Below, one piece after another: positions 1 to 64,000 of a DNA stretch of 64,000 nucleotides. The stretch is from the NCBI GenBank assembly GCA_051866635.1, contig JBJDXJ010000001.1, positions 15,765-79,764 of the forward strand, read 5' to 3'. Within the stretch, counting starts at the first letter, position 1, and each line of letters opens with the position of its first letter. The translations under genes and the position numbers were made by a program. Under the pieces are notes generated by a model. The model ran no database searches. It was not told where the DNA came from and worked only from the letters and a program-made list of their open reading frames with translations. Source of the stretch: Clostridia bacterium. GTDB lineage: Bacteria; Bacillota; Clostridia; UMGS1883.

Positions 1-2071
1 CGGTATTATGGTTTTTGTCTATGGCATATTCACCGCTGCTTGAAGCATCTACCGCTGTTGCGGTAGCTCTTACGGGTGAAATCTCGCTGTAAATATAATA
101 ATCTGTTTCATCATAAGGCTCTTTGGGGTTTAATATATCAAAGAGATAGTTTTCCGCTTCCTCTTTCAATTCTGTGCAGTCTGCACCATGCAGGACGCCT
201 GCCTGCTTCTCTACCGCCATAGTGGTCTCGTTTGTGTTAACCGAAACATTTATATAGTTATTTTTTTTGCTGTTTTTGCCTGCACAGCCGTTAAAGTTAA
301 TACCGCCTCCCCATGCGTCCTGACCTATGTTACACATAAGGTTTTCGCATATTGTGTAGCCCTCTGTCTGCTCGTCAAAATACATTGCCGCATATCCGTA
401 GTCAAACCATAACTTTCCTGTAACGCTATTTATGTAATTTCTTGCACATACACTGCCCGGCTGTTTGGAAAGCGTATATATCGCTCCGAAATCGCAAAGC
501 ACCTGACCTATATCATAAATTTTGTTTGCAAAAATTATATTGTTTTTCATGGCGTTGTCATCGCTTGACCAGCCAAAGCCAACGGAAATACCTGAATAAG
601 GTGCACTGTATATATCGTTATGTGCAATAACTATATGTTCGGGATAACCTGCAATAATACCTACAGCACCTTCATATTCCGTTCCTATATGGTGAACAGT
701 GTTATTTATAACATCAATATTTCTTGTTATTTCACTTTTGTCGGCAGGGTTGTATGCTATATGATATTCCGTTTCCTCGTCCTGTACAAATTTTGCAACA
801 GAGATACCGTTTGATGCAATATCATACACATTGTTTCCAAAAATCTGACTGTTTGTCACGCCAACATAATAGTCAAGTCCTACTGCTCCCATTTTTCTGA
901 AGGTACAGCCCTGTACAAGCAAATTGTCTGCATATACTGCAAAAAAGCCACTCGGTGGATGATAAGCCCATGTTTCATTGTCTAATGTTGTCTTTAGTGC
1001 GTACTGACACGCCTGTGCACCGACTAGGCCTTCTTCGCTCGGTCTTATCCATGTAGTACATTCAAATACGATATTTTCAAAAGTTATATTACTTGCCTTT
1101 TCCTCCTTTGTGCCTTCAATCTTCACAAGAGTTTCAAGGGTAGGTACTGTAAAAACAGCCTTTTCCATATCTGTACCTTCCGGTGCTTTAAAATAAATTG
1201 TACTGTCGGTTTTATCCAAATACCATTCAGTATCCTCGTCTATAAATTCATACGCATTTTCAAAATAGTAATAGCTTCTTGATGCATAGCCACGGGTGGT
1301 TCCGGTAATGTCGGGATGTGCACGGTTAAAAATACGTTCAGCTTCTGTGTCCTGAATTTTTACTGCAACTGCATCTGCAATACCTTCCTCACCGCCGTTG
1401 TCAACCGTTGTGTTAATAAAATTGTTATTTTCGTCATACTTCTTAAGCCTGAATACATTATCAACCCATGCGGTTAAAAGATGCAGTTCCACATCTTCAA
1501 AATTATTCCAATTTTCCACTTCATCACGGTAAAAATAGAACTCTTTATTGTTTCTGGAATTAAGTCCCAATTCGCATGTTCTGTCAAGGTTTGAGTAGCC
1601 GCCCTTATATGAAATGCTTCTGCTTCTTTTCGCTTTTTCGCCGTTAAAGTAAAGCTGGCGAGTGGTAAAACCTTCATCGACCTTAGCTTTATAAATATTT
1701 TTTTCACTATCGTGCATACTCCAGCCTGTAATAGTACGCTCACTTGTAACAACAGGCACTTCATCATTATAATTTGTCCATTTTGTGTTGCTGTCACGTT
1801 TGTCCAAAACTAAAGTTTCCGTAAGGTTATACTCTCCTCCACGAAGGACAATCTCAGTACTGCCAAGCCTGTTTCTTGCCGCTTCACGAGCCGCGGCAAG
1901 GGTTTTTAAAGGACTTTCAAGAGTACCGGAATTTTCATCCGAACCAATCGGAGAAACATAAATTTCAGTTGAATTATCATTCATTTCCTCCACCGCCTTT
2001 ACAGGAATAATATTAATGAACATTACTGCACTCAGAATAAATACTAACATTCTTTCAAAACTATTTTTCAT
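1..2071 (-). CDS. Secreted right-handed parallel beta-helix glycan-active protein (GH141-like), 3' part outside window
   Basis: Hand-translated from ATG 2071: signal peptide MKNSFERMLVFILSAVMF, then IYVSPIGSDENSGTLESPLKTLAAAREAAR...IVLRGGEY and YFENAYEFIDEDTEWYLDK, typical of beta-helix enzymes. Absent from the ORF track because the frame leaves the window. Confidence 0.75.
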   Translation of the reverse strand, partial: MKNSFERMLVFILSAVMFINIIPVKAVEEMNDNSTEIYVSPIGSDENSGTLESPLKTLAAAREAARNRLGSTEIVLRGGEYNLTETLVLDKRDSNTKWTNYNDEVPVVTSERTITGWSMHDSEKNIYKAKVDEGFTTRQLYFNGEKAKRSRSISYKGGYSNLDRTCELGLNSRNNKEFYFYRDEVENWNNFEDVELHLLTAWVDNVFRLKKYDENNNFINTTVDNGGEEGIADAVAVKIQDTEAERIFNRAHPDITGTTRGYASRSYYYFENAYEFIDEDTEWYLDKTDSTIYFKAPEGTDMEKAVFTVPTLETLVKIEGTKEEKASNITFENIVFECTTWIRPSEEGLVGAQACQYALKTTLDNETWAYHPPSGFFAVYADNLLVQGCTFRKMGAVGLDYYVGVTNSQIFGNNVYDIASNGISVAKFVQDEETEYHIAYNPADKSEITRNIDVINNTVHHIGTEYEGAVGIIAGYPEHIVIAHNDIYSAPYSGISVGFGWSSDDNAMKNNIIFANKIYDIGQVLCDFGAIYTLSKQPGSVCARNYINSVTGKLWFDYGYAAMYFDEQTEGYTICENLMCNIGQDAWGGGINFNGCAGKNSKKNNYINVSVNTNETTMAVEKQAGVLHGADCTELKEEAENYLFDILNPKEPYDETDYYIYSEISPVRATATAVDASSSGEYAIDKNHNT

Positions 2072-2121
2072 TTTCCCACCCCCTCTTCTGATTATATTAT
2101 TATATAATTTTATTGTAAACA

Positions 2122-2163
2122 TAAAAAAGCGACATCTTTTAATTCAAGGTGTCGCTTTTATTT
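2122..2163. terminator. Intrinsic terminator-like hairpin
   Basis: AAAAGCGACATCTT...AAGGTGTCGCTTTT with A/T tracts on both sides. Confidence 0.6.
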
Positions 2164-2204
2164 CAATTGCATCCAATCTCATTCTTATCATTTAAAGTAT
2201 CGTA

Positions 2205-2244
2205 TTGACATTTCTTGCATCAAACATTATAATGACACTGTGTC
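2205..2244 (+). promoter_or_regulatory. sigmaA promoter of the TetR gene with candidate operator
   Basis: TTGACA(2205)-17 bp-TATAAT(2228), followed directly by palindrome GACAC-T-GTGTC (2234-2244). Confidence 0.7.
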
Positions 2245-2304
2245 TAAATAGCAATAATAAGTTGTATTTCTAATAACGTGTTTATATATGTGAGGTGAAA
2301 GCCA

Positions 2305-2877
2305 ATGAAAGAAAACAGAAGAACAACTATGACCAAAACACTTTTGAAGGATAGTCTTCTTGAATTACTCAGGGATAAACCGCTTCCTAAAATAACTATT
2401 AAAGAAATATGCGAAAACGCAGACGTTAACCGTTCAACCTTTTATCTTCATTATCAGGATCCTTTCGCCCTTTGTGCGGAAATTGAAAACGACAGCATAG
2501 AAAAGATAAATACATGCCTTGCAAAAGTAAGTGTAAAAGACAATAGTGTGGAAGGGCTTAGTGAATTTTTGTCTTATATGAAAGCAAACGGTGAATTGTT
2601 TAAAATTCTTATGCGTCCCGATTTTAACAATTCATTCCGTGTCCGTTTTTCCGAAGTTGCCGTAAAAAGACTTACAGAGCTTGACTATCACGACAATTTA
2701 TCCGCTGAAGATAAGGATTACATTTTCCGATTTATGTTCATGGGTGCTTTAGGTATTATTGAAAAATGGGTTAAAAACGATTTTGACATTTCACCTGACA
2801 ATCTTGCGGCATTTATATTGTCACTTATGCCAAGCATAACAGAATCGATGCGTAAAAGAAAACAAATAATGTTATAA
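2305..2877 (+). CDS. TetR/AcrR family transcriptional regulator
   Basis: N-terminal HTH ITIKEICENADVNRSTFYLHY; RBS GAGGTG. Confidence 0.9.
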   Translation: MKENRRTTMTKTLLKDSLLELLRDKPLPKITIKEICENADVNRSTFYLHYQDPFALCAEIENDSIEKINTCLAKVSVKDNSVEGLSEFLSYMKANGELFKILMRPDFNNSFRVRFSEVAVKRLTELDYHDNLSAEDKDYIFRFMFMGALGIIEKWVKNDFDISPDNLAAFILSLMPSITESMRKRKQIML

Positions 2878-3110
2878 CAGGCCATAGATAAACTTGTTTT
2901 CATTCAATCGCGAAGGGTTCGGGAAAGAAGGTTTCCCGAATGAAATAGGCAGGGTAATCTTATTGCCCTGCCGAAAGTGGCGATTTTAGGGGGTTGTAGA
3001 CCCCTTGCACGAGAAATTGCCACTTTGTTCATTAGAAAAAATACAGACCTCAAAGTGCTGAAGGACGCAGTCCGCCTTTGAGGTCGCGTGTCGAAATGTC
3101 GACACGCTAA
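2878..3110 (+). repeat. Structured dispersed repeat (MITE-like element or ncRNA), copy 1
   Basis: About 85% identical (manual alignment) to the reverse complement of 39428-39645; 4-5 hairpins. Confidence 0.85.
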
Positions 3111-3145
3111 GACAAAACCTCGGATTTTCCGAGGTTTTGTCTTTA
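3108..3145. terminator. Bidirectional terminator
   Basis: AAGACAAAACCTCGGA-TTT-TCCGAGGTTTTGTCTT between convergent genes. Confidence 0.8.
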
Positions 3146-3244
3146 CTGGTTTTTATTATTCTGTTCGGGCTTTTGATTATTGCCCTTCTGCTGTGCCTGA
3201 GAGTTTTTCTGGTTGCTCTTTTTTTCGCTGTTTTTGTTACTCAA
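3143..3244 (-). CDS. 33-aa N/Q/K-rich peptide, candidate small spore protein
   Basis: MSNKNSEKKSNQKNSQAQQKGNNQKPEQNNKNQ; TTG start, RBS GGGGTGA, sigG-like promoter upstream, terminator downstream. Confidence 0.6.
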   Translation of the reverse strand: MSNKNSEKKSNQKNSQAQQKGNNQKPEQNNKNQ

Positions 3245-3284
3245 TTTAATCACCCCAAGTCTATTTTGCACATATGGGCGATTT

Positions 3285-3449
3285 TTATGCAATTGAATAT
3301 TCAAACATTTCGTAATGAAGTCTTGTTCCTATATCGGTTCCCAAAGGCAAAAGTGCCAATGCAATAAAAATTTCATTGCCCATTTCCAAATCTTCAAGGT
3401 AGGCATACTCACCTTCGATTTTTGTTACCACATAATCCTTCGGTTCCAT
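3285..3449 (-). CDS. 54-aa small protein translationally coupled to glmM (DUF3006-like)
   Basis: MEPKDYVVTKIEGEYAYLEDLEMGNEIFIALALLPLGTDIGTRLHYEMFEYSIA; TAATG overlap with the glmM stop. Confidence 0.75.
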   Translation of the reverse strand: MEPKDYVVTKIEGEYAYLEDLEMGNEIFIALALLPLGTDIGTRLHYEMFEYSIA

Positions 3450-4798
3450 TAAGACAATCTCTCCTCAATAAGCTTTGCCAATTCCTCAGCATCGCGGTCA
3501 ATTTCCTCTTGATTTTTGCCTTCAATCATAACTCTTACCAAAGGTTCTGTGCCTGAAGGACGGATTAAAACCCTGCCTTCGCCCGAAAACTTTTCTTCAA
3601 GTCTTTTAATGGCACACATAATAACTTCGTCTTCTGAATATGTATTGTCACCGCTTTTTGCAACTTTGGCATTTTTAAGAACCTGAGGGAAAATTTCGAT
3701 TATACCTGTAAGTTCAGAAAGCATCTTACCTTCTTCGCACATAACGGAAGCAAGGTTTACTGCACTTATCAAACCGTCACCTGTTGTATTGTGGTCAAGG
3801 AAAATAACGTGACCTGACTGCTCGCCTCCGATTGAATGACCGCTTTTCAGCATCTCTTCAAGGACATATCTGTCCCCCACCTTTGTCTTAAGAACATTTA
3901 TCTCATTCTTTTCACCCATAATGAAAAGGCCAAGGTTACTCATTATTGTTGCAACGAGTGTATTGTTCTTAAGTGTGCCTTTCTTTTTCATATTGTTGGC
4001 ACATATTGCCATAATGGCATCACCGTCTACAACATTTCCCTTTTCGTCAACTGCAAGCATTCTGTCTGCATCACCGTCAAACGCAAAACCTGCATCTGCA
4101 CCAAGCTCTACCACCTTTTTACAAAGGTTTTCCATATGTGTTGAACCGCAATTGTCATTTATGTTAATGCCATCAGGTGCATCGGAAATAACTTCTACCC
4201 TTGCACCCAAAGCTTCAAAGGCTTTCTTTGAGGTTTTATAAGATGCACCGTTTGCACAGTCAAGAACGAAGAATTTGCCGTCAAGTCTTTCTTTTGCAGT
4301 GCTTACCGCTTTTTCAATGTATTCTTCTATCTTTTCAGAATAATCATAAACACATCCCACATTTTCACCTACAGGTGCCGGAATACCGTCCTTTTCGCCA
4401 AGTATGTATGCTTCAATTTCGTTTTCAACATCGTCGGGAAGTTTATAACCTGTCTTGTCAAAAAATTTAATGCCGTTAAATTCAAAGCTGTTATGTGATG
4501 CACTTACAACAATACCTGCATCAAAGCCGTGCTTTTTTACAAGGTATGCCACAGCCGGAGTTGGTGCAACACCTAAAAGGTACACATCAGCACCAACGGA
4601 GGTAATGCCTGCAACCAAGGCCGACTCAAGCATTTGCCCTGAAATTCTCGTATCTCTGCCGATTAAGATTTTAACTTTATGTTCTGCGCCTCGGCTTAAC
4701 ACATAAGCCCCGCTTTTTCCTATTTTTGTAGCCAACTCGCTTGTGAGGTCCTTATTTGCTACCCCTCTAACGCCGTCTGTACCAAATAATCTTCCCAT
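3449..4798 (-). CDS. glmM: Phosphoglucosamine mutase
   Basis: LFGTDGVRG, VSASHN phosphoserine motif, FDGDADR, RPSGTEP. Confidence 0.97.
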   Translation of the reverse strand: MGRLFGTDGVRGVANKDLTSELATKIGKSGAYVLSRGAEHKVKILIGRDTRISGQMLESALVAGITSVGADVYLLGVAPTPAVAYLVKKHGFDAGIVVSASHNSFEFNGIKFFDKTGYKLPDDVENEIEAYILGEKDGIPAPVGENVGCVYDYSEKIEEYIEKAVSTAKERLDGKFFVLDCANGASYKTSKKAFEALGARVEVISDAPDGININDNCGSTHMENLCKKVVELGADAGFAFDGDADRMLAVDEKGNVVDGDAIMAICANNMKKKGTLKNNTLVATIMSNLGLFIMGEKNEINVLKTKVGDRYVLEEMLKSGHSIGGEQSGHVIFLDHNTTGDGLISAVNLASVMCEEGKMLSELTGIIEIFPQVLKNAKVAKSGDNTYSEDEVIMCAIKRLEEKFSGEGRVLIRPSGTEPLVRVMIEGKNQEEIDRDAEELAKLIEERLS

Positions 4799-4816
4799 AA
4801 AACCATCCTTCTTTAC

Positions 4817-6886
4817 TTAATTTTTCTTTGCGCCTAAAAAATATCCTCTTGTAAACTTCTTAGGAGTTACCGCCTCAGTCTTTCCTTTGTACATATCAAT
4901 AATATTTTTAACCCTTTCCTTATCTTCATCGGTAAAAACTAATCTTAAATATGAGGCACTTAAGTTCTTCAGCACATCAATCTTATCTGCCATAAAAGTA
5001 ACTGATGTATTATAAATCATATTTATATGCTCGTATTTATCGGAATATACCAAAAATTGAGCCCTCGTTTTGTCTGTAAGCTTAAGAGGTCTGTCACAGT
5101 CGCATTTACCACGTATACCCTTTATTATACAAGCACGGGTTGTCATCATCATCTGACGGCCATAGCATATTACTTCACATTTTTCATTTGTTCTCTCACA
5201 AATGCTTTTAATTTCGTCCTTATCAAGCTCAGGCGAAAGAGTAATATGTTTTATGCCCATTTTTCCATATTCATTGGCACTTATATAATTTGTAATATTA
5301 AGCCCATAATCACCTATACATTCAAATCCTTCGTCAATCAAAGCCTTAGCTATACCAACAGTTGATGCAGTAACCTTTTTCGCATTTGCCGCCTTAAGCC
5401 TTTTTAAATATGCGTTTATATCGTAAGTCACTTTAGGAAGAATAACAACATATTCTTCCTTTTTGTCGCTTTTTTCAAAAAGTTCAAGAGGCATGTATAT
5501 CAAATCTGCACCATTGGATGCAGAAAGCTGTTCTGAATTCATGACGCTTACGGATATTTTATATCCGTCCTTTTTATACTTACCAGTATTATAGTTAAAC
5601 TTATGCACTTCTCTGTATGCAATTTCCCGGCGAAGTTTACTCAGCTCTTCACCGCAGTCACGCCTTAAGGCGTTAATATCTTTTGCGGAAAGTGTCACTC
5701 CCCGGTCTATTTCGCAATAAAATTCCCTAAGATTATAAGGTGTCTGCCCCAGCTTTCCGATACGCTCCTTTGCACTTTGGGCATCAAGAGGTTTATTCAG
5801 TGCCTTTTCGGAAGTAGGACCGTATGCCACTGCAGTATGTTCACCGTCTGTAAATGTAAGGCAGGCAGGCTCGTCCTTCTTTAAAGAAAAGAAGGCGTCA
5901 ATATCTATCTTTTTATTCTCAACACCGTCACGGTAACTTTGAGACGCTCTTTTTACAACATCTTTATCGCTTTTGTTTGAAATATTGTCATTTGACAATT
6001 TATAATTCATCATTTCAGGCGTATTGACGTTTGCAAAATACGCCTTTGTAAAACCGTCACCACGAACGAATATTTTTTTCAGTTCTTCAATATCTTCACT
6101 TGATACACGTTTTGGATTGTCAAGATACTTTCTGTAAATGCCAGTAACTGTTGCAACGTATTCAGGGCTTTTCATTCTGCCCTCAATCTTCAGTGAGTCA
6201 ACACCAATTTCCTCCAAGGACTTAATTTCCTCCAAAAGGCACAAGTCTCTTGGGCTTAAAAAATATCCTTTTTTACCTTCTGCAAAATACTCCTGTCTGC
6301 AGGGTTGGGCACATCTGCCCCTATTTCCGCTTCTGCCGCCGATAAAAGAGGAAAAAAGACACTGACCCGACACACCTACACACAAAGCACCGTGGACAAA
6401 AACCTCAAGGGAAGCCTTTGTGTTTTTATAAATTTTTGCAATTTCATCTTTTTGTAATTCTCGTGCAAGAACAACTCTTGAAAATCCCCTTTCCAAAAGT
6501 GCAACAACGTCCTTTTCGTTATGGGCACTCATCTGTGTGCTTGCGTGAATGGGCATTTTCGGGCAAACAGATTTTGCAATTTCAGCCCCGCCAAAGTCCT
6601 GAATTATAAGGGCATCAACGCCACAATTTAAAGAAGTTTCCACACTTTTCTCAAACAAAGAGATTTCATTATTTTTCAAAAGGGTATTCAGTGCTAAAAA
6701 CACCTTCACTCCCCGTTCGTGGGCATATGCCACAGCATCCTTTAAATCATCATCGAAAAAATTTTCTGCACTTTTTCTTGCGCTGAAATTTTTCTCGCCC
6801 AGATAAACTGCATCGGCACCGTTTTGTACAGCGGCACGCAAGGCTTCAAAGCCTCCTGCCGGAGACAAAAGTTCAATTTCTCTCAT
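4817..6886 (-). CDS. Long U32 peptidase-family protein (RlhA-like RNA hydroxylation protein)
   Basis: ELLSPAG, GADAVYLG, HASTQM, HGALC...GQC...RGRCAQPCR, KIEGRMK. Confidence 0.9.
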   Translation of the reverse strand: MREIELLSPAGGFEALRAAVQNGADAVYLGEKNFSARKSAENFFDDDLKDAVAYAHERGVKVFLALNTLLKNNEISLFEKSVETSLNCGVDALIIQDFGGAEIAKSVCPKMPIHASTQMSAHNEKDVVALLERGFSRVVLARELQKDEIAKIYKNTKASLEVFVHGALCVGVSGQCLFSSFIGGRSGNRGRCAQPCRQEYFAEGKKGYFLSPRDLCLLEEIKSLEEIGVDSLKIEGRMKSPEYVATVTGIYRKYLDNPKRVSSEDIEELKKIFVRGDGFTKAYFANVNTPEMMNYKLSNDNISNKSDKDVVKRASQSYRDGVENKKIDIDAFFSLKKDEPACLTFTDGEHTAVAYGPTSEKALNKPLDAQSAKERIGKLGQTPYNLREFYCEIDRGVTLSAKDINALRRDCGEELSKLRREIAYREVHKFNYNTGKYKKDGYKISVSVMNSEQLSASNGADLIYMPLELFEKSDKKEEYVVILPKVTYDINAYLKRLKAANAKKVTASTVGIAKALIDEGFECIGDYGLNITNYISANEYGKMGIKHITLSPELDKDEIKSICERTNEKCEVICYGRQMMMTTRACIIKGIRGKCDCDRPLKLTDKTRAQFLVYSDKYEHINMIYNTSVTFMADKIDVLKNLSASYLRLVFTDEDKERVKNIIDMYKGKTEAVTPKKFTRGYFLGAKKN

Positions 6887-7278
6887 TATCGTGTATTCCT
6901 CTTAAACTGCTTAAGCTCTGTGTCCAATCTTGCATTGTGAAGCTGAAGATTTCTGTTTTCTTCCATAAGACGCTTATTTTCTGCTTTAAGTTTCTGATTT
7001 TCGCTCTTTAAGCTACCTGCCTCATCAGCATAGCTTAAAAGCTGACCTCGAAGTGTTTCGCAATCTTCCCGTACACGGAAATAATCATCGGCAACATTAA
7101 CGGCTGTAAGTACTGCTGCCATAGCTGTGGAAAGCCTTTTATCAGCTTTTGACAACTCTTCAAGTTTTTTGTCAACATAATATGCAATATGTCTTACATA
7201 TTCCTCCTCTGCGGTAGAGGATATTATATATTCAACACCGCCGATTTTAACCTTTGTTGTAATTCGCTATTCATCCAT
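6886..7278 (-). pseudogene. zapA: Cell division protein ZapA interrupted by an in-frame TAG at codon 4
   Basis: RBS AGGAGG then ATG GAT GAA TAG CGA ATT ACA ACA AAG GTT AAA ATC GGC GGT, i.e. MDE*RITTKVKIGGVEY...YVDKKL...AAVLTAVNVADDY plus coiled coil; in frame with track ORF 6886-7155. Confidence 0.75.
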
Positions 7279-8104
7279 TGTAGTTACCTCCTAAATCTTC
7301 TGCAATCGGTTTCTCATGCCTTTTTCTGTACATATACAAAAATATGGCTAATGATATAACCGTCATCATAAGCCCTATGACAAACAGCGTCACAAGGTCA
7401 TCATCACTTCGTATTTCCAAAATCACACTGCAATTAAAGAAAATATGACCTAAGCTTACAATGGCAATGTTTTTTGTCTTATGGTATAAAACGCCTAAAA
7501 TAACACCGTACACAACAGCAAAAACTGCCTGAGTCAGAACACCGTGGGCTATGCCGAAAAATATTGCCTGCAACACAATTGCCACATATGCGTTCATCAC
7601 ATTACTAAATTCACGTAAAACTAAACCACGGAATAGTATTTCCTCAAATATGGGGCCAACTATGCAGATAGACAGCATAAGTGCCAACATCATAGGCATA
7701 GTCATTGTGGTAAAGTCCTGATTCAATGCCTCCGCATCTTCCAAGGATTTCGACAAAACAGGAACAGTTTCTGCCCACCTTAAGTAAACACCTGTCAGAA
7801 TTCTGAAGCCTATAGCGAGCGAAAACGCCACCGCTACATCCAACAGTGCAACACGTCTTACTTTTATAACCTTGTTAAACTTCTGGTCCCGTAAGTACAT
7901 TATAACGGCATATATTCCCAAGGAAAAAAGTGCTGCAACAAGTGTTACAAAGCCGCTGTAATTTACCCCGTCACCCTCCAGATACTCCGCTTCTATAAAA
8001 AGGCAGGACTGTGCAATAAGATATATTGCTATGTAAAGTAACCCGAAGGTTACTCCTTTAATTTTTAGGGCTATTTTTTCTTTCAATGCACTACTCCCTT
8101 TCAT
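7271..8104 (-). CDS. CPBP/CAAX intramembrane glutamic protease
   Basis: EEILFRG, FGIAH and HIFFN motifs; multiple TM segments. Confidence 0.92.
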   Translation of the reverse strand: MKGSSALKEKIALKIKGVTFGLLYIAIYLIAQSCLFIEAEYLEGDGVNYSGFVTLVAALFSLGIYAVIMYLRDQKFNKVIKVRRVALLDVAVAFSLAIGFRILTGVYLRWAETVPVLSKSLEDAEALNQDFTTMTMPMMLALMLSICIVGPIFEEILFRGLVLREFSNVMNAYVAIVLQAIFFGIAHGVLTQAVFAVVYGVILGVLYHKTKNIAIVSLGHIFFNCSVILEIRSDDDLVTLFVIGLMMTVISLAIFLYMYRKRHEKPIAEDLGGNYNG

Positions 8105-9036
8105 TAAAAGCCTATATCCCTGAGCTGACCTTTCATTATCTCCGCACTTTTTTCAAGGCCTTCCTTTTCCTCCTTTGAGAGGGGCAGTTCAATGACCTTT
8201 CCTGCACCCATGCCGCCCACTATTGTGGGGATAGAAATTGCAACATCATTTAAAGAGTATTCGCCTTCCATAACCTTTGACACTGTCAATACAGACTTTT
8301 CATCACCTGTTATTGCTTCGCAAATTCTTGAAACAGCCAACGCAATTGCATAGTATGTTGCACCCTTTTTGTCAATTACATCATAGGCAGCTTCCCTTAC
8401 CTTTTGGGGTATTTCATAAATGTCAACACATTCATGTGTTTTTGCAAACTCCTCAATCCTAAGACCTGCAATGCTTGTTGCACTCCATACAGGCACAGAG
8501 CTGTCGCCGTGTTCGCCTATAACATAGGTATGGATATTTCTCATATCTATATCGGCACATTTACCTAAAAGATATTTCATTCTTGATGTATCAAGAACAG
8601 TACCTGAACCGAAAACTCTGCTCTTGTCATAGCCAAGCATCTTCCATGTCATATAAGTTAATACGTCAACAGGGTTTGATACCACCATAACCAAGGGTTC
8701 GCCCTTTGCATTTTCCTTAATTTTATCGGTAATGCTTTTAAATACAACGGCGTTCCTCTCTAAAAGCTCACGCCTTGTTTCGCCCTTTTTCTGACCCACA
8801 CCTGCAGTAATAACAATCATGTCTGCATCCTTGCATAAGTCATAACCGCCCGAGGTAATGCTTACCGGTTTTACAAAGCTCACGCCATGGCTTATATCTG
8901 CCGCATCACCTTCAGCCTTGTCAACGTCAATATCAATTAACCCGATATCGTCAAAAATACCTTTTGCCGCCAATGTATATGCAATGGTACTGCCTACAAA
9001 ACCGCTTCCTATTACAACAGCTTTCTCTCTTTTCAT
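8104..9036 (-). CDS. ldh: L-lactate dehydrogenase
   Basis: GSGFVG, ITAGVGQKKGETR, SNPVD, SGTVLDTSR, GEHGDS. Confidence 0.95.
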   Translation of the reverse strand: MKREKAVVIGSGFVGSTIAYTLAAKGIFDDIGLIDIDVDKAEGDAADISHGVSFVKPVSITSGGYDLCKDADMIVITAGVGQKKGETRRELLERNAVVFKSITDKIKENAKGEPLVMVVSNPVDVLTYMTWKMLGYDKSRVFGSGTVLDTSRMKYLLGKCADIDMRNIHTYVIGEHGDSSVPVWSATSIAGLRIEEFAKTHECVDIYEIPQKVREAAYDVIDKKGATYYAIALAVSRICEAITGDEKSVLTVSKVMEGEYSLNDVAISIPTIVGGMGAGKVIELPLSKEEKEGLEKSAEIMKGQLRDIGF

Positions 9037-9173
9037 TTATACTCCACCCTTCCAATACATTTTTATATTGCTTTATAAAAAGTTTCTAACATACAACCAT
9101 ACTATTTTATTGTAGCACACCTACTTTCTTTTTTCAACCAATTATTGTGTTTTTCCCGTAAAAAATGAATCTT

Positions 9174-9530
9174 TCATCTTTTCATCTTTGGCTTAGATAC
9201 TAAAGCCGCCAGAAGTGCAAAAACTATTACCGCACCAAGTCCCCCTGCCGCCGCAGTTAACTGTCCTGTCAGAAGACCTAAAATCCCGTTATCCTCAATG
9301 CCTTGTTTCACACCGGTGAAAAGGTTATGACCAAAGCCTGTAAGTGGCACGGTTGCACCGGCACCTGCTATTTCAACCAAATAGTCATACACACCAATAA
9401 GTGACAAAAACACCCCTGCACACACGAATCCTGTAAGTATCCTCGCAGGGGTAAGTTTTGTTTTGTCAATTAAAATCTGCCCTATAGCACAGATTCCGCC
9501 ACCAATTAAAAATGCCCATAAATAATCCAT
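9174..9530 (-). CDS. spoVAE: Stage V sporulation protein AE
   Basis: MDYLWAFLIGGGICAIGQILIDKTKLTPARIL...GAGATVPLTGFG; RBS AGGAGG. Confidence 0.93.
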   Translation of the reverse strand: MDYLWAFLIGGGICAIGQILIDKTKLTPARILTGFVCAGVFLSLIGVYDYLVEIAGAGATVPLTGFGHNLFTGVKQGIEDNGILGLLTGQLTAAAGGLGAVIVFALLAALVSKPKMKR

Positions 9531-9548
9531 AGAATCTCCTCCTAAGGT

Positions 9549-9577
9549 TATTTTGAGCATTTTAGAAATATATATAC
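9549..9577 (-). promoter_or_regulatory. sigG-like promoter of spoVAE
   Basis: GTATA-17 bp-CAAAATA. Confidence 0.55.
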
Positions 9578-9600
9578 TTATTTTCAGACTGTAGATGAAC

Positions 9601-10530
9601 TTATTTTTTAGGTCTTGCCACAGGTGCAGCACTCTTTACATAGATAACAGGGCCTTCTTCTTCATACTCGGGTGAAAACTCGCTATGAATTTCACCTCTT
9701 ACCCTAACGTAGCCGCCTTCTTCCAGCATTGAAGCCTTGTCGTATTTACAGACGTAGCCCAAAAACTGCATATCATCTTCACAGCAGGTCATAATCATGT
9801 TGCCTGCAAGAAAGTACCCTTCCCTGAAATAGTCGGGCTTTGCAACCTGTGCCACATATTCAACAGTTTTACCCTCGTAACGAGATGGGTTATCCATCAT
9901 GTCTATATACCATACAACGTAGGAATCCTTGTCAAGTGAAAGAACTTCATCATTAAGATTATATGGTAAGTCTTCTTCAAGCATAATATCCATTATACCT
10001 TCCTCGTCACTTACATACATAATCTCCGCCTGTGGTGAACAACGCTTGATACTGTCTTTGTAAAACTTAAAATTATCATCACGGGTACAGCGGTTCATTA
10101 CAACAGTTGTGGATGAACGGAGTTGGTCTGCAAATATACTTTTCATGTTGTTAAAGTAGCTTTCAAAAGTAGTTGCATCAATAACAGTAATCTGTTCTAC
10201 CAATCTCCATGTTCTTGGCATGGGAACAGAATATAAAGTCTGCATGCCCCAAACACCGTTATATTCAAAAATGACCATTGTGGGCTTGTACTTTTCATTA
10301 AGTTTACCGAAAACATCGCTGGTCACATTTTCCTTTTCATCTATTACATGCAAGTGGATATTTTCGGGAAGGGAGTCATATTCTACCTCTCCTTCTTCAC
10401 AAACAACAATAACAACCCTTTCTTTTTGCATTTTAGGGTCACGTATAATTGCATTTTGTATGAAGGTTGTTTTACCGCTTTCCAAAAATCCGTTAATTAT
10501 AAAAACTGGAACCTTCTTTTCACCGAACAT
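9601..10530 (-). CDS. COG0523/CobW-like GTPase with TIGR03943-like C-terminal domain
   Basis: GFLESGKTT, CEEGE, MTCCEDD. Confidence 0.85.
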   Translation of the reverse strand: MFGEKKVPVFIINGFLESGKTTFIQNAIIRDPKMQKERVVIVVCEEGEVEYDSLPENIHLHVIDEKENVTSDVFGKLNEKYKPTMVIFEYNGVWGMQTLYSVPMPRTWRLVEQITVIDATTFESYFNNMKSIFADQLRSSTTVVMNRCTRDDNFKFYKDSIKRCSPQAEIMYVSDEEGIMDIMLEEDLPYNLNDEVLSLDKDSYVVWYIDMMDNPSRYEGKTVEYVAQVAKPDYFREGYFLAGNMIMTCCEDDMQFLGYVCKYDKASMLEEGGYVRVRGEIHSEFSPEYEEEGPVIYVKSAAPVARPKK

Positions 10531-10536
10531 TATTTA

Positions 10537-11727
10537 TCAGCCCTTTCTGAAAAGTGTAGCTAATTTTTCCTCGTTAAGATTGGCACCGATAACGCAAATT
10601 TTGCCCGTGTAACAGGGTGCACCCTCTCTTATATCATGTTCTTCCGGTACATAGTCAAAGTATATCCAACCATTTTCTGACTGCACCATTCCCTTTGCAC
10701 GGAGTATAGCACCGTATTCACCGCTGTCAAGAGCATCAAGGATATTTTTAACTTCATCTTCACTATATTTCTTAACTGTTTCAAAGCCCCAGGAAGTAAA
10801 GGCTTCGTCTGCATGATGATGGTGGTGGTCATGGTCGTGACAGCCACATTCGCAGTTTTCGTCATGTTCATGATGATGTTCATGCTCTTCATGGTGGTAG
10901 TCGTGGTCGTGACAGCCACATTCGCAGTTTTCGTCATGTTCATGATGATGCTCATGTTCTTCATGGTGGTGGTCGTGGTCGTGACAACCGCAATGCTCGC
11001 CATGGTCATGATGATGTTCATGTTCTTCATGATGATGGTCGTGGTCGTGACAGTCGCAATGCTCGTCATGGTCGTGATGATGTTCATGCTCTTCATGAGC
11101 GTGCATTGCTTCATGGAGCAATTCTTCCTCCATCTTGCCCTTTTCAAAAGCTGACAAAATCTGTTCCTTTGACAATACATCAAGATGTGTTGTTATAACA
11201 TTAACATCTTTATTTATGTCACGAATAATTTCAACTGCCTGCTCAATCTTTTCTTCGCTTGCTTTATCCGTTCTTGTGAGAAGCACACAATTTGAGTACA
11301 AAATCTGATCTTCATAGAATTCTCCGAAGTTCTTTCTGTACATTTTACACTTTGTGGCATCTGCAACGGTAATACAAGAATCAACCTTGATATTTTCGTC
11401 ATTTGTGTTATTTACAGCCGCAATAACATCGCTGAGCTTACCTACACCTGAGGGTTCAATAATAATTCTGTCGGGAGAATAGGTTTTAACAGTTTCTTCA
11501 AGTGCCTTTGTAAAGTCACCAACAAGACTGCAACATATACAGCCTGAATTCATTTCGGTTATTTCAATGCCTGCATCCTGTAAAAAACCGCCGTCAACAC
11601 CTATTTCGCCGAATTCGTTTTCAATTAAAACAAGTTTTTCTCCTTTGAAAACATCACTGATAAGTCTCTTTATAAAAGTTGTTTTACCGGCACCTAAAAA
11701 TCCTGATATAATATTTACTTTTGTCAT
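10537..11727 (-). CDS. COG0523/CobW family metal chaperone GTPase with His/Cys-rich insert
   Basis: GFLGAGKTT, ENEFGE, GCICC, IEPSGVG, LRAKG. Confidence 0.93.
   Translation of the reverse strand: MTKVNIISGFLGAGKTTFIKRLISDVFKGEKLVLIENEFGEIGVDGGFLQDAGIEITEMNSGCICCSLVGDFTKALEETVKTYSPDRIIIEPSGVGKLSDVIAAVNNTNDENIKVDSCITVADATKCKMYRKNFGEFYEDQILYSNCVLLTRTDKASEEKIEQAVEIIRDINKDVNVITTHLDVLSKEQILSAFEKGKMEEELLHEAMHAHEEHEHHHDHDEHCDCHDHDHHHEEHEHHHDHGEHCGCHDHDHHHEEHEHHHEHDENCECGCHDHDYHHEEHEHHHEHDENCECGCHDHDHHHHHADEAFTSWGFETVKKYSEDEVKNILDALDSGEYGAILRAKGMVQSENGWIYFDYVPEEHDIREGAPCYTGKICVIGANLNEEKLATLFRKG
10813..11097 (-). repeat. Intragenic tandem repeat, 2x66 bp plus 2x72 bp, encoding His/Cys units
   Basis: HEEHEHHHDHxEHCxCHDHDHH twice, then HEEHEHHHEHDENCECGCHDHDxH twice. 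Confidence 0.9.
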
Positions 11728-11758
11728 AAAATTGCCTCTTTTCATCAAGTTTTTTCTA

Positions 11759-11793
11759 AGTGATAATTATATCACTCAAATATTTTTTGTCAA
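11759..11793 (-). promoter_or_regulatory. sigmaA promoter with overlapping palindromic operator
   Basis: TTGACA-16 bp-TATAAT with TGn extension; AGTGATA-TAAT-TATCACT inverted repeat over the -10. Confidence 0.65.
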
Positions 11794-11824
11794 GTTCTTC
11801 ACATAAATTGCCCTTTGAAATGGG

Positions 11825-12502
11825 TTACAGCACAATTTCAACAGGTTTAAACTTTAAAAAATCTGCGGAAACTAAAATGTGGTTATCCTTTTTGGGAATA
11901 TGGTTTAAAGCACTTTTTCCGTGCAGATGTCCGTAAATGCAATATTTAACATCAAATTCCTCAAGTACGTCCAAAAAGCCGTCTTGTGGCGGATAATGCA
12001 GTGCCGCAATAAGCCCTTTAGGGTTTTGTGCCATACCTTTCGTAAGTGACAGTCTTAATCTACCCAATTCCCTGTTATACATTTTTTCGTCACTTGTTTT
12101 AAAATCTTTATCCGAAGGTGTTATCCAGCCACGTGATGCACATATTGCATAGTCTTTATACAAGTAAGTGCTGTTATGAATAAAATGTATATTGGTAAGA
12201 TTATTTCTCTCTAAAAAAGCGTTCAGCTTAGTTTTTGTTTCCCACCAATAATCATGATTTCCCTTACTTATAAGTTTTACACCCGGCAGATTATTTATAA
12301 ACTTAAAATCAGGCAAAGCATCTGTTACATAAGTTGCCCAGGAAAAATCACCGTTTATAATAACAACATCATTTTCAGTAACGGTCTTTTTCCATTCCTC
12401 TTCAATACGTTCTACATAATTATTCCAATTATTTCCAAAAACATCCATTGGTTTGAAATTTCCCAAGGGCAAGTGTAAATCACTTAATGCAAAAAGTGCC
12501 AC
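11825..12502 (-). CDS. Calcineurin-like metallophosphoesterase
   Basis: SDLHL, GDFSWA, GNHDYWW, HYPP, YGHLHG; GTG start after AAGGTGG. Confidence 0.9.
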   Translation of the reverse strand: MALFALSDLHLPLGNFKPMDVFGNNWNNYVERIEEEWKKTVTENDVVIINGDFSWATYVTDALPDFKFINNLPGVKLISKGNHDYWWETKTKLNAFLERNNLTNIHFIHNSTYLYKDYAICASRGWITPSDKDFKTSDEKMYNRELGRLRLSLTKGMAQNPKGLIAALHYPPQDGFLDVLEEFDVKYCIYGHLHGKSALNHIPKKDNHILVSADFLKFKPVEIVL

Positions 12503-12590
12503 ATTTCCACCACCTTTCAGAATATTTTTTAAAATATGTGACACAATAATTCTGAGCTGATTGCTCGAAATTATTTAAGGAGTGTCTTAA

Positions 12591-12752
12591 ATGGATAATA
12601 ACAACATTATCAAAGGTATTACTTGCGAAGTAAACACATGTCAGTACCACACACAGAACAATGAATGTTCCGCCGGTACAATCAAGGTAACACATTTCGG
12701 TGCCGACACTAAGGAACAGACAGACTGTTCAACATTTAAGAAAAAGCTTTAA
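12591..12752 (+). CDS. DUF1540 family Cys-rich small protein (53 aa)
   Basis: MDNNNIIKGITCEVNTCQYHTQNNECSAGTIKVTHFGADTKEQTDCSTFKKKL; RBS AAGGAG; sigG-like GAATA-17-CACAATA at 12520-12548. Confidence 0.85.
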   Translation: MDNNNIIKGITCEVNTCQYHTQNNECSAGTIKVTHFGADTKEQTDCSTFKKKL

Positions 12753-12798
12753 AAGAACCCCGGTTTCAATTTTCCGAAACCGGGATTTTTTTCTTTTT
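12753..12798. terminator. Terminator between the DUF1540 gene and thrC
   Basis: CCCGGTTTC...GAAACCGGG followed by a T tract. Confidence 0.8.
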
Positions 12799-14286
12799 TT
12801 ATATATTTAAAAACTTATAAACTGCATCAATCATTTCAGTTTTTTCATAAACATCCTTAAAACGTATATCTTTCGTGCGAAGCTCGTTCAATGATGCAGG
12901 AATTGTAAGGCCGCTTTTTTCACAAAGCATGTCTAAAAGCATAAATTCATCCTTACCTGTTACATCTTCACCTAAGGCTGTAAGCACCGCTTCGTTGAAC
13001 TTAAAGGGGCTTGCTGTAGATGCGATAACAGTCTTTCTTGTATCGCCTGTTAATTTTGCATAATCGTCATACACCTTAACTGCCACAGCAGTATGTGTAT
13101 CCATTGTGTAGCCGTACTTTTCCTTGTACAAAGCGATAGTAGCCTTGCTGTCCTCGTCGGAGCAGTAACCGCCTGCAAAATTTTCTGTAACAGCTTTCTT
13201 TATCTCGCCATTTACTTCGTACTTACCCTTATTCTTAAGTTCATCCATATATCCTGCCACAAGATTACTGTCTTTACTTATAAGGTACAACAGTCTTTCA
13301 AGATTTGACGAAATAAGAATATCCATGGAAGGTGAAATTGTTGTGTGGAAATCACGGTTTCTGTCGTAAACACCTGTATTTATAAAATCTGTAAGTACAT
13401 TATTCATGTTGGAAGCACATATAAGCTTACCTACGGGAAGGCCCATGCATTTAGCATAATATGCCGCCAGAATGTTACCGAAGTTACCTGTAGGTACGCA
13501 TACGTTCATTTCTTCACCTATCTTTATATCGCCCTTTTCAAGAAGGTCAGCATAACTAGAGAAGTAATACACAACCTGAGGTACAAGTCTGCCCCAGTTA
13601 ATACTGTTTGCAGAAGAAAATACCTTTTTATTTTCAGAAAGTTTATCCTCACAGTTTTTATCTGTGAAAATCATTTTTACACCGCTTTGAGCATCGTCAA
13701 AGTTACCTTTAACGCTTGCTACATAAACATTATCACCGCTTTGTGTTGCCATCTGCAATTTCTGAATACGGCTAACACCGTCAACGGGATAGAACACAAT
13801 AATCTTTGTGCCTTCAACGTCACGGAAGCCTTCCAATGCCGCCTTACCTGTGTCACCGCTTGTTGCAACCAAGATTACAACTTCTTTATCAACACCGATT
13901 TTTTTCATACTTGTAGTGAGAAGATAAGGAAGAATCTGGAGTGCCATATCCTTAAAGGCACATGTGGGGCCGTGCCAAAGTTCGAGAATATGTTTCTTTT
14001 CATCTATCTTTGTTACGGGAGCAATCTTTTCAGATGCAAAATTTGTGTTGTAAGCACCTTTTACACAGTATTCAATTTCCTCATCTGTAAAATCAGTAAG
14101 GAACAAAGAAAGAATTTTCTTTGCCCTTTCCTGATATGACAAAGGAGCAAGGTCCTTTATAAAATCTTCTGTTACAGAGGGAATACTTTCAGGCAGAAAC
14201 AAACCGCCCTCATATGAAAGTCCCTTTACAATTGCTTCTGCACTTGTAACCGATACTGATGCGTCTCTCGTACTTTTATAATTCAT
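12799..14286 (-). CDS. thrC: Threonine synthase
   Basis: YKSTR, HGPTCAFKDMAL, ATSGDTG, SANSINWGRL, PTGNFGN. Confidence 0.97.
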   Translation of the reverse strand: MNYKSTRDASVSVTSAEAIVKGLSYEGGLFLPESIPSVTEDFIKDLAPLSYQERAKKILSLFLTDFTDEEIEYCVKGAYNTNFASEKIAPVTKIDEKKHILELWHGPTCAFKDMALQILPYLLTTSMKKIGVDKEVVILVATSGDTGKAALEGFRDVEGTKIIVFYPVDGVSRIQKLQMATQSGDNVYVASVKGNFDDAQSGVKMIFTDKNCEDKLSENKKVFSSANSINWGRLVPQVVYYFSSYADLLEKGDIKIGEEMNVCVPTGNFGNILAAYYAKCMGLPVGKLICASNMNNVLTDFINTGVYDRNRDFHTTISPSMDILISSNLERLLYLISKDSNLVAGYMDELKNKGKYEVNGEIKKAVTENFAGGYCSDEDSKATIALYKEKYGYTMDTHTAVAVKVYDDYAKLTGDTRKTVIASTASPFKFNEAVLTALGEDVTGKDEFMLLDMLCEKSGLTIPASLNELRTKDIRFKDVYEKTEMIDAVYKFLNI

Positions 14287-14296
14287 GTTCATCACC

Positions 14297-16699
14297 TTAT
14301 TTAACAATAATATTTACCAATTTTCCGGGTACTGCTATTACCTTTGCCACATTCTGTCCCTCAATAAGCGTCTTGATTTCCTCGTTTTCGAGGGCAGCCT
14401 TTTCCATACCTTCGCGGTCAAGATTTGCAGGAATCATCATCTTACTTTTAACACGGCTGTTAATCTGAACAACAATTTCGATTGTGGAATCAACACAAAG
14501 TGCCTCATCGTAGCTAACCCACTTGCCCTTTGAAAGGATGCTTCCGAAAATTTCTTCGTGCAATTCTTCTGTCATGTGAGGTGCAAAGGGATTAAGCATT
14601 ATAAGAAGTGATTTATACTCTGCCTTGTTTACACTTCCCACTTCGTAAATCTTATTTACAAGTGTCATAAGAGCCGCAATAGCAGTATTGAACTTCATAT
14701 TTTCAATATCGCTTGTTACTTTCTTTATAGTCTTATGCATGGAAGATGTCATTTCTTCACGGTATTCACTACCTTCAATCAGCTTTGTCTTTAAATCCCA
14801 CACACGGTCCAAGAACCTTTCACAGCCCTTCATACTGCTTTCATTCCAAGGTGCCGCCTGTTCGTAGTCGCCCATAAAGAGAACGTAAACACGGAGCACA
14901 TCTGCACCGTACTGGTCAACAACATCATTGGGGTCAACAACGTTACCCTTACTCTTACTCATTTTTTCACCGTCGGGACCTAAAATAAGACCCTGAGCAG
15001 TTCTCTTTGCGTAAGGCTCTGATGTGGGAACAAGACCTAAATCGTAAAGGAATTTGTGCCAGAAACGGGAGTAAATCATATGCCTTGTAACATGTTCCAT
15101 ACCACCGTTGTACCAGTCAACATTCATCCAGTATTTCAAGCTTTCCTGGGAAGCAAATTCCTTATCGTTTTTGGGGTCACAGTAACGGAGGAAATACCAG
15201 CTGCTTCCTGCCCACTGGGGCATTGTGTCTGTTTCTCTTCTCGCCTTATTGCCGCACTTGGGACAAGTACAGTTTACAAAGGACTCAATCTTAGCTAAGG
15301 GACTTTCACCGTCTGAACCCGGTTCAAAGTTTTCAACAGGAGGCAAACGGAGGGGAAGCTCTTCATAGGGAACCGGAACCATGCCGCACTTATCGCAGTG
15401 AACAATGGGAATAGGTTCGCCCCAGTAACGCTGACGGTTAAACGCCCAGTCTTTCATCTTGTACTGAACACCCTTTTCGCCACAGCCTTTTTCGCCTAAG
15501 ACTTCAAGCATTTTTTCGATTGCTTCTTTCTTTGTCTTAATGCCGTTAAGGATGCCCGAATTAACCATTTCACCATCGCCTGTATAGGCTTCTTTTGTAA
15601 TGTCGCCACCCTTAATTACTTCAATTATATCAATGCCGAACTTCTTTGCAAAGTCGTAGTCACGTGTATCGTGAGCAGGTACCGCCATTATGGCACCTGT
15701 GCCGTAGCCCATCATTACATAGTCGGAAATATAAATAGGAATTTCCTTTTCTGTAATGGGGTTAATTGCTGTAAGACCTTCGATTTTTACACCGGTCTTG
15801 TCTTTAACAAGCTGTGTTCTTTCAAATTCGCTCTTCTTAGCACATTCCTTCTTATAATCTTCCAGTTCAGCATAATTTGCAATGGAATTTTTATATTTTT
15901 CAATAATGGGATGCTCAGGTGCAATAACCATAAATGTTACGCCGTAAAGTGTGTCGGGTCTTGTTGTATATACACGGAGCTTTTCGCCGTTTTCCTTAAC
16001 TGTAAAGTTTACAAAAGCACCTGTGGACTTGCCAATCCAGTTTTGCTGTTGAAGCTTTACGTTGGGAAGATAGTCAACAGTTTCCAAACCTTCCAGAAGT
16101 TTATCGGCATATTCCGTAATTCTAAGATACCATACTTCCTTTGTTTTCTGGACAATATCACTGTGGCAAATGTCGCACTTACCGCCCTGCGAATCTTCGT
16201 TTGAAAGTACTACTTTACAGCTGGGGCAGTAGTTAACCAATGTTTTGTCACGGAAAACAAGCCCCTTTTCAAACATTTTAAGGAAAATCCACTGTGTCCA
16301 CTTGTAATAGCCTTCTTCAGTGGTGTCGATAACTCTTGTCCAGTCGAAAGAGAAGCCGACTCTTTTAAGCTGGGATGTGAACTTTACAATGTTTCTGTCT
16401 GTTACAATTCTGGGATGTACCCCTGTTTTAATTGCAGTATTTTCTGTGGGAAGACCATAGGCATCAAATCCCATGGGGAAAAGCACATTATAACCTTCAA
16501 GTCTTCTCTTTCTGGAAACAACCTCAAGACCTGAATATGCCTTTATATGACCTACATGCATACCGCTTCCCGAAGGATAGGGGAACTCAACCAAAGCGTA
16601 AAACTTAGGCTTTTCGCTGTTATTTTCAGCTACAAAGGACTTATTGTCCTCCCAGTATTTTTGCCATTTTTGTTCTATATTTTTAAAATCGTACTTCAT
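14297..16699 (-). CDS. leuS: Leucine--tRNA ligase
   Basis: FPYPSG, HVGH, YTTRPDTL, GTGAIMAVPAHD, KMSKS. Confidence 0.97.
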   Translation of the reverse strand: MKYDFKNIEQKWQKYWEDNKSFVAENNSEKPKFYALVEFPYPSGSGMHVGHIKAYSGLEVVSRKRRLEGYNVLFPMGFDAYGLPTENTAIKTGVHPRIVTDRNIVKFTSQLKRVGFSFDWTRVIDTTEEGYYKWTQWIFLKMFEKGLVFRDKTLVNYCPSCKVVLSNEDSQGGKCDICHSDIVQKTKEVWYLRITEYADKLLEGLETVDYLPNVKLQQQNWIGKSTGAFVNFTVKENGEKLRVYTTRPDTLYGVTFMVIAPEHPIIEKYKNSIANYAELEDYKKECAKKSEFERTQLVKDKTGVKIEGLTAINPITEKEIPIYISDYVMMGYGTGAIMAVPAHDTRDYDFAKKFGIDIIEVIKGGDITKEAYTGDGEMVNSGILNGIKTKKEAIEKMLEVLGEKGCGEKGVQYKMKDWAFNRQRYWGEPIPIVHCDKCGMVPVPYEELPLRLPPVENFEPGSDGESPLAKIESFVNCTCPKCGNKARRETDTMPQWAGSSWYFLRYCDPKNDKEFASQESLKYWMNVDWYNGGMEHVTRHMIYSRFWHKFLYDLGLVPTSEPYAKRTAQGLILGPDGEKMSKSKGNVVDPNDVVDQYGADVLRVYVLFMGDYEQAAPWNESSMKGCERFLDRVWDLKTKLIEGSEYREEMTSSMHKTIKKVTSDIENMKFNTAIAALMTLVNKIYEVGSVNKAEYKSLLIMLNPFAPHMTEELHEEIFGSILSKGKWVSYDEALCVDSTIEIVVQINSRVKSKMMIPANLDREGMEKAALENEEIKTLIEGQNVAKVIAVPGKLVNIIVK

Positions 16700-17073
16700 T
16701 ACTTTGCTCCTTCTTCATCTATAAGTTTATGAATATCAACTTTTTCCGTGTCGCCCCATAGGTGTTCAAGTGAATAATAATCACGCATTTGACGGTTAAA
16801 AATGTGAACCATAACACCGCCAAGTTCAACTATTACCCAGCCCGATTCTTCCTTGCCTTCAACCTTTAGAACGAACGCACCCATTTTTTCTCTTAGCTCG
16901 TCCGTCAAGGCATGAATCTGGCTTGTAGATCCACCGGAACAGATAACAAAATAATGAGTTAGGATTGTTAATTCCGAAACATCCAAAACAACCATATCAA
17001 GTGCCTTTTTGTTGTCAAGCAGTTGTACCGCTTGCTTTAAGAGATTAAATTCTTCATTGACCACGAATTTCAT
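16699..17073 (-). CDS. rsfS: Ribosome silencing factor
   Basis: KKALDMVVLDV...YFVICSG...WVIVELGGVMVHIF...YYSLEHLW; follows yqeK. Confidence 0.93.
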   Translation of the reverse strand: MKFVVNEEFNLLKQAVQLLDNKKALDMVVLDVSELTILTHYFVICSGGSTSQIHALTDELREKMGAFVLKVEGKEESGWVIVELGGVMVHIFNRQMRDYYSLEHLWGDTEKVDIHKLIDEEGAK

Positions 17074-17638
17074 CTCTCCTTTCAATAAGATAATTACGGG
17101 CAGAAATGGAATCAGGATGGATAATTCTGCCCTTTTTTATAACATGTTTAATTGAACAGTCAATGGCATAGATTAAAGCATCGTCAAGATTTTCTTCAAC
17201 CATTTTTCTTAACTCCTCTGCCTGAGGCATAGTCCTTCCCGGTTCAATCATGTCTGCTATGTATATCAGCTTTTCAAGATTAGTCATATTCGCCCTGGCT
17301 GTTGTGTGGTAATATATGGCGTCCAAAATTTCCTTGTCTGTAACGCCATAATCACGGTATGCCACTGCCGCACCTAAAAATGCGTGGATAAGAGCAGGCT
17401 CCTTAATGGCTAATTCTTCCAATGTTACACCGTAATCTGCCGCAATTTCCAATATTCTGTCCTGGTCAAAATTTTTTGCACAGTCATGAAGCAGTGCCGC
17501 AATTTTAGCCTTTTCCACATCTACGCCAAACTTAGGTGCAAGACGCACCGCTTCTTTTACAACGCCCAAGGTGTGAAAATACCGTCTTTCCTTCTGTTGG
17601 CTACGTAGTTTTTGGTGCATTTCATCTTCAGTTAACAT
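17054..17638 (-). CDS. yqeK: Ap4A hydrolase, HD domain
   Basis: RYFHTLGV, LLHDCAK, YHTT, IADMIEPGR. Confidence 0.92.
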   Translation of the reverse strand: MLTEDEMHQKLRSQQKERRYFHTLGVVKEAVRLAPKFGVDVEKAKIAALLHDCAKNFDQDRILEIAADYGVTLEELAIKEPALIHAFLGAAVAYRDYGVTDKEILDAIYYHTTARANMTNLEKLIYIADMIEPGRTMPQAEELRKMVEENLDDALIYAIDCSIKHVIKKGRIIHPDSISARNYLIERRDEIRGQ

Positions 17639-17651
17639 AAAATACCTCCTC

Positions 17652-18203
17652 TTATTGATAGAGAGTCCTTACTATTATATAGTCAAATACTTCTTTTTTC
17701 AACAGATTTGATACATTTTTTTTCATTTTTATTTTTTCACGGATTTTGCTTGATGAAACAGGCACTTCCCTGACATTTAATTCTCTTGCCGGTGGAAGTA
17801 TTTTTTCCCCGTTTCTTGGGAAAACAAGCACCGTTGCATTTTTAAAAATCCGCTCGGGCTGATACCATTTGTCAATATATGCGTAGCTGTCGCCGCCGAT
17901 AATAAAGTATAATTCATCATCAGGATAAAGGCTTTTGAAATGCTCCACAGTGTCTGCACTGTAGCTTATATCTGTACGCATAACTTCATAATCGGAAACT
18001 TCAAAGCTAGGGTCATCAAAGGACAGCTTAAGCATTTCTATCCTGTCATGGCTTGATGCAACACAACCCTTTTTGTGAGGCATATTGCCTGTCGGGATGA
18101 ATATTACCCTATCAAGCCCAAACTGTTCTTTTGCCGCCTTTGCAACAGCCATATGACCTATGTGAACAGGGTCAAATGACCCACCGTATAATCCTATTTT
18201 CAT
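17652..18203 (-). CDS. nadD: Nicotinate-nucleotide adenylyltransferase
   Basis: GGSFDPVHIGH, SYSADT, IIGGDS, VSSSKIR. Confidence 0.95.
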   Translation of the reverse strand: MKIGLYGGSFDPVHIGHMAVAKAAKEQFGLDRVIFIPTGNMPHKKGCVASSHDRIEMLKLSFDDPSFEVSDYEVMRTDISYSADTVEHFKSLYPDDELYFIIGGDSYAYIDKWYQPERIFKNATVLVFPRNGEKILPPARELNVREVPVSSSKIREKIKMKKNVSNLLKKEVFDYIIVRTLYQ

Positions 18204-18487
18204 AACTTTATCTGCTTATTATTAACAGACTCTTTATACACTACAAATTTATTTCCCACACAGCTTACAGGTTCTGCACCGATTTCTTCGCAAACTGCTT
18301 CACATGCTTCTCTAGCACTCATGAAAGCTGTTTCCAAAACCTTTACTTTAACAATTTCTCTTGCTTCAAGTGCATCTTCCATCTGTTTTAGGAAATTGTC
18401 ACCTATACCGCCTTTTCCAATCTGGAATATTGTATCTATATTATTTGCCAAACCTCTTAAATAGGCTCGCTGTTTACTTGTTATCAT
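18200..18487 (-). CDS. yhbY: CRM-domain RNA-binding protein
   Basis: ITSKQRAYLRGLAN...QIGKGG...LEAREIVKV. Confidence 0.95.
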   Translation of the reverse strand: MITSKQRAYLRGLANNIDTIFQIGKGGIGDNFLKQMEDALEAREIVKVKVLETAFMSAREACEAVCEEIGAEPVSCVGNKFVVYKESVNNKQIKL

Positions 18488-18526
18488 GTTTTAAATCATT
18501 CCTTCCGTAAATAGGCTTTTAACAGC

Positions 18527-19798
<1,272 letters not shown>

Positions 19799-19861
19799 TT
19801 ACCTCATTCAAAAGGTGCATAACTTCCTTATGACCTATCTATACTATATATACTTCCAACT

Positions 19862-19901
19862 GACAAAAAAATCCCAGAATATACTTCTGGGATTTTTCGT
19901 C
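19862..19901 (-). terminator. Terminator after rpmA
   Basis: AAAAATCCCAGAA...TTCTGGGATTTTT. Confidence 0.75.
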
Positions 19902-19911
19902 ATTACATAAA

Positions 19912-20190
19912 TTATGCTGTGTAAACAGAAACCTGCTTCTTGTCCTTGCCTTTTCTTTCAAACCTTACTACGCCGTCAACAAGTGCAAAAAGTGTATCAT
20001 CGCTACCCTTGCCTACGTTTACACCGGGATGAATCTTTGTTCCTCTCTGACGAACAAGGATGTTACCGGCGAGAACTGCCTGACCGTCAGCACGCTTTGC
20101 GCCCAGACGCTTAGACTCACTGTCACGACCGTTCTTTGTAGAACCAACACCCTTCTTATGAGCGAACAACTGAATATTCAATGTCATCAT
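19912..20190 (-). CDS. rpmA: 50S ribosomal protein L27 with Prp-cleaved N-terminal extension
   Basis: [21 protein letters not shown]. Confidence 0.98.
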
Positions 20191-20194
20191 TTTT

Positions 20195-20509
20195 TTACAC
20201 CTCCAGAATGAAGAGATATTTTTTATATTGTTTTGCAATCTCATAAATCGTAATCATAAGACTGTTCAAGAGCAAATCTGCTCCGTATTCCCTATCCTCG
20301 GGAATTTCACAAACGAGATAACCGTCATTAACACTGTAGGAAATGTCAGCAAGCTTCATTTCTTCAATGCCGTTTAAAGTCATTTGCACCGCTGTTGACA
20401 CAGCCGCACATACAATATCAGATCCACATTCGGCGTAGCCTGAATGTCCGTTAACCTCAATAGAGACAATTTTCCCGCTTTCACTTTTTTCAACCTTAAA
20501 CTTAATCAT
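20195..20509 (-). CDS. prp: Ribosomal-processing cysteine protease
   Basis: GHSGY...DIVCAAVS; located between rplU and rpmA. Confidence 0.95.
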
Positions 20510-20513
20510 AAGC

Positions 20514-20825
20514 TTACGCGTTGATAGAAGTGATTTCAACCTTTGTATAAGGCTGACGGTGACCGTTCTTGTTTCTGTAGCCCTTCTTGGACTTCATCTT
20601 GAAAACGATAACCTTCTTACCCTTAGTCTGGCCGAGAACCTTACCCTCAACCTTTGCACCGGAAACTACAGGAGCACCTACTTTAACATCTCCTTCGCCG
20701 CCTACTAAGAGAACTTCATCAAAAGTTACATTAGCGCCATCTTCAGCTTCAAGCTTTTCAACGAATACTACATCGCCAACCTTAACCTGATACTGCTTGC
20801 CGCCTGTCTTAATTACTGCGTACAT
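20514..20825 (-). CDS. rplU: 50S ribosomal protein L21
   Basis: [14 protein letters not shown]...GHRQPYT. Confidence 0.98.
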
Positions 20826-20844
20826 CTTGTTGCACCTCCCACTA

Positions 20845-20905
20845 TTATGGACTCGCTGTCGGGGGTAGATAAAATCTTTAAAACCCATTCCATGCGGTTA
20901 CCGCT
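20845..20905 (-). ncRNA. L21 leader RNA
   Basis: Leader with ACCGCA...CAGCGAGTCC between promoter TTGACA-17-TATAAT (20936-20908) and the rplU RBS. Confidence 0.65.
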
Positions 20906-21004
20906 ATATTATAACCTCACATTCATAAATTGTCAAGTATGAATTGCAACATTTTTCAGATATTTGCCCGAATTTTTTCACATATCACATTTCATTAAAA
21001 TTCA

Positions 21005-24000
21005 TTACTGAATTTTAGATGTATCAAATGTAAGTGTGTATGTACCGTCGCCGTTGTCTGTAAGAGTTGTTGCAACACTAATCCTTGAGTTATTGTTGTT
21101 AATTCTTACATATTCGTTCCAGTAATCTGTATTGATCTTTGTGTTTGTGCCTACGGGTGTAAGTGTTACAGTATATTTAGTACCATCTACTGTTGTTTCG
21201 CTTACTTCAAAAAATGCATCGCCTGTGTAAGAACCTGTTCCATCTGTACGAATTGTAATCTCTTTCACATCATCTGCATCAATATCGGACCATGTAAGAC
21301 GGATACCTGTCTGGTTTACATATGCGTTAAGCACCTTGTAAAGAATTTCAGACTGAATGGCTGAATTGTCATAATCTGTACCGTCTGTATTACCATTTGT
21401 AAGAAGGCCTGCCGCCACCTGATAAATACTTCTTGTAACCAAATTACCGTAGTACCTATTGCCGCCTATTTCAACATAAGGCTTAGCTGTAAACTTGCGG
21501 TTATAGTTTGATTCTGCAAGGTTTGTAAGTGCCGCAGTAAATACTTCGTCTACCTTCTGCCACTTAGTAGCCTTTATATCTACTACAGTTTCTTCGTCGC
21601 CTTCTGCCATGATTTCAACACCGAAGGTTGCATTTATAATGCTTGCAAGAGATTCGTTATTATCAACAGTTGCAATAAATCTTAAACCGCTGCCGCCATT
21701 TTCGGGAATTTTTCCGTTTTCGTCAACACCGTCACCGATTCTAACCTGGGCACCTTCAATCAAGCTGACGCCTACATTTGCCCCACGGTAAGCGGCACTT
21801 GCAGAAGGTGTAAGCGTCAACACACCGTCTGTAACTGTGTAAACGGTTGTATCATCCGTTACATAGGGTGCTTCTGTATAAACTTTGATTGTTTCACCTT
21901 CAGGAACCGTAAAGCTGTCTGCATATGCAGAAATATCTGTACCCATCTTTGTAACCTTATTTGCTCCCGAAACTGAAACTGCATTTGCAGAAACAATTTC
22001 AACATAAGCTGCTTTACCTTCGTATGTTCCGCCTTCCACAGCGGCTTCGCGCTCGGCTATATAAGCACCGCCCCACGCCGTGCAAAGTTTGAATGACAAT
22101 TTGCCAAGACCTAACGAATTTGCCGTCTTTATTGCCTCTGTAACATCAAAGGTTATATATCCAGCCGCATTTGTACTGGACTTTGAGAAAATTGCTCCCA
22201 AATCGCTTGTAAGAATGGGCGATGAGGATGGCGTATAGCTTCCCTTTTCCGTCTTTGTCCAGGAGGAATCATTTACAGCGTACGCCGCAAGCCTAATAGA
22301 ATTGTTCGAGTTTGAGAAGGTATTGCCATGCCATGTGCGTACATAGAAATGTGCCATAACAGCCTCATTTTCACCAACGGGAATAACAGGGAATTCAAAA
22401 AATCCCACACGGTAGCTACCAAGTGTTGACGGGGTATGCGTTCCATCTGCCACAGCCAAACCGTCTGCGTCGGAAAGGGGACCTCTGTTAGCTCCTTCTG
22501 CCGCACCCACAAATACGCTGTCTGTGTTAGTTGTGCCGATACCATAAACTACCTCTGCCTGAATGAATGCGTCCTCGTTTACCGCATACTTATTGTCCAC
22601 CTTATCCACAACGACTGTTGTATGTTCGGTTACATATGTTTCGGGGATATTGTAAAATGCACCCGTGCCATCGGAATGGATTGCAAAAATTTCTTTTCCT
22701 TCAACGGTAAAACTGCCGCCGCTCACATCGCCCACAGCTTCCTTTATCACTTCACCGTCGTCGTTTACAAACTTAGCTTTAACATAGCTGTTTGAATAAA
22801 CTTTAACATTTCTTATTTCCAAATCTCCGTCTGCCGCACCGTTACCGCGAAGGTTTATAGTGTTAACACAGTCAGGGCTCTGTTCTTTACGGAAGGTTTT
22901 GTTTTCTGCCTTGCCCACAGTGCCGTCACTTCCTGTGGCATATACTGAAAATGTGTCTGTGGAAGCGTCTGCTTTTACAAGAATTCTGTATGTCTCCCCT
23001 GCTTTAACAGAACTTTTAAGCACCGTGCCGCCGTCACTTGTACCTGTTTTATTACCACCCGTTGCTTTTAAATTACCGCCGTTGGGGCTTATACCGAAAG
23101 CACCGCTGCCCCACTTGGAGCCGTTATAACCAAAGTTTGCCCCCGTGTCGCTCACAGTGTTAATTACCATGTCAAATTCAATGTAAAATTCATCTGCCAA
23201 ATTAGCAGGGAAATAAATATTGTTGTCTGCACTACCCTTTGAAGAAGTGTCGCTTAAGCTGAAGCTCTCCGGCAGAACAGTAACCTTTGCTTCTGCCTTT
23301 AATTTGCTTCCCCATACGGTTCCGTAAACGGTATTTTCTTCCCCTTCCGTAAGATTTGATAAATCCCACTCTGTAACCGTTACTGTGGTGCTCGTGCCGC
23401 CTTTTGTGGTTGCCGTAATAGTAGTGGGAAGTACGGGCAGATTACTTCCTATAACAGTTGCACTTACAGTGTCAATGGTTTCAATATCGTCAACCGCATA
23501 TAAAACGTTAACAACATTTTCTGCCGCTTCCACAGTGTAGCTTGCAGGATTTGAGCTGTCTTTTCTGTAAATATTGCTGTCATATTCAATAATATCTGGA
23601 GCATATACCGAAAGGTCGATTGACTCACCTATATTAGCGTTTACCAAAACCGATGCGGCAATTTTTACCGACGTATCAGCTTTGTCAACAAAGTTAATTG
23701 TAGTTGCCGAATTATAATCAAAGGATATTGTGGTACTCTCCGGTGCGTCTATCTTTGTACCGCCTATATATAAGTCATAGGTGCCCGTGCGGTCAGATTC
23801 TGCCATTTTAAAGGAATAAGTAACCGTATTGCCTATAACTTCCTTTTGGGCAATATATCTTAAATCGCTGCTTTTCGCTGTAACAATGCTGACGTCCTTC
23901 TTTACCACAAGAAGGGTTGATTCCTGTGCATCTTCCGGGTTTTGGTATTTTACCGTAACAGAAACGGTTCTTGAAGTGTCAACTCCAACACCTGCAACAA

Positions 24001-24085
24001 GGCTTTCAATACTTGCTGCCGAGGCAAGATTTGTCATGGTAAAAACAAGCATCAGGCTTATTATCATAGCAATGTGCTTTTTCAT
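21005..24085 (-). CDS. Large secreted/surface multidomain beta-rich protein with no recognised catalytic domain
   Basis: Signal peptide MKKHIAMIISLMLVFTM; Ig/MucBP-like segments; FDVT (DNRLRE/CBM96-like) module; C-terminal GAQVRIG...SGLRF domain; RBS AAGGAG. Confidence 0.8.
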   Translation of the reverse strand: MKKHIAMIISLMLVFTMTNLASAASIESLVAGVGVDTSRTVSVTVKYQNPEDAQESTLLVVKKDVSIVTAKSSDLRYIAQKEVIGNTVTYSFKMAESDRTGTYDLYIGGTKIDAPESTTISFDYNSATTINFVDKADTSVKIAASVLVNANIGESIDLSVYAPDIIEYDSNIYRKDSSNPASYTVEAAENVVNVLYAVDDIETIDTVSATVIGSNLPVLPTTITATTKGGTSTTVTVTEWDLSNLTEGEENTVYGTVWGSKLKAEAKVTVLPESFSLSDTSSKGSADNNIYFPANLADEFYIEFDMVINTVSDTGANFGYNGSKWGSGAFGISPNGGNLKATGGNKTGTSDGGTVLKSSVKAGETYRILVKADASTDTFSVYATGSDGTVGKAENKTFRKEQSPDCVNTINLRGNGAADGDLEIRNVKVYSNSYVKAKFVNDDGEVIKEAVGDVSGGSFTVEGKEIFAIHSDGTGAFYNIPETYVTEHTTVVVDKVDNKYAVNEDAFIQAEVVYGIGTTNTDSVFVGAAEGANRGPLSDADGLAVADGTHTPSTLGSYRVGFFEFPVIPVGENEAVMAHFYVRTWHGNTFSNSNNSIRLAAYAVNDSSWTKTEKGSYTPSSSPILTSDLGAIFSKSSTNAAGYITFDVTEAIKTANSLGLGKLSFKLCTAWGGAYIAEREAAVEGGTYEGKAAYVEIVSANAVSVSGANKVTKMGTDISAYADSFTVPEGETIKVYTEAPYVTDDTTVYTVTDGVLTLTPSASAAYRGANVGVSLIEGAQVRIGDGVDENGKIPENGGSGLRFIATVDNNESLASIINATFGVEIMAEGDEETVVDIKATKWQKVDEVFTAALTNLAESNYNRKFTAKPYVEIGGNRYYGNLVTRSIYQVAAGLLTNGNTDGTDYDNSAIQSEILYKVLNAYVNQTGIRLTWSDIDADDVKEITIRTDGTGSYTGDAFFEVSETTVDGTKYTVTLTPVGTNTKINTDYWNEYVRINNNNSRISVATTLTDNGDGTYTLTFDTSKIQ

Positions 24086-24114
24086 ACTTTTGTCTCCTTT
24101 CATCATTTTCACAA

Positions 24115-27100
24115 TCAATACTGGAAGGACCTGATGTACTTGCAACGGAGACCATCGTTCCAAACCATAGTGTCGTCAGGCTCTTCTTCCCAGCCGCCTA
24201 TACCTGTATTGAGGATAAGACGCATATTTTTCTGGAAAGTGATTGTGTCGTGATTACTGCCACGCTGGAAAAGCGTGCCGTCCACATAGAATTTGACATA
24301 GTCATAGCCCCAGTCAAGGGCAAAAGTATGATAAGATGTCGCAACATTAATACTGCTGTTTGTCTGCTTACCGAAAAGATTGTTTGTGTCATTCTCACCG
24401 TGTATAGCGGTGTGCCATGCATTATGACCGTACTTTGAGGAAAGGGTTTCAAAAATATCAATTTCAGGGGGCCATGAATCCCGTCCCGTAAGCCAGAAGG
24501 CGTTCCAGTAACCGATGGGGCTGTTGGGCTGTTTAAAGCTACCCTCAAGATAGCACTGCTTATTGTATACTTTGTTTTGTATACTTACAACGCCAACATA
24601 ACCCTTCCATTTCACCCAGTCGGTTCTGCCGAAATCGCCGTTGTACTGTTTACCGGTTTCACCGGATGTATCTGTGGGCCACGCATTTGATGCAATTTGT
24701 GTAGCCTTTAAAAGCAGCTCGCCGTTTTCCACAATTACATTATTTTTTGTGATAAGAGCTGAGAAATTATAAGAATCGTTTGTGGGATTGTTGCTCTTCC
24801 AGGGGTAATTTGTCCACCACTGTGAGGAAATTGAATTTCCGTAGAAGTTGTCGCACACATACGCACTTGCTTCACTTCTCAAATAGAAGGTTGCCTGTGC
24901 CGCCGCCGAAATTGTTGATGGCTTCACAGTGCCGGTTATATAATCGCTTGTTGTATCGTAAAGATACTTATCCTCCATGGCACTTCCAGCGGAGTTTGGT
25001 GCCTGTAAATATGTGCGGTATTTATATGTTTTGCCCGTATAATATCCCACGTTATCAGTTGTTTCCTTGTAGAAGGTGGCTTTTGCGTAGAAACTGCCCG
25101 TGTTTTCCAGCTTCTTCAAATAGAAAGCATCACCCATTTCTGCTACAACAAAATACCCCGGCATAGACACAGACTCTAATGACACACCTGTACCGATAAG
25201 TCCGCGTCTTTCAACAAAGCGTGTAAGGGCAGGATTTTTATCTGCCGCAACGGAAAGAGTGGCGTTTCCTCCGTTGTGATAGAAATATCTGCCGTAATAG
25301 TCACCGCTTGTTGTGGGATAAGTTGAAAGGCGTGTCGCTTCCAGACGTATAATTCCATTTACGGGATCATCGCCCGTCAAAGTGTTGCTTTCGCTTTCCA
25401 CTTGACGTAAATTTATGTTTGAAACCGTCATCTGAACCTTTTCTGCCGCACCTGTATTAAACACCAAAGTGTTTGCCGTAAGCCCTGTCCATGCACTGTT
25501 TCTTGTAAGCTCATCATCGCAATAGGAAAAGTTCACAAGCTGTGTTTCCGTCACGGAGCTGTCAGATACGGTCACATAACAACGCCTTTTCAGCGGTGAA
25601 ACAAGAAGGGAAAACTTAAGTGTTTCATCTTTTTTGAAGGTATTTTCAAAAAGACTTACGCTATCGCCCTCGTTAAAATAGTTTGACAATATTTGATTAA
25701 TCTTAACATTGTTTCCGCTGTTCTCAAACCTTAACTGTATAGCCGCATAGTTATTTAAATCTGCTCCGCCTGTGATAATGCCGTCCGTTACGGAAATTCC
25801 GCTACCTGTGGCATCTGTGGAAGTGCCCGAGATTGATGAAGGTATTGTGAGATCAAAGCTTAATTCAAAATCGCCCCGTCCTTCGGGAAGGTCAAGTGTT
25901 TTTTGAGCCAATACACCGCCTGCACCTCCGGGACCTTCCTCTCCTCCGTAAATTTCAATCTCACTTACTCTTATCCACCCGTTGTTAGAGGAATCTGTTC
26001 TCGCATAAATTGTATATCTTACGTATCTTGCAGAAACATTGTCCACGGAAACAGTCTGAATGCTGTTTGTGGACTGTGCCGTCCTTTTTGAAATTACTGT
26101 TGTGTAGCTGTCTCCGTCCTCGGAAACCTCAACAGAATAATTATATGTTCTGCTTGCGCCTAAGTCAAAACCTATACCTATAGTGGAAACTGTATATTTT
26201 GCTCCCAAATCTGCAACAAGTGTTGCCGGAGCCGCATCCGTAACACCCGATGCTGTCCATATTGTGCTTGTATTGCCATCTATTGTGTTGGAGGGCTTAT
26301 TTGCACTCTCCGGTGTCTGCGATGCACTAACACTTGTAATTGTAAGTTTTTCCCCTGTTGTATCACCTGTACGGTCCATATTGTCGTAAAGGAGCAGACC
26401 ATCAGAGCTGCTTACGGCATAAAGGGCTGAACCTAAGGTTGGAGTGGAACCTGTTGTTGTCATTTCATCCATGGCACTTATCTGCCAGTTATCGTCTGCT
26501 TCGGCATTATTCATAAGCATTTCGCCCAAAGTGTCGTCAAAGCCGTACGCCTCAATTTCTTTAATGCCCGTTATGCTTCCGCTATTTACGCCGTTAATTG
26601 TTATACGAATATATCTCGCCTTTACTGTAGCAACGTCAAAATACTGTAAACTATTCGTTTTTGTACTCGTCTGACTGTCTAAAAGTGTTTTAAAATTCTC
26701 TCCGTCCTCTGAAACAGAAACTGAGAATATGTACTCTTTACTGCTACCTCCGTCAAAAGCAATTCCCACACGTGAAAGAATATTGTTTTCGCCTAAATAT
26801 GCAGTGATACTTTCATCAGATCCTGTAACAGCCCATTTTGTGCTTGTACTGCCGTCAAAAGCATTTCCCGCAGGAGATGACGTTGTTTCAACATTAGACG
26901 CCCATGCGTCGGAGCTTTCTACATCAAGCTTTTCGCCGTATAAGCTGTCAACCAAAGTACAGCTTTCGCTTGACATCGACAAAACAGGCTGCATTGAACT
27001 GTTCCACACAAAAATCTGTGCCTCGCCTTGCGATATGTCTGCTGTGTATACACCATAGACAGTGGAATTTGCCTCTACGGTGACAACGTATTTATCAAGG

Positions 27101-27321
27101 TTTTTAAATGATTCATCCGCTTCAAAGGTGGCAAGGTAAACTACCGCCTCTGCACTCTCTGCACTCAAATTTTCCAACTTGACGGAAAAAGCAACGTCGC
27201 TTTCCGTCCTTCTGCCTGAAATTTCCACATTAATGTCATTTGCCGCCGCAGGTATTACGAGAGTTGAAATTATTAAAATCGAACACAATATAACTGCCAA
27301 TACCTTTTTCAATTCACCCAT
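24115..27321 (-). CDS. Secreted modular GH16 glycoside hydrolase with two F5/8 (CBM32) modules and an AbfB/CBM42-like module
   Basis: AFDGSTSTKW and IDGNTSTIW...ARYVR discoidin repeats; VSLESVSMPGYF; catalytic AFWLTGRDSWPPEIDIFE; start uncertain (27333/27321/27312). Confidence 0.88.
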   Translation of the reverse strand: MGELKKVLAVILCSILIISTLVIPAAANDINVEISGRRTESDVAFSVKLENLSAESAEAVVYLATFEADESFKNLDKYVVTVEANSTVYGVYTADISQGEAQIFVWNSSMQPVLSMSSESCTLVDSLYGEKLDVESSDAWASNVETTSSPAGNAFDGSTSTKWAVTGSDESITAYLGENNILSRVGIAFDGGSSKEYIFSVSVSEDGENFKTLLDSQTSTKTNSLQYFDVATVKARYIRITINGVNSGSITGIKEIEAYGFDDTLGEMLMNNAEADDNWQISAMDEMTTTGSTPTLGSALYAVSSSDGLLLYDNMDRTGDTTGEKLTITSVSASQTPESANKPSNTIDGNTSTIWTASGVTDAAPATLVADLGAKYTVSTIGIGFDLGASRTYNYSVEVSEDGDSYTTVISKRTAQSTNSIQTVSVDNVSARYVRYTIYARTDSSNNGWIRVSEIEIYGGEEGPGGAGGVLAQKTLDLPEGRGDFELSFDLTIPSSISGTSTDATGSGISVTDGIITGGADLNNYAAIQLRFENSGNNVKINQILSNYFNEGDSVSLFENTFKKDETLKFSLLVSPLKRRCYVTVSDSSVTETQLVNFSYCDDELTRNSAWTGLTANTLVFNTGAAEKVQMTVSNINLRQVESESNTLTGDDPVNGIIRLEATRLSTYPTTSGDYYGRYFYHNGGNATLSVAADKNPALTRFVERRGLIGTGVSLESVSMPGYFVVAEMGDAFYLKKLENTGSFYAKATFYKETTDNVGYYTGKTYKYRTYLQAPNSAGSAMEDKYLYDTTSDYITGTVKPSTISAAAQATFYLRSEASAYVCDNFYGNSISSQWWTNYPWKSNNPTNDSYNFSALITKNNVIVENGELLLKATQIASNAWPTDTSGETGKQYNGDFGRTDWVKWKGYVGVVSIQNKVYNKQCYLEGSFKQPNSPIGYWNAFWLTGRDSWPPEIDIFETLSSKYGHNAWHTAIHGENDTNNLFGKQTNSSINVATSYHTFALDWGYDYVKFYVDGTLFQRGSNHDTITFQKNMRLILNTGIGGWEEEPDDTMVWNDGLRCKYIRSFQY

Positions 27322-27447
27322 CGCCTTTCTCACTTATTAGTCATTTGCCATATATTATGCAGACAAAATATACTTGGTTATATTTTACACCCTTTTTTCC
27401 ACTATTGTCAAATTTTTTTTAATTTATTTTTTAATGCTATAATGTAA

Positions 27448-27483
27448 AAGAATGAGTCCGTTATAATATCGAACTCATTCTTG
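27448..27483 (-). terminator. Terminator after NCS2 permease
   Basis: AAGAATGAGT...ACTCATTCTT. Confidence 0.6.
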
Positions 27484-27520
27484 AAATTTAATATTTAATT
27501 TTATGTTTTCACCATTTTAA

Positions 27521-28945
27521 TTATACAACCATGAAAAACTTCAGAAGGAACAAAGCAGAAATAACATATGTTAAAACCGATACATCCTTAGCTTTGCCCG
27601 AGAATACCTTTATGACAGTGTATGAAATAAGTGCCATACCGATTGCGTGACCTATGGAACCCGAAACAGGCATTGCAATAAGCATAATTGCCGCAGGAAC
27701 AGTCTGGTCCATATCGTTCCAGTCAATATTCTTTAAACCTGAAATCATAAGAATACCAACGTAAATAAGTGCGGATGATGTAGCCGCCGCCGGAATAAGT
27801 GCCGCAACAGGTGCAATAAAGATGCATGCAAGGAATAAAACACCTGTTGTAAGTGCTGTGAGTCCTGTCCTTCCCCCTGCTTCTATACCTGATGCAGATT
27901 CAACAAAGGTTGTAACTGTTGATGTACCTGTACAAGCACCAACCGTTGTGCCGATGGCGTCAGAAAGAAGTGCTTCTTTCATGTTGGGCATTTTACCGTC
28001 CTTATCAACCATACCGCCACGTGATGCCGCACCTACCAAAGTGCCGATTGTGTCAAACATATCTATCATGCAGAAAGTGATAATAAGTGTAATAACTGTA
28101 AACCAGCCTGTTTGAAGAAGTACACCAAAATTGAATTTAAAGAATGTTGTTTCCACCATATCTGCAAAGGGCGGTACAAATGTTGCTGTTGCAAGGCTTG
28201 CAAAGGGATTAATTCCGAAAAAGATTGCTTCCCCTGCCCAATAGATAACACTTGCACCAATCATGCCTATAAGAACACTGCCTTTTACCTTCTTTTTGTC
28301 AAGTATAACCATGATAAAAAGGCCAACGAACATTGTTACAACAGTAAGAACCATTGCTCCGTACGCTTCACCCATGCTATTTCTTATAACAGAAGGTGTA
28401 AGTGCACCGAAGAAATCCTTCAAGGCGTAAAATGCCGTACCTTCGGAATTATAAACACCGGCATTTGAACCAAGACCGATATTCATCAACATAATACCTA
28501 TTGCAGGTGCAATACCTGTACGCACGCCTAAGGGAATTGCTTCAACGATTTTTTCACGTACTGAAAGTGCAGACAAAATTATAAACACAATGCCTTCAAT
28601 CAGAATAATACACAATGCCGCCTGAAATGATACAAGATAGCTTGTCCCCGTCATTGCCGCAATGTTTGCAACAACAACTGCAAAAAAGCTGTTAAGACCC
28701 ATACCCGGTGCCAGTGCAAAAGGCTTATTTGCAAGAAATGCCATAGCAAACATGGCAATTGCAGAAGCAATACAGGTTGCCATAAAAACACCATTCCACA
28801 GTTCTTGCCCGTTTGCACCGAAACCTGTCAGCAAATTGGGATTAAGGGCAATGATATACGCCATAGTCATAAATGTTGTAATACCGGCTACAATCTCGGT
28901 TGCAACATTCGTGCCATTTTCCTTCAATTTGAACAGTTTGTTCAT
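27521..28945 (-). CDS. NCS2/AzgA family nucleobase permease
   Basis: EIVAGITTFMTMAYI, APGMGLN, FDTIGT, ESASGIEAGGRTGLT. Confidence 0.93.
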   Translation of the reverse strand: MNKLFKLKENGTNVATEIVAGITTFMTMAYIIALNPNLLTGFGANGQELWNGVFMATCIASAIAMFAMAFLANKPFALAPGMGLNSFFAVVVANIAAMTGTSYLVSFQAALCIILIEGIVFIILSALSVREKIVEAIPLGVRTGIAPAIGIMLMNIGLGSNAGVYNSEGTAFYALKDFFGALTPSVIRNSMGEAYGAMVLTVVTMFVGLFIMVILDKKKVKGSVLIGMIGASVIYWAGEAIFFGINPFASLATATFVPPFADMVETTFFKFNFGVLLQTGWFTVITLIITFCMIDMFDTIGTLVGAASRGGMVDKDGKMPNMKEALLSDAIGTTVGACTGTSTVTTFVESASGIEAGGRTGLTALTTGVLFLACIFIAPVAALIPAAATSSALIYVGILMISGLKNIDWNDMDQTVPAAIMLIAMPVSGSIGHAIGMALISYTVIKVFSGKAKDVSVLTYVISALFLLKFFMVV

Positions 28946-29047
28946 TTTCTCTTCCTCCGTCTAAGTTTATTTTATACATTATCTGTACAGTTTAAGTTTA
29001 TTTCATTTCAAAAGTTTTGTCAAGGTATATTTGCCTTTCCAAAGCCA

Positions 29048-29084
29048 CAAATAAGGGCGTTGCTTTCGCAACGCCCTTATTTGT
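29048..29084 (-). terminator. Intrinsic terminator
   Basis: CAAATAAGGGCGTTGC-TTTC-GCAACGCCCTTATTTG perfect hairpin. Confidence 0.85.
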
Positions 29085-30572
29085 TTAGTTATGAGCTTTT
29101 GACTTTTTGTAGAAGAAAAGTAATATTGCAACAAGTAACACAACGCCTACTGCAAGACTTAACACAAGACTTTGAGTAAAGCCAGCAAATATATATGCCA
29201 CACACGAACATGCCGCTACTAAAAGCACATAGGGAAGCTGTGTTGAAACGTGGTCAATATGGTCACACCGTGCACCTGTGGATGCAAGGATTGTTGTATC
29301 TGAAATAGGTGAACAGTGGTCACCGCATACAGCACCTGCCAGAGAAGCAGAAACCGTGATTGCCAATAGTGTTGAATCAACGCCGCCGAAGACGGAAATG
29401 ATAATAGGTATAAGAATACCGAAAGTACCCCATGATGTACCTGTTGCAAAAGCAAGACCCAAAGCAACAAGGAAGAATATAACAGGAAGGATTGCCATGC
29501 TTACATGGTATGTCTGTACAACTCCTGCCACAAATCCGCCCGCATCAAGGAAGTCTGCATCACAGATACCGCTAAGTGTCCAAGCAAGAGTAAGAATCAT
29601 AATAGCCGGAACCATAGCCTTGAAGCCATCTGTCAAGCTTTCTGAAAATTCCTTAAAGGAAACAACCTTACGGGGAAGATACAAAATAAAAGTAAAAATT
29701 ATTGTAACAAATGAGCCTAATGCCAAAGAAAGTGCTGATGAACAGTCAGCGAAAGCCGCAACAATGCCAACACCGTCAAAAATGCCGCCTGTATAAAGCA
29801 TGAAGAAAATACAAGAAACAATTAAAAATGCAATGGGAAGTATAAGGTCAAGTACCTTTCCCTTTATGTTGCTCTCTTCTTCAGCTTCTCTTGTAACAAC
29901 GGGATTTTCCTTATTGTACTTTGCCATTTTGCCAAAGTCAAAATTCAATATCATAATCACAAGAAGCATCACAATTGTTAACAGTGCATAGAAGTTAAAT
30001 GGTATTGTACGAAGGAAAAGTGAAAAGCCGTCAATTGCTGACTCTTCGGGAAGTGATGAACCTACTGCCGCCGCCCAGGAGGAAATAGGTGCAATAATAC
30101 AAATAGGAGCCGCTGTTGCGTCAATAATATACGCAAGCTTTGCTCTTGTAATCTTGTAACGGTCTGTTACAGGTGTCATTACAGTACCTACTGTAAGACA
30201 GTTAAAATAGTCGTCAACAAAGATTAACGCACCGAGTGCACTCGTTGCTAAAAGTGCACCTCTCTTTGACTTAATGGACCTTGACGCCCATTTACCGTAA
30301 GCCGCAGATGCACCTGAACGGCTCATCAGACTTACCAAAACACCTAAAAATACAAGGAAAATAACAATATTGATATTGCCTCCTACCTTTTCGCCCATAA
30401 TTGCAAAAATCGTTTCCAAGGAACTGATAATGTTGCAATTAGTATACAAAAGTGCTCCGGCAAAAATGCCTATAAACAAAGAAGTGTAAACTTCCTTTGT
30501 CAAAAGAGCAAGGGCAATAGCAATAATCGGCGGTAATATCGCCAAAAATGTACCTACTGCTGAAAATTCCAT
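29085..30572 (-). CDS. NhaC-family antiporter/transporter
   Basis: FVDDYFNCL, IDATAAP, ATGTSWGTF, GDHCSPISDTT. Confidence 0.9.
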   Translation of the reverse strand: MEFSAVGTFLAILPPIIAIALALLTKEVYTSLFIGIFAGALLYTNCNIISSLETIFAIMGEKVGGNINIVIFLVFLGVLVSLMSRSGASAAYGKWASRSIKSKRGALLATSALGALIFVDDYFNCLTVGTVMTPVTDRYKITRAKLAYIIDATAAPICIIAPISSWAAAVGSSLPEESAIDGFSLFLRTIPFNFYALLTIVMLLVIMILNFDFGKMAKYNKENPVVTREAEEESNIKGKVLDLILPIAFLIVSCIFFMLYTGGIFDGVGIVAAFADCSSALSLALGSFVTIIFTFILYLPRKVVSFKEFSESLTDGFKAMVPAIMILTLAWTLSGICDADFLDAGGFVAGVVQTYHVSMAILPVIFFLVALGLAFATGTSWGTFGILIPIIISVFGGVDSTLLAITVSASLAGAVCGDHCSPISDTTILASTGARCDHIDHVSTQLPYVLLVAACSCVAYIFAGFTQSLVLSLAVGVVLLVAILLFFYKKSKAHN

Positions 30573-30732
30573 TTTCTTAACTCCTTTTAAAGTAATTTTA
30601 CTTAATTATACATAACTTGACATATTTAGTCAAGTTTTTTAAATATCTTTTGTTATTAGTTTTGCAAAATAAAAATCAGACCCCCGACATAAGATTTATA
30701 AATCTCAATTGGAGGTCTGTTCATTTTACTTA

Positions 30733-30954
30733 TCATTCCTTATTTCTTAAAATCTTTATAAAGCCTGCCATAAGAGGAATATATGTAACAACAAAAACGA
30801 TGCCCGCTATAATAAGTGCCTGTATTTTTACAGTATCGGGCAACAAAACGCCTATAATTACTCCTATCGCACACACACAGCATTTCACAAGAGCAAATTC
30901 CTTCCATGTACTTTTCTTTGCATACTTATTTGCATAATCAAACAATTTTTTCAT
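30733..30954 (-). CDS. Small 2-TM membrane protein
   Basis: STWKEFALVKCC...TYIPLM; RBS GGGGGA. Confidence 0.75.
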   Translation of the reverse strand: MKKLFDYANKYAKKSTWKEFALVKCCVCAIGVIIGVLLPDTVKIQALIIAGIVFVVTYIPLMAGFIKILRNKE

Positions 30955-30981
30955 ATTAATCCCCCATTATTTTGTTATTTA

Positions 30982-31581
30982 TCAGATGAGTTTTTCTATC
31001 CAACAATCTAAAAATGCGAGCTGTTCTTTCGTGTGGAACCAGTGTTCCCCGTCTTTCATAACTGTCAACGACGAATTTGTATTTTTATGAAAGGCAGAAA
31101 TCGTTTCGTAAGAAGTTAAGTTGTCCTTTTCTCCGTATAAAATATGGGTAGGGATGTTCCAACAAATTTGGTGTTCCCGAACATAACAGAGATATTCCCA
31201 CGATAATGTTTCACCAAAAGCTGTTGCAATTTCCTTTTTTTCTGAAAGCTCTTTTTCTGTAACGTTTGCCCACATCATCATATCTAAAATAAGTTTTTCC
31301 ATATTTACAATTGGCGATATGAAAAATGCTTTTTCAATTTTCTTTTCATAAAGGGCGTTCATAGTGAAAAATGCACCGATACTGTTGGCAATAACTATAA
31401 CAGAATCATAATGAGCCATAAGTCTTTCGTATTCACAGGCAAACTCGTCCTTCGTTTCCCATGGCGTAGAAAACTTATAGTCCAAGCCAAATATATCATA
31501 TCCCTGACAAGTTTTTTTGTAACGCTCCGCCTCGTCCGCACTTCCGCCTTTTCCGTGAATATATAAAATTACTTTTTTCAA
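30982..31581 (-). CDS. Alpha/beta hydrolase
   Basis: IHGKGG, ANSIGA, GEKD, GEHWFH. Confidence 0.88.
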   Translation of the reverse strand: MKKVILYIHGKGGSADEAERYKKTCQGYDIFGLDYKFSTPWETKDEFACEYERLMAHYDSVIVIANSIGAFFTMNALYEKKIEKAFFISPIVNMEKLILDMMMWANVTEKELSEKKEIATAFGETLSWEYLCYVREHQICWNIPTHILYGEKDNLTSYETISAFHKNTNSSLTVMKDGEHWFHTKEQLAFLDCWIEKLI

Positions 31582-31609
31582 ATCAGTTTCCTCCGAAATT
31601 TCTGTCTTG

Positions 31610-32242
31610 TTATGCCTTTTTGATAGGATGCCTTATAACTGTTTTTCTCTTTTCGGGAGCAGTTTTTCTTGCATCTGACAGATAGATTTCGTGGTGCAAC
31701 CTACTGTCACTAATATCGTTTACATATCCGTTCTCTTCTAAGTAGTCATCCATCAATGCAACTGTTTCAGGCTCATCATCATAGGGACCAACATGCATGA
31801 TTTGAACACATAAGCCTTCATCAACAGTTAAATATTCTGCCGGTGAACAGTCCAGTTTTTTCTTTTTAGTTGCCGTTTCCACTGCCCAATCAAAATCCTC
31901 TTTCGAAACAAATTCAGGCAAACGAATGACACTAATCCAGTTAAAAGTGGATTTATCGGTATAATCCACACCCTCAACATCATCTTGCCACCAAAACCCT
32001 TCAAGTGGCGGCACCACATACTCAAAAAATCCTTCTATCTTGTAATCTGTCTTATAACTCATTTTCAAGGTATATGCCACCGCATACAGAATACTGATAG
32101 CCTGACTGTACAATCCCCCTTCTTCATTTGGGTCCCCTTTGCCCCTGACAGCAATATAATTTGCTTTCGGAACATTTACAATTTCAGGTTTGTTTTTTGG
32201 CATATAGAATTCTTTATATTCCTTCTTAAAATCAAAAGCCAT
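31610..32242 (-). CDS. GyrI-like small-molecule-binding protein
   Basis: DFKKEYK, GDPN, PLEGFWW, HVGPYDDE, HHEIYLSDAR. Confidence 0.9.
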   Translation of the reverse strand: MAFDFKKEYKEFYMPKNKPEIVNVPKANYIAVRGKGDPNEEGGLYSQAISILYAVAYTLKMSYKTDYKIEGFFEYVVPPLEGFWWQDDVEGVDYTDKSTFNWISVIRLPEFVSKEDFDWAVETATKKKKLDCSPAEYLTVDEGLCVQIMHVGPYDDEPETVALMDDYLEENGYVNDISDSRLHHEIYLSDARKTAPEKRKTVIRHPIKKA

Positions 32243-32296
32243 ACTAATTTCCCCCTTATCCCATACTTTCCGAAAATTCCTGCATATATAGTTTTA

Positions 32297-32809
32297 TTAT
32301 AAATCAATATTTATCTCATACTTATCATCAATAAGCAGATACTTTAAATTGTGCTTTTGGGCAAGCTCTAAAAACTGTGCATTATCTTCTAAAACGCTTT
32401 CCAAAGTACACCATTCATCATCCAATCGATTTTCAATTACACTTGCATACTTCTTTATATCGTTGAAATGATTTTTAATATATTTTTCACTCATAACAAG
32501 GCAATAGTATCTGATGTTATCAAGGTATTCTTTTTCAAAGTCCTTTTCAAAGTCAAAAGGTATATAACACCCTTCAATAATAAGGTTTTGTTTGTTCTCT
32601 ATGGCAGTTTTAATCATTTCACGTACAACAGGCCATAAATAATCTGTAAGTGCATCATCATCCTGCACTGTCAGCTTGGTGTATCCGCTGCGAATTAAGC
32701 CCATCTTCAAATGGTCTATTGATAAATACGGGTATTTATATTTTTCAAGTAATTTTTGGGCAAGTGCAGTCTTTCCAGTATGCGATGCCCCTGTAATCAA
32801 AATAATCAT
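32297..32809 (-). CDS. P-loop small-molecule kinase
   Basis: GASHTGKT, SIDHLKMGL, IIEGCY. Confidence 0.85.
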   Translation of the reverse strand: MIILITGASHTGKTALAQKLLEKYKYPYLSIDHLKMGLIRSGYTKLTVQDDDALTDYLWPVVREMIKTAIENKQNLIIEGCYIPFDFEKDFEKEYLDNIRYYCLVMSEKYIKNHFNDIKKYASVIENRLDDEWCTLESVLEDNAQFLELAQKHNLKYLLIDDKYEINIDL

Positions 32810-32848
32810 TGTTATCATCCTTTTACAAATTGCGATTTTTCAATCAGC

Positions 32849-33688
32849 TTAACTCACAGATAATTTTTCAATTGTGTAAACCTTCTCTATTAAATCTTCA
32901 ATCAATCGGTTTACTTTGTCAGGCTCATCTGTGTTTGAATTGTGCCCGGCACCTTTAATCCATTCTAACTCAATTAAGGTATCTTTATGCCACGCTTTAT
33001 TATACCGAATGCAGGAACCGGCATGGTCCTTTTCCCCGCAAATTAGTAATGCAGGGCATTTAATGGTATAAGGCAAGTCCTTTTCCATTGCTTCTGCAAT
33101 TATGGAAAACCCGTGTCCTGCTATGCGTGCATAGCGTTTTTTATCTTCGTTATATACCATCATCATGTCTCTCATCAGCCCTCTTCCGTATTCTGATGTT
33201 GAAACTCCTTTTGTTCCATGTCTCAAAAGTAGTTTCCAAGGATAGCGATAATAGACACCTTCCATTCTTTTTAAAAGCCAAAGCTCGATTGCTGTAACAT
33301 ATTTTCTTTGAAGAGGTGCTGAATCAATAGATACAAATCCCTTTAACTTATCCGGGAAAAGCTGGGCATAAGCCTGAGCTACATATCCGCCCATGGATTG
33401 ACCCACAATCACAGGATATTTGATGTTTTCCCTGTCAAAAATTTCATCCAGCCACCGAGCCTTATCCATCAAGGTAAAATCAAAAGCAAAAGGCCATGAT
33501 AAGCCGTGAGCGGGTGCATCCCAAACGAGAACATTATATTTACCTTCAAAATATGATATCTGTTTGTCAAATAACCTATGGTCTGCCGTCAGCCCGGGAA
33601 GAAAAATAATTGTGATAGAATTTACATTCACCATATTAACCCAATAATGAATAATGCCCAAAGGAGTGTTATATGTTTTTTCTTGCAT
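32849..33688 (-). CDS. Alpha/beta hydrolase
   Basis: LPGLTAD, GQSMGG, GEKD, AGHNSN. Confidence 0.9.
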   Translation of the reverse strand: MQEKTYNTPLGIIHYWVNMVNVNSITIIFLPGLTADHRLFDKQISYFEGKYNVLVWDAPAHGLSWPFAFDFTLMDKARWLDEIFDRENIKYPVIVGQSMGGYVAQAYAQLFPDKLKGFVSIDSAPLQRKYVTAIELWLLKRMEGVYYRYPWKLLLRHGTKGVSTSEYGRGLMRDMMMVYNEDKKRYARIAGHGFSIIAEAMEKDLPYTIKCPALLICGEKDHAGSCIRYNKAWHKDTLIELEWIKGAGHNSNTDEPDKVNRLIEDLIEKVYTIEKLSVS

Positions 33689-33750
33689 CTGAAACACCTC
33701 TGCAAATCAGGATTTATACTTTTCTTTTTCACTTTCTTGTAATACGCAAT

Positions 33751-34614
33751 TCATTTTAAGGGGAAACAAATATCAATTTCCATATACCCGTCATCTCTCA
33801 CGTTTTTGTATATATCGAATATGGCTCTTGTATCAAGCCTATTTCCTGTTTTTGAAAGCCACCTGCAAAATACCTCCTGATACACCATAAACAGAAACTG
33901 CGGAAACCCTTTGAAATGGTAAATTGCATACTTACCCCCTTCAAAGGTATGAGTCAGAATATCGCTACCTTCTTTAAGTGCCACGTGATCGGGAGAAATT
34001 GTCTGACATAATTCGTACATACAATTGTCCTCATCCGTAATTGACGGGTCATCAATTGTAGATTCAATATAAATTGTATCATCGGAAGAAAGGTGTTTAT
34101 ACTTTTTAATAAACTTGCACCATTCTTCCGCCATATTATGATAATTGCCTTTTTTCCGCTCATAGATAACCAAAAAACTGTCAAGATGTTCAACGGTGAT
34201 AAGGTCTTCTGATTTCTCCAATTGGTCAATTGATATCCCGTGCGAAAAAGAACTTTCCTCAACCATTCGCTCGCTTATCTTTCTGAAATCTGCCGGAGTC
34301 ACGTTAAGATGCTTCTTAAATGCCGTTGCAAAGTTTGACGAGGAATATCCACAGTCCACACCGATTTCCGATATATTTTTATCCTTCTCAACTTTAAGTC
34401 TCCATGCACTTCTTTCAAGGCGTATGCGTTTAATAAACTGATACAAGGCTTCATCTGTGTCCTCTTTAAACATTCGCATAAGATGATACTTTGAATAACA
34501 GCAATGTTTTGCCACATCATCTACGGTAATATCTTTTTCTATGTTGTCAAAGATATAGTTAATTGCTTTATTGATAACTGCACTTCGGATAGTGGTATTG
34601 CTTTTTTCCTCCAC
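33751..34614 (-). CDS. AraC family regulator with GyrI-like effector domain
   Basis: N-terminal AraC HTH (GYSSSNFATAFKK), C-terminal GGKYA. Confidence 0.9.
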   Translation of the reverse strand: MEEKSNTTIRSAVINKAINYIFDNIEKDITVDDVAKHCCYSKYHLMRMFKEDTDEALYQFIKRIRLERSAWRLKVEKDKNISEIGVDCGYSSSNFATAFKKHLNVTPADFRKISERMVEESSFSHGISIDQLEKSEDLITVEHLDSFLVIYERKKGNYHNMAEEWCKFIKKYKHLSSDDTIYIESTIDDPSITDEDNCMYELCQTISPDHVALKEGSDILTHTFEGGKYAIYHFKGFPQFLFMVYQEVFCRWLSKTGNRLDTRAIFDIYKNVRDDGYMEIDICFPLK

Positions 34615-34618
34615 TATA

Positions 34619-35944
34619 TCACCCTCTTTCAATTATCTTCTTTTGTTTTACAATAAGACACACCGAAACTATAGCCGTCAAAGCCTCAGTAGCAGGAGCA
34701 GTCAGCCACACGCCTGTCATACCCCATATAGCAGGGAAGATTAATGTAAATGCCAGAAGAATCACAATTCCTCTTAAAGAGGATATTATTGCGGAACTTA
34801 AAGCATCGCCGCAAGCGGTAAAATACATTGAGGTTATCACATCATATCCCATAATCATAAAAGTGACAGCGTAAAACTTAAACCCTGACGACACCATATC
34901 TGCCACATTACGGCTACAACCAAACATAACGGCATATCTTCTGCCCAAAAGTACAAAAAGCACTGCAAACAAGGCACCTATTATAAATAATATTCTATTT
35001 GTTATATCACGAAGCTTCATTGCCGTTTCTTGTTCATCTGCACCATAGCACACACTTACAAGAGGTGCCAACCCTTGTCCGAAACCAATTGTAATCATAC
35101 TGTATCCATATACTGCAAAACCGAGAATAGTAAATGCGGCAACACCTTCTGTCCCCACATATTTCATCAGAACATAGTTAAATGCAAACATAGATATTGC
35201 ACTTGCCATTTCCCCGATAAACTCAGAGGAACCGTTTAAAATTGTCTCCTTGTTTACTTCCCTGTTAAATTTATAAGGCTTGAACCGTATACTTAAGGAC
35301 GGGCCTACAAAATAAAGAATTTGAATAATCACTGCAATTATCTGCACCGCAAGAGAGGCTATTGCACTGCCTCCAACTCCCATATCTAATCTGCCCACCA
35401 GTATATAATCAAGTATTGCATTTAAAGCACAGCTTAATATACTCACAAGCATGCACACCTGAGGCTTTCCATCGATACGGATAAACATTCCCAAAGTGGT
35501 TCCTATAACCATCAAAGGGTAATTGAAAAGCATTATTTTATAGTACGCTGTGAAGTAAGCATAAAGATTTCCATCTGCCCTCAACACTTTTAAAATAGGT
35601 GTGAACATAAGTAACACTGCTACCGATGTTACTATGCATATAACCATAGCAGTAACAACTGTCTGTGAAAACACCTCGGAAGCCTTTGTATTATCCTTTG
35701 CCCCAAGGAGTTTACCGCATATTACACTTCCGCCCACACCTATACATAACCCTATTCCAAGATAAAAATAAAGTATTGGTAAACCTAAGTTTATAGCCGC
35801 CAATGCTTCTTCGCCCACGTAGTTTCCCGTAAAATATCCGTCGGTTATTGTGATTAGAGTTTGCAAAAGCATTGCTACGATTGTGGGAATTGAAAACATG
35901 AGAATAGTTTTAAGTTTGTTTTCTTTAATTTCTCTTATATTCAT
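34619..35944 (-). CDS. MATE family efflux transporter
   Basis: DGYFTGNYVG...LAAINL, NAILDY, about 12 TM. Confidence 0.92.
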   Translation of the reverse strand: MNIREIKENKLKTILMFSIPTIVAMLLQTLITITDGYFTGNYVGEEALAAINLGLPILYFYLGIGLCIGVGGSVICGKLLGAKDNTKASEVFSQTVVTAMVICIVTSVAVLLMFTPILKVLRADGNLYAYFTAYYKIMLFNYPLMVIGTTLGMFIRIDGKPQVCMLVSILSCALNAILDYILVGRLDMGVGGSAIASLAVQIIAVIIQILYFVGPSLSIRFKPYKFNREVNKETILNGSSEFIGEMASAISMFAFNYVLMKYVGTEGVAAFTILGFAVYGYSMITIGFGQGLAPLVSVCYGADEQETAMKLRDITNRILFIIGALFAVLFVLLGRRYAVMFGCSRNVADMVSSGFKFYAVTFMIMGYDVITSMYFTACGDALSSAIISSLRGIVILLAFTLIFPAIWGMTGVWLTAPATEALTAIVSVCLIVKQKKIIERG

Positions 35945-36015
35945 AATTACATCTCTCCTTCTTTAATTTCATTATAGAGATGTAATACTTATTTTTCTTC
36001 TGAATTTGTGCTATT

Positions 36016-37473
36016 TTATTTTTTTACCGCCAGAGCATAATTTATATGTTCAAAAGCACTTAATTCACTATTACAGTCAGAAAAGAATCTGTCTTGTATA
36101 TCTTTATCACTTAAAAACTCATAAATCAAAAAGCCGTGCTTTTCCAAAAGTTTTTCCATTTCGCCGTAGCTAAAGCAGCTTTTCATCGGTGCACCGCTTT
36201 TTTCTGCCATTTTAAGCATATTTTTCACCCTTGGTATATTTGACGAAAACAGATGATTGTCCCCAAAATCAAAAACAATCTCGCTTCCTTCCGCACATAA
36301 TGCTGAAACAGACTTCAAAAGATCTGAAATACAGTCAACTGACAGATAATAAAACAGCCCCATGCATGAGAAGAAAGCCTTTTTACTTTTATCAAAGCCA
36401 TTCTTTAAAAGCACCTCTTCAATGCTGTCTTTTGACAAATCTGCCGCTATAAGTTTCACATTTTCAGGGATTTCTATTTTTGCCCTTGCAAGACGCCTAC
36501 TTTTATCTTCAATGACATTTTCTTTGTCAATTTCAAAAACAGTAAGGGACTTATTTTTATTTCTGTAAGGGGATGTGTCAAGTCCGCTTCCTATTATCAC
36601 GTGTTGCTCTGTGCCCAAATTCAAACTTGTATTAAGACATTCTTCACAAAACTTTGCTCTTGCCACAGGTGTTGGTGCAAGCTGTGTGTTTACATATTTC
36701 TTCACATCACCGCCGCCTGACAAAATATAGTTTTCCATCTGCCCGTATTCCTCTTCAGAAAAGAGCTTTTCTGCCAGGCTATCGGCAAAAACGGGCTTTT
36801 CGCTGTTTTTTAAATGATACGCCCTTGAAAATGCAGACATAAGTGCCGTTAAGTTAGTTTGCGTATTAGTTTTGTTTTTTCTCTTTTTATCTGTCTTATA
36901 CTCAAAGAGTCCGTGTTCATTGCAATAGTAATAAAACTGACCACCATGCATTTTCGGAAAACGCACCGCACTGTCCTGTTCGGGATAAAGCCTCACCGTA
37001 AGCACTCTGTCAAAGGTTACATAAGCAATAAACCCGATAAAGTGTTCTTTTGTCATAGGATGGTTAAGTTCAACATAGAAATCATTTTCTATTTCAGAAA
37101 CATTTATCATATGTTTTTCGTCTGCACTTTTAGCCTCAAGCGGGCTCAGCTGACTCCCGCAACATACAACACGGCACTCTCCACTTCCTTGCATAATACT
37201 ACCGCAATGGGGGCATACATAAAACTTTGTTTTTTTCATATTACCGACTTCCTCCATGTTTAAATCAAGACTGCCTGACAATAGTGTGTCCGAGCTTACA
37301 CCCAATACTTCTGCCAAAAGGGAAACAGAGGAAACATCGGGAAATCCGTGTCCCGTTTCCCACTTTGAAACTGTTTTGGGAAGCACACCTATTTTTTTGG
37401 CAACCTCAGCCTGTGTCATTCCTTTTTTCTTTCTTAAGCTACAAAGGAGCTTTCCGTTTTTTTCTAAATCCAT
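36016..37473 (-). CDS. XRE HTH + desulfoferrodoxin-like domain + LCM-type SAM methyltransferase fusion
   Basis: VSKWETG; CPHC...CC, EKH, HPM, EH, CNEHG; TALMSAFSRAYH, IGSGLDT, FEID. Confidence 0.85.
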   Translation of the reverse strand: MDLEKNGKLLCSLRKKKGMTQAEVAKKIGVLPKTVSKWETGHGFPDVSSVSLLAEVLGVSSDTLLSGSLDLNMEEVGNMKKTKFYVCPHCGSIMQGSGECRVVCCGSQLSPLEAKSADEKHMINVSEIENDFYVELNHPMTKEHFIGFIAYVTFDRVLTVRLYPEQDSAVRFPKMHGGQFYYYCNEHGLFEYKTDKKRKNKTNTQTNLTALMSAFSRAYHLKNSEKPVFADSLAEKLFSEEEYGQMENYILSGGGDVKKYVNTQLAPTPVARAKFCEECLNTSLNLGTEQHVIIGSGLDTSPYRNKNKSLTVFEIDKENVIEDKSRRLARAKIEIPENVKLIAADLSKDSIEEVLLKNGFDKSKKAFFSCMGLFYYLSVDCISDLLKSVSALCAEGSEIVFDFGDNHLFSSNIPRVKNMLKMAEKSGAPMKSCFSYGEMEKLLEKHGFLIYEFLSDKDIQDRFFSDCNSELSAFEHINYALAVKK

Positions 37474-37547
37474 TTTTCGCACCTCCATAGTTATTATAAG
37501 CCGATAATATAAACAGGGCAATCCACTATCCGTACATATTTACCCTT

Positions 37548-38057
37548 TTAACACTCTGTTTCAAAAACAAGATCCATATCCTTTATTGTCCCGTAATCAC
37601 TGATTTTTGTGGGAATAAACCCTGCATAGCGAAAGCCTTTTGATGCATATTCGTCAATAATAGACCTATGTTCTTCTGATTTTGCACCGCAAAAATTTCC
37701 TATATGAACATGTACATACTCATATTTTTTCATAGCTGTTATCCTTTCAAAGTGTATTTTGTATTTTAACTCAAGCTGGATGCCTGTGTATTTCATATTC
37801 AGCTTATCAGCTTCAATTTCGTTTTCAACGCGGTACCAATCCTCGTAAAACTTGCCTGAGCTGTCCGCAAATTTATTGAGTTTATAGCATTGCACCAAAA
37901 AATAAGCTCCGCAATTTTTACATTTTTCTATTTTTCGGTACCCGTCCTTGCCGTCGTCCCAGCGGTACAAAAACCACCTTATGCTACCATCGGGGTTTTT
38001 CGGTTTCGGGTCGTACTTTTTAATTGTTTCAAAATCAGGGTTTTTACAACATTTCAT
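37548..38057 (-). CDS. Cys-containing hypothetical protein fused in frame to a DUF4177-like peptide
   Basis: CC...CKNCG N-terminal part; internal RBS GAAAGGA before MKKYEYV...IIDEYASKGFRYAGFIP...DLVFE. Confidence 0.7.
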   Translation of the reverse strand: MKCCKNPDFETIKKYDPKPKNPDGSIRWFLYRWDDGKDGYRKIEKCKNCGAYFLVQCYKLNKFADSSGKFYEDWYRVENEIEADKLNMKYTGIQLELKYKIHFERITAMKKYEYVHVHIGNFCGAKSEEHRSIIDEYASKGFRYAGFIPTKISDYGTIKDMDLVFETEC

Positions 38058-38079
38058 TTGTTTACACTCATTATAAGCA

Positions 38080-38757
38080 TTATTTTGATTTCATGGCAAC
38101 AATAACAGAAAACTTTTGGTTTGAATAAACGCATTGCACACTTCTAAAACCGCTTTTCCTAAGAAATTCAATTTCATCTTCCACACAGCATTCCCTGTCA
38201 AGTTTTCTTCGCTCTTTCCAAAGGCTTATATCATTGTCAGTCAATCCGCTGTTTTCCAAATGCTCTTCCCAGCAGGAATTATACCATTTGTCGGTTATTT
38301 CATCATTTCCGCAAAACTGATCGTAATTTACAAAAATACCATCTTCGGGAAGCTTTCGGTATATTTTTTCAAACAGCTCCTGTTTATCGCAATTTTCAAG
38401 ATGATGAATTGACAAGGCTGAAATAATACAATCAAAATTTTCTTTGGGGAGACTTTGTGAATAATCCAATATTTCGTAACGGACATTATCAAGTCCGGCA
38501 AATCTTTTCTTTGCCACATTAAGCATTTCTTCAGCTATATCCGTCAAAACATATTCCGCCTTGGGAAAATGTGCGTACCAAAAATATGTCAAAAGCCCCG
38601 TTCCTGCACCTAAATCCAAAACCCTTTTTGGGCAAGCAATATTAGATGCAATAAATTTTGTTGTGTTTTTATAATAATCATCAAAACAGGGTATGAACTT
38701 TTTTCGGTTTGAGTCATATTCCTGTGCAATCAGATTAAATTGTTCCTGTGCATTCAT
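38080..38757 (-). CDS. Class I SAM-dependent methyltransferase
   Basis: VLDLGAGTG, SALSIHHL; RBS GAGGG. Confidence 0.92.
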   Translation of the reverse strand: MNAQEQFNLIAQEYDSNRKKFIPCFDDYYKNTTKFIASNIACPKRVLDLGAGTGLLTYFWYAHFPKAEYVLTDIAEEMLNVAKKRFAGLDNVRYEILDYSQSLPKENFDCIISALSIHHLENCDKQELFEKIYRKLPEDGIFVNYDQFCGNDEITDKWYNSCWEEHLENSGLTDNDISLWKERRKLDRECCVEDEIEFLRKSGFRSVQCVYSNQKFSVIVAMKSK

Positions 38758-38771
38758 ACGTTGCCCCTCTA

Positions 38772-38960
38772 TTAATACTGTGGGCTTTGGGGCATAACAA
38801 TAGCCGCTATTATGTATGCCAAAAATCCTGTGCCTAAGCACAACACGGCAATTGCCCATATAAGGCGTACAACAGTTGAATCGATTTCAAAAAATTCAGC
38901 AATTCCTCCGCATACACCGCACAATTTTTTATCTGTGTTTGATTTATACAACTTTTTCAT
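38772..38960 (-). CDS. PspC domain protein
   Basis: KLYKSNTDKKLCGVCGGIAEFFEIDSTVVR. Confidence 0.92.
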   Translation of the reverse strand: MKKLYKSNTDKKLCGVCGGIAEFFEIDSTVVRLIWAIAVLCLGTGFLAYIIAAIVMPQSPQY

Positions 38961-38980
38961 ACTAACTTTCCTTTCTTTAA

Positions 38981-39352
38981 TTAAAATTTGTATACTTCAT
39001 CAGTTTCACGGTTTCTGTACTCGTGCTTTTCGTAGTAGCCGATAAGCTCCCCTGACTCATCACGAAGTGCTACCATGTACACATCTTTGTTTTCTTTTTC
39101 ATTGTAGTAAGTAAATACCCTGTTATTTTCTTTGCTACACTTAAAGTGTTCAATGACCTTTTCTATCATTTCCCGTGATTTTTCATTATGGCAAGCCATA
39201 AGGCTTTTACCCACAAGCTCTTTGCCGCCCCGCTTTTTATACCTTTCACATGCGGCAGGGTTCATACAAATAATTTCATGGTTTAGATTGCAGATTACAA
39301 CAGCACATCTGTCCTCTTCTACCATGCTTTTAAAAAACTTTCCAAGCTCCAT
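38981..39352 (-). CDS. Stand-alone PAS domain protein
   Basis: AVVICNLNHEII.MN...LVGKSLMACH...GELIGYYE; promoter TTGACA-17-TATCAT at 39413-39385. Confidence 0.85.
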   Translation of the reverse strand: MELGKFFKSMVEEDRCAVVICNLNHEIICMNPAACERYKKRGGKELVGKSLMACHNEKSREMIEKVIEHFKCSKENNRVFTYYNEKENKDVYMVALRDESGELIGYYEKHEYRNRETDEVYKF

Positions 39353-39427
39353 TTTGTAAAACCTCCTCGTTGCCTTACATAATAATGATAGCCGTGTCTT
39401 TTAAATATGTCAAGTTTTTATATATTT

Positions 39428-39645
39428 TTTCGACACTCGATCTCAAAGGCGGACTACGTCGTTGGGCTCTTTGAGGTCTGTAATTTTGAGGAACAAAGTG
39501 GCAATTTCTCGTGCAAGGGGGCTCCGCCCACCTAAAATCTCCACTTTCGGCAGAGTAATACGATTACCCTGCCTATTTTATTTAGGAAACCTTCTTTCCC
39601 GAACCCTTTGCGATTGCGAGAAAAATAAGTTTATCGACAGTCTGA
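39428..39645 (-). repeat. Structured dispersed repeat (MITE-like element or ncRNA), copy 2
   Basis: Reverse complement aligns over about 210 bp with 2887-3096. Confidence 0.85.
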
Positions 39646-39669
39646 GGCGGCAGAAAGTTCTGCCGCCTG
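39645..39669. terminator. Terminator-like hairpin after the AraC gene
   Basis: AGGCGGCAGAA-AG-TTCTGCCGCCT. Confidence 0.65.
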
Positions 39670-39674
39670 AATTT

Positions 39675-40556
39675 TTAGTTTTTCTTTTTAACCGCCCGAA
39701 GTTCTATATATCCTCTCTCGCCTATAGGCTCAAGCTGAATACGGGGGTTTTCATCGTCCCATTCATAGCCGATTGCCAACGGATTGTACTTAGTCATTGA
39801 CTGTTGCACAGCATTAATTGCTTCGCAGTAATCCTCCTCACGGAAGGGTTCTCCTGTAAAGCTTAGATATTCCGCTTCGGGAAGTTCTATAACATCAAAA
39901 CCATCGGGAATTTTTCCGTCATAATTAATTTCTACCTCAACGCCCTGCACATATGTTGATGTTCCGGGCTTTTTCATGCTCTCAGGTAGCCACATACAAA
40001 CAGGCTCGCCGCAGAGTGAATTCATGCTTAAAAGCGTACCCCATACGTCACAGCCCACCTCCTCGCAGTAGGCAAAGTAATCCTCAGCTTTCTTTCCACG
40101 CTTCAGTATCACCTTGCGATTGGGCTTTTTAATAAGTTGAATAAAGACATTTTTTACGTTTTCCATTTGGGTCAAATCCTTTCTCATTTCTCTGAATTTT
40201 ACACCGTAAGGAACGAAAAGACATATGGGAACAGGGTTATTTGCATATTCCTTTGGATTACAGCCAAATTCTCTTACAAAGGCTCTTTGGTAGCCGTCCA
40301 CACTGCCAAAGCCCATTTCAAAAGCTACGTCACAGATTTTTACATTTTCGTTTTTTAGCTTTTCGGCAGATTTTGAAAGGCGAAATCTGCGGATATAATC
40401 AGATGGGGTTATACCTGTCAGCATTTTAAAAAGCCTGTATGAATACCAGGGCGAAAACAAAGCGGCGCCTGCCAAGTCTGCCATGGTAATCTCCTCGTAC
40501 AGATGCGTCTTTATATAATCCTGCATCCGCTGTACTGCATTAACCTGTTCGTTCAT
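39675..40556 (-). CDS. AraC family regulator
   Basis: FSPWYSYRLF...GFGSVDGYQRAF. Confidence 0.92.
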   Translation of the reverse strand: MNEQVNAVQRMQDYIKTHLYEEITMADLAGAALFSPWYSYRLFKMLTGITPSDYIRRFRLSKSAEKLKNENVKICDVAFEMGFGSVDGYQRAFVREFGCNPKEYANNPVPICLFVPYGVKFREMRKDLTQMENVKNVFIQLIKKPNRKVILKRGKKAEDYFAYCEEVGCDVWGTLLSMNSLCGEPVCMWLPESMKKPGTSTYVQGVEVEINYDGKIPDGFDVIELPEAEYLSFTGEPFREEDYCEAINAVQQSMTKYNPLAIGYEWDDENPRIQLEPIGERGYIELRAVKKKN

Positions 40557-40610
40557 CTTTTCTCACCTCCGACAAATTCATTATACTTTTTTTAAGAAAA
40601 GACTTCTCGA

Positions 40611-40814
40611 CTATTTTTGCTGTTTAATAATTTTAACACTTTGATTTTTCATTGAGATTTTTCCTATCTCATATCCGTATTGCTCCAACTCACTTTTATA
40701 CCTTAAAAAAGAATGGTCAATCTCAAATCCAAGGATTCTTTCAATTTCATCAAAAGTTAACATATCAGGCTCATTTGTTTTTATGTACTCCCACAATGGG
40801 TCATATTTACTCAC
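40611..40814 (-). CDS. Small hypothetical protein (MSKY.PL...LTF.EIE family)
   Basis: 67 aa; overlaps the upstream stop. Confidence 0.75.
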   Translation of the reverse strand: MSKYDPLWEYIKTNEPDMLTFDEIERILGFEIDHSFLRYKSELEQYGYEIGKISMKNQSVKIIKQQK

Positions 40815-42009
40815 AGCTTTCTATCTCCCTTATCGCTTTTTTTATATCTTTCAAAACCAAACCTTGCATACTGTCGGGGTATTTTGTCACATCTGCACTA
40901 CTTAGTGCAGATAAAATATCTTCTTTTAAATCCTTTTTGTGTTTTACCATCTCGGGCAAAAATGAAATACACTGCCTTGCCGTAATAGGTTTAATATCTG
41001 TAATATGCTTTAAGTATTCGTCGATTATTTCATCTATTTTAAAATCCGTATCCCATTTTGCGTTTACGCTGATAAGTTTTAATCCGCGGTTACGCACATA
41101 AGAATTACTGCTTGAAAGCATTTTTATAAATTTGTCCATATACTTATATACCGCGTCTGAATTTTGTGCTGTTTCCGAAAGACAATTCATTGCACCGCAG
41201 GCTACCGTGTTATTTTTGTCCTCTAATAAATTAACCAGACTTTCTATATCAGCTTTACGGTTTTCTTCTGTGTATTTCATCGGTATATAGCGGATATTGT
41301 TTGTAATCTGCTCCGCAGCTGTATCAACAAAGCCCAGGCGGAGGTACACCTCTGCCGCATAAGGCGCGGAATTTACTGTAAATTCCCGTATTGCATAATC
41401 ATTTTTCATATATTCAAACAGTTTTCTGCCAATGCCTTTTTTGTGGTGGTCCGCTTTTACAAAAAACAGGCTTATGTGCTGCTTTTCACGCATTGCCAGT
41501 ACGCCAACCATTTCTTTTCCTTCAAACGCTCCGTAAAACTTTAAGCTTTCCACAAAGCCGTTGTTATCAAGGGTGTTCATAAATTCCTGAACACCTTCTT
41601 TTGAATAATCTTTTGCATCAAATTCTAAAAACACACTCCGCACAAGCTCCAACGCACAGGGGATTTCTTTCCTTGAAAGCTTTTTAGCCTTAATTTCGCT
41701 TTTTCTCTTCGGCATTGGCAAACTGTCGTACATTGCTTCAAAAAGCTTTTTTAAAAACATTTTATCCTCTACGTTGTCTACAAGGAGCATTTCTTTGGCT
41801 CCCTCATAGGGCGGCTCATACCTTGCATTTTTCATCATTTTTATCGCCGCCTCCACAGGGTTTACCAAAAGGCGGTCGTCTGCGACATATGCCGCAATTT
41901 TTTCCCGGTAATAAATTATGTATTCGCCCATCATCTGCTTGTAGGTTATATTATCTGTTTCTGACAGACATTCCAATATATAATTTAAGTATTCCTTGCT
42001 TGTTGCCAA
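40807..42009 (-). CDS. TfoX-N + GNAT + HEAT-like triple fusion protein
   Basis: [11 protein letters not shown]...PYEGAK; [16 protein letters not shown]...LGF; NSYVRNRG...KPITARQC. Confidence 0.8.
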
Positions 42010-42536
42010 ATTTCCCACTCCTCTTTTGTAAGGTGCGTTACATGCTCCTCTCTCACATCGCCCATCAATTCGCAGGGCACATTGTAATTTGTGTGATGAT
42101 ACTTAAATCCGCATTTTTCCTGTGCACGGCGTGACTTTTCGTTGCCGTCATAATAGCCGCACCATATTAAGTTGAGGTTTAATTCCTCAAAACAATATCT
42201 TATTATTTCCTGTGCCGCTTCGGGGATTAAGCCCTGACCCCAATAGGGTTTACCTATCCAATACCCTATTTCCCCTTCACCTTCTTTTGTTGGGATGTTA
42301 ACGTTAAACATAATGCCTATACTGCCCACAGGGAGCATAGTTTCTTTAAGCACAACAGCAAAGGTTCCTTCTTTACTTAATACGGTTTCTATTATTTCAC
42401 GGCTGTTTTCAACGCTTGTATGTACCTGCCAGCCTGCAATAGGTCCAACATCTGGGTCTTTTGCATATTTGTACAGCTCTTCCGCATCTGCATTTTCCCA
42501 CGGGCGAAGAATCAGTCTTTTTGTTTCAAGTGTCAT
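41985..42536 (-). CDS. RimJ/RimL-type GNAT acetyltransferase
   Basis: [38 protein letters not shown]. Confidence 0.92.
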
Positions 42537-42994
42537 TATTTCATACCTCTTTTTACAAATGTTAAAGGCACATCCATACGCTCTGCCACCTGCTCTATTG
42601 TCATACCGCTGTCTATAAAACGCCTTGTAACAGCTTTTATATCTTCTCCCACTTCGATAATGTGCATATCAGGATCGTAAAAGCGTACAACCCTCTGCCC
42701 CCAGCTATGCTCTTTAACTTTGTGAACATATTTTATATCAAGGCTCGACAGCTTTTTTATAAAGCTGTCAAAATCCTCCTCTTCAAAATATAGCTCAAAA
42801 TCATTGCCGCCGTAGGTTATATTATCATTTTCAATAAAGCTAATCCAGCTTTCCTTCGTTTGCATGCAAACTCCGCCTGTCAAAGTCACATTTGCACCTA
42901 AGTCTACAGTTTTATTAAGTCCAAGCACTTTTTTGTAAAAACTTACCGACCTTTCAATATCTGATACAACCAATAACGGATTTTTAAATTTCAT
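42536..42994 (-). CDS. VOC/glyoxalase family protein
   Basis: [23 protein letters not shown]. Confidence 0.92.
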
Positions 42995-43007
42995 ATTATT
43001 TCACCCT

Positions 43008-43757
43008 TTATTTTTTCAGTATTCGCTCCAATGATGCAATATCGGTTAAATTTACCGTTTCAAATTTCCCCTTATAAAATACAGCCCAGTTGTTGAAAAC
43101 GCATGGCAAAGATTTTGCTTTTTCAAGGGTGTCCACTTTTTTTAAAGATAGCGGGACACTATGTTCTTCGCAATATTTTTTTATAATTTCAACTCTGTCG
43201 TAAACATAGGGGCATTGCATATCATAATAGATTGTCAAATCTTTGTTTTTAATCTTTTCTTCTTTGGCGTTTTGAGCAAACTTTGGCACAGTTTTGTCAA
43301 AAGACAGTGCCAAAAGCTCATAGCCGTTATCGGTAGCGTCAACTGTTTCAAATCCGTACTTTTTTGCAAATGCCATATCTGAAAGCCACGCCTTCTGCTT
43401 TTTTGCCCCCAGCATACAAACGCCGGATTTGCCTTTTCCCTTAGCATCGGCAATGCAATACTCCATAAGCTCCTGTCCGTAGCCACTTCCTTTTAAATCC
43501 CCCGTAACCCACAGGCAGTATATATAGTAATAATTATTGCCCACTATGGGAACCCACGCTTTTTCAAGAGGTGCATATTCAATAAAAGCACAGCCTTTTA
43601 CATTGAGCTTTCTGAAAATATGCCCCTCCGAAAGCCTGTCCTTTAGCCATTTCCGCTTTGCCTCAACGCCTGCATGGGGCTTTTTAGTGCGGATAATACA
43701 GCACAAATGCTCTGTGTCAATATTTTCATCTGTTAAATTAATAAAATCGCTGTTCAT
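43008..43757 (-). CDS. GNAT acetyltransferase with YoaP domain
   Basis: EHLCC, FIEYAP, CLWV...KGSGYG, QCPY. Confidence 0.88.
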   Translation of the reverse strand: MNSDFINLTDENIDTEHLCCIIRTKKPHAGVEAKRKWLKDRLSEGHIFRKLNVKGCAFIEYAPLEKAWVPIVGNNYYYIYCLWVTGDLKGSGYGQELMEYCIADAKGKGKSGVCMLGAKKQKAWLSDMAFAKKYGFETVDATDNGYELLALSFDKTVPKFAQNAKEEKIKNKDLTIYYDMQCPYVYDRVEIIKKYCEEHSVPLSLKKVDTLEKAKSLPCVFNNWAVFYKGKFETVNLTDIASLERILKK

Positions 43758-43780
43758 ATTTCCACCCTCTGTTTATCAGC

Positions 43781-44266
43781 TTATATAATGACCGAACTCC
43801 TTTTTTCCATTAATACAGTATCCTGCCATTTTCCAAATCTGTCTTTTGCAATTTTTTCCCTGTAGCCAATTTCTCTGAATCCACATTTTTTGTGTATTGC
43901 AATGCTTGCTTTGTTAGTGGAAAAAATTGCGGCATATAAGCTCCAAAATCCGGCTTTTTCGCTTTCCATGCACTCATATTCTAATAGCTTTGTTCCGATT
44001 CCTTGTCCATGATACTGTTCATCAATGTATATACTGACTTCTGCTACACCTCTGTAAGCATATCTATCGGAAACCTTCGACAGAGCGACCCAACCCACAA
44101 TAGTATTATCTTCTTCATATACATATCTACATTCTGCTATATGAGAAGCATCCCATTCTTCAAAAGACGGACATACAGCATTAAATGTAGCTGTACCGCA
44201 CTCTATCCCCTGTTTATATATTTCTTTAACTCTGTCATGGTCACTGTTCGTCATTTTTCTAATCAT
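43781..44266 (-). CDS. Phosphinothricin acetyltransferase-like GNAT
   Basis: ATF, AEVSIYI, GQGIGTKL, WQDTVLMEKR. Confidence 0.88.
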   Translation of the reverse strand: MIRKMTNSDHDRVKEIYKQGIECGTATFNAVCPSFEEWDASHIAECRYVYEEDNTIVGWVALSKVSDRYAYRGVAEVSIYIDEQYHGQGIGTKLLEYECMESEKAGFWSLYAAIFSTNKASIAIHKKCGFREIGYREKIAKDRFGKWQDTVLMEKRSSVII

Positions 44267-44306
44267 TTTTCCGTCCACTTCAATTGTCTTTGTTATTAAT
44301 ACAACC

Positions 44307-45062
44307 TTACAGCCCTTTTTCGTCAAGGATTTTTTCAAATTTCTTTTCCGAAAGTATTTCGTGAGTTATGAACTCGCCGTTATAAAACAAGCTGAACGCC
44401 GTAAATGGAATGGGGGCGTTCTGTGCCTGTTCACGTGTAGTTATATGAACTGTATTAAATTTAACGCCCCGCTTCTCGGCTATACCTTGAAGAATTGGCA
44501 CATATTTTGCCGTAAAAGGGCATTGATTTGTAAAATATACCGTAAATCCTTCTTCAATTTCTTTTGTTTCTTGTACCGAAGGTTTAAACACAGGTTTTTG
44601 GGCATTTTTATCAAAAGGCAGATACATTAATTCAAAATAATCTCTCGCTCTGTCGCAGGTTTCAAAGCCCTTGTATTTCATATATTTAGGGTCGGAAAGA
44701 AATCCCATTTTCTTTTTGGAGGATAAAACAACAAGCCCTTTTTTATTTTTGCTTTTACTGTCTTTAATACATTCCTCCAAAAGCAGATTTGAATACCCGT
44801 GTCCTTTAAACTGCCCCGATACCCAAAGACAGTCTATATACATATAGCCCTCAGCCTCCACAGGTGCCCATGCGTATTCGGCAGGAATATATTCAATAAA
44901 GCATTTGCCCCGTACATTACCTTTGAGAAAAACGAGCCCCTCGTCAAGTCTGTCTTTAAGCCACGCCTTTTTACTCATTACCTGGCAGTCTTTGTTGTTG
45001 GAAATTGCACAGCAAATATGCTCATTTTCGATGTTTTCGTGTGTTATTTTTATAAATTCCAA
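44307..45062 (-). CDS. GNAT acetyltransferase with YoaP domain (paralog)
   Basis: EHICC, FIEYIP, CLWVSGQFKGHGY, QCPF. Confidence 0.88.
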   Translation of the reverse strand: MEFIKITHENIENEHICCAISNNKDCQVMSKKAWLKDRLDEGLVFLKGNVRGKCFIEYIPAEYAWAPVEAEGYMYIDCLWVSGQFKGHGYSNLLLEECIKDSKSKNKKGLVVLSSKKKMGFLSDPKYMKYKGFETCDRARDYFELMYLPFDKNAQKPVFKPSVQETKEIEEGFTVYFTNQCPFTAKYVPILQGIAEKRGVKFNTVHITTREQAQNAPIPFTAFSLFYNGEFITHEILSEKKFEKILDEKGL

Positions 45063-45087
45063 AATATTTTCCCCCTTTGTATATAAG

Positions 45088-45711
45088 CTAATTACATTTT
45101 TTCATATGGGCTCTTGTCAGTCCGTTTTTCTTTCCCTCAAGGGTAAAGCTAAGGTTACCCATAGATTTATACATAAATCTCGGAAAAGAGGGTTTAACAA
45201 AAATTGTATCGCCGCTCCTGTTTTTTTGTATATCTTCAGATAGTTTTTCAAGCGACTCTCCAACCTTTGCCATAGGACCTTTCCCTATGGGTGCCGCCTG
45301 TGTCATGCCGCCTGCACCTACAGCCAAGGCTCTGCCCTTTTTAAGGGAGCATTTTTCGCACCATTTCCAAACAATTTTTATTGCAATGCTGTTTTGAAAA
45401 TCATCATAGAAACCGTTATTTACAATTACATAAATGCGGCTTTCGGAAGCAGTTTCTTTTATAAGCTGTTCCATTCTTCTTAAAAACAAAAGAAAATGTG
45501 CCGGGAGACTGTCGGCATATAAAGGGAAGGAAAAAACAATGCTGTCGCCCTTTTCTACAGCTCTTAAAAAAGCGTTTTCCGCACTTTCAGGGAAGTTTAT
45601 CGCATTGTAGATTTCACATACGCCTCCCAGCTTTTCATTTAAGGCTTCCAGCAAATATGTAGAGTTGCCGCCCTTACCGTGGGGGCTTCCGCAAATCATT
45701 ATTGTGCTCAT
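45088..45711 (-). CDS. Flavodoxin-like protein
   Basis: CGSP...NS, FPLYADSLP, NNGFY. Confidence 0.8.
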   Translation of the reverse strand: MSTIMICGSPHGKGGNSTYLLEALNEKLGGVCEIYNAINFPESAENAFLRAVEKGDSIVFSFPLYADSLPAHFLLFLRRMEQLIKETASESRIYVIVNNGFYDDFQNSIAIKIVWKWCEKCSLKKGRALAVGAGGMTQAAPIGKGPMAKVGESLEKLSEDIQKNRSGDTIFVKPSFPRFMYKSMGNLSFTLEGKKNGLTRAHMKKCN

Positions 45712-46199
45712 AAAACTTCACTCCTCAATTGGTCAAGCTCATCGAAAAATTTTACCTCATAGCTTTTCGCACCGAAATTTAAACTGTTAGCTTTTACAAG
45801 GTTTTCGGCAATCTGCTTTTCCTCCTCGTCACAAATCCCGTAAAAACAAGCTGTCAGCTTAAATGGGTTGCTGTAACGCATTTTATGGTGCATTTCGCCC
45901 TTTAAAATGCGAAAATACGGTAAAACATAAGGTATCGAACGGTCGATTACCGCTTTTATATTTTCCGAATATCCACCGTATAATATGGGGCTTATTAAAA
46001 CCATCTCATCGCACATAGCTATTTCAGATGGTATATGACTGCATCTGTCGTTTATCACGCATTTGCCGGGAGTTTTTACCCAGCAGTTAAAACAGCCCTT
46101 GCAAGGCTCTGCAATCGGGTTTGCCGAAAAAAGAATATCACCTGTTCTGCCGGGGTATGAAAAGTTTTTTATGTCATAAATTATTAACCGTCTGCCCAT
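45708..46199 (-). CDS. Iron-sulfur flavoprotein-like protein
   Basis: CKGCFNCWVKTPGKC, SPILYGGYS...KAVIDR. Confidence 0.85.
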   Translation of the reverse strand: MGRRLIIYDIKNFSYPGRTGDILFSANPIAEPCKGCFNCWVKTPGKCVINDRCSHIPSEIAMCDEMVLISPILYGGYSENIKAVIDRSIPYVLPYFRILKGEMHHKMRYSNPFKLTACFYGICDEEEKQIAENLVKANSLNFGAKSYEVKFFDELDQLRSEVL

Positions 46200-46280
46200 T
46201 TTAATCCACTCTCCTGATTATTTTCGTTTTCCGTACATTTCCGGAATCAACCCAATCCCCGAAACAGAGGAAAGAATTAT

Positions 46281-47111
46281 CTAGGCCGTAAAAGTGCCCT
46301 CTAAATCAGAAATAAAAGTAATATTTAATTCTCCCACTCCGCCGTCAATTTCGATGCGGTTACTGCCACTGCCGTAAACGGAGTCGTCTTGCATTTTTGT
46401 TCCTTCAAGCCGTGCTTCACCTACACCGCCGTCATACTCAATCTTATAATCGTTCCGTTCTCCTATAAGCACAAGATTTGTTTCTCCAATGCCGTAATCA
46501 AGATCGCAATTTCCTGTAAGGCGGCTTGTTAAATTAAGCTCTCCTACGCCCATTTCAATATTGAGATTATTAATCTTTCCGCTTGAAATTGTGATACTGC
46601 CTGCACCGCCGTCAATATCAGCTTTTGTATATGCTTCTATTCTCCGTGCAGTCATTTCCCCTGCACCCAAATCAAAGTCAAGGGTATTGGCATTAAGAGT
46701 GTCAATATCAACCCTGCCTGCACCGGTGTTTATATATACGTATTCAAAATCCTTTCCTTCAGGCACATAGACAGTAAGCTCTACTCCCTTTGGAAAAACA
46801 GCGAAAAACTTTTTTGTTTCCTCTATTTCCAGTACATTGTCATTTGTGTTGTAATTAATATACTTATGGTTTGTTTCAAGCTTAAACTTATCACCGGATT
46901 TAATATGAAAGTCAATAGCTGACAAATCAACCTTTAAAATGTCAATATTATCTTCTATATAGTATTCCTGCATTTCTCCTGCCACGTCCCTTCCGCCAAA
47001 GAAGAAGGAAAAAGAAAACAAAGCCCCACATATTCCGCCTATAATATTAACACATAAAAATATAGCAAACGCCAAAGCTAAGTATTTAATAATTTTTTGC
47101 ATTGTTGTCAT
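46281..47111 (-). CDS. DUF4097 beta-strand repeat membrane-anchored protein
   Basis: N-terminal TM; repeated GAG/GVG beta-helix units. Confidence 0.85.
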   Translation of the reverse strand: MTTMQKIIKYLALAFAIFLCVNIIGGICGALFSFSFFFGGRDVAGEMQEYYIEDNIDILKVDLSAIDFHIKSGDKFKLETNHKYINYNTNDNVLEIEETKKFFAVFPKGVELTVYVPEGKDFEYVYINTGAGRVDIDTLNANTLDFDLGAGEMTARRIEAYTKADIDGGAGSITISSGKINNLNIEMGVGELNLTSRLTGNCDLDYGIGETNLVLIGERNDYKIEYDGGVGEARLEGTKMQDDSVYGSGSNRIEIDGGVGELNITFISDLEGTFTA

Positions 47112-47791
47112 TTAACATCCACCCCTCCGAAAATAGATGTGCTGTTCAAGTATACAGTGTAGCAGTTGCCTTTAAAATTCTGATGCTTTTTGTCGTCAAC
47201 ACCGCCGAAAAGTGAAGTTGCATTTACCTTTAAATTTACGTTTTCGGGAAGGAGGATATCAACACCGCCAAAGATTGCACAAGTGTTTATAACAACATCG
47301 CTTTCAAAAACAGTGTTTCTTAAATCGCACTTTATTCCGCCAAATACAGCCGTAAGCTCACAGCCTGTGAAAACTTCATCGTCAAAATTTATATTCTGTC
47401 CTGTAAATGCCGCAAAAGCTGTTTTCATTGTTTCCCCGTTTTCTTTAAACTTTTTCATTATTTCCGCACTTCTGTTTCCGAAAATGCCTTTAAAAATCAT
47501 CTTAATGCCTATATATGCAATTATTACAGGCAAGCAAAGCTTCCAGAGCATATCAAAATTAAGTACATTCTGGCACGCAAGGAGCAAAAACACGCCTATT
47601 AAAAGCCCGATTATACTGCCGGTTCTGTCCTGGTTATTAAACAAACTTACAAACGAGGGTACAATAATGAACAGTGTCCACCAACCGTCAAAAAATATGT
47701 CGATATTTGTAATATTAAGTGCATTGAGTATAAGCACCGCACTTACCAAAATTAAAATAATACCCCATAAAATACTGCTTATTCTTTTCAT
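47108..47791 (-). CDS. LiaF-like membrane protein
   Basis: 4 TM plus C-terminal AVFGG/AIFGG/SLFGG/SIFGG repeats. Confidence 0.85.
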   Translation of the reverse strand: MKRISSILWGIILILVSAVLILNALNITNIDIFFDGWWTLFIIVPSFVSLFNNQDRTGSIIGLLIGVFLLLACQNVLNFDMLWKLCLPVIIAYIGIKMIFKGIFGNRSAEIMKKFKENGETMKTAFAAFTGQNINFDDEVFTGCELTAVFGGIKCDLRNTVFESDVVINTCAIFGGVDILLPENVNLKVNATSLFGGVDDKKHQNFKGNCYTVYLNSTSIFGGVDVK

Positions 47792-47894
47792 AACTATTAC
47801 CTCCAAATCAATTTTTCCTTTTACAAAAACTTTTTTCTACACATTCATGGCATTTATTATAATCAACGCCAAGCCACCGTCAACAGGCAGAAAT

Positions 47895-48563
47895 TCACAC
47901 CTTCCTACTTTTCAGATAGGGAATTTCCTCTACCCTTGCACCGCAAAACTGCCCGTCGGAATTTTTTTCGGGCTTTGCGGTAATATGTTCAATGTTTGTT
48001 GATTCAATAGCCATCACCATGCCCGCAAATGCCTGACCTAATTTTTCGGATATTTCCTCCTCGGTAAAATTACATACCTTCATTGCACACAAAACACCCA
48101 TACCGAAGGTATGCACCCACATCTGTTCAAACAAGGTTTCCGCTTGACTGTCCGTCATTTTATAATCTTTTTTTATAAGCTCTATGCAAACAGGTGCCAT
48201 TTCACCCAAATCGCCTATGGCATCTACAAAGCTCCTGCCCTCTTTCCTCTCCTGCATAAACAAAAGCTTATACAGCTCGGGCTCATTTACAGCATACGAC
48301 ACCATCAGCATACCTATACGCTTAAAGGCAGGCGTATATTCTCTGTAATCTCCGGCATAAACTTCAAACTCATGCATGGCAATCTCACGTGCAGCCCATT
48401 TTACCTCATCCATATTGTTAAAAACTGTAAATATAGGTCTTGCGGATGCACCCAGCCTTGCTCCCAAATTTCTGGCAGTTAAATTGTCAAGTCCCTCCTC
48501 CTTTATAATGTCAAGTGCCTCTTTTGCAACTTCTTCCTTTGTAAACTTCGGTTTTGGCGGCAT
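47895..48563 (-). CDS. TetR/AcrR family regulator
   Basis: MPPKPKFTKEE...LTARNLG..LGASARPIF. Confidence 0.9.
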   Translation of the reverse strand: MPPKPKFTKEEVAKEALDIIKEEGLDNLTARNLGARLGASARPIFTVFNNMDEVKWAAREIAMHEFEVYAGDYREYTPAFKRIGMLMVSYAVNEPELYKLLFMQERKEGRSFVDAIGDLGEMAPVCIELIKKDYKMTDSQAETLFEQMWVHTFGMGVLCAMKVCNFTEEEISEKLGQAFAGMVMAIESTNIEHITAKPEKNSDGQFCGARVEEIPYLKSRKV

Positions 48564-48681
48564 ATTTATCACCCTTTACTATTTAAAACTTCGTTTTGCA
48601 ACGCTGTTCTGTAACTATGTTTTAGTATAGCACTTGTTTTTTATATTGTCAATAGATTATTTGCAAAAGGTCTGTATAGCG

Positions 48682-48742
48682 AAACAGGCTGTCAATGTGA
48701 TATGCACATTAAAATACTGTGCGTCACATTGACAGCCTGTTT
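48682..48742. repeat. 19-bp perfect inverted repeat (long hairpin)
   Basis: AAACAGGCTGTCAATGTGA ... TCACATTGACAGCCTGTTT with inner GCACA/TGTGC. Confidence 0.85.
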
Positions 48743-48751
48743 ATATTTGTT

Positions 48752-49543
48752 TCAGGCAAAGAAAAATCCGGCAGTCATATCCAAATAGTTTTCTCCGCTG
48801 TAATTGGGGTACTCGTTTTGTACCCGAGCTTTAAATTCAGCCTGTGTCTCACAATCTGCTGCAATTTTTTTCAGATTTTCAATATACGCAATCTTTGTTT
48901 CTGCGTCCTTCAAATCCTCAGGTGTGTAGTGTGAGGTCAAAATAAGGTCGTAGCCCTTATTGATATAATCCTTAAGACATGAAATAATTGCGTCCGCATG
49001 ACCTTCGCCTGCAACAATGGAGTGGCAGTCGTGACCGAGCATATGGGTATATACCGCGTTAATTTCGGGGATTTCAATGTCAAAGGCTTCTGCTGTTTGT
49101 TTAATAATGAAATCTATACCGCCGATTGTGATTTTTCCTTCACCTATTACATTTGTAATCTTGTGAACAGAGCTGTCAAATATTTCTCCGAATACTCCCG
49201 TAAATTTATTAATCAATGCTTTACCGCCGCCGTTTGCGGAATAATCCACTGCGTTTTGTGTGGCGTACTTATTTACTTCTGGCATAAAGCTTCCGCCTGC
49301 TCCATGATAGGCAATCAATATGCCACAAACCTCAACATCTTCAAGGTACGTTTCAAGTTCCTTGTTGTTGTCAAAAAAGCAGGGTGATTCAATAATAACT
49401 GCTTTACCGCTTTTTTCAACAATAAATACCTCGTCGTCAATAAAATCATTTGTTTTGTAAGCGTGAAGCTTAATTGTGCCAAAGTCATAAATATTCATTT
49501 CGCCCTTTGCAAGTTTAAGCGTTGTAAATGTGTTTTTGTTCAT
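48752..49543 (-). CDS. Metallo-beta-lactamase-fold-like hypothetical protein
   Basis: YHGAG, HDCH, LTSHY motifs; RBS GGAGG. Confidence 0.65.
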   Translation of the reverse strand: MNKNTFTTLKLAKGEMNIYDFGTIKLHAYKTNDFIDDEVFIVEKSGKAVIIESPCFFDNNKELETYLEDVEVCGILIAYHGAGGSFMPEVNKYATQNAVDYSANGGGKALINKFTGVFGEIFDSSVHKITNVIGEGKITIGGIDFIIKQTAEAFDIEIPEINAVYTHMLGHDCHSIVAGEGHADAIISCLKDYINKGYDLILTSHYTPEDLKDAETKIAYIENLKKIAADCETQAEFKARVQNEYPNYSGENYLDMTAGFFFA

Positions 49544-49750
49544 AAAAAATCCTCCGTATAATATGTATCTGACTTCGGAGCGGCCGCTGTCCTCAGTTCT
49601 TGACATCATTATACAAAGGTGTTCCAATCTTGTAAAGTACGCACAATTTTGTGGTGTAGTTACCCAATGGAAACTATTGACTACATATTAGTAAGTATGG
49701 TAAAATTAGCATGCAAGTTACTATTTGAAACTATTGGGAGGTATTTTGTT

Positions 49751-50086
49751 ATGATATATCAAAAATCAGCGAAGGAGCTGCCGGCTTGCCCTGTTGAAAC
49801 CACATTAACATTAATCGGCGATAAATGGAAGGTTTTAATATTAAGAGACCTATTGCCGGGAACAAAACGTTTCGGAGAGCTTAAAAAGTCTATCGGCAGC
49901 GTGTCGCAAAAGGTGCTGACCGCACAGCTACGCGATATGGAAGAAAGCGGTCTGCTAAGCCGCAAGGTATATGCCGAAGTACCGCCCAGGGTTGAATATT
50001 CCCTTACAGAATTGGGACAAAGCCTAAAGCCCATTCTTGATGCTATGGGTAGTTGGGGGAAAGAGTATAAAGAGTTGCTAAAATAA
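49751..50086 (+). CDS. HxlR family winged-helix regulator
   Basis: CPVETTL.LIGDKWK...YAEVPPRVEYSLT; RBS GGGAGG. Confidence 0.95.
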   Translation: MIYQKSAKELPACPVETTLTLIGDKWKVLILRDLLPGTKRFGELKKSIGSVSQKVLTAQLRDMEESGLLSRKVYAEVPPRVEYSLTELGQSLKPILDAMGSWGKEYKELLK

Positions 50087-50114
50087 TAAAAGCGTGCCGC
50101 AAAGCACGCTTTTA
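50087..50114. terminator. Bidirectional terminator
   Basis: AAAAGCGTGC-CGCAAA-GCACGCTTTT. Confidence 0.8.
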
Positions 50115-50516
50115 TTATTTTTCAATTTCATATTTCCAATCGTTAATTCCGCCGAATTCTTTAACACGGGTATAGCCTAAGCGTGCTAAAGTTTCTGCGG
50201 CAATTTTACTTCTTCTGCCGCTTCGGCAATAAACGAGAATAAGCTCGTTCTTATGGGGCAGTTTTTCTTCAGCCATATTCTCAATTTGTGTATAGGGGAT
50301 TAGAACTGCACCGTTAATGTGTCCGCTGTCATACTCCTCCTGCTCCCGCACATCAAGAACAATATAGTTTTCCTCGCTGTCCATTATCGCCTTTGCCTCT
50401 TCGGCTGTTATATTCTCGTACATGACCTGTGCCTCCTCCATATTCTTATTGTTAGCTGTACAGGCAGTTAATATAACCAAGAGAACAATCAAGGCAATTG
50501 GTTTAATTATTTTCAT
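50115..50516 (-). CDS. Rhodanese-like lipoprotein
   Basis: Lipobox LTAC, LDVRE..EY..GHI, YCRSGRRS. Confidence 0.92.
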   Translation of the reverse strand: MKIIKPIALIVLLVILTACTANNKNMEEAQVMYENITAEEAKAIMDSEENYIVLDVREQEEYDSGHINGAVLIPYTQIENMAEEKLPHKNELILVYCRSGRRSKIAAETLARLGYTRVKEFGGINDWKYEIEK

Positions 50517-50863
50517 ATTTTATCACACCACTCATTTTCCTTAAAGCCAACCAACACAAAATCATCCCCCTCTAAAATGGGGCGTTTGACAAGCATACCG
50601 TCAGTTGCAAGAAGACTGAGCTGTTCTTCTTCACTCATAAGAGGAATTTTGTTTTTTAAATCCATGGACTTGTACAAAATTCCGCTTGTGTTAAAGAACT
50701 TTTTAAGGGGAAGGCTACTTTTTTCGTACCATACCTTTAATTCTTCATATGTGGGATTATTCTCTTTTATATGGCGGACTTCATATTCCGCACTATGGTC
50801 ATCAAGCCATTTTTGTGCCTTCTGACAGGTTGTACATTTTGGGTAACAAATAAATTTCAGCAT
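50513..50863 (-). CDS. ArsC/Spx family protein
   Basis: CTTCQKA, FFNTSG, MLVKRP. Confidence 0.92.
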   Translation of the reverse strand: MLKFICYPKCTTCQKAQKWLDDHSAEYEVRHIKENNPTYEELKVWYEKSSLPLKKFFNTSGILYKSMDLKNKIPLMSEEEQLSLLATDGMLVKRPILEGDDFVLVGFKENEWCDKI

Positions 50864-50934
50864 GACGGTTCCTCCTTAGAGAAGTTTTCGAGAAGAGAGA
50901 AAAGTAATAGTTAATAGTTAATAGTGAATAAGTA

Positions 50935-50970
50935 AAAATCGACAAGTCCTTAGAAAGTCTTGTCGATTTT
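50935..50970 (-). terminator. tRNA terminator
   Basis: AAAATCGACAAG...CTTGTCGATTTT. Confidence 0.75.
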
Positions 50971-51053
50971 TGGTGCGAGAGGCGGGACTTGAACCCGCAT
51001 GGTCTCCCACACGCACCTTAAACGTGCGCGTCTGCCGATTCCGCCACTCTCGC
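50971..51053 (-). tRNA. tRNA-Leu, anticodon AAG
   Basis: GCGAGAG acceptor, anticodon arm CACGT-TTAAGGT-GCGTG, long variable arm, GGTTCAAGTCC T-loop, encoded CCA; promoter TTGACA-17-TATAAT at 51113-51085. Confidence 0.93.
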
Positions 51054-51209
51054 ATATTTATTCGTTTTTTCAACGACAAGAGTTATTATAGCAGGGTGAG
51101 CTGTTTTTGTCAATACGAATTTTGAAATTTTTTAGATTTTGGCATTAATTTTTCAATATACAAACAAACGGACTCCATAGAGTCCGTCTAATAAATATTT
51201 TGACCTTAA

Positions 51210-51638
51210 TCAGTTACTTCCTCGTCTGTAGCTACCACGTTTCGCATCTGTATTACGTTTAATATCCTGCATACGTTCGTCGCTTGTAGATTTGAACTTT
51301 GCCATCTTTTCTTCAAAAGACAACGCCATAAACTGTTCATCGGAACGACGGGAAAAATCCACCTCGGCAGGTACACCTGAAAAAGCAGGTGCCTTAGCTT
51401 TGGTTTCAACAGCCTTCTTTATAGACAAACTGATTTTTCCGTTAGGCTCAACGGTAAGGACCTTTACCTTTACAACCTGTCCAACACTAAGATGCTCCTT
51501 AATATCCTTAACGTAATTACGAGCAACCTCTGAAATATGTACAAGTCCTGTTTTTCCTTCGGGCAAATCTACGAATGCACCAAAACCTGTGATACCTGAA
51601 ATTTTACCCTCAACAATAGAACCAACTTCCAATGACAT
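51210..51638 (-). CDS. S1 domain RNA-binding protein (YabR/YugI-like)
   Basis: GITGFGAFV...GLVHISEV; follows divIC. Confidence 0.92.
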   Translation of the reverse strand: MSLEVGSIVEGKISGITGFGAFVDLPEGKTGLVHISEVARNYVKDIKEHLSVGQVVKVKVLTVEPNGKISLSIKKAVETKAKAPAFSGVPAEVDFSRRSDEQFMALSFEEKMAKFKSTSDERMQDIKRNTDAKRGSYRRGSN

Positions 51639-51672
51639 TTATGTCTTATCTCCCTTCAACTTTTCAGCTTTA

Positions 51673-51936
51673 TCAGTCAGCATCTCGAAATACAACTTCG
51701 TCTGAGCGGACATAACCCAATCTTTCACGGGCAATATCCTCAATATACTCATCTGACATGTATGTATTTTCCTGAGTTTCCAGCTCAAGCTTCCTTTCAT
51801 TCATAGCATCGATAGACTCCTCAAGTCTGGCAACTTCAGCCTTTTTCTTATTGATGGTAAGCTGCTGAGATACAACGCAAGCTACGGTACAGGCTATTAC
51901 AATGCCCCAAAAAATCCAACGTATCTTTTTATTCAA
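51673..51936 (-). CDS. divIC: Septum formation initiator DivIC/FtsB
   Basis: TM plus coiled coil plus YIEDIARERLGYV; yabPQ context. Confidence 0.9.
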   Translation of the reverse strand: MNKKIRWIFWGIVIACTVACVVSQQLTINKKKAEVARLEESIDAMNERKLELETQENTYMSDEYIEDIARERLGYVRSDEVVFRDAD

Positions 51937-52002
51937 CCCAATACCCCCACTTTCGTATAACGTAATTACTATAACTTATTTTTTTGGATTTGTAAAGAGT
52001 TT

Positions 52003-52512
52003 TTATATCATTTGTATACGTTTTTTTACAGTTTTTTTATTTTTTTCTCTTTTCAGAGCCAGTTTTTTCCGTGTTTTGTTTATCTTAGATGCTTTTTTTA
52101 TTATTTTTGTTTCAAAAAGTTCTGCAATTGTTGACATTATTCTTAAAATAAACATTAAAGGAGTATATATTATTTTAAAAATTATCCTTATAAATTTCAA
52201 TAAAAGTGTCAAAATTTTATCCAGTATTTTTCTTTCCAAGGATGAAAAAACAAAATACTGAAACAACATTCCCATCAATATTCCTATCATCTGATAGTAT
52301 CTTAATGCACCGAAATTGTATTTTACACCTGTATAAAAAAGAATGAGAAATACCACGAGAAAATAGATTGCGTCAAATATGTTCACAACTATTACATTTT
52401 TTCCATAGTGTTTCCTTATTACCCAAACAATATCAAAAAGCACCACACAAAGTATTCCCACCAAAACACTTATAAGGAAAACCCTTCCCTGTGCCAGATC
52501 GGAAACCTTCAT
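52003..52512 (-). CDS. yabQ: Spore cortex biosynthesis protein YabQ
   Basis: TM-rich, GALRYY motif, located between yabP and divIC. Confidence 0.85.
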   Translation of the reverse strand: MKVSDLAQGRVFLISVLVGILCVVLFDIVWVIRKHYGKNVIVVNIFDAIYFLVVFLILFYTGVKYNFGALRYYQMIGILMGMLFQYFVFSSLERKILDKILTLLLKFIRIIFKIIYTPLMFILRIMSTIAELFETKIIKKASKINKTRKKLALKREKNKKTVKKRIQMI

Positions 52513-52779
52513 TTATTTAAACATCCTTCCTAAAATACCTTCCGACTTCTTAACACTTTTTGAATAGTTGATACTTGTAACAATATCGCCTTTAATGTTA
52601 ACTTCACCTTTTTCTTTTGAAACATTTTCAACCTTTAACCCGTTGCCCTTCACATAAATTGTGGCATCGGCAATGGTAAGCACAACCTCCCCATCGTTAA
52701 AGCTTACAACATTTTTAACTCCGCTGACTGTAAGTTTTTCTCTTCCTTCAAGTATAAGATTATGTAAATTTTCTTCCAT
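52513..52779 (-). CDS. yabP: Sporulation protein YabP
   Basis: HNLILEGREKLTVSGVKNVVSF...GRMFK. Confidence 0.88.
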   Translation of the reverse strand: MEENLHNLILEGREKLTVSGVKNVVSFNDGEVVLTIADATIYVKGNGLKVENVSKEKGEVNIKGDIVTSINYSKSVKKSEGILGRMFK

Positions 52780-52826
52780 AAAACAAAACCTCCCATACAT
52801 AATTATATGCGTGGGAGGTTTCACTA

Positions 52827-55667
52827 TTACTTATTTAATATATCTTTTAAGAACTGACCTGTATATGACTGTTCACACTTTGCCACGCACTCGGGTGTTC
52901 CCGTAACAACTACGGTGCCTCCGCCGTTACCGCCCTCAGGTCCCATGTCTATAATATAGTCTGCAGATTTAATAACATCTAAGTTATGTTCAATAACCAC
53001 AATTGTATTTCCGTTATCCACCAGCTTGTTAAGCATTGTTATAAGACGGTGTACATCAGCACTGTGAAGCCCTGTTGTAGGTTCGTCCAGAATATAAATT
53101 GTTTTGCCTGTAGGTCTTTTAGCCAATTCTGTGGCAAGTTTAACACGCTGTGCTTCACCGCCTGAAAGAGTTGTAGATGGCTGACCGATTTTAATATAGC
53201 CTAAGCCCACGTCCTGAAGTACATCAAGTCTTCTTTTTATTTTGGGGATGCTTTCAAAAAATTCCACCCCTTCATCAACGGTCATTTCAAGCACATCAGA
53301 AATGCTCTTTCCTTTGAACTTTACTTCCAATGTTTCACGGTTATATCTCTTGCCCTTACAAACTTCACAGGGTACGTAAACATCAGGTAAAAAGTGCATC
53401 TCAATTTTTAATATACCGTCACCTGAACAAGCTTCGCAACGACCTCCACGGACATTAAAGGAAAAGCGTCCCGATTGATAGCCGCGAGCCTTGGCATCGG
53501 GTGTTGATGCGAACAATTCACGTATATCGCTGAAAAGACCCGTATATGTTGCAGGGTTACTTCTGGGTGTTCTGCCAATTGGTGACTGGTCTATATTTAT
53601 AACCTTATCCAAATTTTCAAGCCCTTCAATGCCTCTATGCTTGCCTGCCACAGTATGTGCCCTGTTCAATTCATAAGCCAAGCGGTTATATAAAATGCAG
53701 TTTACAAGACTGCTTTTACCTGAACCCGATACACCTGTTACGCAAACAAACTTGCCAAGGGGAATTGTAACGTCAATATTTTTAAGATTGTTTTCAGCGG
53801 CACCTAAAACTTTCAGGAAATTGCCGTTCCCCTCTCTCCTAGACTTTGGAACAGGGATTTTCTTTCTGCCTGACAGATATGCCCCTGTCAGTGAATTTTC
53901 ACACTTCATAATTTCCTCGGCTGTACCTTCGGCAATAATTTCACCGCCGTGTACACCTGCCAAAGGTCCAACGTCAACAATGTGGTCGGCTTCACGCATT
54001 GTGTCTTCATCATGCTCTACCACAATTAAAGTATTACCCAAATCTCTTAAACCCTTTAAAGAGTCTAAAAGCTTTCCATTGTCACGCTGATGAAGGCCTA
54101 TGCTGGGTTCGTCTAAAATATACATAACACCCACAAGACCTGAACCTATTTGTGTGGCAAGCCTTATTCGCTGTGCTTCACCGCCTGAAAGAGAACCTGA
54201 AGAACGGGTTAATGTAAGATAATCAAGCCCCACATTTTTAAGAAACTGTAGCCTTAGTACAATTTCCTTTATAATCTGTTCGGAAATGGTTTTCTGCATA
54301 TCGGTAAACTGCTCGGGCAGTTTTTTCACGAATTCAATTTCATCACTGACTGACAAATCGCAAAGCTGGTGAATATTAAGCCCACCAACTGTTACTGCCA
54401 GTGTTTCCTTTTTCAGTCTTTGACCTTGGCAAGCATCGCAGGGTATTTCACGCATCAGATTTTCTATATCCATTTTAACCCAGTCGGAATTTGTTTCGTC
54501 ATACCTTCTTTGAAGGTTATTTACCAAACCTTCAAACTCGATACTTCTTTTTCTTACACTTCCGTTTTCGCTTACATATTCAACTTCAATCTTTTCGCCC
54601 TGTGTTCCGTAAAGGATTATCTGTATAACCTCTTTCGGAAGGTTTTTAACAGGGGTGTTAAGGTTAAAGCCATAAGTCTTTGCAAGAGCCTTATATACGG
54701 CATTTGCCACAGATGTATCCTTGTCTGCGGCTCTCCATCCGCTTACCGCAAAGGCACCTTCCAAAATTGAAAGCTCGCTTGATACTAAAACAAGTCTGGG
54801 GTCGATTTTTTTCAAAATGCCAAGCCCTGAACAAACGGGGCATGCACCAAAGGGGCTGTTGAAAGAAAATGTTCTCGGTGAAAGCTCATCAATACTTACG
54901 CCGCAATCAGGACAGGCATAGTTCTGGGAAAAGAGTATTTCATCATCTTCCGTTAAAACTACAACCAATCCCCCTGCCAATTGAAGGGCAAGCTCCAATG
55001 ACTGGGTAAGTCTTGTTACGATTTCCTCCTTAACCATAAGCCTGTCGATAACAATTTCTATATTATGTCTTTTCTGCTTATCAAGCTTTATTTCTTCGCT
55101 AAGTTCATATAAAATGCCGTCTACCCTTACTCTTACGTAACCGCTTTTTTTAGCATTTTCAAAAACCTTTAAATGCTCACCTTTTTTAGCTCTTACAACC
55201 GGAGCCAAAATCTGTATTTTACTTTTTTCGGGCATTTCCATAATCTTGTCAACAATCTGGTCAATAGTCTGCCTTTCAATTCTTTTACCGCACTTAGGGC
55301 AATGAGGCACACCGCATCTTGCATAAAGAAGCCTAAGATAGTCTGAAATTTCAGTTACCGTACCTACAGTTGAACGAGGGTTTTTGCTTGTTGTTTTCTG
55401 GTCAATACATATAGCAGGTGAAAGTCCTGTTATTTCGTCCACATCGGGCTTTTCCATCTGACCTAAGAATTGACGGGCATATGATGAGAGTGATTCAACA
55501 TATCGTCTTTGTCCTTCTGCAAATATGGTGTCAAAGGCAAGGCTTGTCTTGCCTGAACCTGACACACCTGTAAAAACCGTAAGTGTATTTCTTGGAATTT
55601 TTAAACTGACATTTTTTAAATTATTTGCTCTTGCACCTTTTACTTCAATATAATCGCTTATCATCAT
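52827..55667 (-). CDS. uvrA: Excinuclease ABC subunit A
   Basis: Two GVSGSGK Walker A motifs, LSGGEAQR twice, Zn fingers. Confidence 0.98.
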
Positions 55668-55672
55668 TCCAC

Positions 55673-57616
55673 CTACTTTTCTCTTTTCAGCTTCAATATT
55701 CTGTCACGTATTCTTGCCGCATCTTCAAACCTTAGTTCTTCACTTGCCTGAAGCATAGCCTTTGTAAGCTTTTCAATAATCTCCTTATTTTCGGGAGCTT
55801 TGTCATCATCCTTTTCCTCATGCACTGCGGCAATAGTTTCAGCAATAGCTTTCACAATAGTCTTAGGAGTAATATTATGCTCTTTATTATAGCTATCTTG
55901 TATTTTTCGTCTTCTTTCGGTTTCATCTATGGCACGTTGCATGGACTCGGTTATCCTGTCGGCATACATAATAACCTCGCCCTTATCATTTCGTGCGGCA
56001 CGGCCGATAGTCTGAATAAGGCTTGTTTCACTTCTGAGAAATCCTTCTTTATCCGCATCAAGTATTGCAACAAGTGAAACCTCGGGAAGGTCCAAGCCTT
56101 CTCTTAAAAGGTTAATACCTACCAGAACATCAAACACTCCCAGTCTTAAATCGCGTATAATTTCCATTCTCTCCATTGTTTCTACATCAGAATGCATATA
56201 CTTTACCCTTACACCCATAGATGCAAAATGGTCTGTTAAATCCTCCGCCATTTTCTTTGTCAATGTTGTTACAAGGACCCTTTCGTTGTTTTCTGTACGC
56301 TTGTAAATTTCCGAAAGCAAATCGTCAACCTGACCTTCAACAGGCTTTACAATAACCCGTGGGTCAAGAAGCCCTGTGGGACGGATAAGCTGTTGTACAG
56401 TGTTAACACTATGGTCCTTTTCGTACTGTGCAGGCGTTGCACTGACGTAAATGGCCTGATTAATTCTTTCTTCAAATTCGTTAAACATTAAGGGACGGTT
56501 GTCGAAAGCACTGGGCAGACGGAACCCATATTCCACCAAACTTTCCTTACGGCTTCTGTCCCCTGCATACATCGCCCTAACCTGAGGGATTGTTACATGG
56601 CTTTCATCAACAACCAATAAAAAGTCATCGGGGAAATAATCCAAAAGTGTATACGGAGCACTTCCCGCTTTCCTACCGCTTATATGCCTTGAATAGTTTT
56701 CAATGCCCGAACAGTAGCCTATTTCACGCATCATTTCAATATCATATTCTGTTCTTTCGCCTATTCGCTGTGCTTCAAGAAACCTTTGCTCGCCTCTGAA
56801 ATATTCCAACCTTTCGTCAAGCTCCTCACGGATTGAAGCAATTGCTTTTTCACGTTTTTCTTTTGTTGTAACATAGTGTGAAGCAGGATAAATTCCTATA
56901 TGGTCACGTGTGCCTATAACCTCACCTGTCAAGGTGTCAATTTCGCTTATACGTTCAATTTCGTCTCCGAAAAATTCAATCCTTACGGCATTTTCGCCGC
57001 TGTTCGAGGGGAACACCTCCAGTATGTCCCCGTGAACACGGAACTTACCTCTTACAAAATTAATGTCGTTTCTTTCGTACTGCATCTCAATAAGACGGCG
57101 TATAACCTCATCCATGTCCTTTTCCATACCCGGACGGAGGGAAATAATCATAGTTGAATAATCTTCAGGGTCACCCAAACCGTAAATACAGCTTACAGAA
57201 GCAACTACAATAACATCCCGTCTTTCAAAAAGGGCTGTTGTGGCACTATGACGCAATTTGTCTATTTCCTCATTTAACTGTGCATCCTTTTCAATATAGG
57301 TGTCGCTGGCATAAATATACGCTTCAGGCTGATAGTAGTCGTAATAGCTCACAAAATATTCAACTGCATTTTCAGGGAAAAACTCCTTAAATTCGCTACA
57401 AAGCTGTGCCGCCAGGGTTTTATTGTGGGCAAGCACCAGTGTGGGCTTATTCACCTTTTCAATAACATTTGCAATTGTAAAAGTTTTACCCGAACCTGTT
57501 ACACCTAAAAGTATCTGTCCTCTATCGCCTCTTAGTACACCTTCTGCAAGGCTTTCAATCGCCTGCGGCTGGTCACCGGAGGGTTTATATTCGGAATGTA
57601 GTATAAACTTATCCAC
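55673..57616 (-). CDS. uvrB: Excinuclease ABC subunit B
   Basis: [29 protein letters not shown]; GTG start. Confidence 0.98.
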
Positions 57617-57637
57617 AATTATCACCTTCCATAAGTA

Positions 57638-57680
57638 CGAACATTTGTTCTATTATACAACAAATTTTTCACCTTGTCAA
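57638..57680 (-). promoter_or_regulatory. uvrB sigmaA promoter with LexA (SOS) box
   Basis: TTGACA-17-TATAAT (57680-57652); GAAC-N4-GTTC at 57639-57650. Confidence 0.88.
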
Positions 57681-57695
57681 TAGATGAAAGGCTGT

Positions 57696-58148
57696 TTAAA
57701 AACAGCCTTCACTCCATATATTTTCAATTATACTTACACTTTCCTCGAGATTAATCTTATCATCTTCTGTAAACCTTGAAAATAAAGGGCTGTCAATATC
57801 AAGCACACCCACAACAGTCCCGTTTACATGTATGGGAATAACAATTTCGGAATTTGAGGCACAGTCACAAGCAATATGCCCCGGAAACTTATGCACATCA
57901 GAAACCAGCTGTGTTTTATCTTCCATAACTGCGGTGCCACACACGCCTCTGCCCACCTTTATCCTTACACAGGCTGTTTTACCCTGAAAAGGTCCTAAAC
58001 GAAGCTCACCATCACGCATAAGGTAAAACCCTACCCAGTTGATATTATCAAGATATTCATTTAAAAGTGCAGATGCATTTGAAAGGTTTGAAATAATTCC
58101 ATCCTCTTTACACAATAGAGCCTTAAGTTTCCTGTTCATTTCGTTCAT
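57696..58148 (-). CDS. msrC: GAF-domain free methionine-R-sulfoxide reductase
   Basis: NWVGFY, GPFQG..AC, GVCG, HIACD, SEIV, LDIDS. Confidence 0.9.
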   Translation of the reverse strand: MNEMNRKLKALLCKEDGIISNLSNASALLNEYLDNINWVGFYLMRDGELRLGPFQGKTACVRIKVGRGVCGTAVMEDKTQLVSDVHKFPGHIACDCASNSEIVIPIHVNGTVVGVLDIDSPLFSRFTEDDKINLEESVSIIENIWSEGCF

Positions 58149-59184
58149 ATTCGTCCCTCATTATATCATAGGTAGTTTGTACGCCTTTTTCAATATCATA
58201 TACACATTTCCAGCCGATTTTTTCAAGTTTTTCGCCATTTAAAACGCCACGTACAATATTGCTTCCACCCTTTGTACCGCCCTTGGGAAGATCAAATACA
58301 ACCTCTCTGCACGCTTCTTTAGCAACACGTTTTGCTAAATCTCCTATTGAAATAATGCTGTCTTTATTTGCGATGTTATATGCCTGTCCGCCTTCACCAT
58401 TCAAAAGTGCAGTAACAATTCCGCTTACAGCATCAAATACACAGGTATAGCTTCTTACAGGAAGCCCAAGGCTTTTTAAAACAATATCCTCGCCCTTTAC
58501 TGCTTTTGTAAAAAATTCGCTCATGGCTCTGCTGTCACGAATCAGCTGTGTAGGTCCGTAAGTGTGGGAAGGACGTACAATAACCACATCCACCCCATAC
58601 TGCTCCCTATAGCACACCAAAAGGTTTTCTGCCGCCCTTTTTCCCGAGGGGTAACAACTGCGAACATTGGTAAAATCAACGTATCCTGAATAATCCTCGC
58701 TAAATGCATCACATTTTCCGTCCCACTGACCATAAACTTCGCCTGAGGATACAAAGAGAAGTCTTTCAGTGCTGTTTTCTTTTGCATATTCCAAAAGATT
58801 AAGGGTGCCTATAAAATTGGAAGTCATTGTGCCTACAGGGTCTATATGAAACATTTTCGGGTCCGCATTGCTTGCGGCATGAATTATATAGTCAAAATGT
58901 ATGTCTTTTTTCACAGGATTTTCAATATTGTAATTAAAGTAATGAAGGTTGTCCCTTTTTATAAACCTTTTGTTAAAGCTGTCAATACTTCGGCTTGCGG
59001 CATAAACTTTTAAATTAAGATTATATTTTTCGCCTATTAAAATAATGTAGTCTGTCAAAGCCTTGCCTATAAGCCCTGTTGCACCTGTTACAAGGATTGA
59101 CTTGCCCATCATCTTTTCATAATCCAAATCTGTATTTATCACACCTAAAAGTGCAGATAAGTACTTTTCGTTTAACTCCAGCAT
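58123..59184 (-). CDS. NAD-dependent epimerase/dehydratase (extended SDR)
   Basis: GATGLIG, HAAS, SSGEVYG, YPSGK. Confidence 0.9.
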   Translation of the reverse strand: MLELNEKYLSALLGVINTDLDYEKMMGKSILVTGATGLIGKALTDYIILIGEKYNLNLKVYAASRSIDSFNKRFIKRDNLHYFNYNIENPVKKDIHFDYIIHAASNADPKMFHIDPVGTMTSNFIGTLNLLEYAKENSTERLLFVSSGEVYGQWDGKCDAFSEDYSGYVDFTNVRSCYPSGKRAAENLLVCYREQYGVDVVIVRPSHTYGPTQLIRDSRAMSEFFTKAVKGEDIVLKSLGLPVRSYTCVFDAVSGIVTALLNGEGGQAYNIANKDSIISIGDLAKRVAKEACREVVFDLPKGGTKGGSNIVRGVLNGEKLEKIGWKCVYDIEKGVQTTYDIMRDEYERNEQET

Positions 59185-59208
59185 TTAACTTACCACCCCA
59201 TTAAAAAT

Positions 59209-59919
59209 TTACTTTAACCAATTATCCCTCTCTGCCGCCAGAAGAGCCTTGAAAATTTCAATATCATCAACGGTTGTAAGCTTTATATTCTTTTCACTGC
59301 CGGGAGAAAAACAAACCGTTTTTCCAAGTTCCACCATCATAGTACATGATGCCACAGAATTTGTAATGCCTTTTTCCAAAGCCTCTTTATGTGCCGCGGC
59401 AATATCACCTAAGTAAAAGCCCTGAGGAGTCTGGGTCCTCTTTAAATTTTCACGGGGATAGGACTTATTTGTTGTAACACCGTCTTCTGTTTCAAGCATT
59501 GCTTCCTGACAGGGTATTGTCACAATGGCACTGCCCTTTTCCTTTACAGTATCAATACAGTCTGAAATAATTTTTTCCGAAACCATAGGGCGTATAGCAT
59601 CATGTATAAGCACAATATCGTCTTTACCATAATGCTTTGAGAGTTCTTCTATACCGTTACGGATACTTCCCTGTCCGTTTGAACCTCCCGGGATAATATG
59701 CTTAAGCTTGGCAATACCGAACTGGTTTGCATATGCTTGAAGCATAGTTTCCCATCCTTCTATACATACAACCGCAATTATGTCAACATTTTCACACTGC
59801 TGAAACCTTTCCATTGTATATACAATAACAGGCTTATTGTTAACATTCAAAAACTGTTTGGGAATGTCCTGCCCCATTCGGTTGCCTACACCCCCTGCTA
59901 TAATAAGAGCTATATTCAT
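59209..59919 (-). CDS. IspD/TarI-family cytidylyltransferase
   Basis: AGGVGNRM..PKQF, IHDAIRP, QTPQ, NIKLTT. Confidence 0.9.
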   Translation of the reverse strand: MNIALIIAGGVGNRMGQDIPKQFLNVNNKPVIVYTMERFQQCENVDIIAVVCIEGWETMLQAYANQFGIAKLKHIIPGGSNGQGSIRNGIEELSKHYGKDDIVLIHDAIRPMVSEKIISDCIDTVKEKGSAIVTIPCQEAMLETEDGVTTNKSYPRENLKRTQTPQGFYLGDIAAAHKEALEKGITNSVASCTMMVELGKTVCFSPGSEKNIKLTTVDDIEIFKALLAAERDNWLK

Positions 59920-59929
59920 TTTTGTCTCC

Positions 59930-60457
59930 TTAATCTTTAAAAACTTCAATATTTTCAAAAATATAAGCTACCCAGCTTGCCGCTGTAAATAAAGTTGCAA
60001 TATAAATGCCTATCTGACCTACCAAAACGCCTGTAGGATTATCCGTGGCAAAAGTGATAAAGCCTAAAATAACGGAAAACATTTGAATATTTGTTTTAAT
60101 TTTGCCCCACCATGAAGCGGCAATCACCTTGCCCTTGTCGACAGCCACAACACGCATACCTGTCACAAAAAATTCACGTGCAAGTATAATTACAACGCAC
60201 CATGCATTTATAAAGCCCATCTGTAAAAAGCACAAAAGTGCACCGAAAACAAGAATTTTGTCAGCTAAAGGGTCCATAATTTTGCCGAAACTTGTGACAA
60301 GGTTGTTTTTACGTGCAATATATCCGTCAAAAAAGTCAGTAATCGATGCAACAATAAAAACTGCAAGAGCCGTGTACATATGTCCTGACAATGTAAGAGC
60401 CATACACACAGGCACAAGCACTATTCTTATTAAAGTAAGTTTGTTAGGTAAGTTCAT
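59930..60457 (-). CDS. pgsA: CDP-diacylglycerol--glycerol-3-phosphate 3-phosphatidyltransferase
   Basis: NLPNKLT..R, DFFDGYIAR...GKIMDPLADK. Confidence 0.96.
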   Translation of the reverse strand: MNLPNKLTLIRIVLVPVCMALTLSGHMYTALAVFIVASITDFFDGYIARKNNLVTSFGKIMDPLADKILVFGALLCFLQMGFINAWCVVIILAREFFVTGMRVVAVDKGKVIAASWWGKIKTNIQMFSVILGFITFATDNPTGVLVGQIGIYIATLFTAASWVAYIFENIEVFKD

Positions 60458-61773
60458 TCTTCCACCTGCTCCCCATATAAATCGTATTCATCAAAGTTTA
60501 CAATCTTTATTTTTATAAAATCACCCATATTCAGCTCATCTAAGGAGCCAAAATAAATCTTCGGGTCAACATCCATACTTTCAGCCTGACTTCTGCCGTA
60601 GTAAAGGTTATCTTCAAAACCTTCAACCACAACCTCTACTATCTTGCCAAGCATTTTTTCGTTCCGCTCTTTTGAAATTTTCTGGGCGATTTCCATTACC
60701 GCATCACGGCGTGCCTCTTTAACTTCTTCGTCTATCTGTTCTTTTAATTTTGCCGCCGGTGTTCCTTCTTCACAGGAATAGGCAAATACACCCATACGGT
60801 CAAATTTTGCTTCTTTCACAAAACTTAAAAGCTCATTAAAGTCATCCTCTGTTTCACCGGGGAACCCTGCAATAATGCTTGTACGAAGGGTAATTCCCTT
60901 AACACTTTCTCTAAGTTTCCTTACGCAGTTTAAAATTTCTTGCCTCGTTGTAGGTCTTCCCATTCTTTTAAGAACCCTGTCACATCCGTGCTGAACGGGA
61001 ATATCCAGGTATTTAACAAGTTTTTCTTCGTTTTTAAATGTTTCAATAAGTTCATCGTCAATTGATTCGGGGTAACAGTAATGGACCCTTACCCACTTGA
61101 TTTTTTCAATGGCACAAAGCTCATGTATAAGCTCGGGAAGCTTCTTTTCTCTGTAGAGGTCAACACCGTATCTTGTTGTATCCTGGGCAACTAAGATAAT
61201 TTCCTTTACCCCTTCTTCTGAAATTGCTTTTGCTTCATTTACGATACTTTCCATATTTCTGCTACGGTATTTTCCCCTTATTGAAGGGATTGCACAGTAT
61301 GTGCAGTGATTGTCACAGCCTTCGGCTATTTTTATATATGCAACATGGTCAGGTGTTGTTCTGACTCTTGGTTCATCTTCAATTGCAAAATTAATATCAT
61401 CCTTATATTCGCTTTTGCCTTTTTCCATAGCTTCTTTTACGGCTTTTGCAATATCCTTATAGCTTCCCGTACCTAAAATTACATCAACCTCGGGAAGTTC
61501 TTTTTTTATGTCCTCGCTGTAACGCTGGGCAAGACAGCCTGCACAAACAAGCAGTTTGCAATTTTCTTTTTTATATTCAGCCATTTCAAGAATGGTATTA
61601 ATAGCCTCTTCCTTTGCAGAATCGATAAATCCGCATGTATTTACAACGATTATGTCAGCTTCCTGTGGGTTTGACACAATCTCGTAGCCCTCATGCAGCA
61701 TAATGCCAATCATATTTTCAGTATCAACAAGGTTTTTTGAACAACCCAACGATACAAAACCAACTTTATTCAT
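60454..61773 (-). CDS. rimO: Ribosomal protein S12 methylthiotransferase
   Basis: SLGCSKNLVD, NTCGFI, CDNHCTYC, TRAM domain. Confidence 0.96.
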   Translation of the reverse strand: MNKVGFVSLGCSKNLVDTENMIGIMLHEGYEIVSNPQEADIIVVNTCGFIDSAKEEAINTILEMAEYKKENCKLLVCAGCLAQRYSEDIKKELPEVDVILGTGSYKDIAKAVKEAMEKGKSEYKDDINFAIEDEPRVRTTPDHVAYIKIAEGCDNHCTYCAIPSIRGKYRSRNMESIVNEAKAISEEGVKEIILVAQDTTRYGVDLYREKKLPELIHELCAIEKIKWVRVHYCYPESIDDELIETFKNEEKLVKYLDIPVQHGCDRVLKRMGRPTTRQEILNCVRKLRESVKGITLRTSIIAGFPGETEDDFNELLSFVKEAKFDRMGVFAYSCEEGTPAAKLKEQIDEEVKEARRDAVMEIAQKISKERNEKMLGKIVEVVVEGFEDNLYYGRSQAESMDVDPKIYFGSLDELNMGDFIKIKIVNFDEYDLYGEQVEE

Positions 61774-62212
61774 AAATGTCCTCAACCTCCATTGCATAAA
61801 GTATATCGGAAGGCTTATACCCCCTTCTTGAAAAATATCCGAAAATTTTGTTTTTTACCTTCATATCCGAAAAGTCGGCACATGGAAATCTCCGTTCCAT
61901 TTCCGCCTTTAAAATGTCCTTTTCATTTTCGATGGAGCTTAGCGCATCTTCAATAATTTCATCACTTATGCCCCTGCGTTTAAGCTCCATACGTATGCGG
62001 AAAGCACCGTACTTTTTAATTTCAACACAATCATGTACAAAATGGTTCGCAAAACGTATATCGTCAATATAGCCGTACTCACGGCAAAATTCTACAGCTT
62101 CCTCACATTCTTCCTGACTGTATCCCTTTTTCAATATTTTTTCACGTATTTCCTTTTCGCTTCTGTCGCAAAAGCTAAGTAACTTTGCCGCATAATCCTT
62201 ACTGCTCATCAT
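61766..62212 (-). CDS. recX: Regulatory protein RecX
   Basis: RSEKEIREK...GYIDD.RFA...G..RI..EL..RG...RRGY. Confidence 0.9.
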   Translation of the reverse strand: MMSSKDYAAKLLSFCDRSEKEIREKILKKGYSQEECEEAVEFCREYGYIDDIRFANHFVHDCVEIKKYGAFRIRMELKRRGISDEIIEDALSSIENEKDILKAEMERRFPCADFSDMKVKNKIFGYFSRRGYKPSDILYAMEVEDIYE

Positions 62213-63270
62213 ACGAACTCCATAAAAACAAGATTTCCCAAGTCAAATCCCTTTTCGGTCAGCATTACAGTGTCATTTTCCTTACATAAAAGCCCTTGGA
62301 AAATAAGTTTTTCAATTTCTTCTTTAAATTCGCCATTATATACAACGCCTTTACTCATCCTCAGTCCAAGCATGAATTTTTCTTTAAGCCGTTCTTCTTC
62401 GTTTATAAATTCGCGGTATACCTCTTTCTTTTCGGCATTTATATAATCCGCTATATTGTCGGTATTTCCAAAGCGGTAATTTTCATTATATGAATATGCC
62501 GCCGCACCAATGCCGATATAATCATCACATTGCCAGTACTTTATGTTATGCCGTGACTCAAAACCTTCTTTGGCAAAATTTGACACTTCGTACCTTTCAA
62601 GACCCATACTTTTAAGAAAATTTACAGTGTAATGATATATTTCCCTTTCAGTATCTTCATCGGGAACATCAAGCTCCATATTGTAAAAGGGCGTGCCTTC
62701 CTCTATTATAAGAGAGTATGCGGACACATGGTCAGGATTAAGCCTTTTTACCGTATTTAAAGTGTTTTTCACACTTTCCAAAGTCTGCTTCGGTGTTGAC
62801 AGCATAATATCTATGTTGATATTGTCAAAGCCTTCCTCTCTTGCCATGTTAAAGGCAACTTCCGCTTCTTTGGCTGTATGGATTCTTCCCAAAGCCTTAA
62901 GCTCGTTATCGTTAAAGGACTGCACACCGATGCTTAAGCGGTTGACCCCTGTCTTTTTCATTTTGGTCAAAAGCTCTTTCGTAACCGTTCCGGGATTTGC
63001 CTCCACCGAAAACTCACAATTTTCACTAAGTGTTAAATTCTCACGGACGGCATTTATTATGTTAATAAGAGAGTCACCTAAAACAGTAGGCGTACCGCCA
63101 CCTATAAAAACAGTGTCTGCACAAACGCCTTTATACTTTTTTATTTCATCTATCAAAACATCCACATATTTCTCACGGAATTCAACAGAAGATGTTGAAC
63201 AAAAGTCACAGTAAAGACATTTTCTCACGCAGAAAGGTATGTGAATATATATTCCCTTATTCTTCATCAA
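62209..63270 (-). CDS. hemW: Radical SAM heme chaperone HemW (HemN-like)
   Basis: [28 protein letters not shown]; follows lepA. Confidence 0.93.
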
Positions 63271-64000
63271 GCTTCAACACTGCCATGAATGCTTCCTGCG
63301 GAACTTCTACGCTACCAACTTTACGCATTCTCTTTTTACCTTCCTTCTGCTTTTCCAGAAGTTTTTTCTTACGGGTAATATCACCGCCGTAACACTTGGC
63401 AAGCACGTCCTTACGCATTGCCTTAACAGTTTCACGGGCAATAATCTTTCCGCCGATTGCCGCCTGAATGGGAACCTCGAAAAGCTGACGGGGAATTGCT
63501 TCCTTAAGCTTTTCCGCAATTTTTCTGCCCCTTGTATAGGCACTTGATTCATGCACAATAAAGCTGAGGGCATCAACCATTTCCCCGTTAAGCAAAATAT
63601 CAAGCTTAACGAGACTGCTCTTTACATAGCCTTTTAATTCATAGTCAAATGAAGCGTAACCACGGCTACGGCTCTTTAATGCATCGAAAAAGTCGTAAAT
63701 AATTTCATTTAAAGGCAGTTCGTAATGAATATCGGCTCTGCCCTCACCTGAATATTCCATACCCATATAGTTACCGCGTCTTTCCTGACAAAGTGTCATA
63801 ATTGCGCCTACATATTCCGTAGGCACGAAAATATGAGCATCAACAATAGGTTCTTCAATATGGTCCGTTTCAGTAACGGGCGGAAGGTTTGTGGGGTTTG
63901 AAATATCAAGAACCGTTCCCTGAGTTGTATACACCTTATAAACAACGCTTGGTGCAGTTGTAACAAGGTCAAGGTTATATTCCCTTTCAAGTCTTTCCTG
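63257..64000 (-). CDS. lepA: Elongation factor 4, 3' part
   Basis: [30 protein letters not shown]. Confidence 0.97.

Follow-up and report, generated by a model that had tools for sequence, protein, structure and literature searches.

A discrete unit of approximately 215 to 230 nt, built of five hairpins (H1 to H5), occurs twice in the 64-kb stretch of Clostridia DNA analyzed here (the window) and once more in the genome of an uncultured Oscillospiraceae bacterium, and in all three places, it lies 3′ of a gene for a DNA-binding regulator and in the same sense as that gene. From these sequences, we suggest that the unit may be a hitherto undescribed structured RNA module that regulator transcripts bear in their 3′ tails, a reading to which we give about an even chance of being correct. 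The five hairpins are common to the three copies, the second of which retains half of H5; compensated base pairs, a strand asymmetry in the fold, and a consistent position behind regulator genes are the observations on which this reading is built.

RESULTS

Extent, likeness, and state of the copies

The preliminary description of this DNA had reported two diverged copies of a multihairpin element in inverted orientation, alike at approximately 85%, and a repeat search of the window recovered both where they had been placed, with 87% identity over 201 nt (Table 1). The matching arms comprise 141 nt (2897 to 3037 with 39484 to 39624; 87%) and 60 nt (3037 to 3096 with 39428 to 39487; 87%), and a MAFFT alignment of the two copies agrees with the repeat search. 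Each of three conserved blocks (30, 24, and 14 nt) has exactly two occurrences in the window; two matches for the 30- or 24-nt block were obtained in none of 100 shuffles, and two matches for the 14-mer were obtained in 9 of 100. The 30-nt block (3001 to 3030, within H3) is identical in copies 1 and 2 and has three differences in the third copy, its central 19-mer being the same in all three. Copy 1 was matched by nhmmer over 2880 to 3102 (E = 4e-75), and a covariance model (R1), itself built from the three copies, matched copy 1 over 2878 to 3106 (258.5 bits) and copy 2 over 39419 to 39644 (249.7 bits).

The two window copies had been described as having the same architecture, which holds for four of the hairpins; the homology of copy 2 ends at approximately 39428, inside the loop of H5, which lacks its 3′ half there. 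Copy 2 also has the most broken pairs (48:66, 111:149, and 121:133 in alignment A3 and 7:42 in alignment A5) and the weakest fold, and because of these defects, it looks like a decaying duplicate, while copy 1 and the third copy look intact.

Other repeats were also seen in the window. Positions 10826 to 11091 carry a tandem repeat of three overlapping copies (128-nt reference, 66 to 72 nt apart, 74 to 84% identity), within a gene with a CobW/HypB/UreG domain (10537 to 11748, minus strand) that lies beside a second CobW-domain gene. A 40-nt direct repeat (48618 to 48657 and 57646 to 57685, plus strand; 75% identity), ending in TTGTCAATAGAT, is intergenic at both sites, 9 kb apart, and could represent a shared promoter or operator.

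Table 1. Features of the element, its copies, and their surroundings (window coordinates, except where the third copy, L006, is named)
Feature	Coordinates	Strand	Description
Copy 1	2878-3108	+	Intact whole element; first base immediately follows the TetR stop codon
Copy 2	39428-39644	-	Degenerate; H5 truncated
5′ arm, copy 1	2878-2916	+	Without conserved helix; carries invariant GATAAACTT
H1	2917-2941	+	10-bp stem; GAAGG loop invariant
H2	2948-2972	+	11-bp stem
H3	2974-3026	+	14-bp outer stem; 3′ bulge GCACGA invariant; inner hairpin
H4	3046-3085	+	Outer stem, internal loop, inner hairpin
H5, right end	3086-3107	+	9-bp hairpin
TetR-family gene 5′ of copy 1	2305-2877	+	Pfam TetR_C_8, E = 2.6e-16
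Intrinsic terminator beside copy 1	3109-3143	+	Called on + only; 16 pairs, T-rich tail, perfectly symmetric stem
AraC-family gene 5′ of copy 2	39675-40556	-	Pfam HTH_18, E = 7.1e-17, and HTH_AraC
Hairpin P0, between AraC stop codon and copy 2	39645-39668		T-run on + only, antisense to the element
Promoter-like site of PAS gene, at right limit of copy 2	39385-39413	-	11/12
PAS-domain gene 3′ of copy 2	38981-39352		
Hairpin analogous to P0, L006	1837-1876		40 nt, after Rrf2-family gene

Third copy and database searches

A search for further copies, as proposed in the preliminary description, yielded one among species-representative genomes. These were scanned with the 19-mer from the block identical in both window copies, for which approximately four chance matches are expected; the scan returned six loci (L001 to L006), the window's own source genome not being among them, and five of the six share just a 19- to 22-nt seed by BLAST. 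The true copy (L006, 1872 to 2100) lies in an uncultured Oscillospiraceae MAG and aligns by BLAST with copy 1 over 159 nt (82%) and with copy 2 over 167 nt (78%), so that the known carriers are two gut-type Firmicutes. Neither nhmmer nor model R1 found further copies in the window or at the six loci; a candidate at 9585 to 9687 of the window (15.4 bits, rough E = 0.018) lies within coding sequence and was discarded as noise. Copy 1 had no blastn match (distant mode) in the plasmid and phage collections.

Comparison with Rfam, another of the checks proposed, matched no described family. At the gathering thresholds of Rfam 15, a tRNA alone was found in the window, and at E values of up to 10, the best score, 32.7 bits, fell short of the cutoff of 59, with the better matches falling on the terminator (3076 to 3187) and not on H1 to H4. 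The sole tRNA of the window is a tRNA-Leu (50971 to 51053, minus strand; anticodon AAG) whose variable arm is long. Class C group II introns, which target terminators, are characterized by domains V and VI and an intron-sized RNA; no match to Intron_gpII or group-II-D1D4 was obtained at E values of up to 10, and the unit is just approximately 220 nt long.

Coding readings of the element were rejected. No frame is open across all three copies, and the stretch encoding a UUG-started peptide (LHEKLPL.., of 18, 20, and 11 amino acids) is invariant at every codon position, which indicates conservation at the level of the nucleotide rather than the codon. A miscalled protein over the element was sought with a 125-amino-acid antisense frame of copy 2 as the query, and none of the 29 candidates reached an E value of ≤0.01. 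Pairing with the start regions of the elements' own regulators was likewise discarded: by RNAduplex, which permits very long loops, the ranks of these regions, out of 64, were 50 and 45 with copy 1 and 60 and 43 with copy 2.

No account of such an element was found in full-text literature searches, the large motif catalogues being covered in part. The 19-mer has no occurrence in five of the seven listed supplement files of PMC8040213, and this catalogue or that of bioRxiv 10.64898/2026.10.21.760802 could still contain the motif.

Secondary structure and base-pair compensation

All of the hairpins named in the preliminary description are present, their stem arms in copy 1 being TTCGGGAAA/TTTCCCGAA, GGCAGGGTAAT/ATTGCCCTGCC, AAAGTGGCGATTT/AAATTGCCACTTT, and GACCTCAAAG/CTTTGAGGTC, and a fifth, H5, was added at the right end. 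The folding energies are −118.5 kcal/mol for copy 1 plus its terminator (z = −10.35) and −91 kcal/mol for copy 2 (z = −5.07), and the z score of the third copy is −11.66; for each of the three, a fold as good was seen in none of 200 shuffles. With DNA parameters, the same helices form as a single strand (z = −7.73).

Across the three copies, two of which are paralogues, 10 of 61 counted pairs are altered on both sides and are still paired. Within H1 to H3 (alignment A3), 5 of 43 pairs are double-changed and 96.9% of 128 cells are paired, compared with 40 to 58% of cells and 0 or 1 double-changed pairs in a control in which the 3′ partner was slid by 1 to 3 columns; within H4 and H5 (alignment A5), 5 of 18 pairs are double-changed and 92.5% of 53 cells are paired, compared with 26 to 47% in the slid control. 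Between copy 1 and the third copy, nine pairs are double-changed and three are changed on a single side, all of them remaining paired, with one pair broken and two in gaps. A shuffle control matches the observed covariation in 5 or 6 of 500 instances, and related sequences can yield such covariation without structure; for three related sequences, the compensation is suggestive of selection acting on the structure.

The changes are spread over all five hairpins. In H1, the column pair 48:66 is C-G in copy 1 and U-A in the third copy, a compensated change, and is C.A in copy 2, which also has G.U at 49:65, in keeping with an earlier remark that this hairpin is weakened there. In H2, 79:99 and 80:98 are altered on both sides, and 81:97 and 83:95 are wobble swaps, the only kind of change in this hairpin between the two window copies, as had been observed. 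The inner stem of H3 contains two pairs with double-sided changes. The changes that had been singled out beforehand, at 124:130 (U-A to G-C) and 125:129 (U.G to C-G), were confirmed. Three pairs of H4 are double-changed between copy 1 and the third copy, as are two pairs of H5 relative to the third copy. A putative closing helix (RNAalifold columns 36 to 40 with 220 to 225; five pairs plus a bulge, with one mismatch) competes with the better-supported H5 and was not retained.

Sequence conservation is uneven along the unit. Identity between copy 1 and the third copy is 80% from the 5′ end up to and including H3, the GAAGG loop and the unpaired GCACGA among this part, and 60% in H4 and H5, where pairing is kept; hardly any variation between species is seen in H1 and its loop, the junction between H2 and H3, or the outer stem of H3 and its unpaired bulge. 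The four inner loops are GNA triloops, as reported, in both window copies and only there, the third copy having UUUA and CUUG in these places; an argument for folding as single-stranded DNA that had been drawn from the triloops loses its footing because the loops are not kept in that copy.

Two asymmetries indicate that the structure belongs to one strand. The counted helices contain 17 G.U cells and 3 C.A or A.C cells, and the minimum free energies of the sense and antisense strands are −98.4 and −83.0 kcal/mol (copy 1), −71.5 and −60.1 kcal/mol (copy 2), and −89.1 and −77.4 kcal/mol (third copy), an advantage of 11 to 15 kcal/mol for the sense strand in all three.

Gene context and transcription signals

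The genes immediately 5′ of the three copies encode regulators of the TetR, AraC, and Rrf2 families, each in the same sense as the element, an arrangement that the preliminary description had noted for the TetR and AraC genes of the window. Regulator-type DNA-binding domains occur in 5 of the 66 window ORFs, and the chance that the third copy alone would be adjacent to a regulator is approximately 0.08, for an association that rests on n = 3. The gap between stop codon and element is 0, 30, or 33 nt, and the latter two gaps hold a hairpin without a T-run in the sense direction. In none of the three copies is there a sense-direction terminator-like site between the gene and the element, from which we infer that the two are probably cotranscribed; the first sense-direction terminator after the TetR gene is that at 3109 to 3143, beyond the element. 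Homology among the copies stops before this terminator, placing it outside the repeated unit, and its symmetric stem and position suggest that it may also end minus-strand transcripts. A canonical sense-direction terminator follows the element in one of the three copies (copy 1), and the left-end hairpins of copy 2 and the third copy are canonical terminators for the opposite strand.

Beyond the terminator of copy 1 are minus-strand genes that read toward it, including glmM (3449 to 4798). A 53-codon, TTG-started frame (3143 to 3304, minus strand) encoding a very hydrophilic K/N/Q-rich peptide (..KNSEKKSNQKNSQAQQKGNNQKPEQNNKNQ) sits between the terminator and a 54-amino-acid ORF that abuts glmM. 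A convergent PstS-like gene (2105 to 3010) ends with its stop codon 5 nt beyond the third copy. The AraC gene ahead of copy 2 is itself directly preceded by a run of five consecutive GNAT acetyltransferase and/or YoaP-like genes with a glyoxalase/bleomycin-resistance-like gene (40807 to 45062, minus strand).

The K/R-rich C-terminal tail of the TetR protein is common to its orthologues (24 aligned, of 120 listed among 429 found, with orthologues at 73 to 83% identity among those obtained) and is thus native and not supplied by the element, which starts after the gene and not inside it; on the same ground, the A-rich stretch that precedes the element was rejected as part of the unit. The copies have no promoter-like site in common, and the 5′ arm of the window copies contains none. 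The third copy has sigma-70-like sites on the plus strand at 1801 to 1828 (11/12), before the left hairpin, and at 1876 to 1903 (10/12), in the 5′ arm; given the strength of these sites and the absence of any at the matching positions of the window copies, the third copy might possess a promoter of its own.

Dispersal of the unit

The flanks of the copies are 42 to 56% identical, which is background, compared with 69 to 80% for the unit, and in a tblastx comparison of L006 with the window, the element alone matches. The unit has accordingly reached three unrelated loci as a discrete piece, and these comparisons support the view that it was moved or copied as a module. The imperfect inverted termini of the preliminary description proved to be just a TGTCGA core: the ends are joined by terminal inverted repeats in none of the three copies, and every inverted pair (seed of 6, at least 8 nt) is local, the core alone recurring. 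No target-site duplication was found, the left flanks being ..ATAA, ..GCCT, and ..CCCT and the right flanks being ACAAAA.., AAATAT.., and TTTACT... H1 (TTCGGGAAA..) and H5 (GCGTGTCGA..) have no common sequence that would make them similar end hairpins. The 64 kb contain two copies, at 87% identity, and none of the 69 window ORFs matches a transposase, integrase, or reverse transcriptase family, in agreement with the earlier statement that a cognate transposase is absent from the window.

All 8 bins have a negative GC skew, and the minus strand carries 61 of the 66 ORFs, as for one replichore with co-oriented genes. Relative to replication, the two window copies run in opposite directions, while each has the orientation of its upstream gene; this weakly favors, for n = 2, a transcription-linked over a replication-linked single strand. 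The 36-kb interval between the copies was considered as an island or composite element and rejected, since it contains housekeeping genes such as leuS, obg, rplU, rpmA, and thrC. Genes typical of spore formers (SpoVAC, YabP, and YabQ) are present in the window, as are two adjacent large minus-strand ORFs (21005 to 27333), one of 1,052 amino acids without a Pfam match and the other of 1,072 amino acids with F5/8 type C and GH16 domains.

DISCUSSION

We propose that the element would act in single-stranded form, with the same sense as the upstream gene, and that it may be transcribed as the 3′ tail of the preceding regulator mRNA, with a promoter of its own just upstream as a further possibility in the third copy. 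The variable but compensated hairpins H2, H4, and H5 could serve as a scaffold and as a barrier to 3′-to-5′ exonucleases, and the near-invariant H1, with its GAAGG loop, and H3, with its GCACGA bulge, could form a recognition surface for a partner, either protein or RNA. Such a partner might be engaged while the element is still part of the mRNA, in cis, or once the element has been released as a stable small RNA, and copying of the unit as a discrete cassette would have brought it to unrelated loci. A sharp-edged unit at three unrelated loci needs a copying mechanism, unlike an ordinary RNA gene, and this counts against the RNA reading, as do the ability of a DNA single strand to form the same helices and to tolerate G.T pairs and the presence of opposite-strand terminators at the left ends.

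The main rival proposal is that the unit is a nonautonomous mobile DNA element, IS200/IS605-like, REPIN-like, or other, whose hairpins are used in single-stranded DNA and whose enzyme is encoded elsewhere in the genome, which we regard as unlikely although deserving of serious attention. Such an element would account for the sharp limits of the unit at unrelated loci, where flanks at 42 to 56% identity border a unit at 69 to 80%, and a decaying copy would be expected of a selfish repeat; the stability of the helices with DNA parameters (z = −7.73), strand-specific G.T pairing that fits a single active DNA strand, and a patchy distribution (one true match in the species-representative 19-mer scan) can be read in the same way. 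The ends, however, are joined by an inverted repeat in none of the three copies and lack a target duplication, the sequences of H1 and H5 are unrelated whereas IS200/IS605 elements have paired end hairpins, and the copies are few (two in the 64 kb), 13% diverged, and, in the window, opposite relative to replication. None of the 69 window ORFs belongs to a transposase, integrase, or reverse transcriptase family, and five distinct compensated helices with invariant unpaired segments exceed what end recognition would need. The preliminary description had left the choice between a nonautonomous mobile element and an undescribed structured RNA; the former, read as a MITE or IS1182-like derivative, sits poorly with the absence of terminal inverted repeats and target duplications, the presence of two copies in the 64 kb, and the transposase count of 0 of 69, and the latter fits better, with no Rfam 15 match and 10 of 61 pairs compensated.

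Two further explanations retain RNA but assign it a different strand or a less specific role. The position of the unit at gene 3′ ends, its very stable stems, and the conservation of structure and not sequence in H2, H4, and H5 would suit a generic cluster of 3′ hairpins, REP/BIME-like, that stabilizes or terminates the upstream mRNA without a specific partner or any sequence-specific function; we think this improbable, in that pure stabilizing does not need the invariant H1 loop, H2-H3 junction, H3 stem and bulge, 30-nt block, or 19-mer. Very improbable, in our judgment, is an RNA of the opposite strand, i.e., an antisense small RNA or the 3′ tail of a convergent gene, ended by the left-end hairpin and its T-run. 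The antisense strand is 11 to 15 kcal/mol weaker in all three copies, the 17 G.U cells would turn into C.A mismatches, and the terminator of copy 1 precedes, and does not follow, an antisense reading. The plus-strand terminator and T-run beside copy 2 (39645 to 39668) do favor it, as does a weak promoter-like site (9/12) upstream, at 39354 to 39383 (plus strand), but this best antisense context belongs to the copy that is structurally the most damaged; the third copy has a minus-strand terminator (1876 to 1837; 17 pairs plus a T-run) downstream of the convergent PstS-like gene, but T-runs in these positions correspond, on the complementary strand, to Lys-rich codons for the C termini of the regulators, and the TetR tail is native.

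If the structured RNA module in regulator 3′ tails is real, it would define a family that joins a compensated multihelix noncoding RNA fold to a mobile-element-like dispersal, so far always behind regulator genes, and offers a test case for how mRNA 3′ tails gain ready-made structured modules. New bacterial RNA motifs are common. A more ambitious version, in which a mobile RNA-level module has been copied specifically onto the 3′ ends of transcription factor genes, so that a common tail, through one shared partner or small RNA, would link their regulons posttranscriptionally, is quite unlikely. Should the unit be a rare hairpin-dependent DNA element, it would be an ordinary entry in the catalogue of bacterial repeats.

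Comparison with known systems

By class, the element is probably best placed among dispersed structured intergenic elements or orphan structured RNAs, the defining features of none of the families tested being found in it. Like the raiA motif RNA (PMC10861870), an orphan noncoding RNA of Clostridia, it is approximately 200 nt long, multistemmed, and found in Firmicutes, such RNAs having a function that is obscure or only recently probed. Neither raiA nor any other Rfam model matches the element, which is apparently narrow in distribution and dispersed within a genome.

Among mobile or mobilizable sequences, integron attC sites also lie behind an ORF in fixed orientation, act as a folded single strand, and occur as similar copies behind unrelated genes, but each is one imperfect hairpin of 57 to 141 nt with core sites and an integrase nearby, whereas the element has five hairpins in housekeeping surroundings with integrase matches in 0 of 69 ORFs. 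IS200/IS605-type elements have similar subterminal hairpins and a constant orientation to replication, neither of which is seen here (orientation, n = 2). REP, BIME, and REPIN sequences resemble the element in being extragenic, hairpin-forming, dispersed units behind genes that have compensated stems and may stabilize the upstream mRNA; they are imperfect palindromes of 20 to 40 nt, often in inverted pairs, with copy numbers in the tens to hundreds, and are tied to a RAYT transposase, in contrast to five unrelated hairpins within 220 nt, two copies in 64 kb, and no RAYT in the window. The BOX, RUP, bcr1, and Correia elements of Firmicutes and Neisseria share a strong predicted fold and, at 100 to 200 nt, are often cotranscribed in 3′ tails and are sometimes modular, but they have many copies and terminal inverted repeats and/or target duplications, neither of which end features the element has.

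The features by which an RNA borne in a 3′ untranslated region is defined, namely, the same sense as the gene, contiguity with it, and no intervening terminator, are present in all three copies. CpxQ, SroC, and DapZ are likewise structured RNAs immediately 3′ of a coding gene and in its sense, ending, as copy 1 would, at the gene's terminator; these are single-locus RNAs, whereas the element is a homologous predicted module behind three unrelated genes. Functionally, its closest counterparts would be structured repeats of the REP/BIME and BOX types and small RNAs derived from 3′ untranslated regions.
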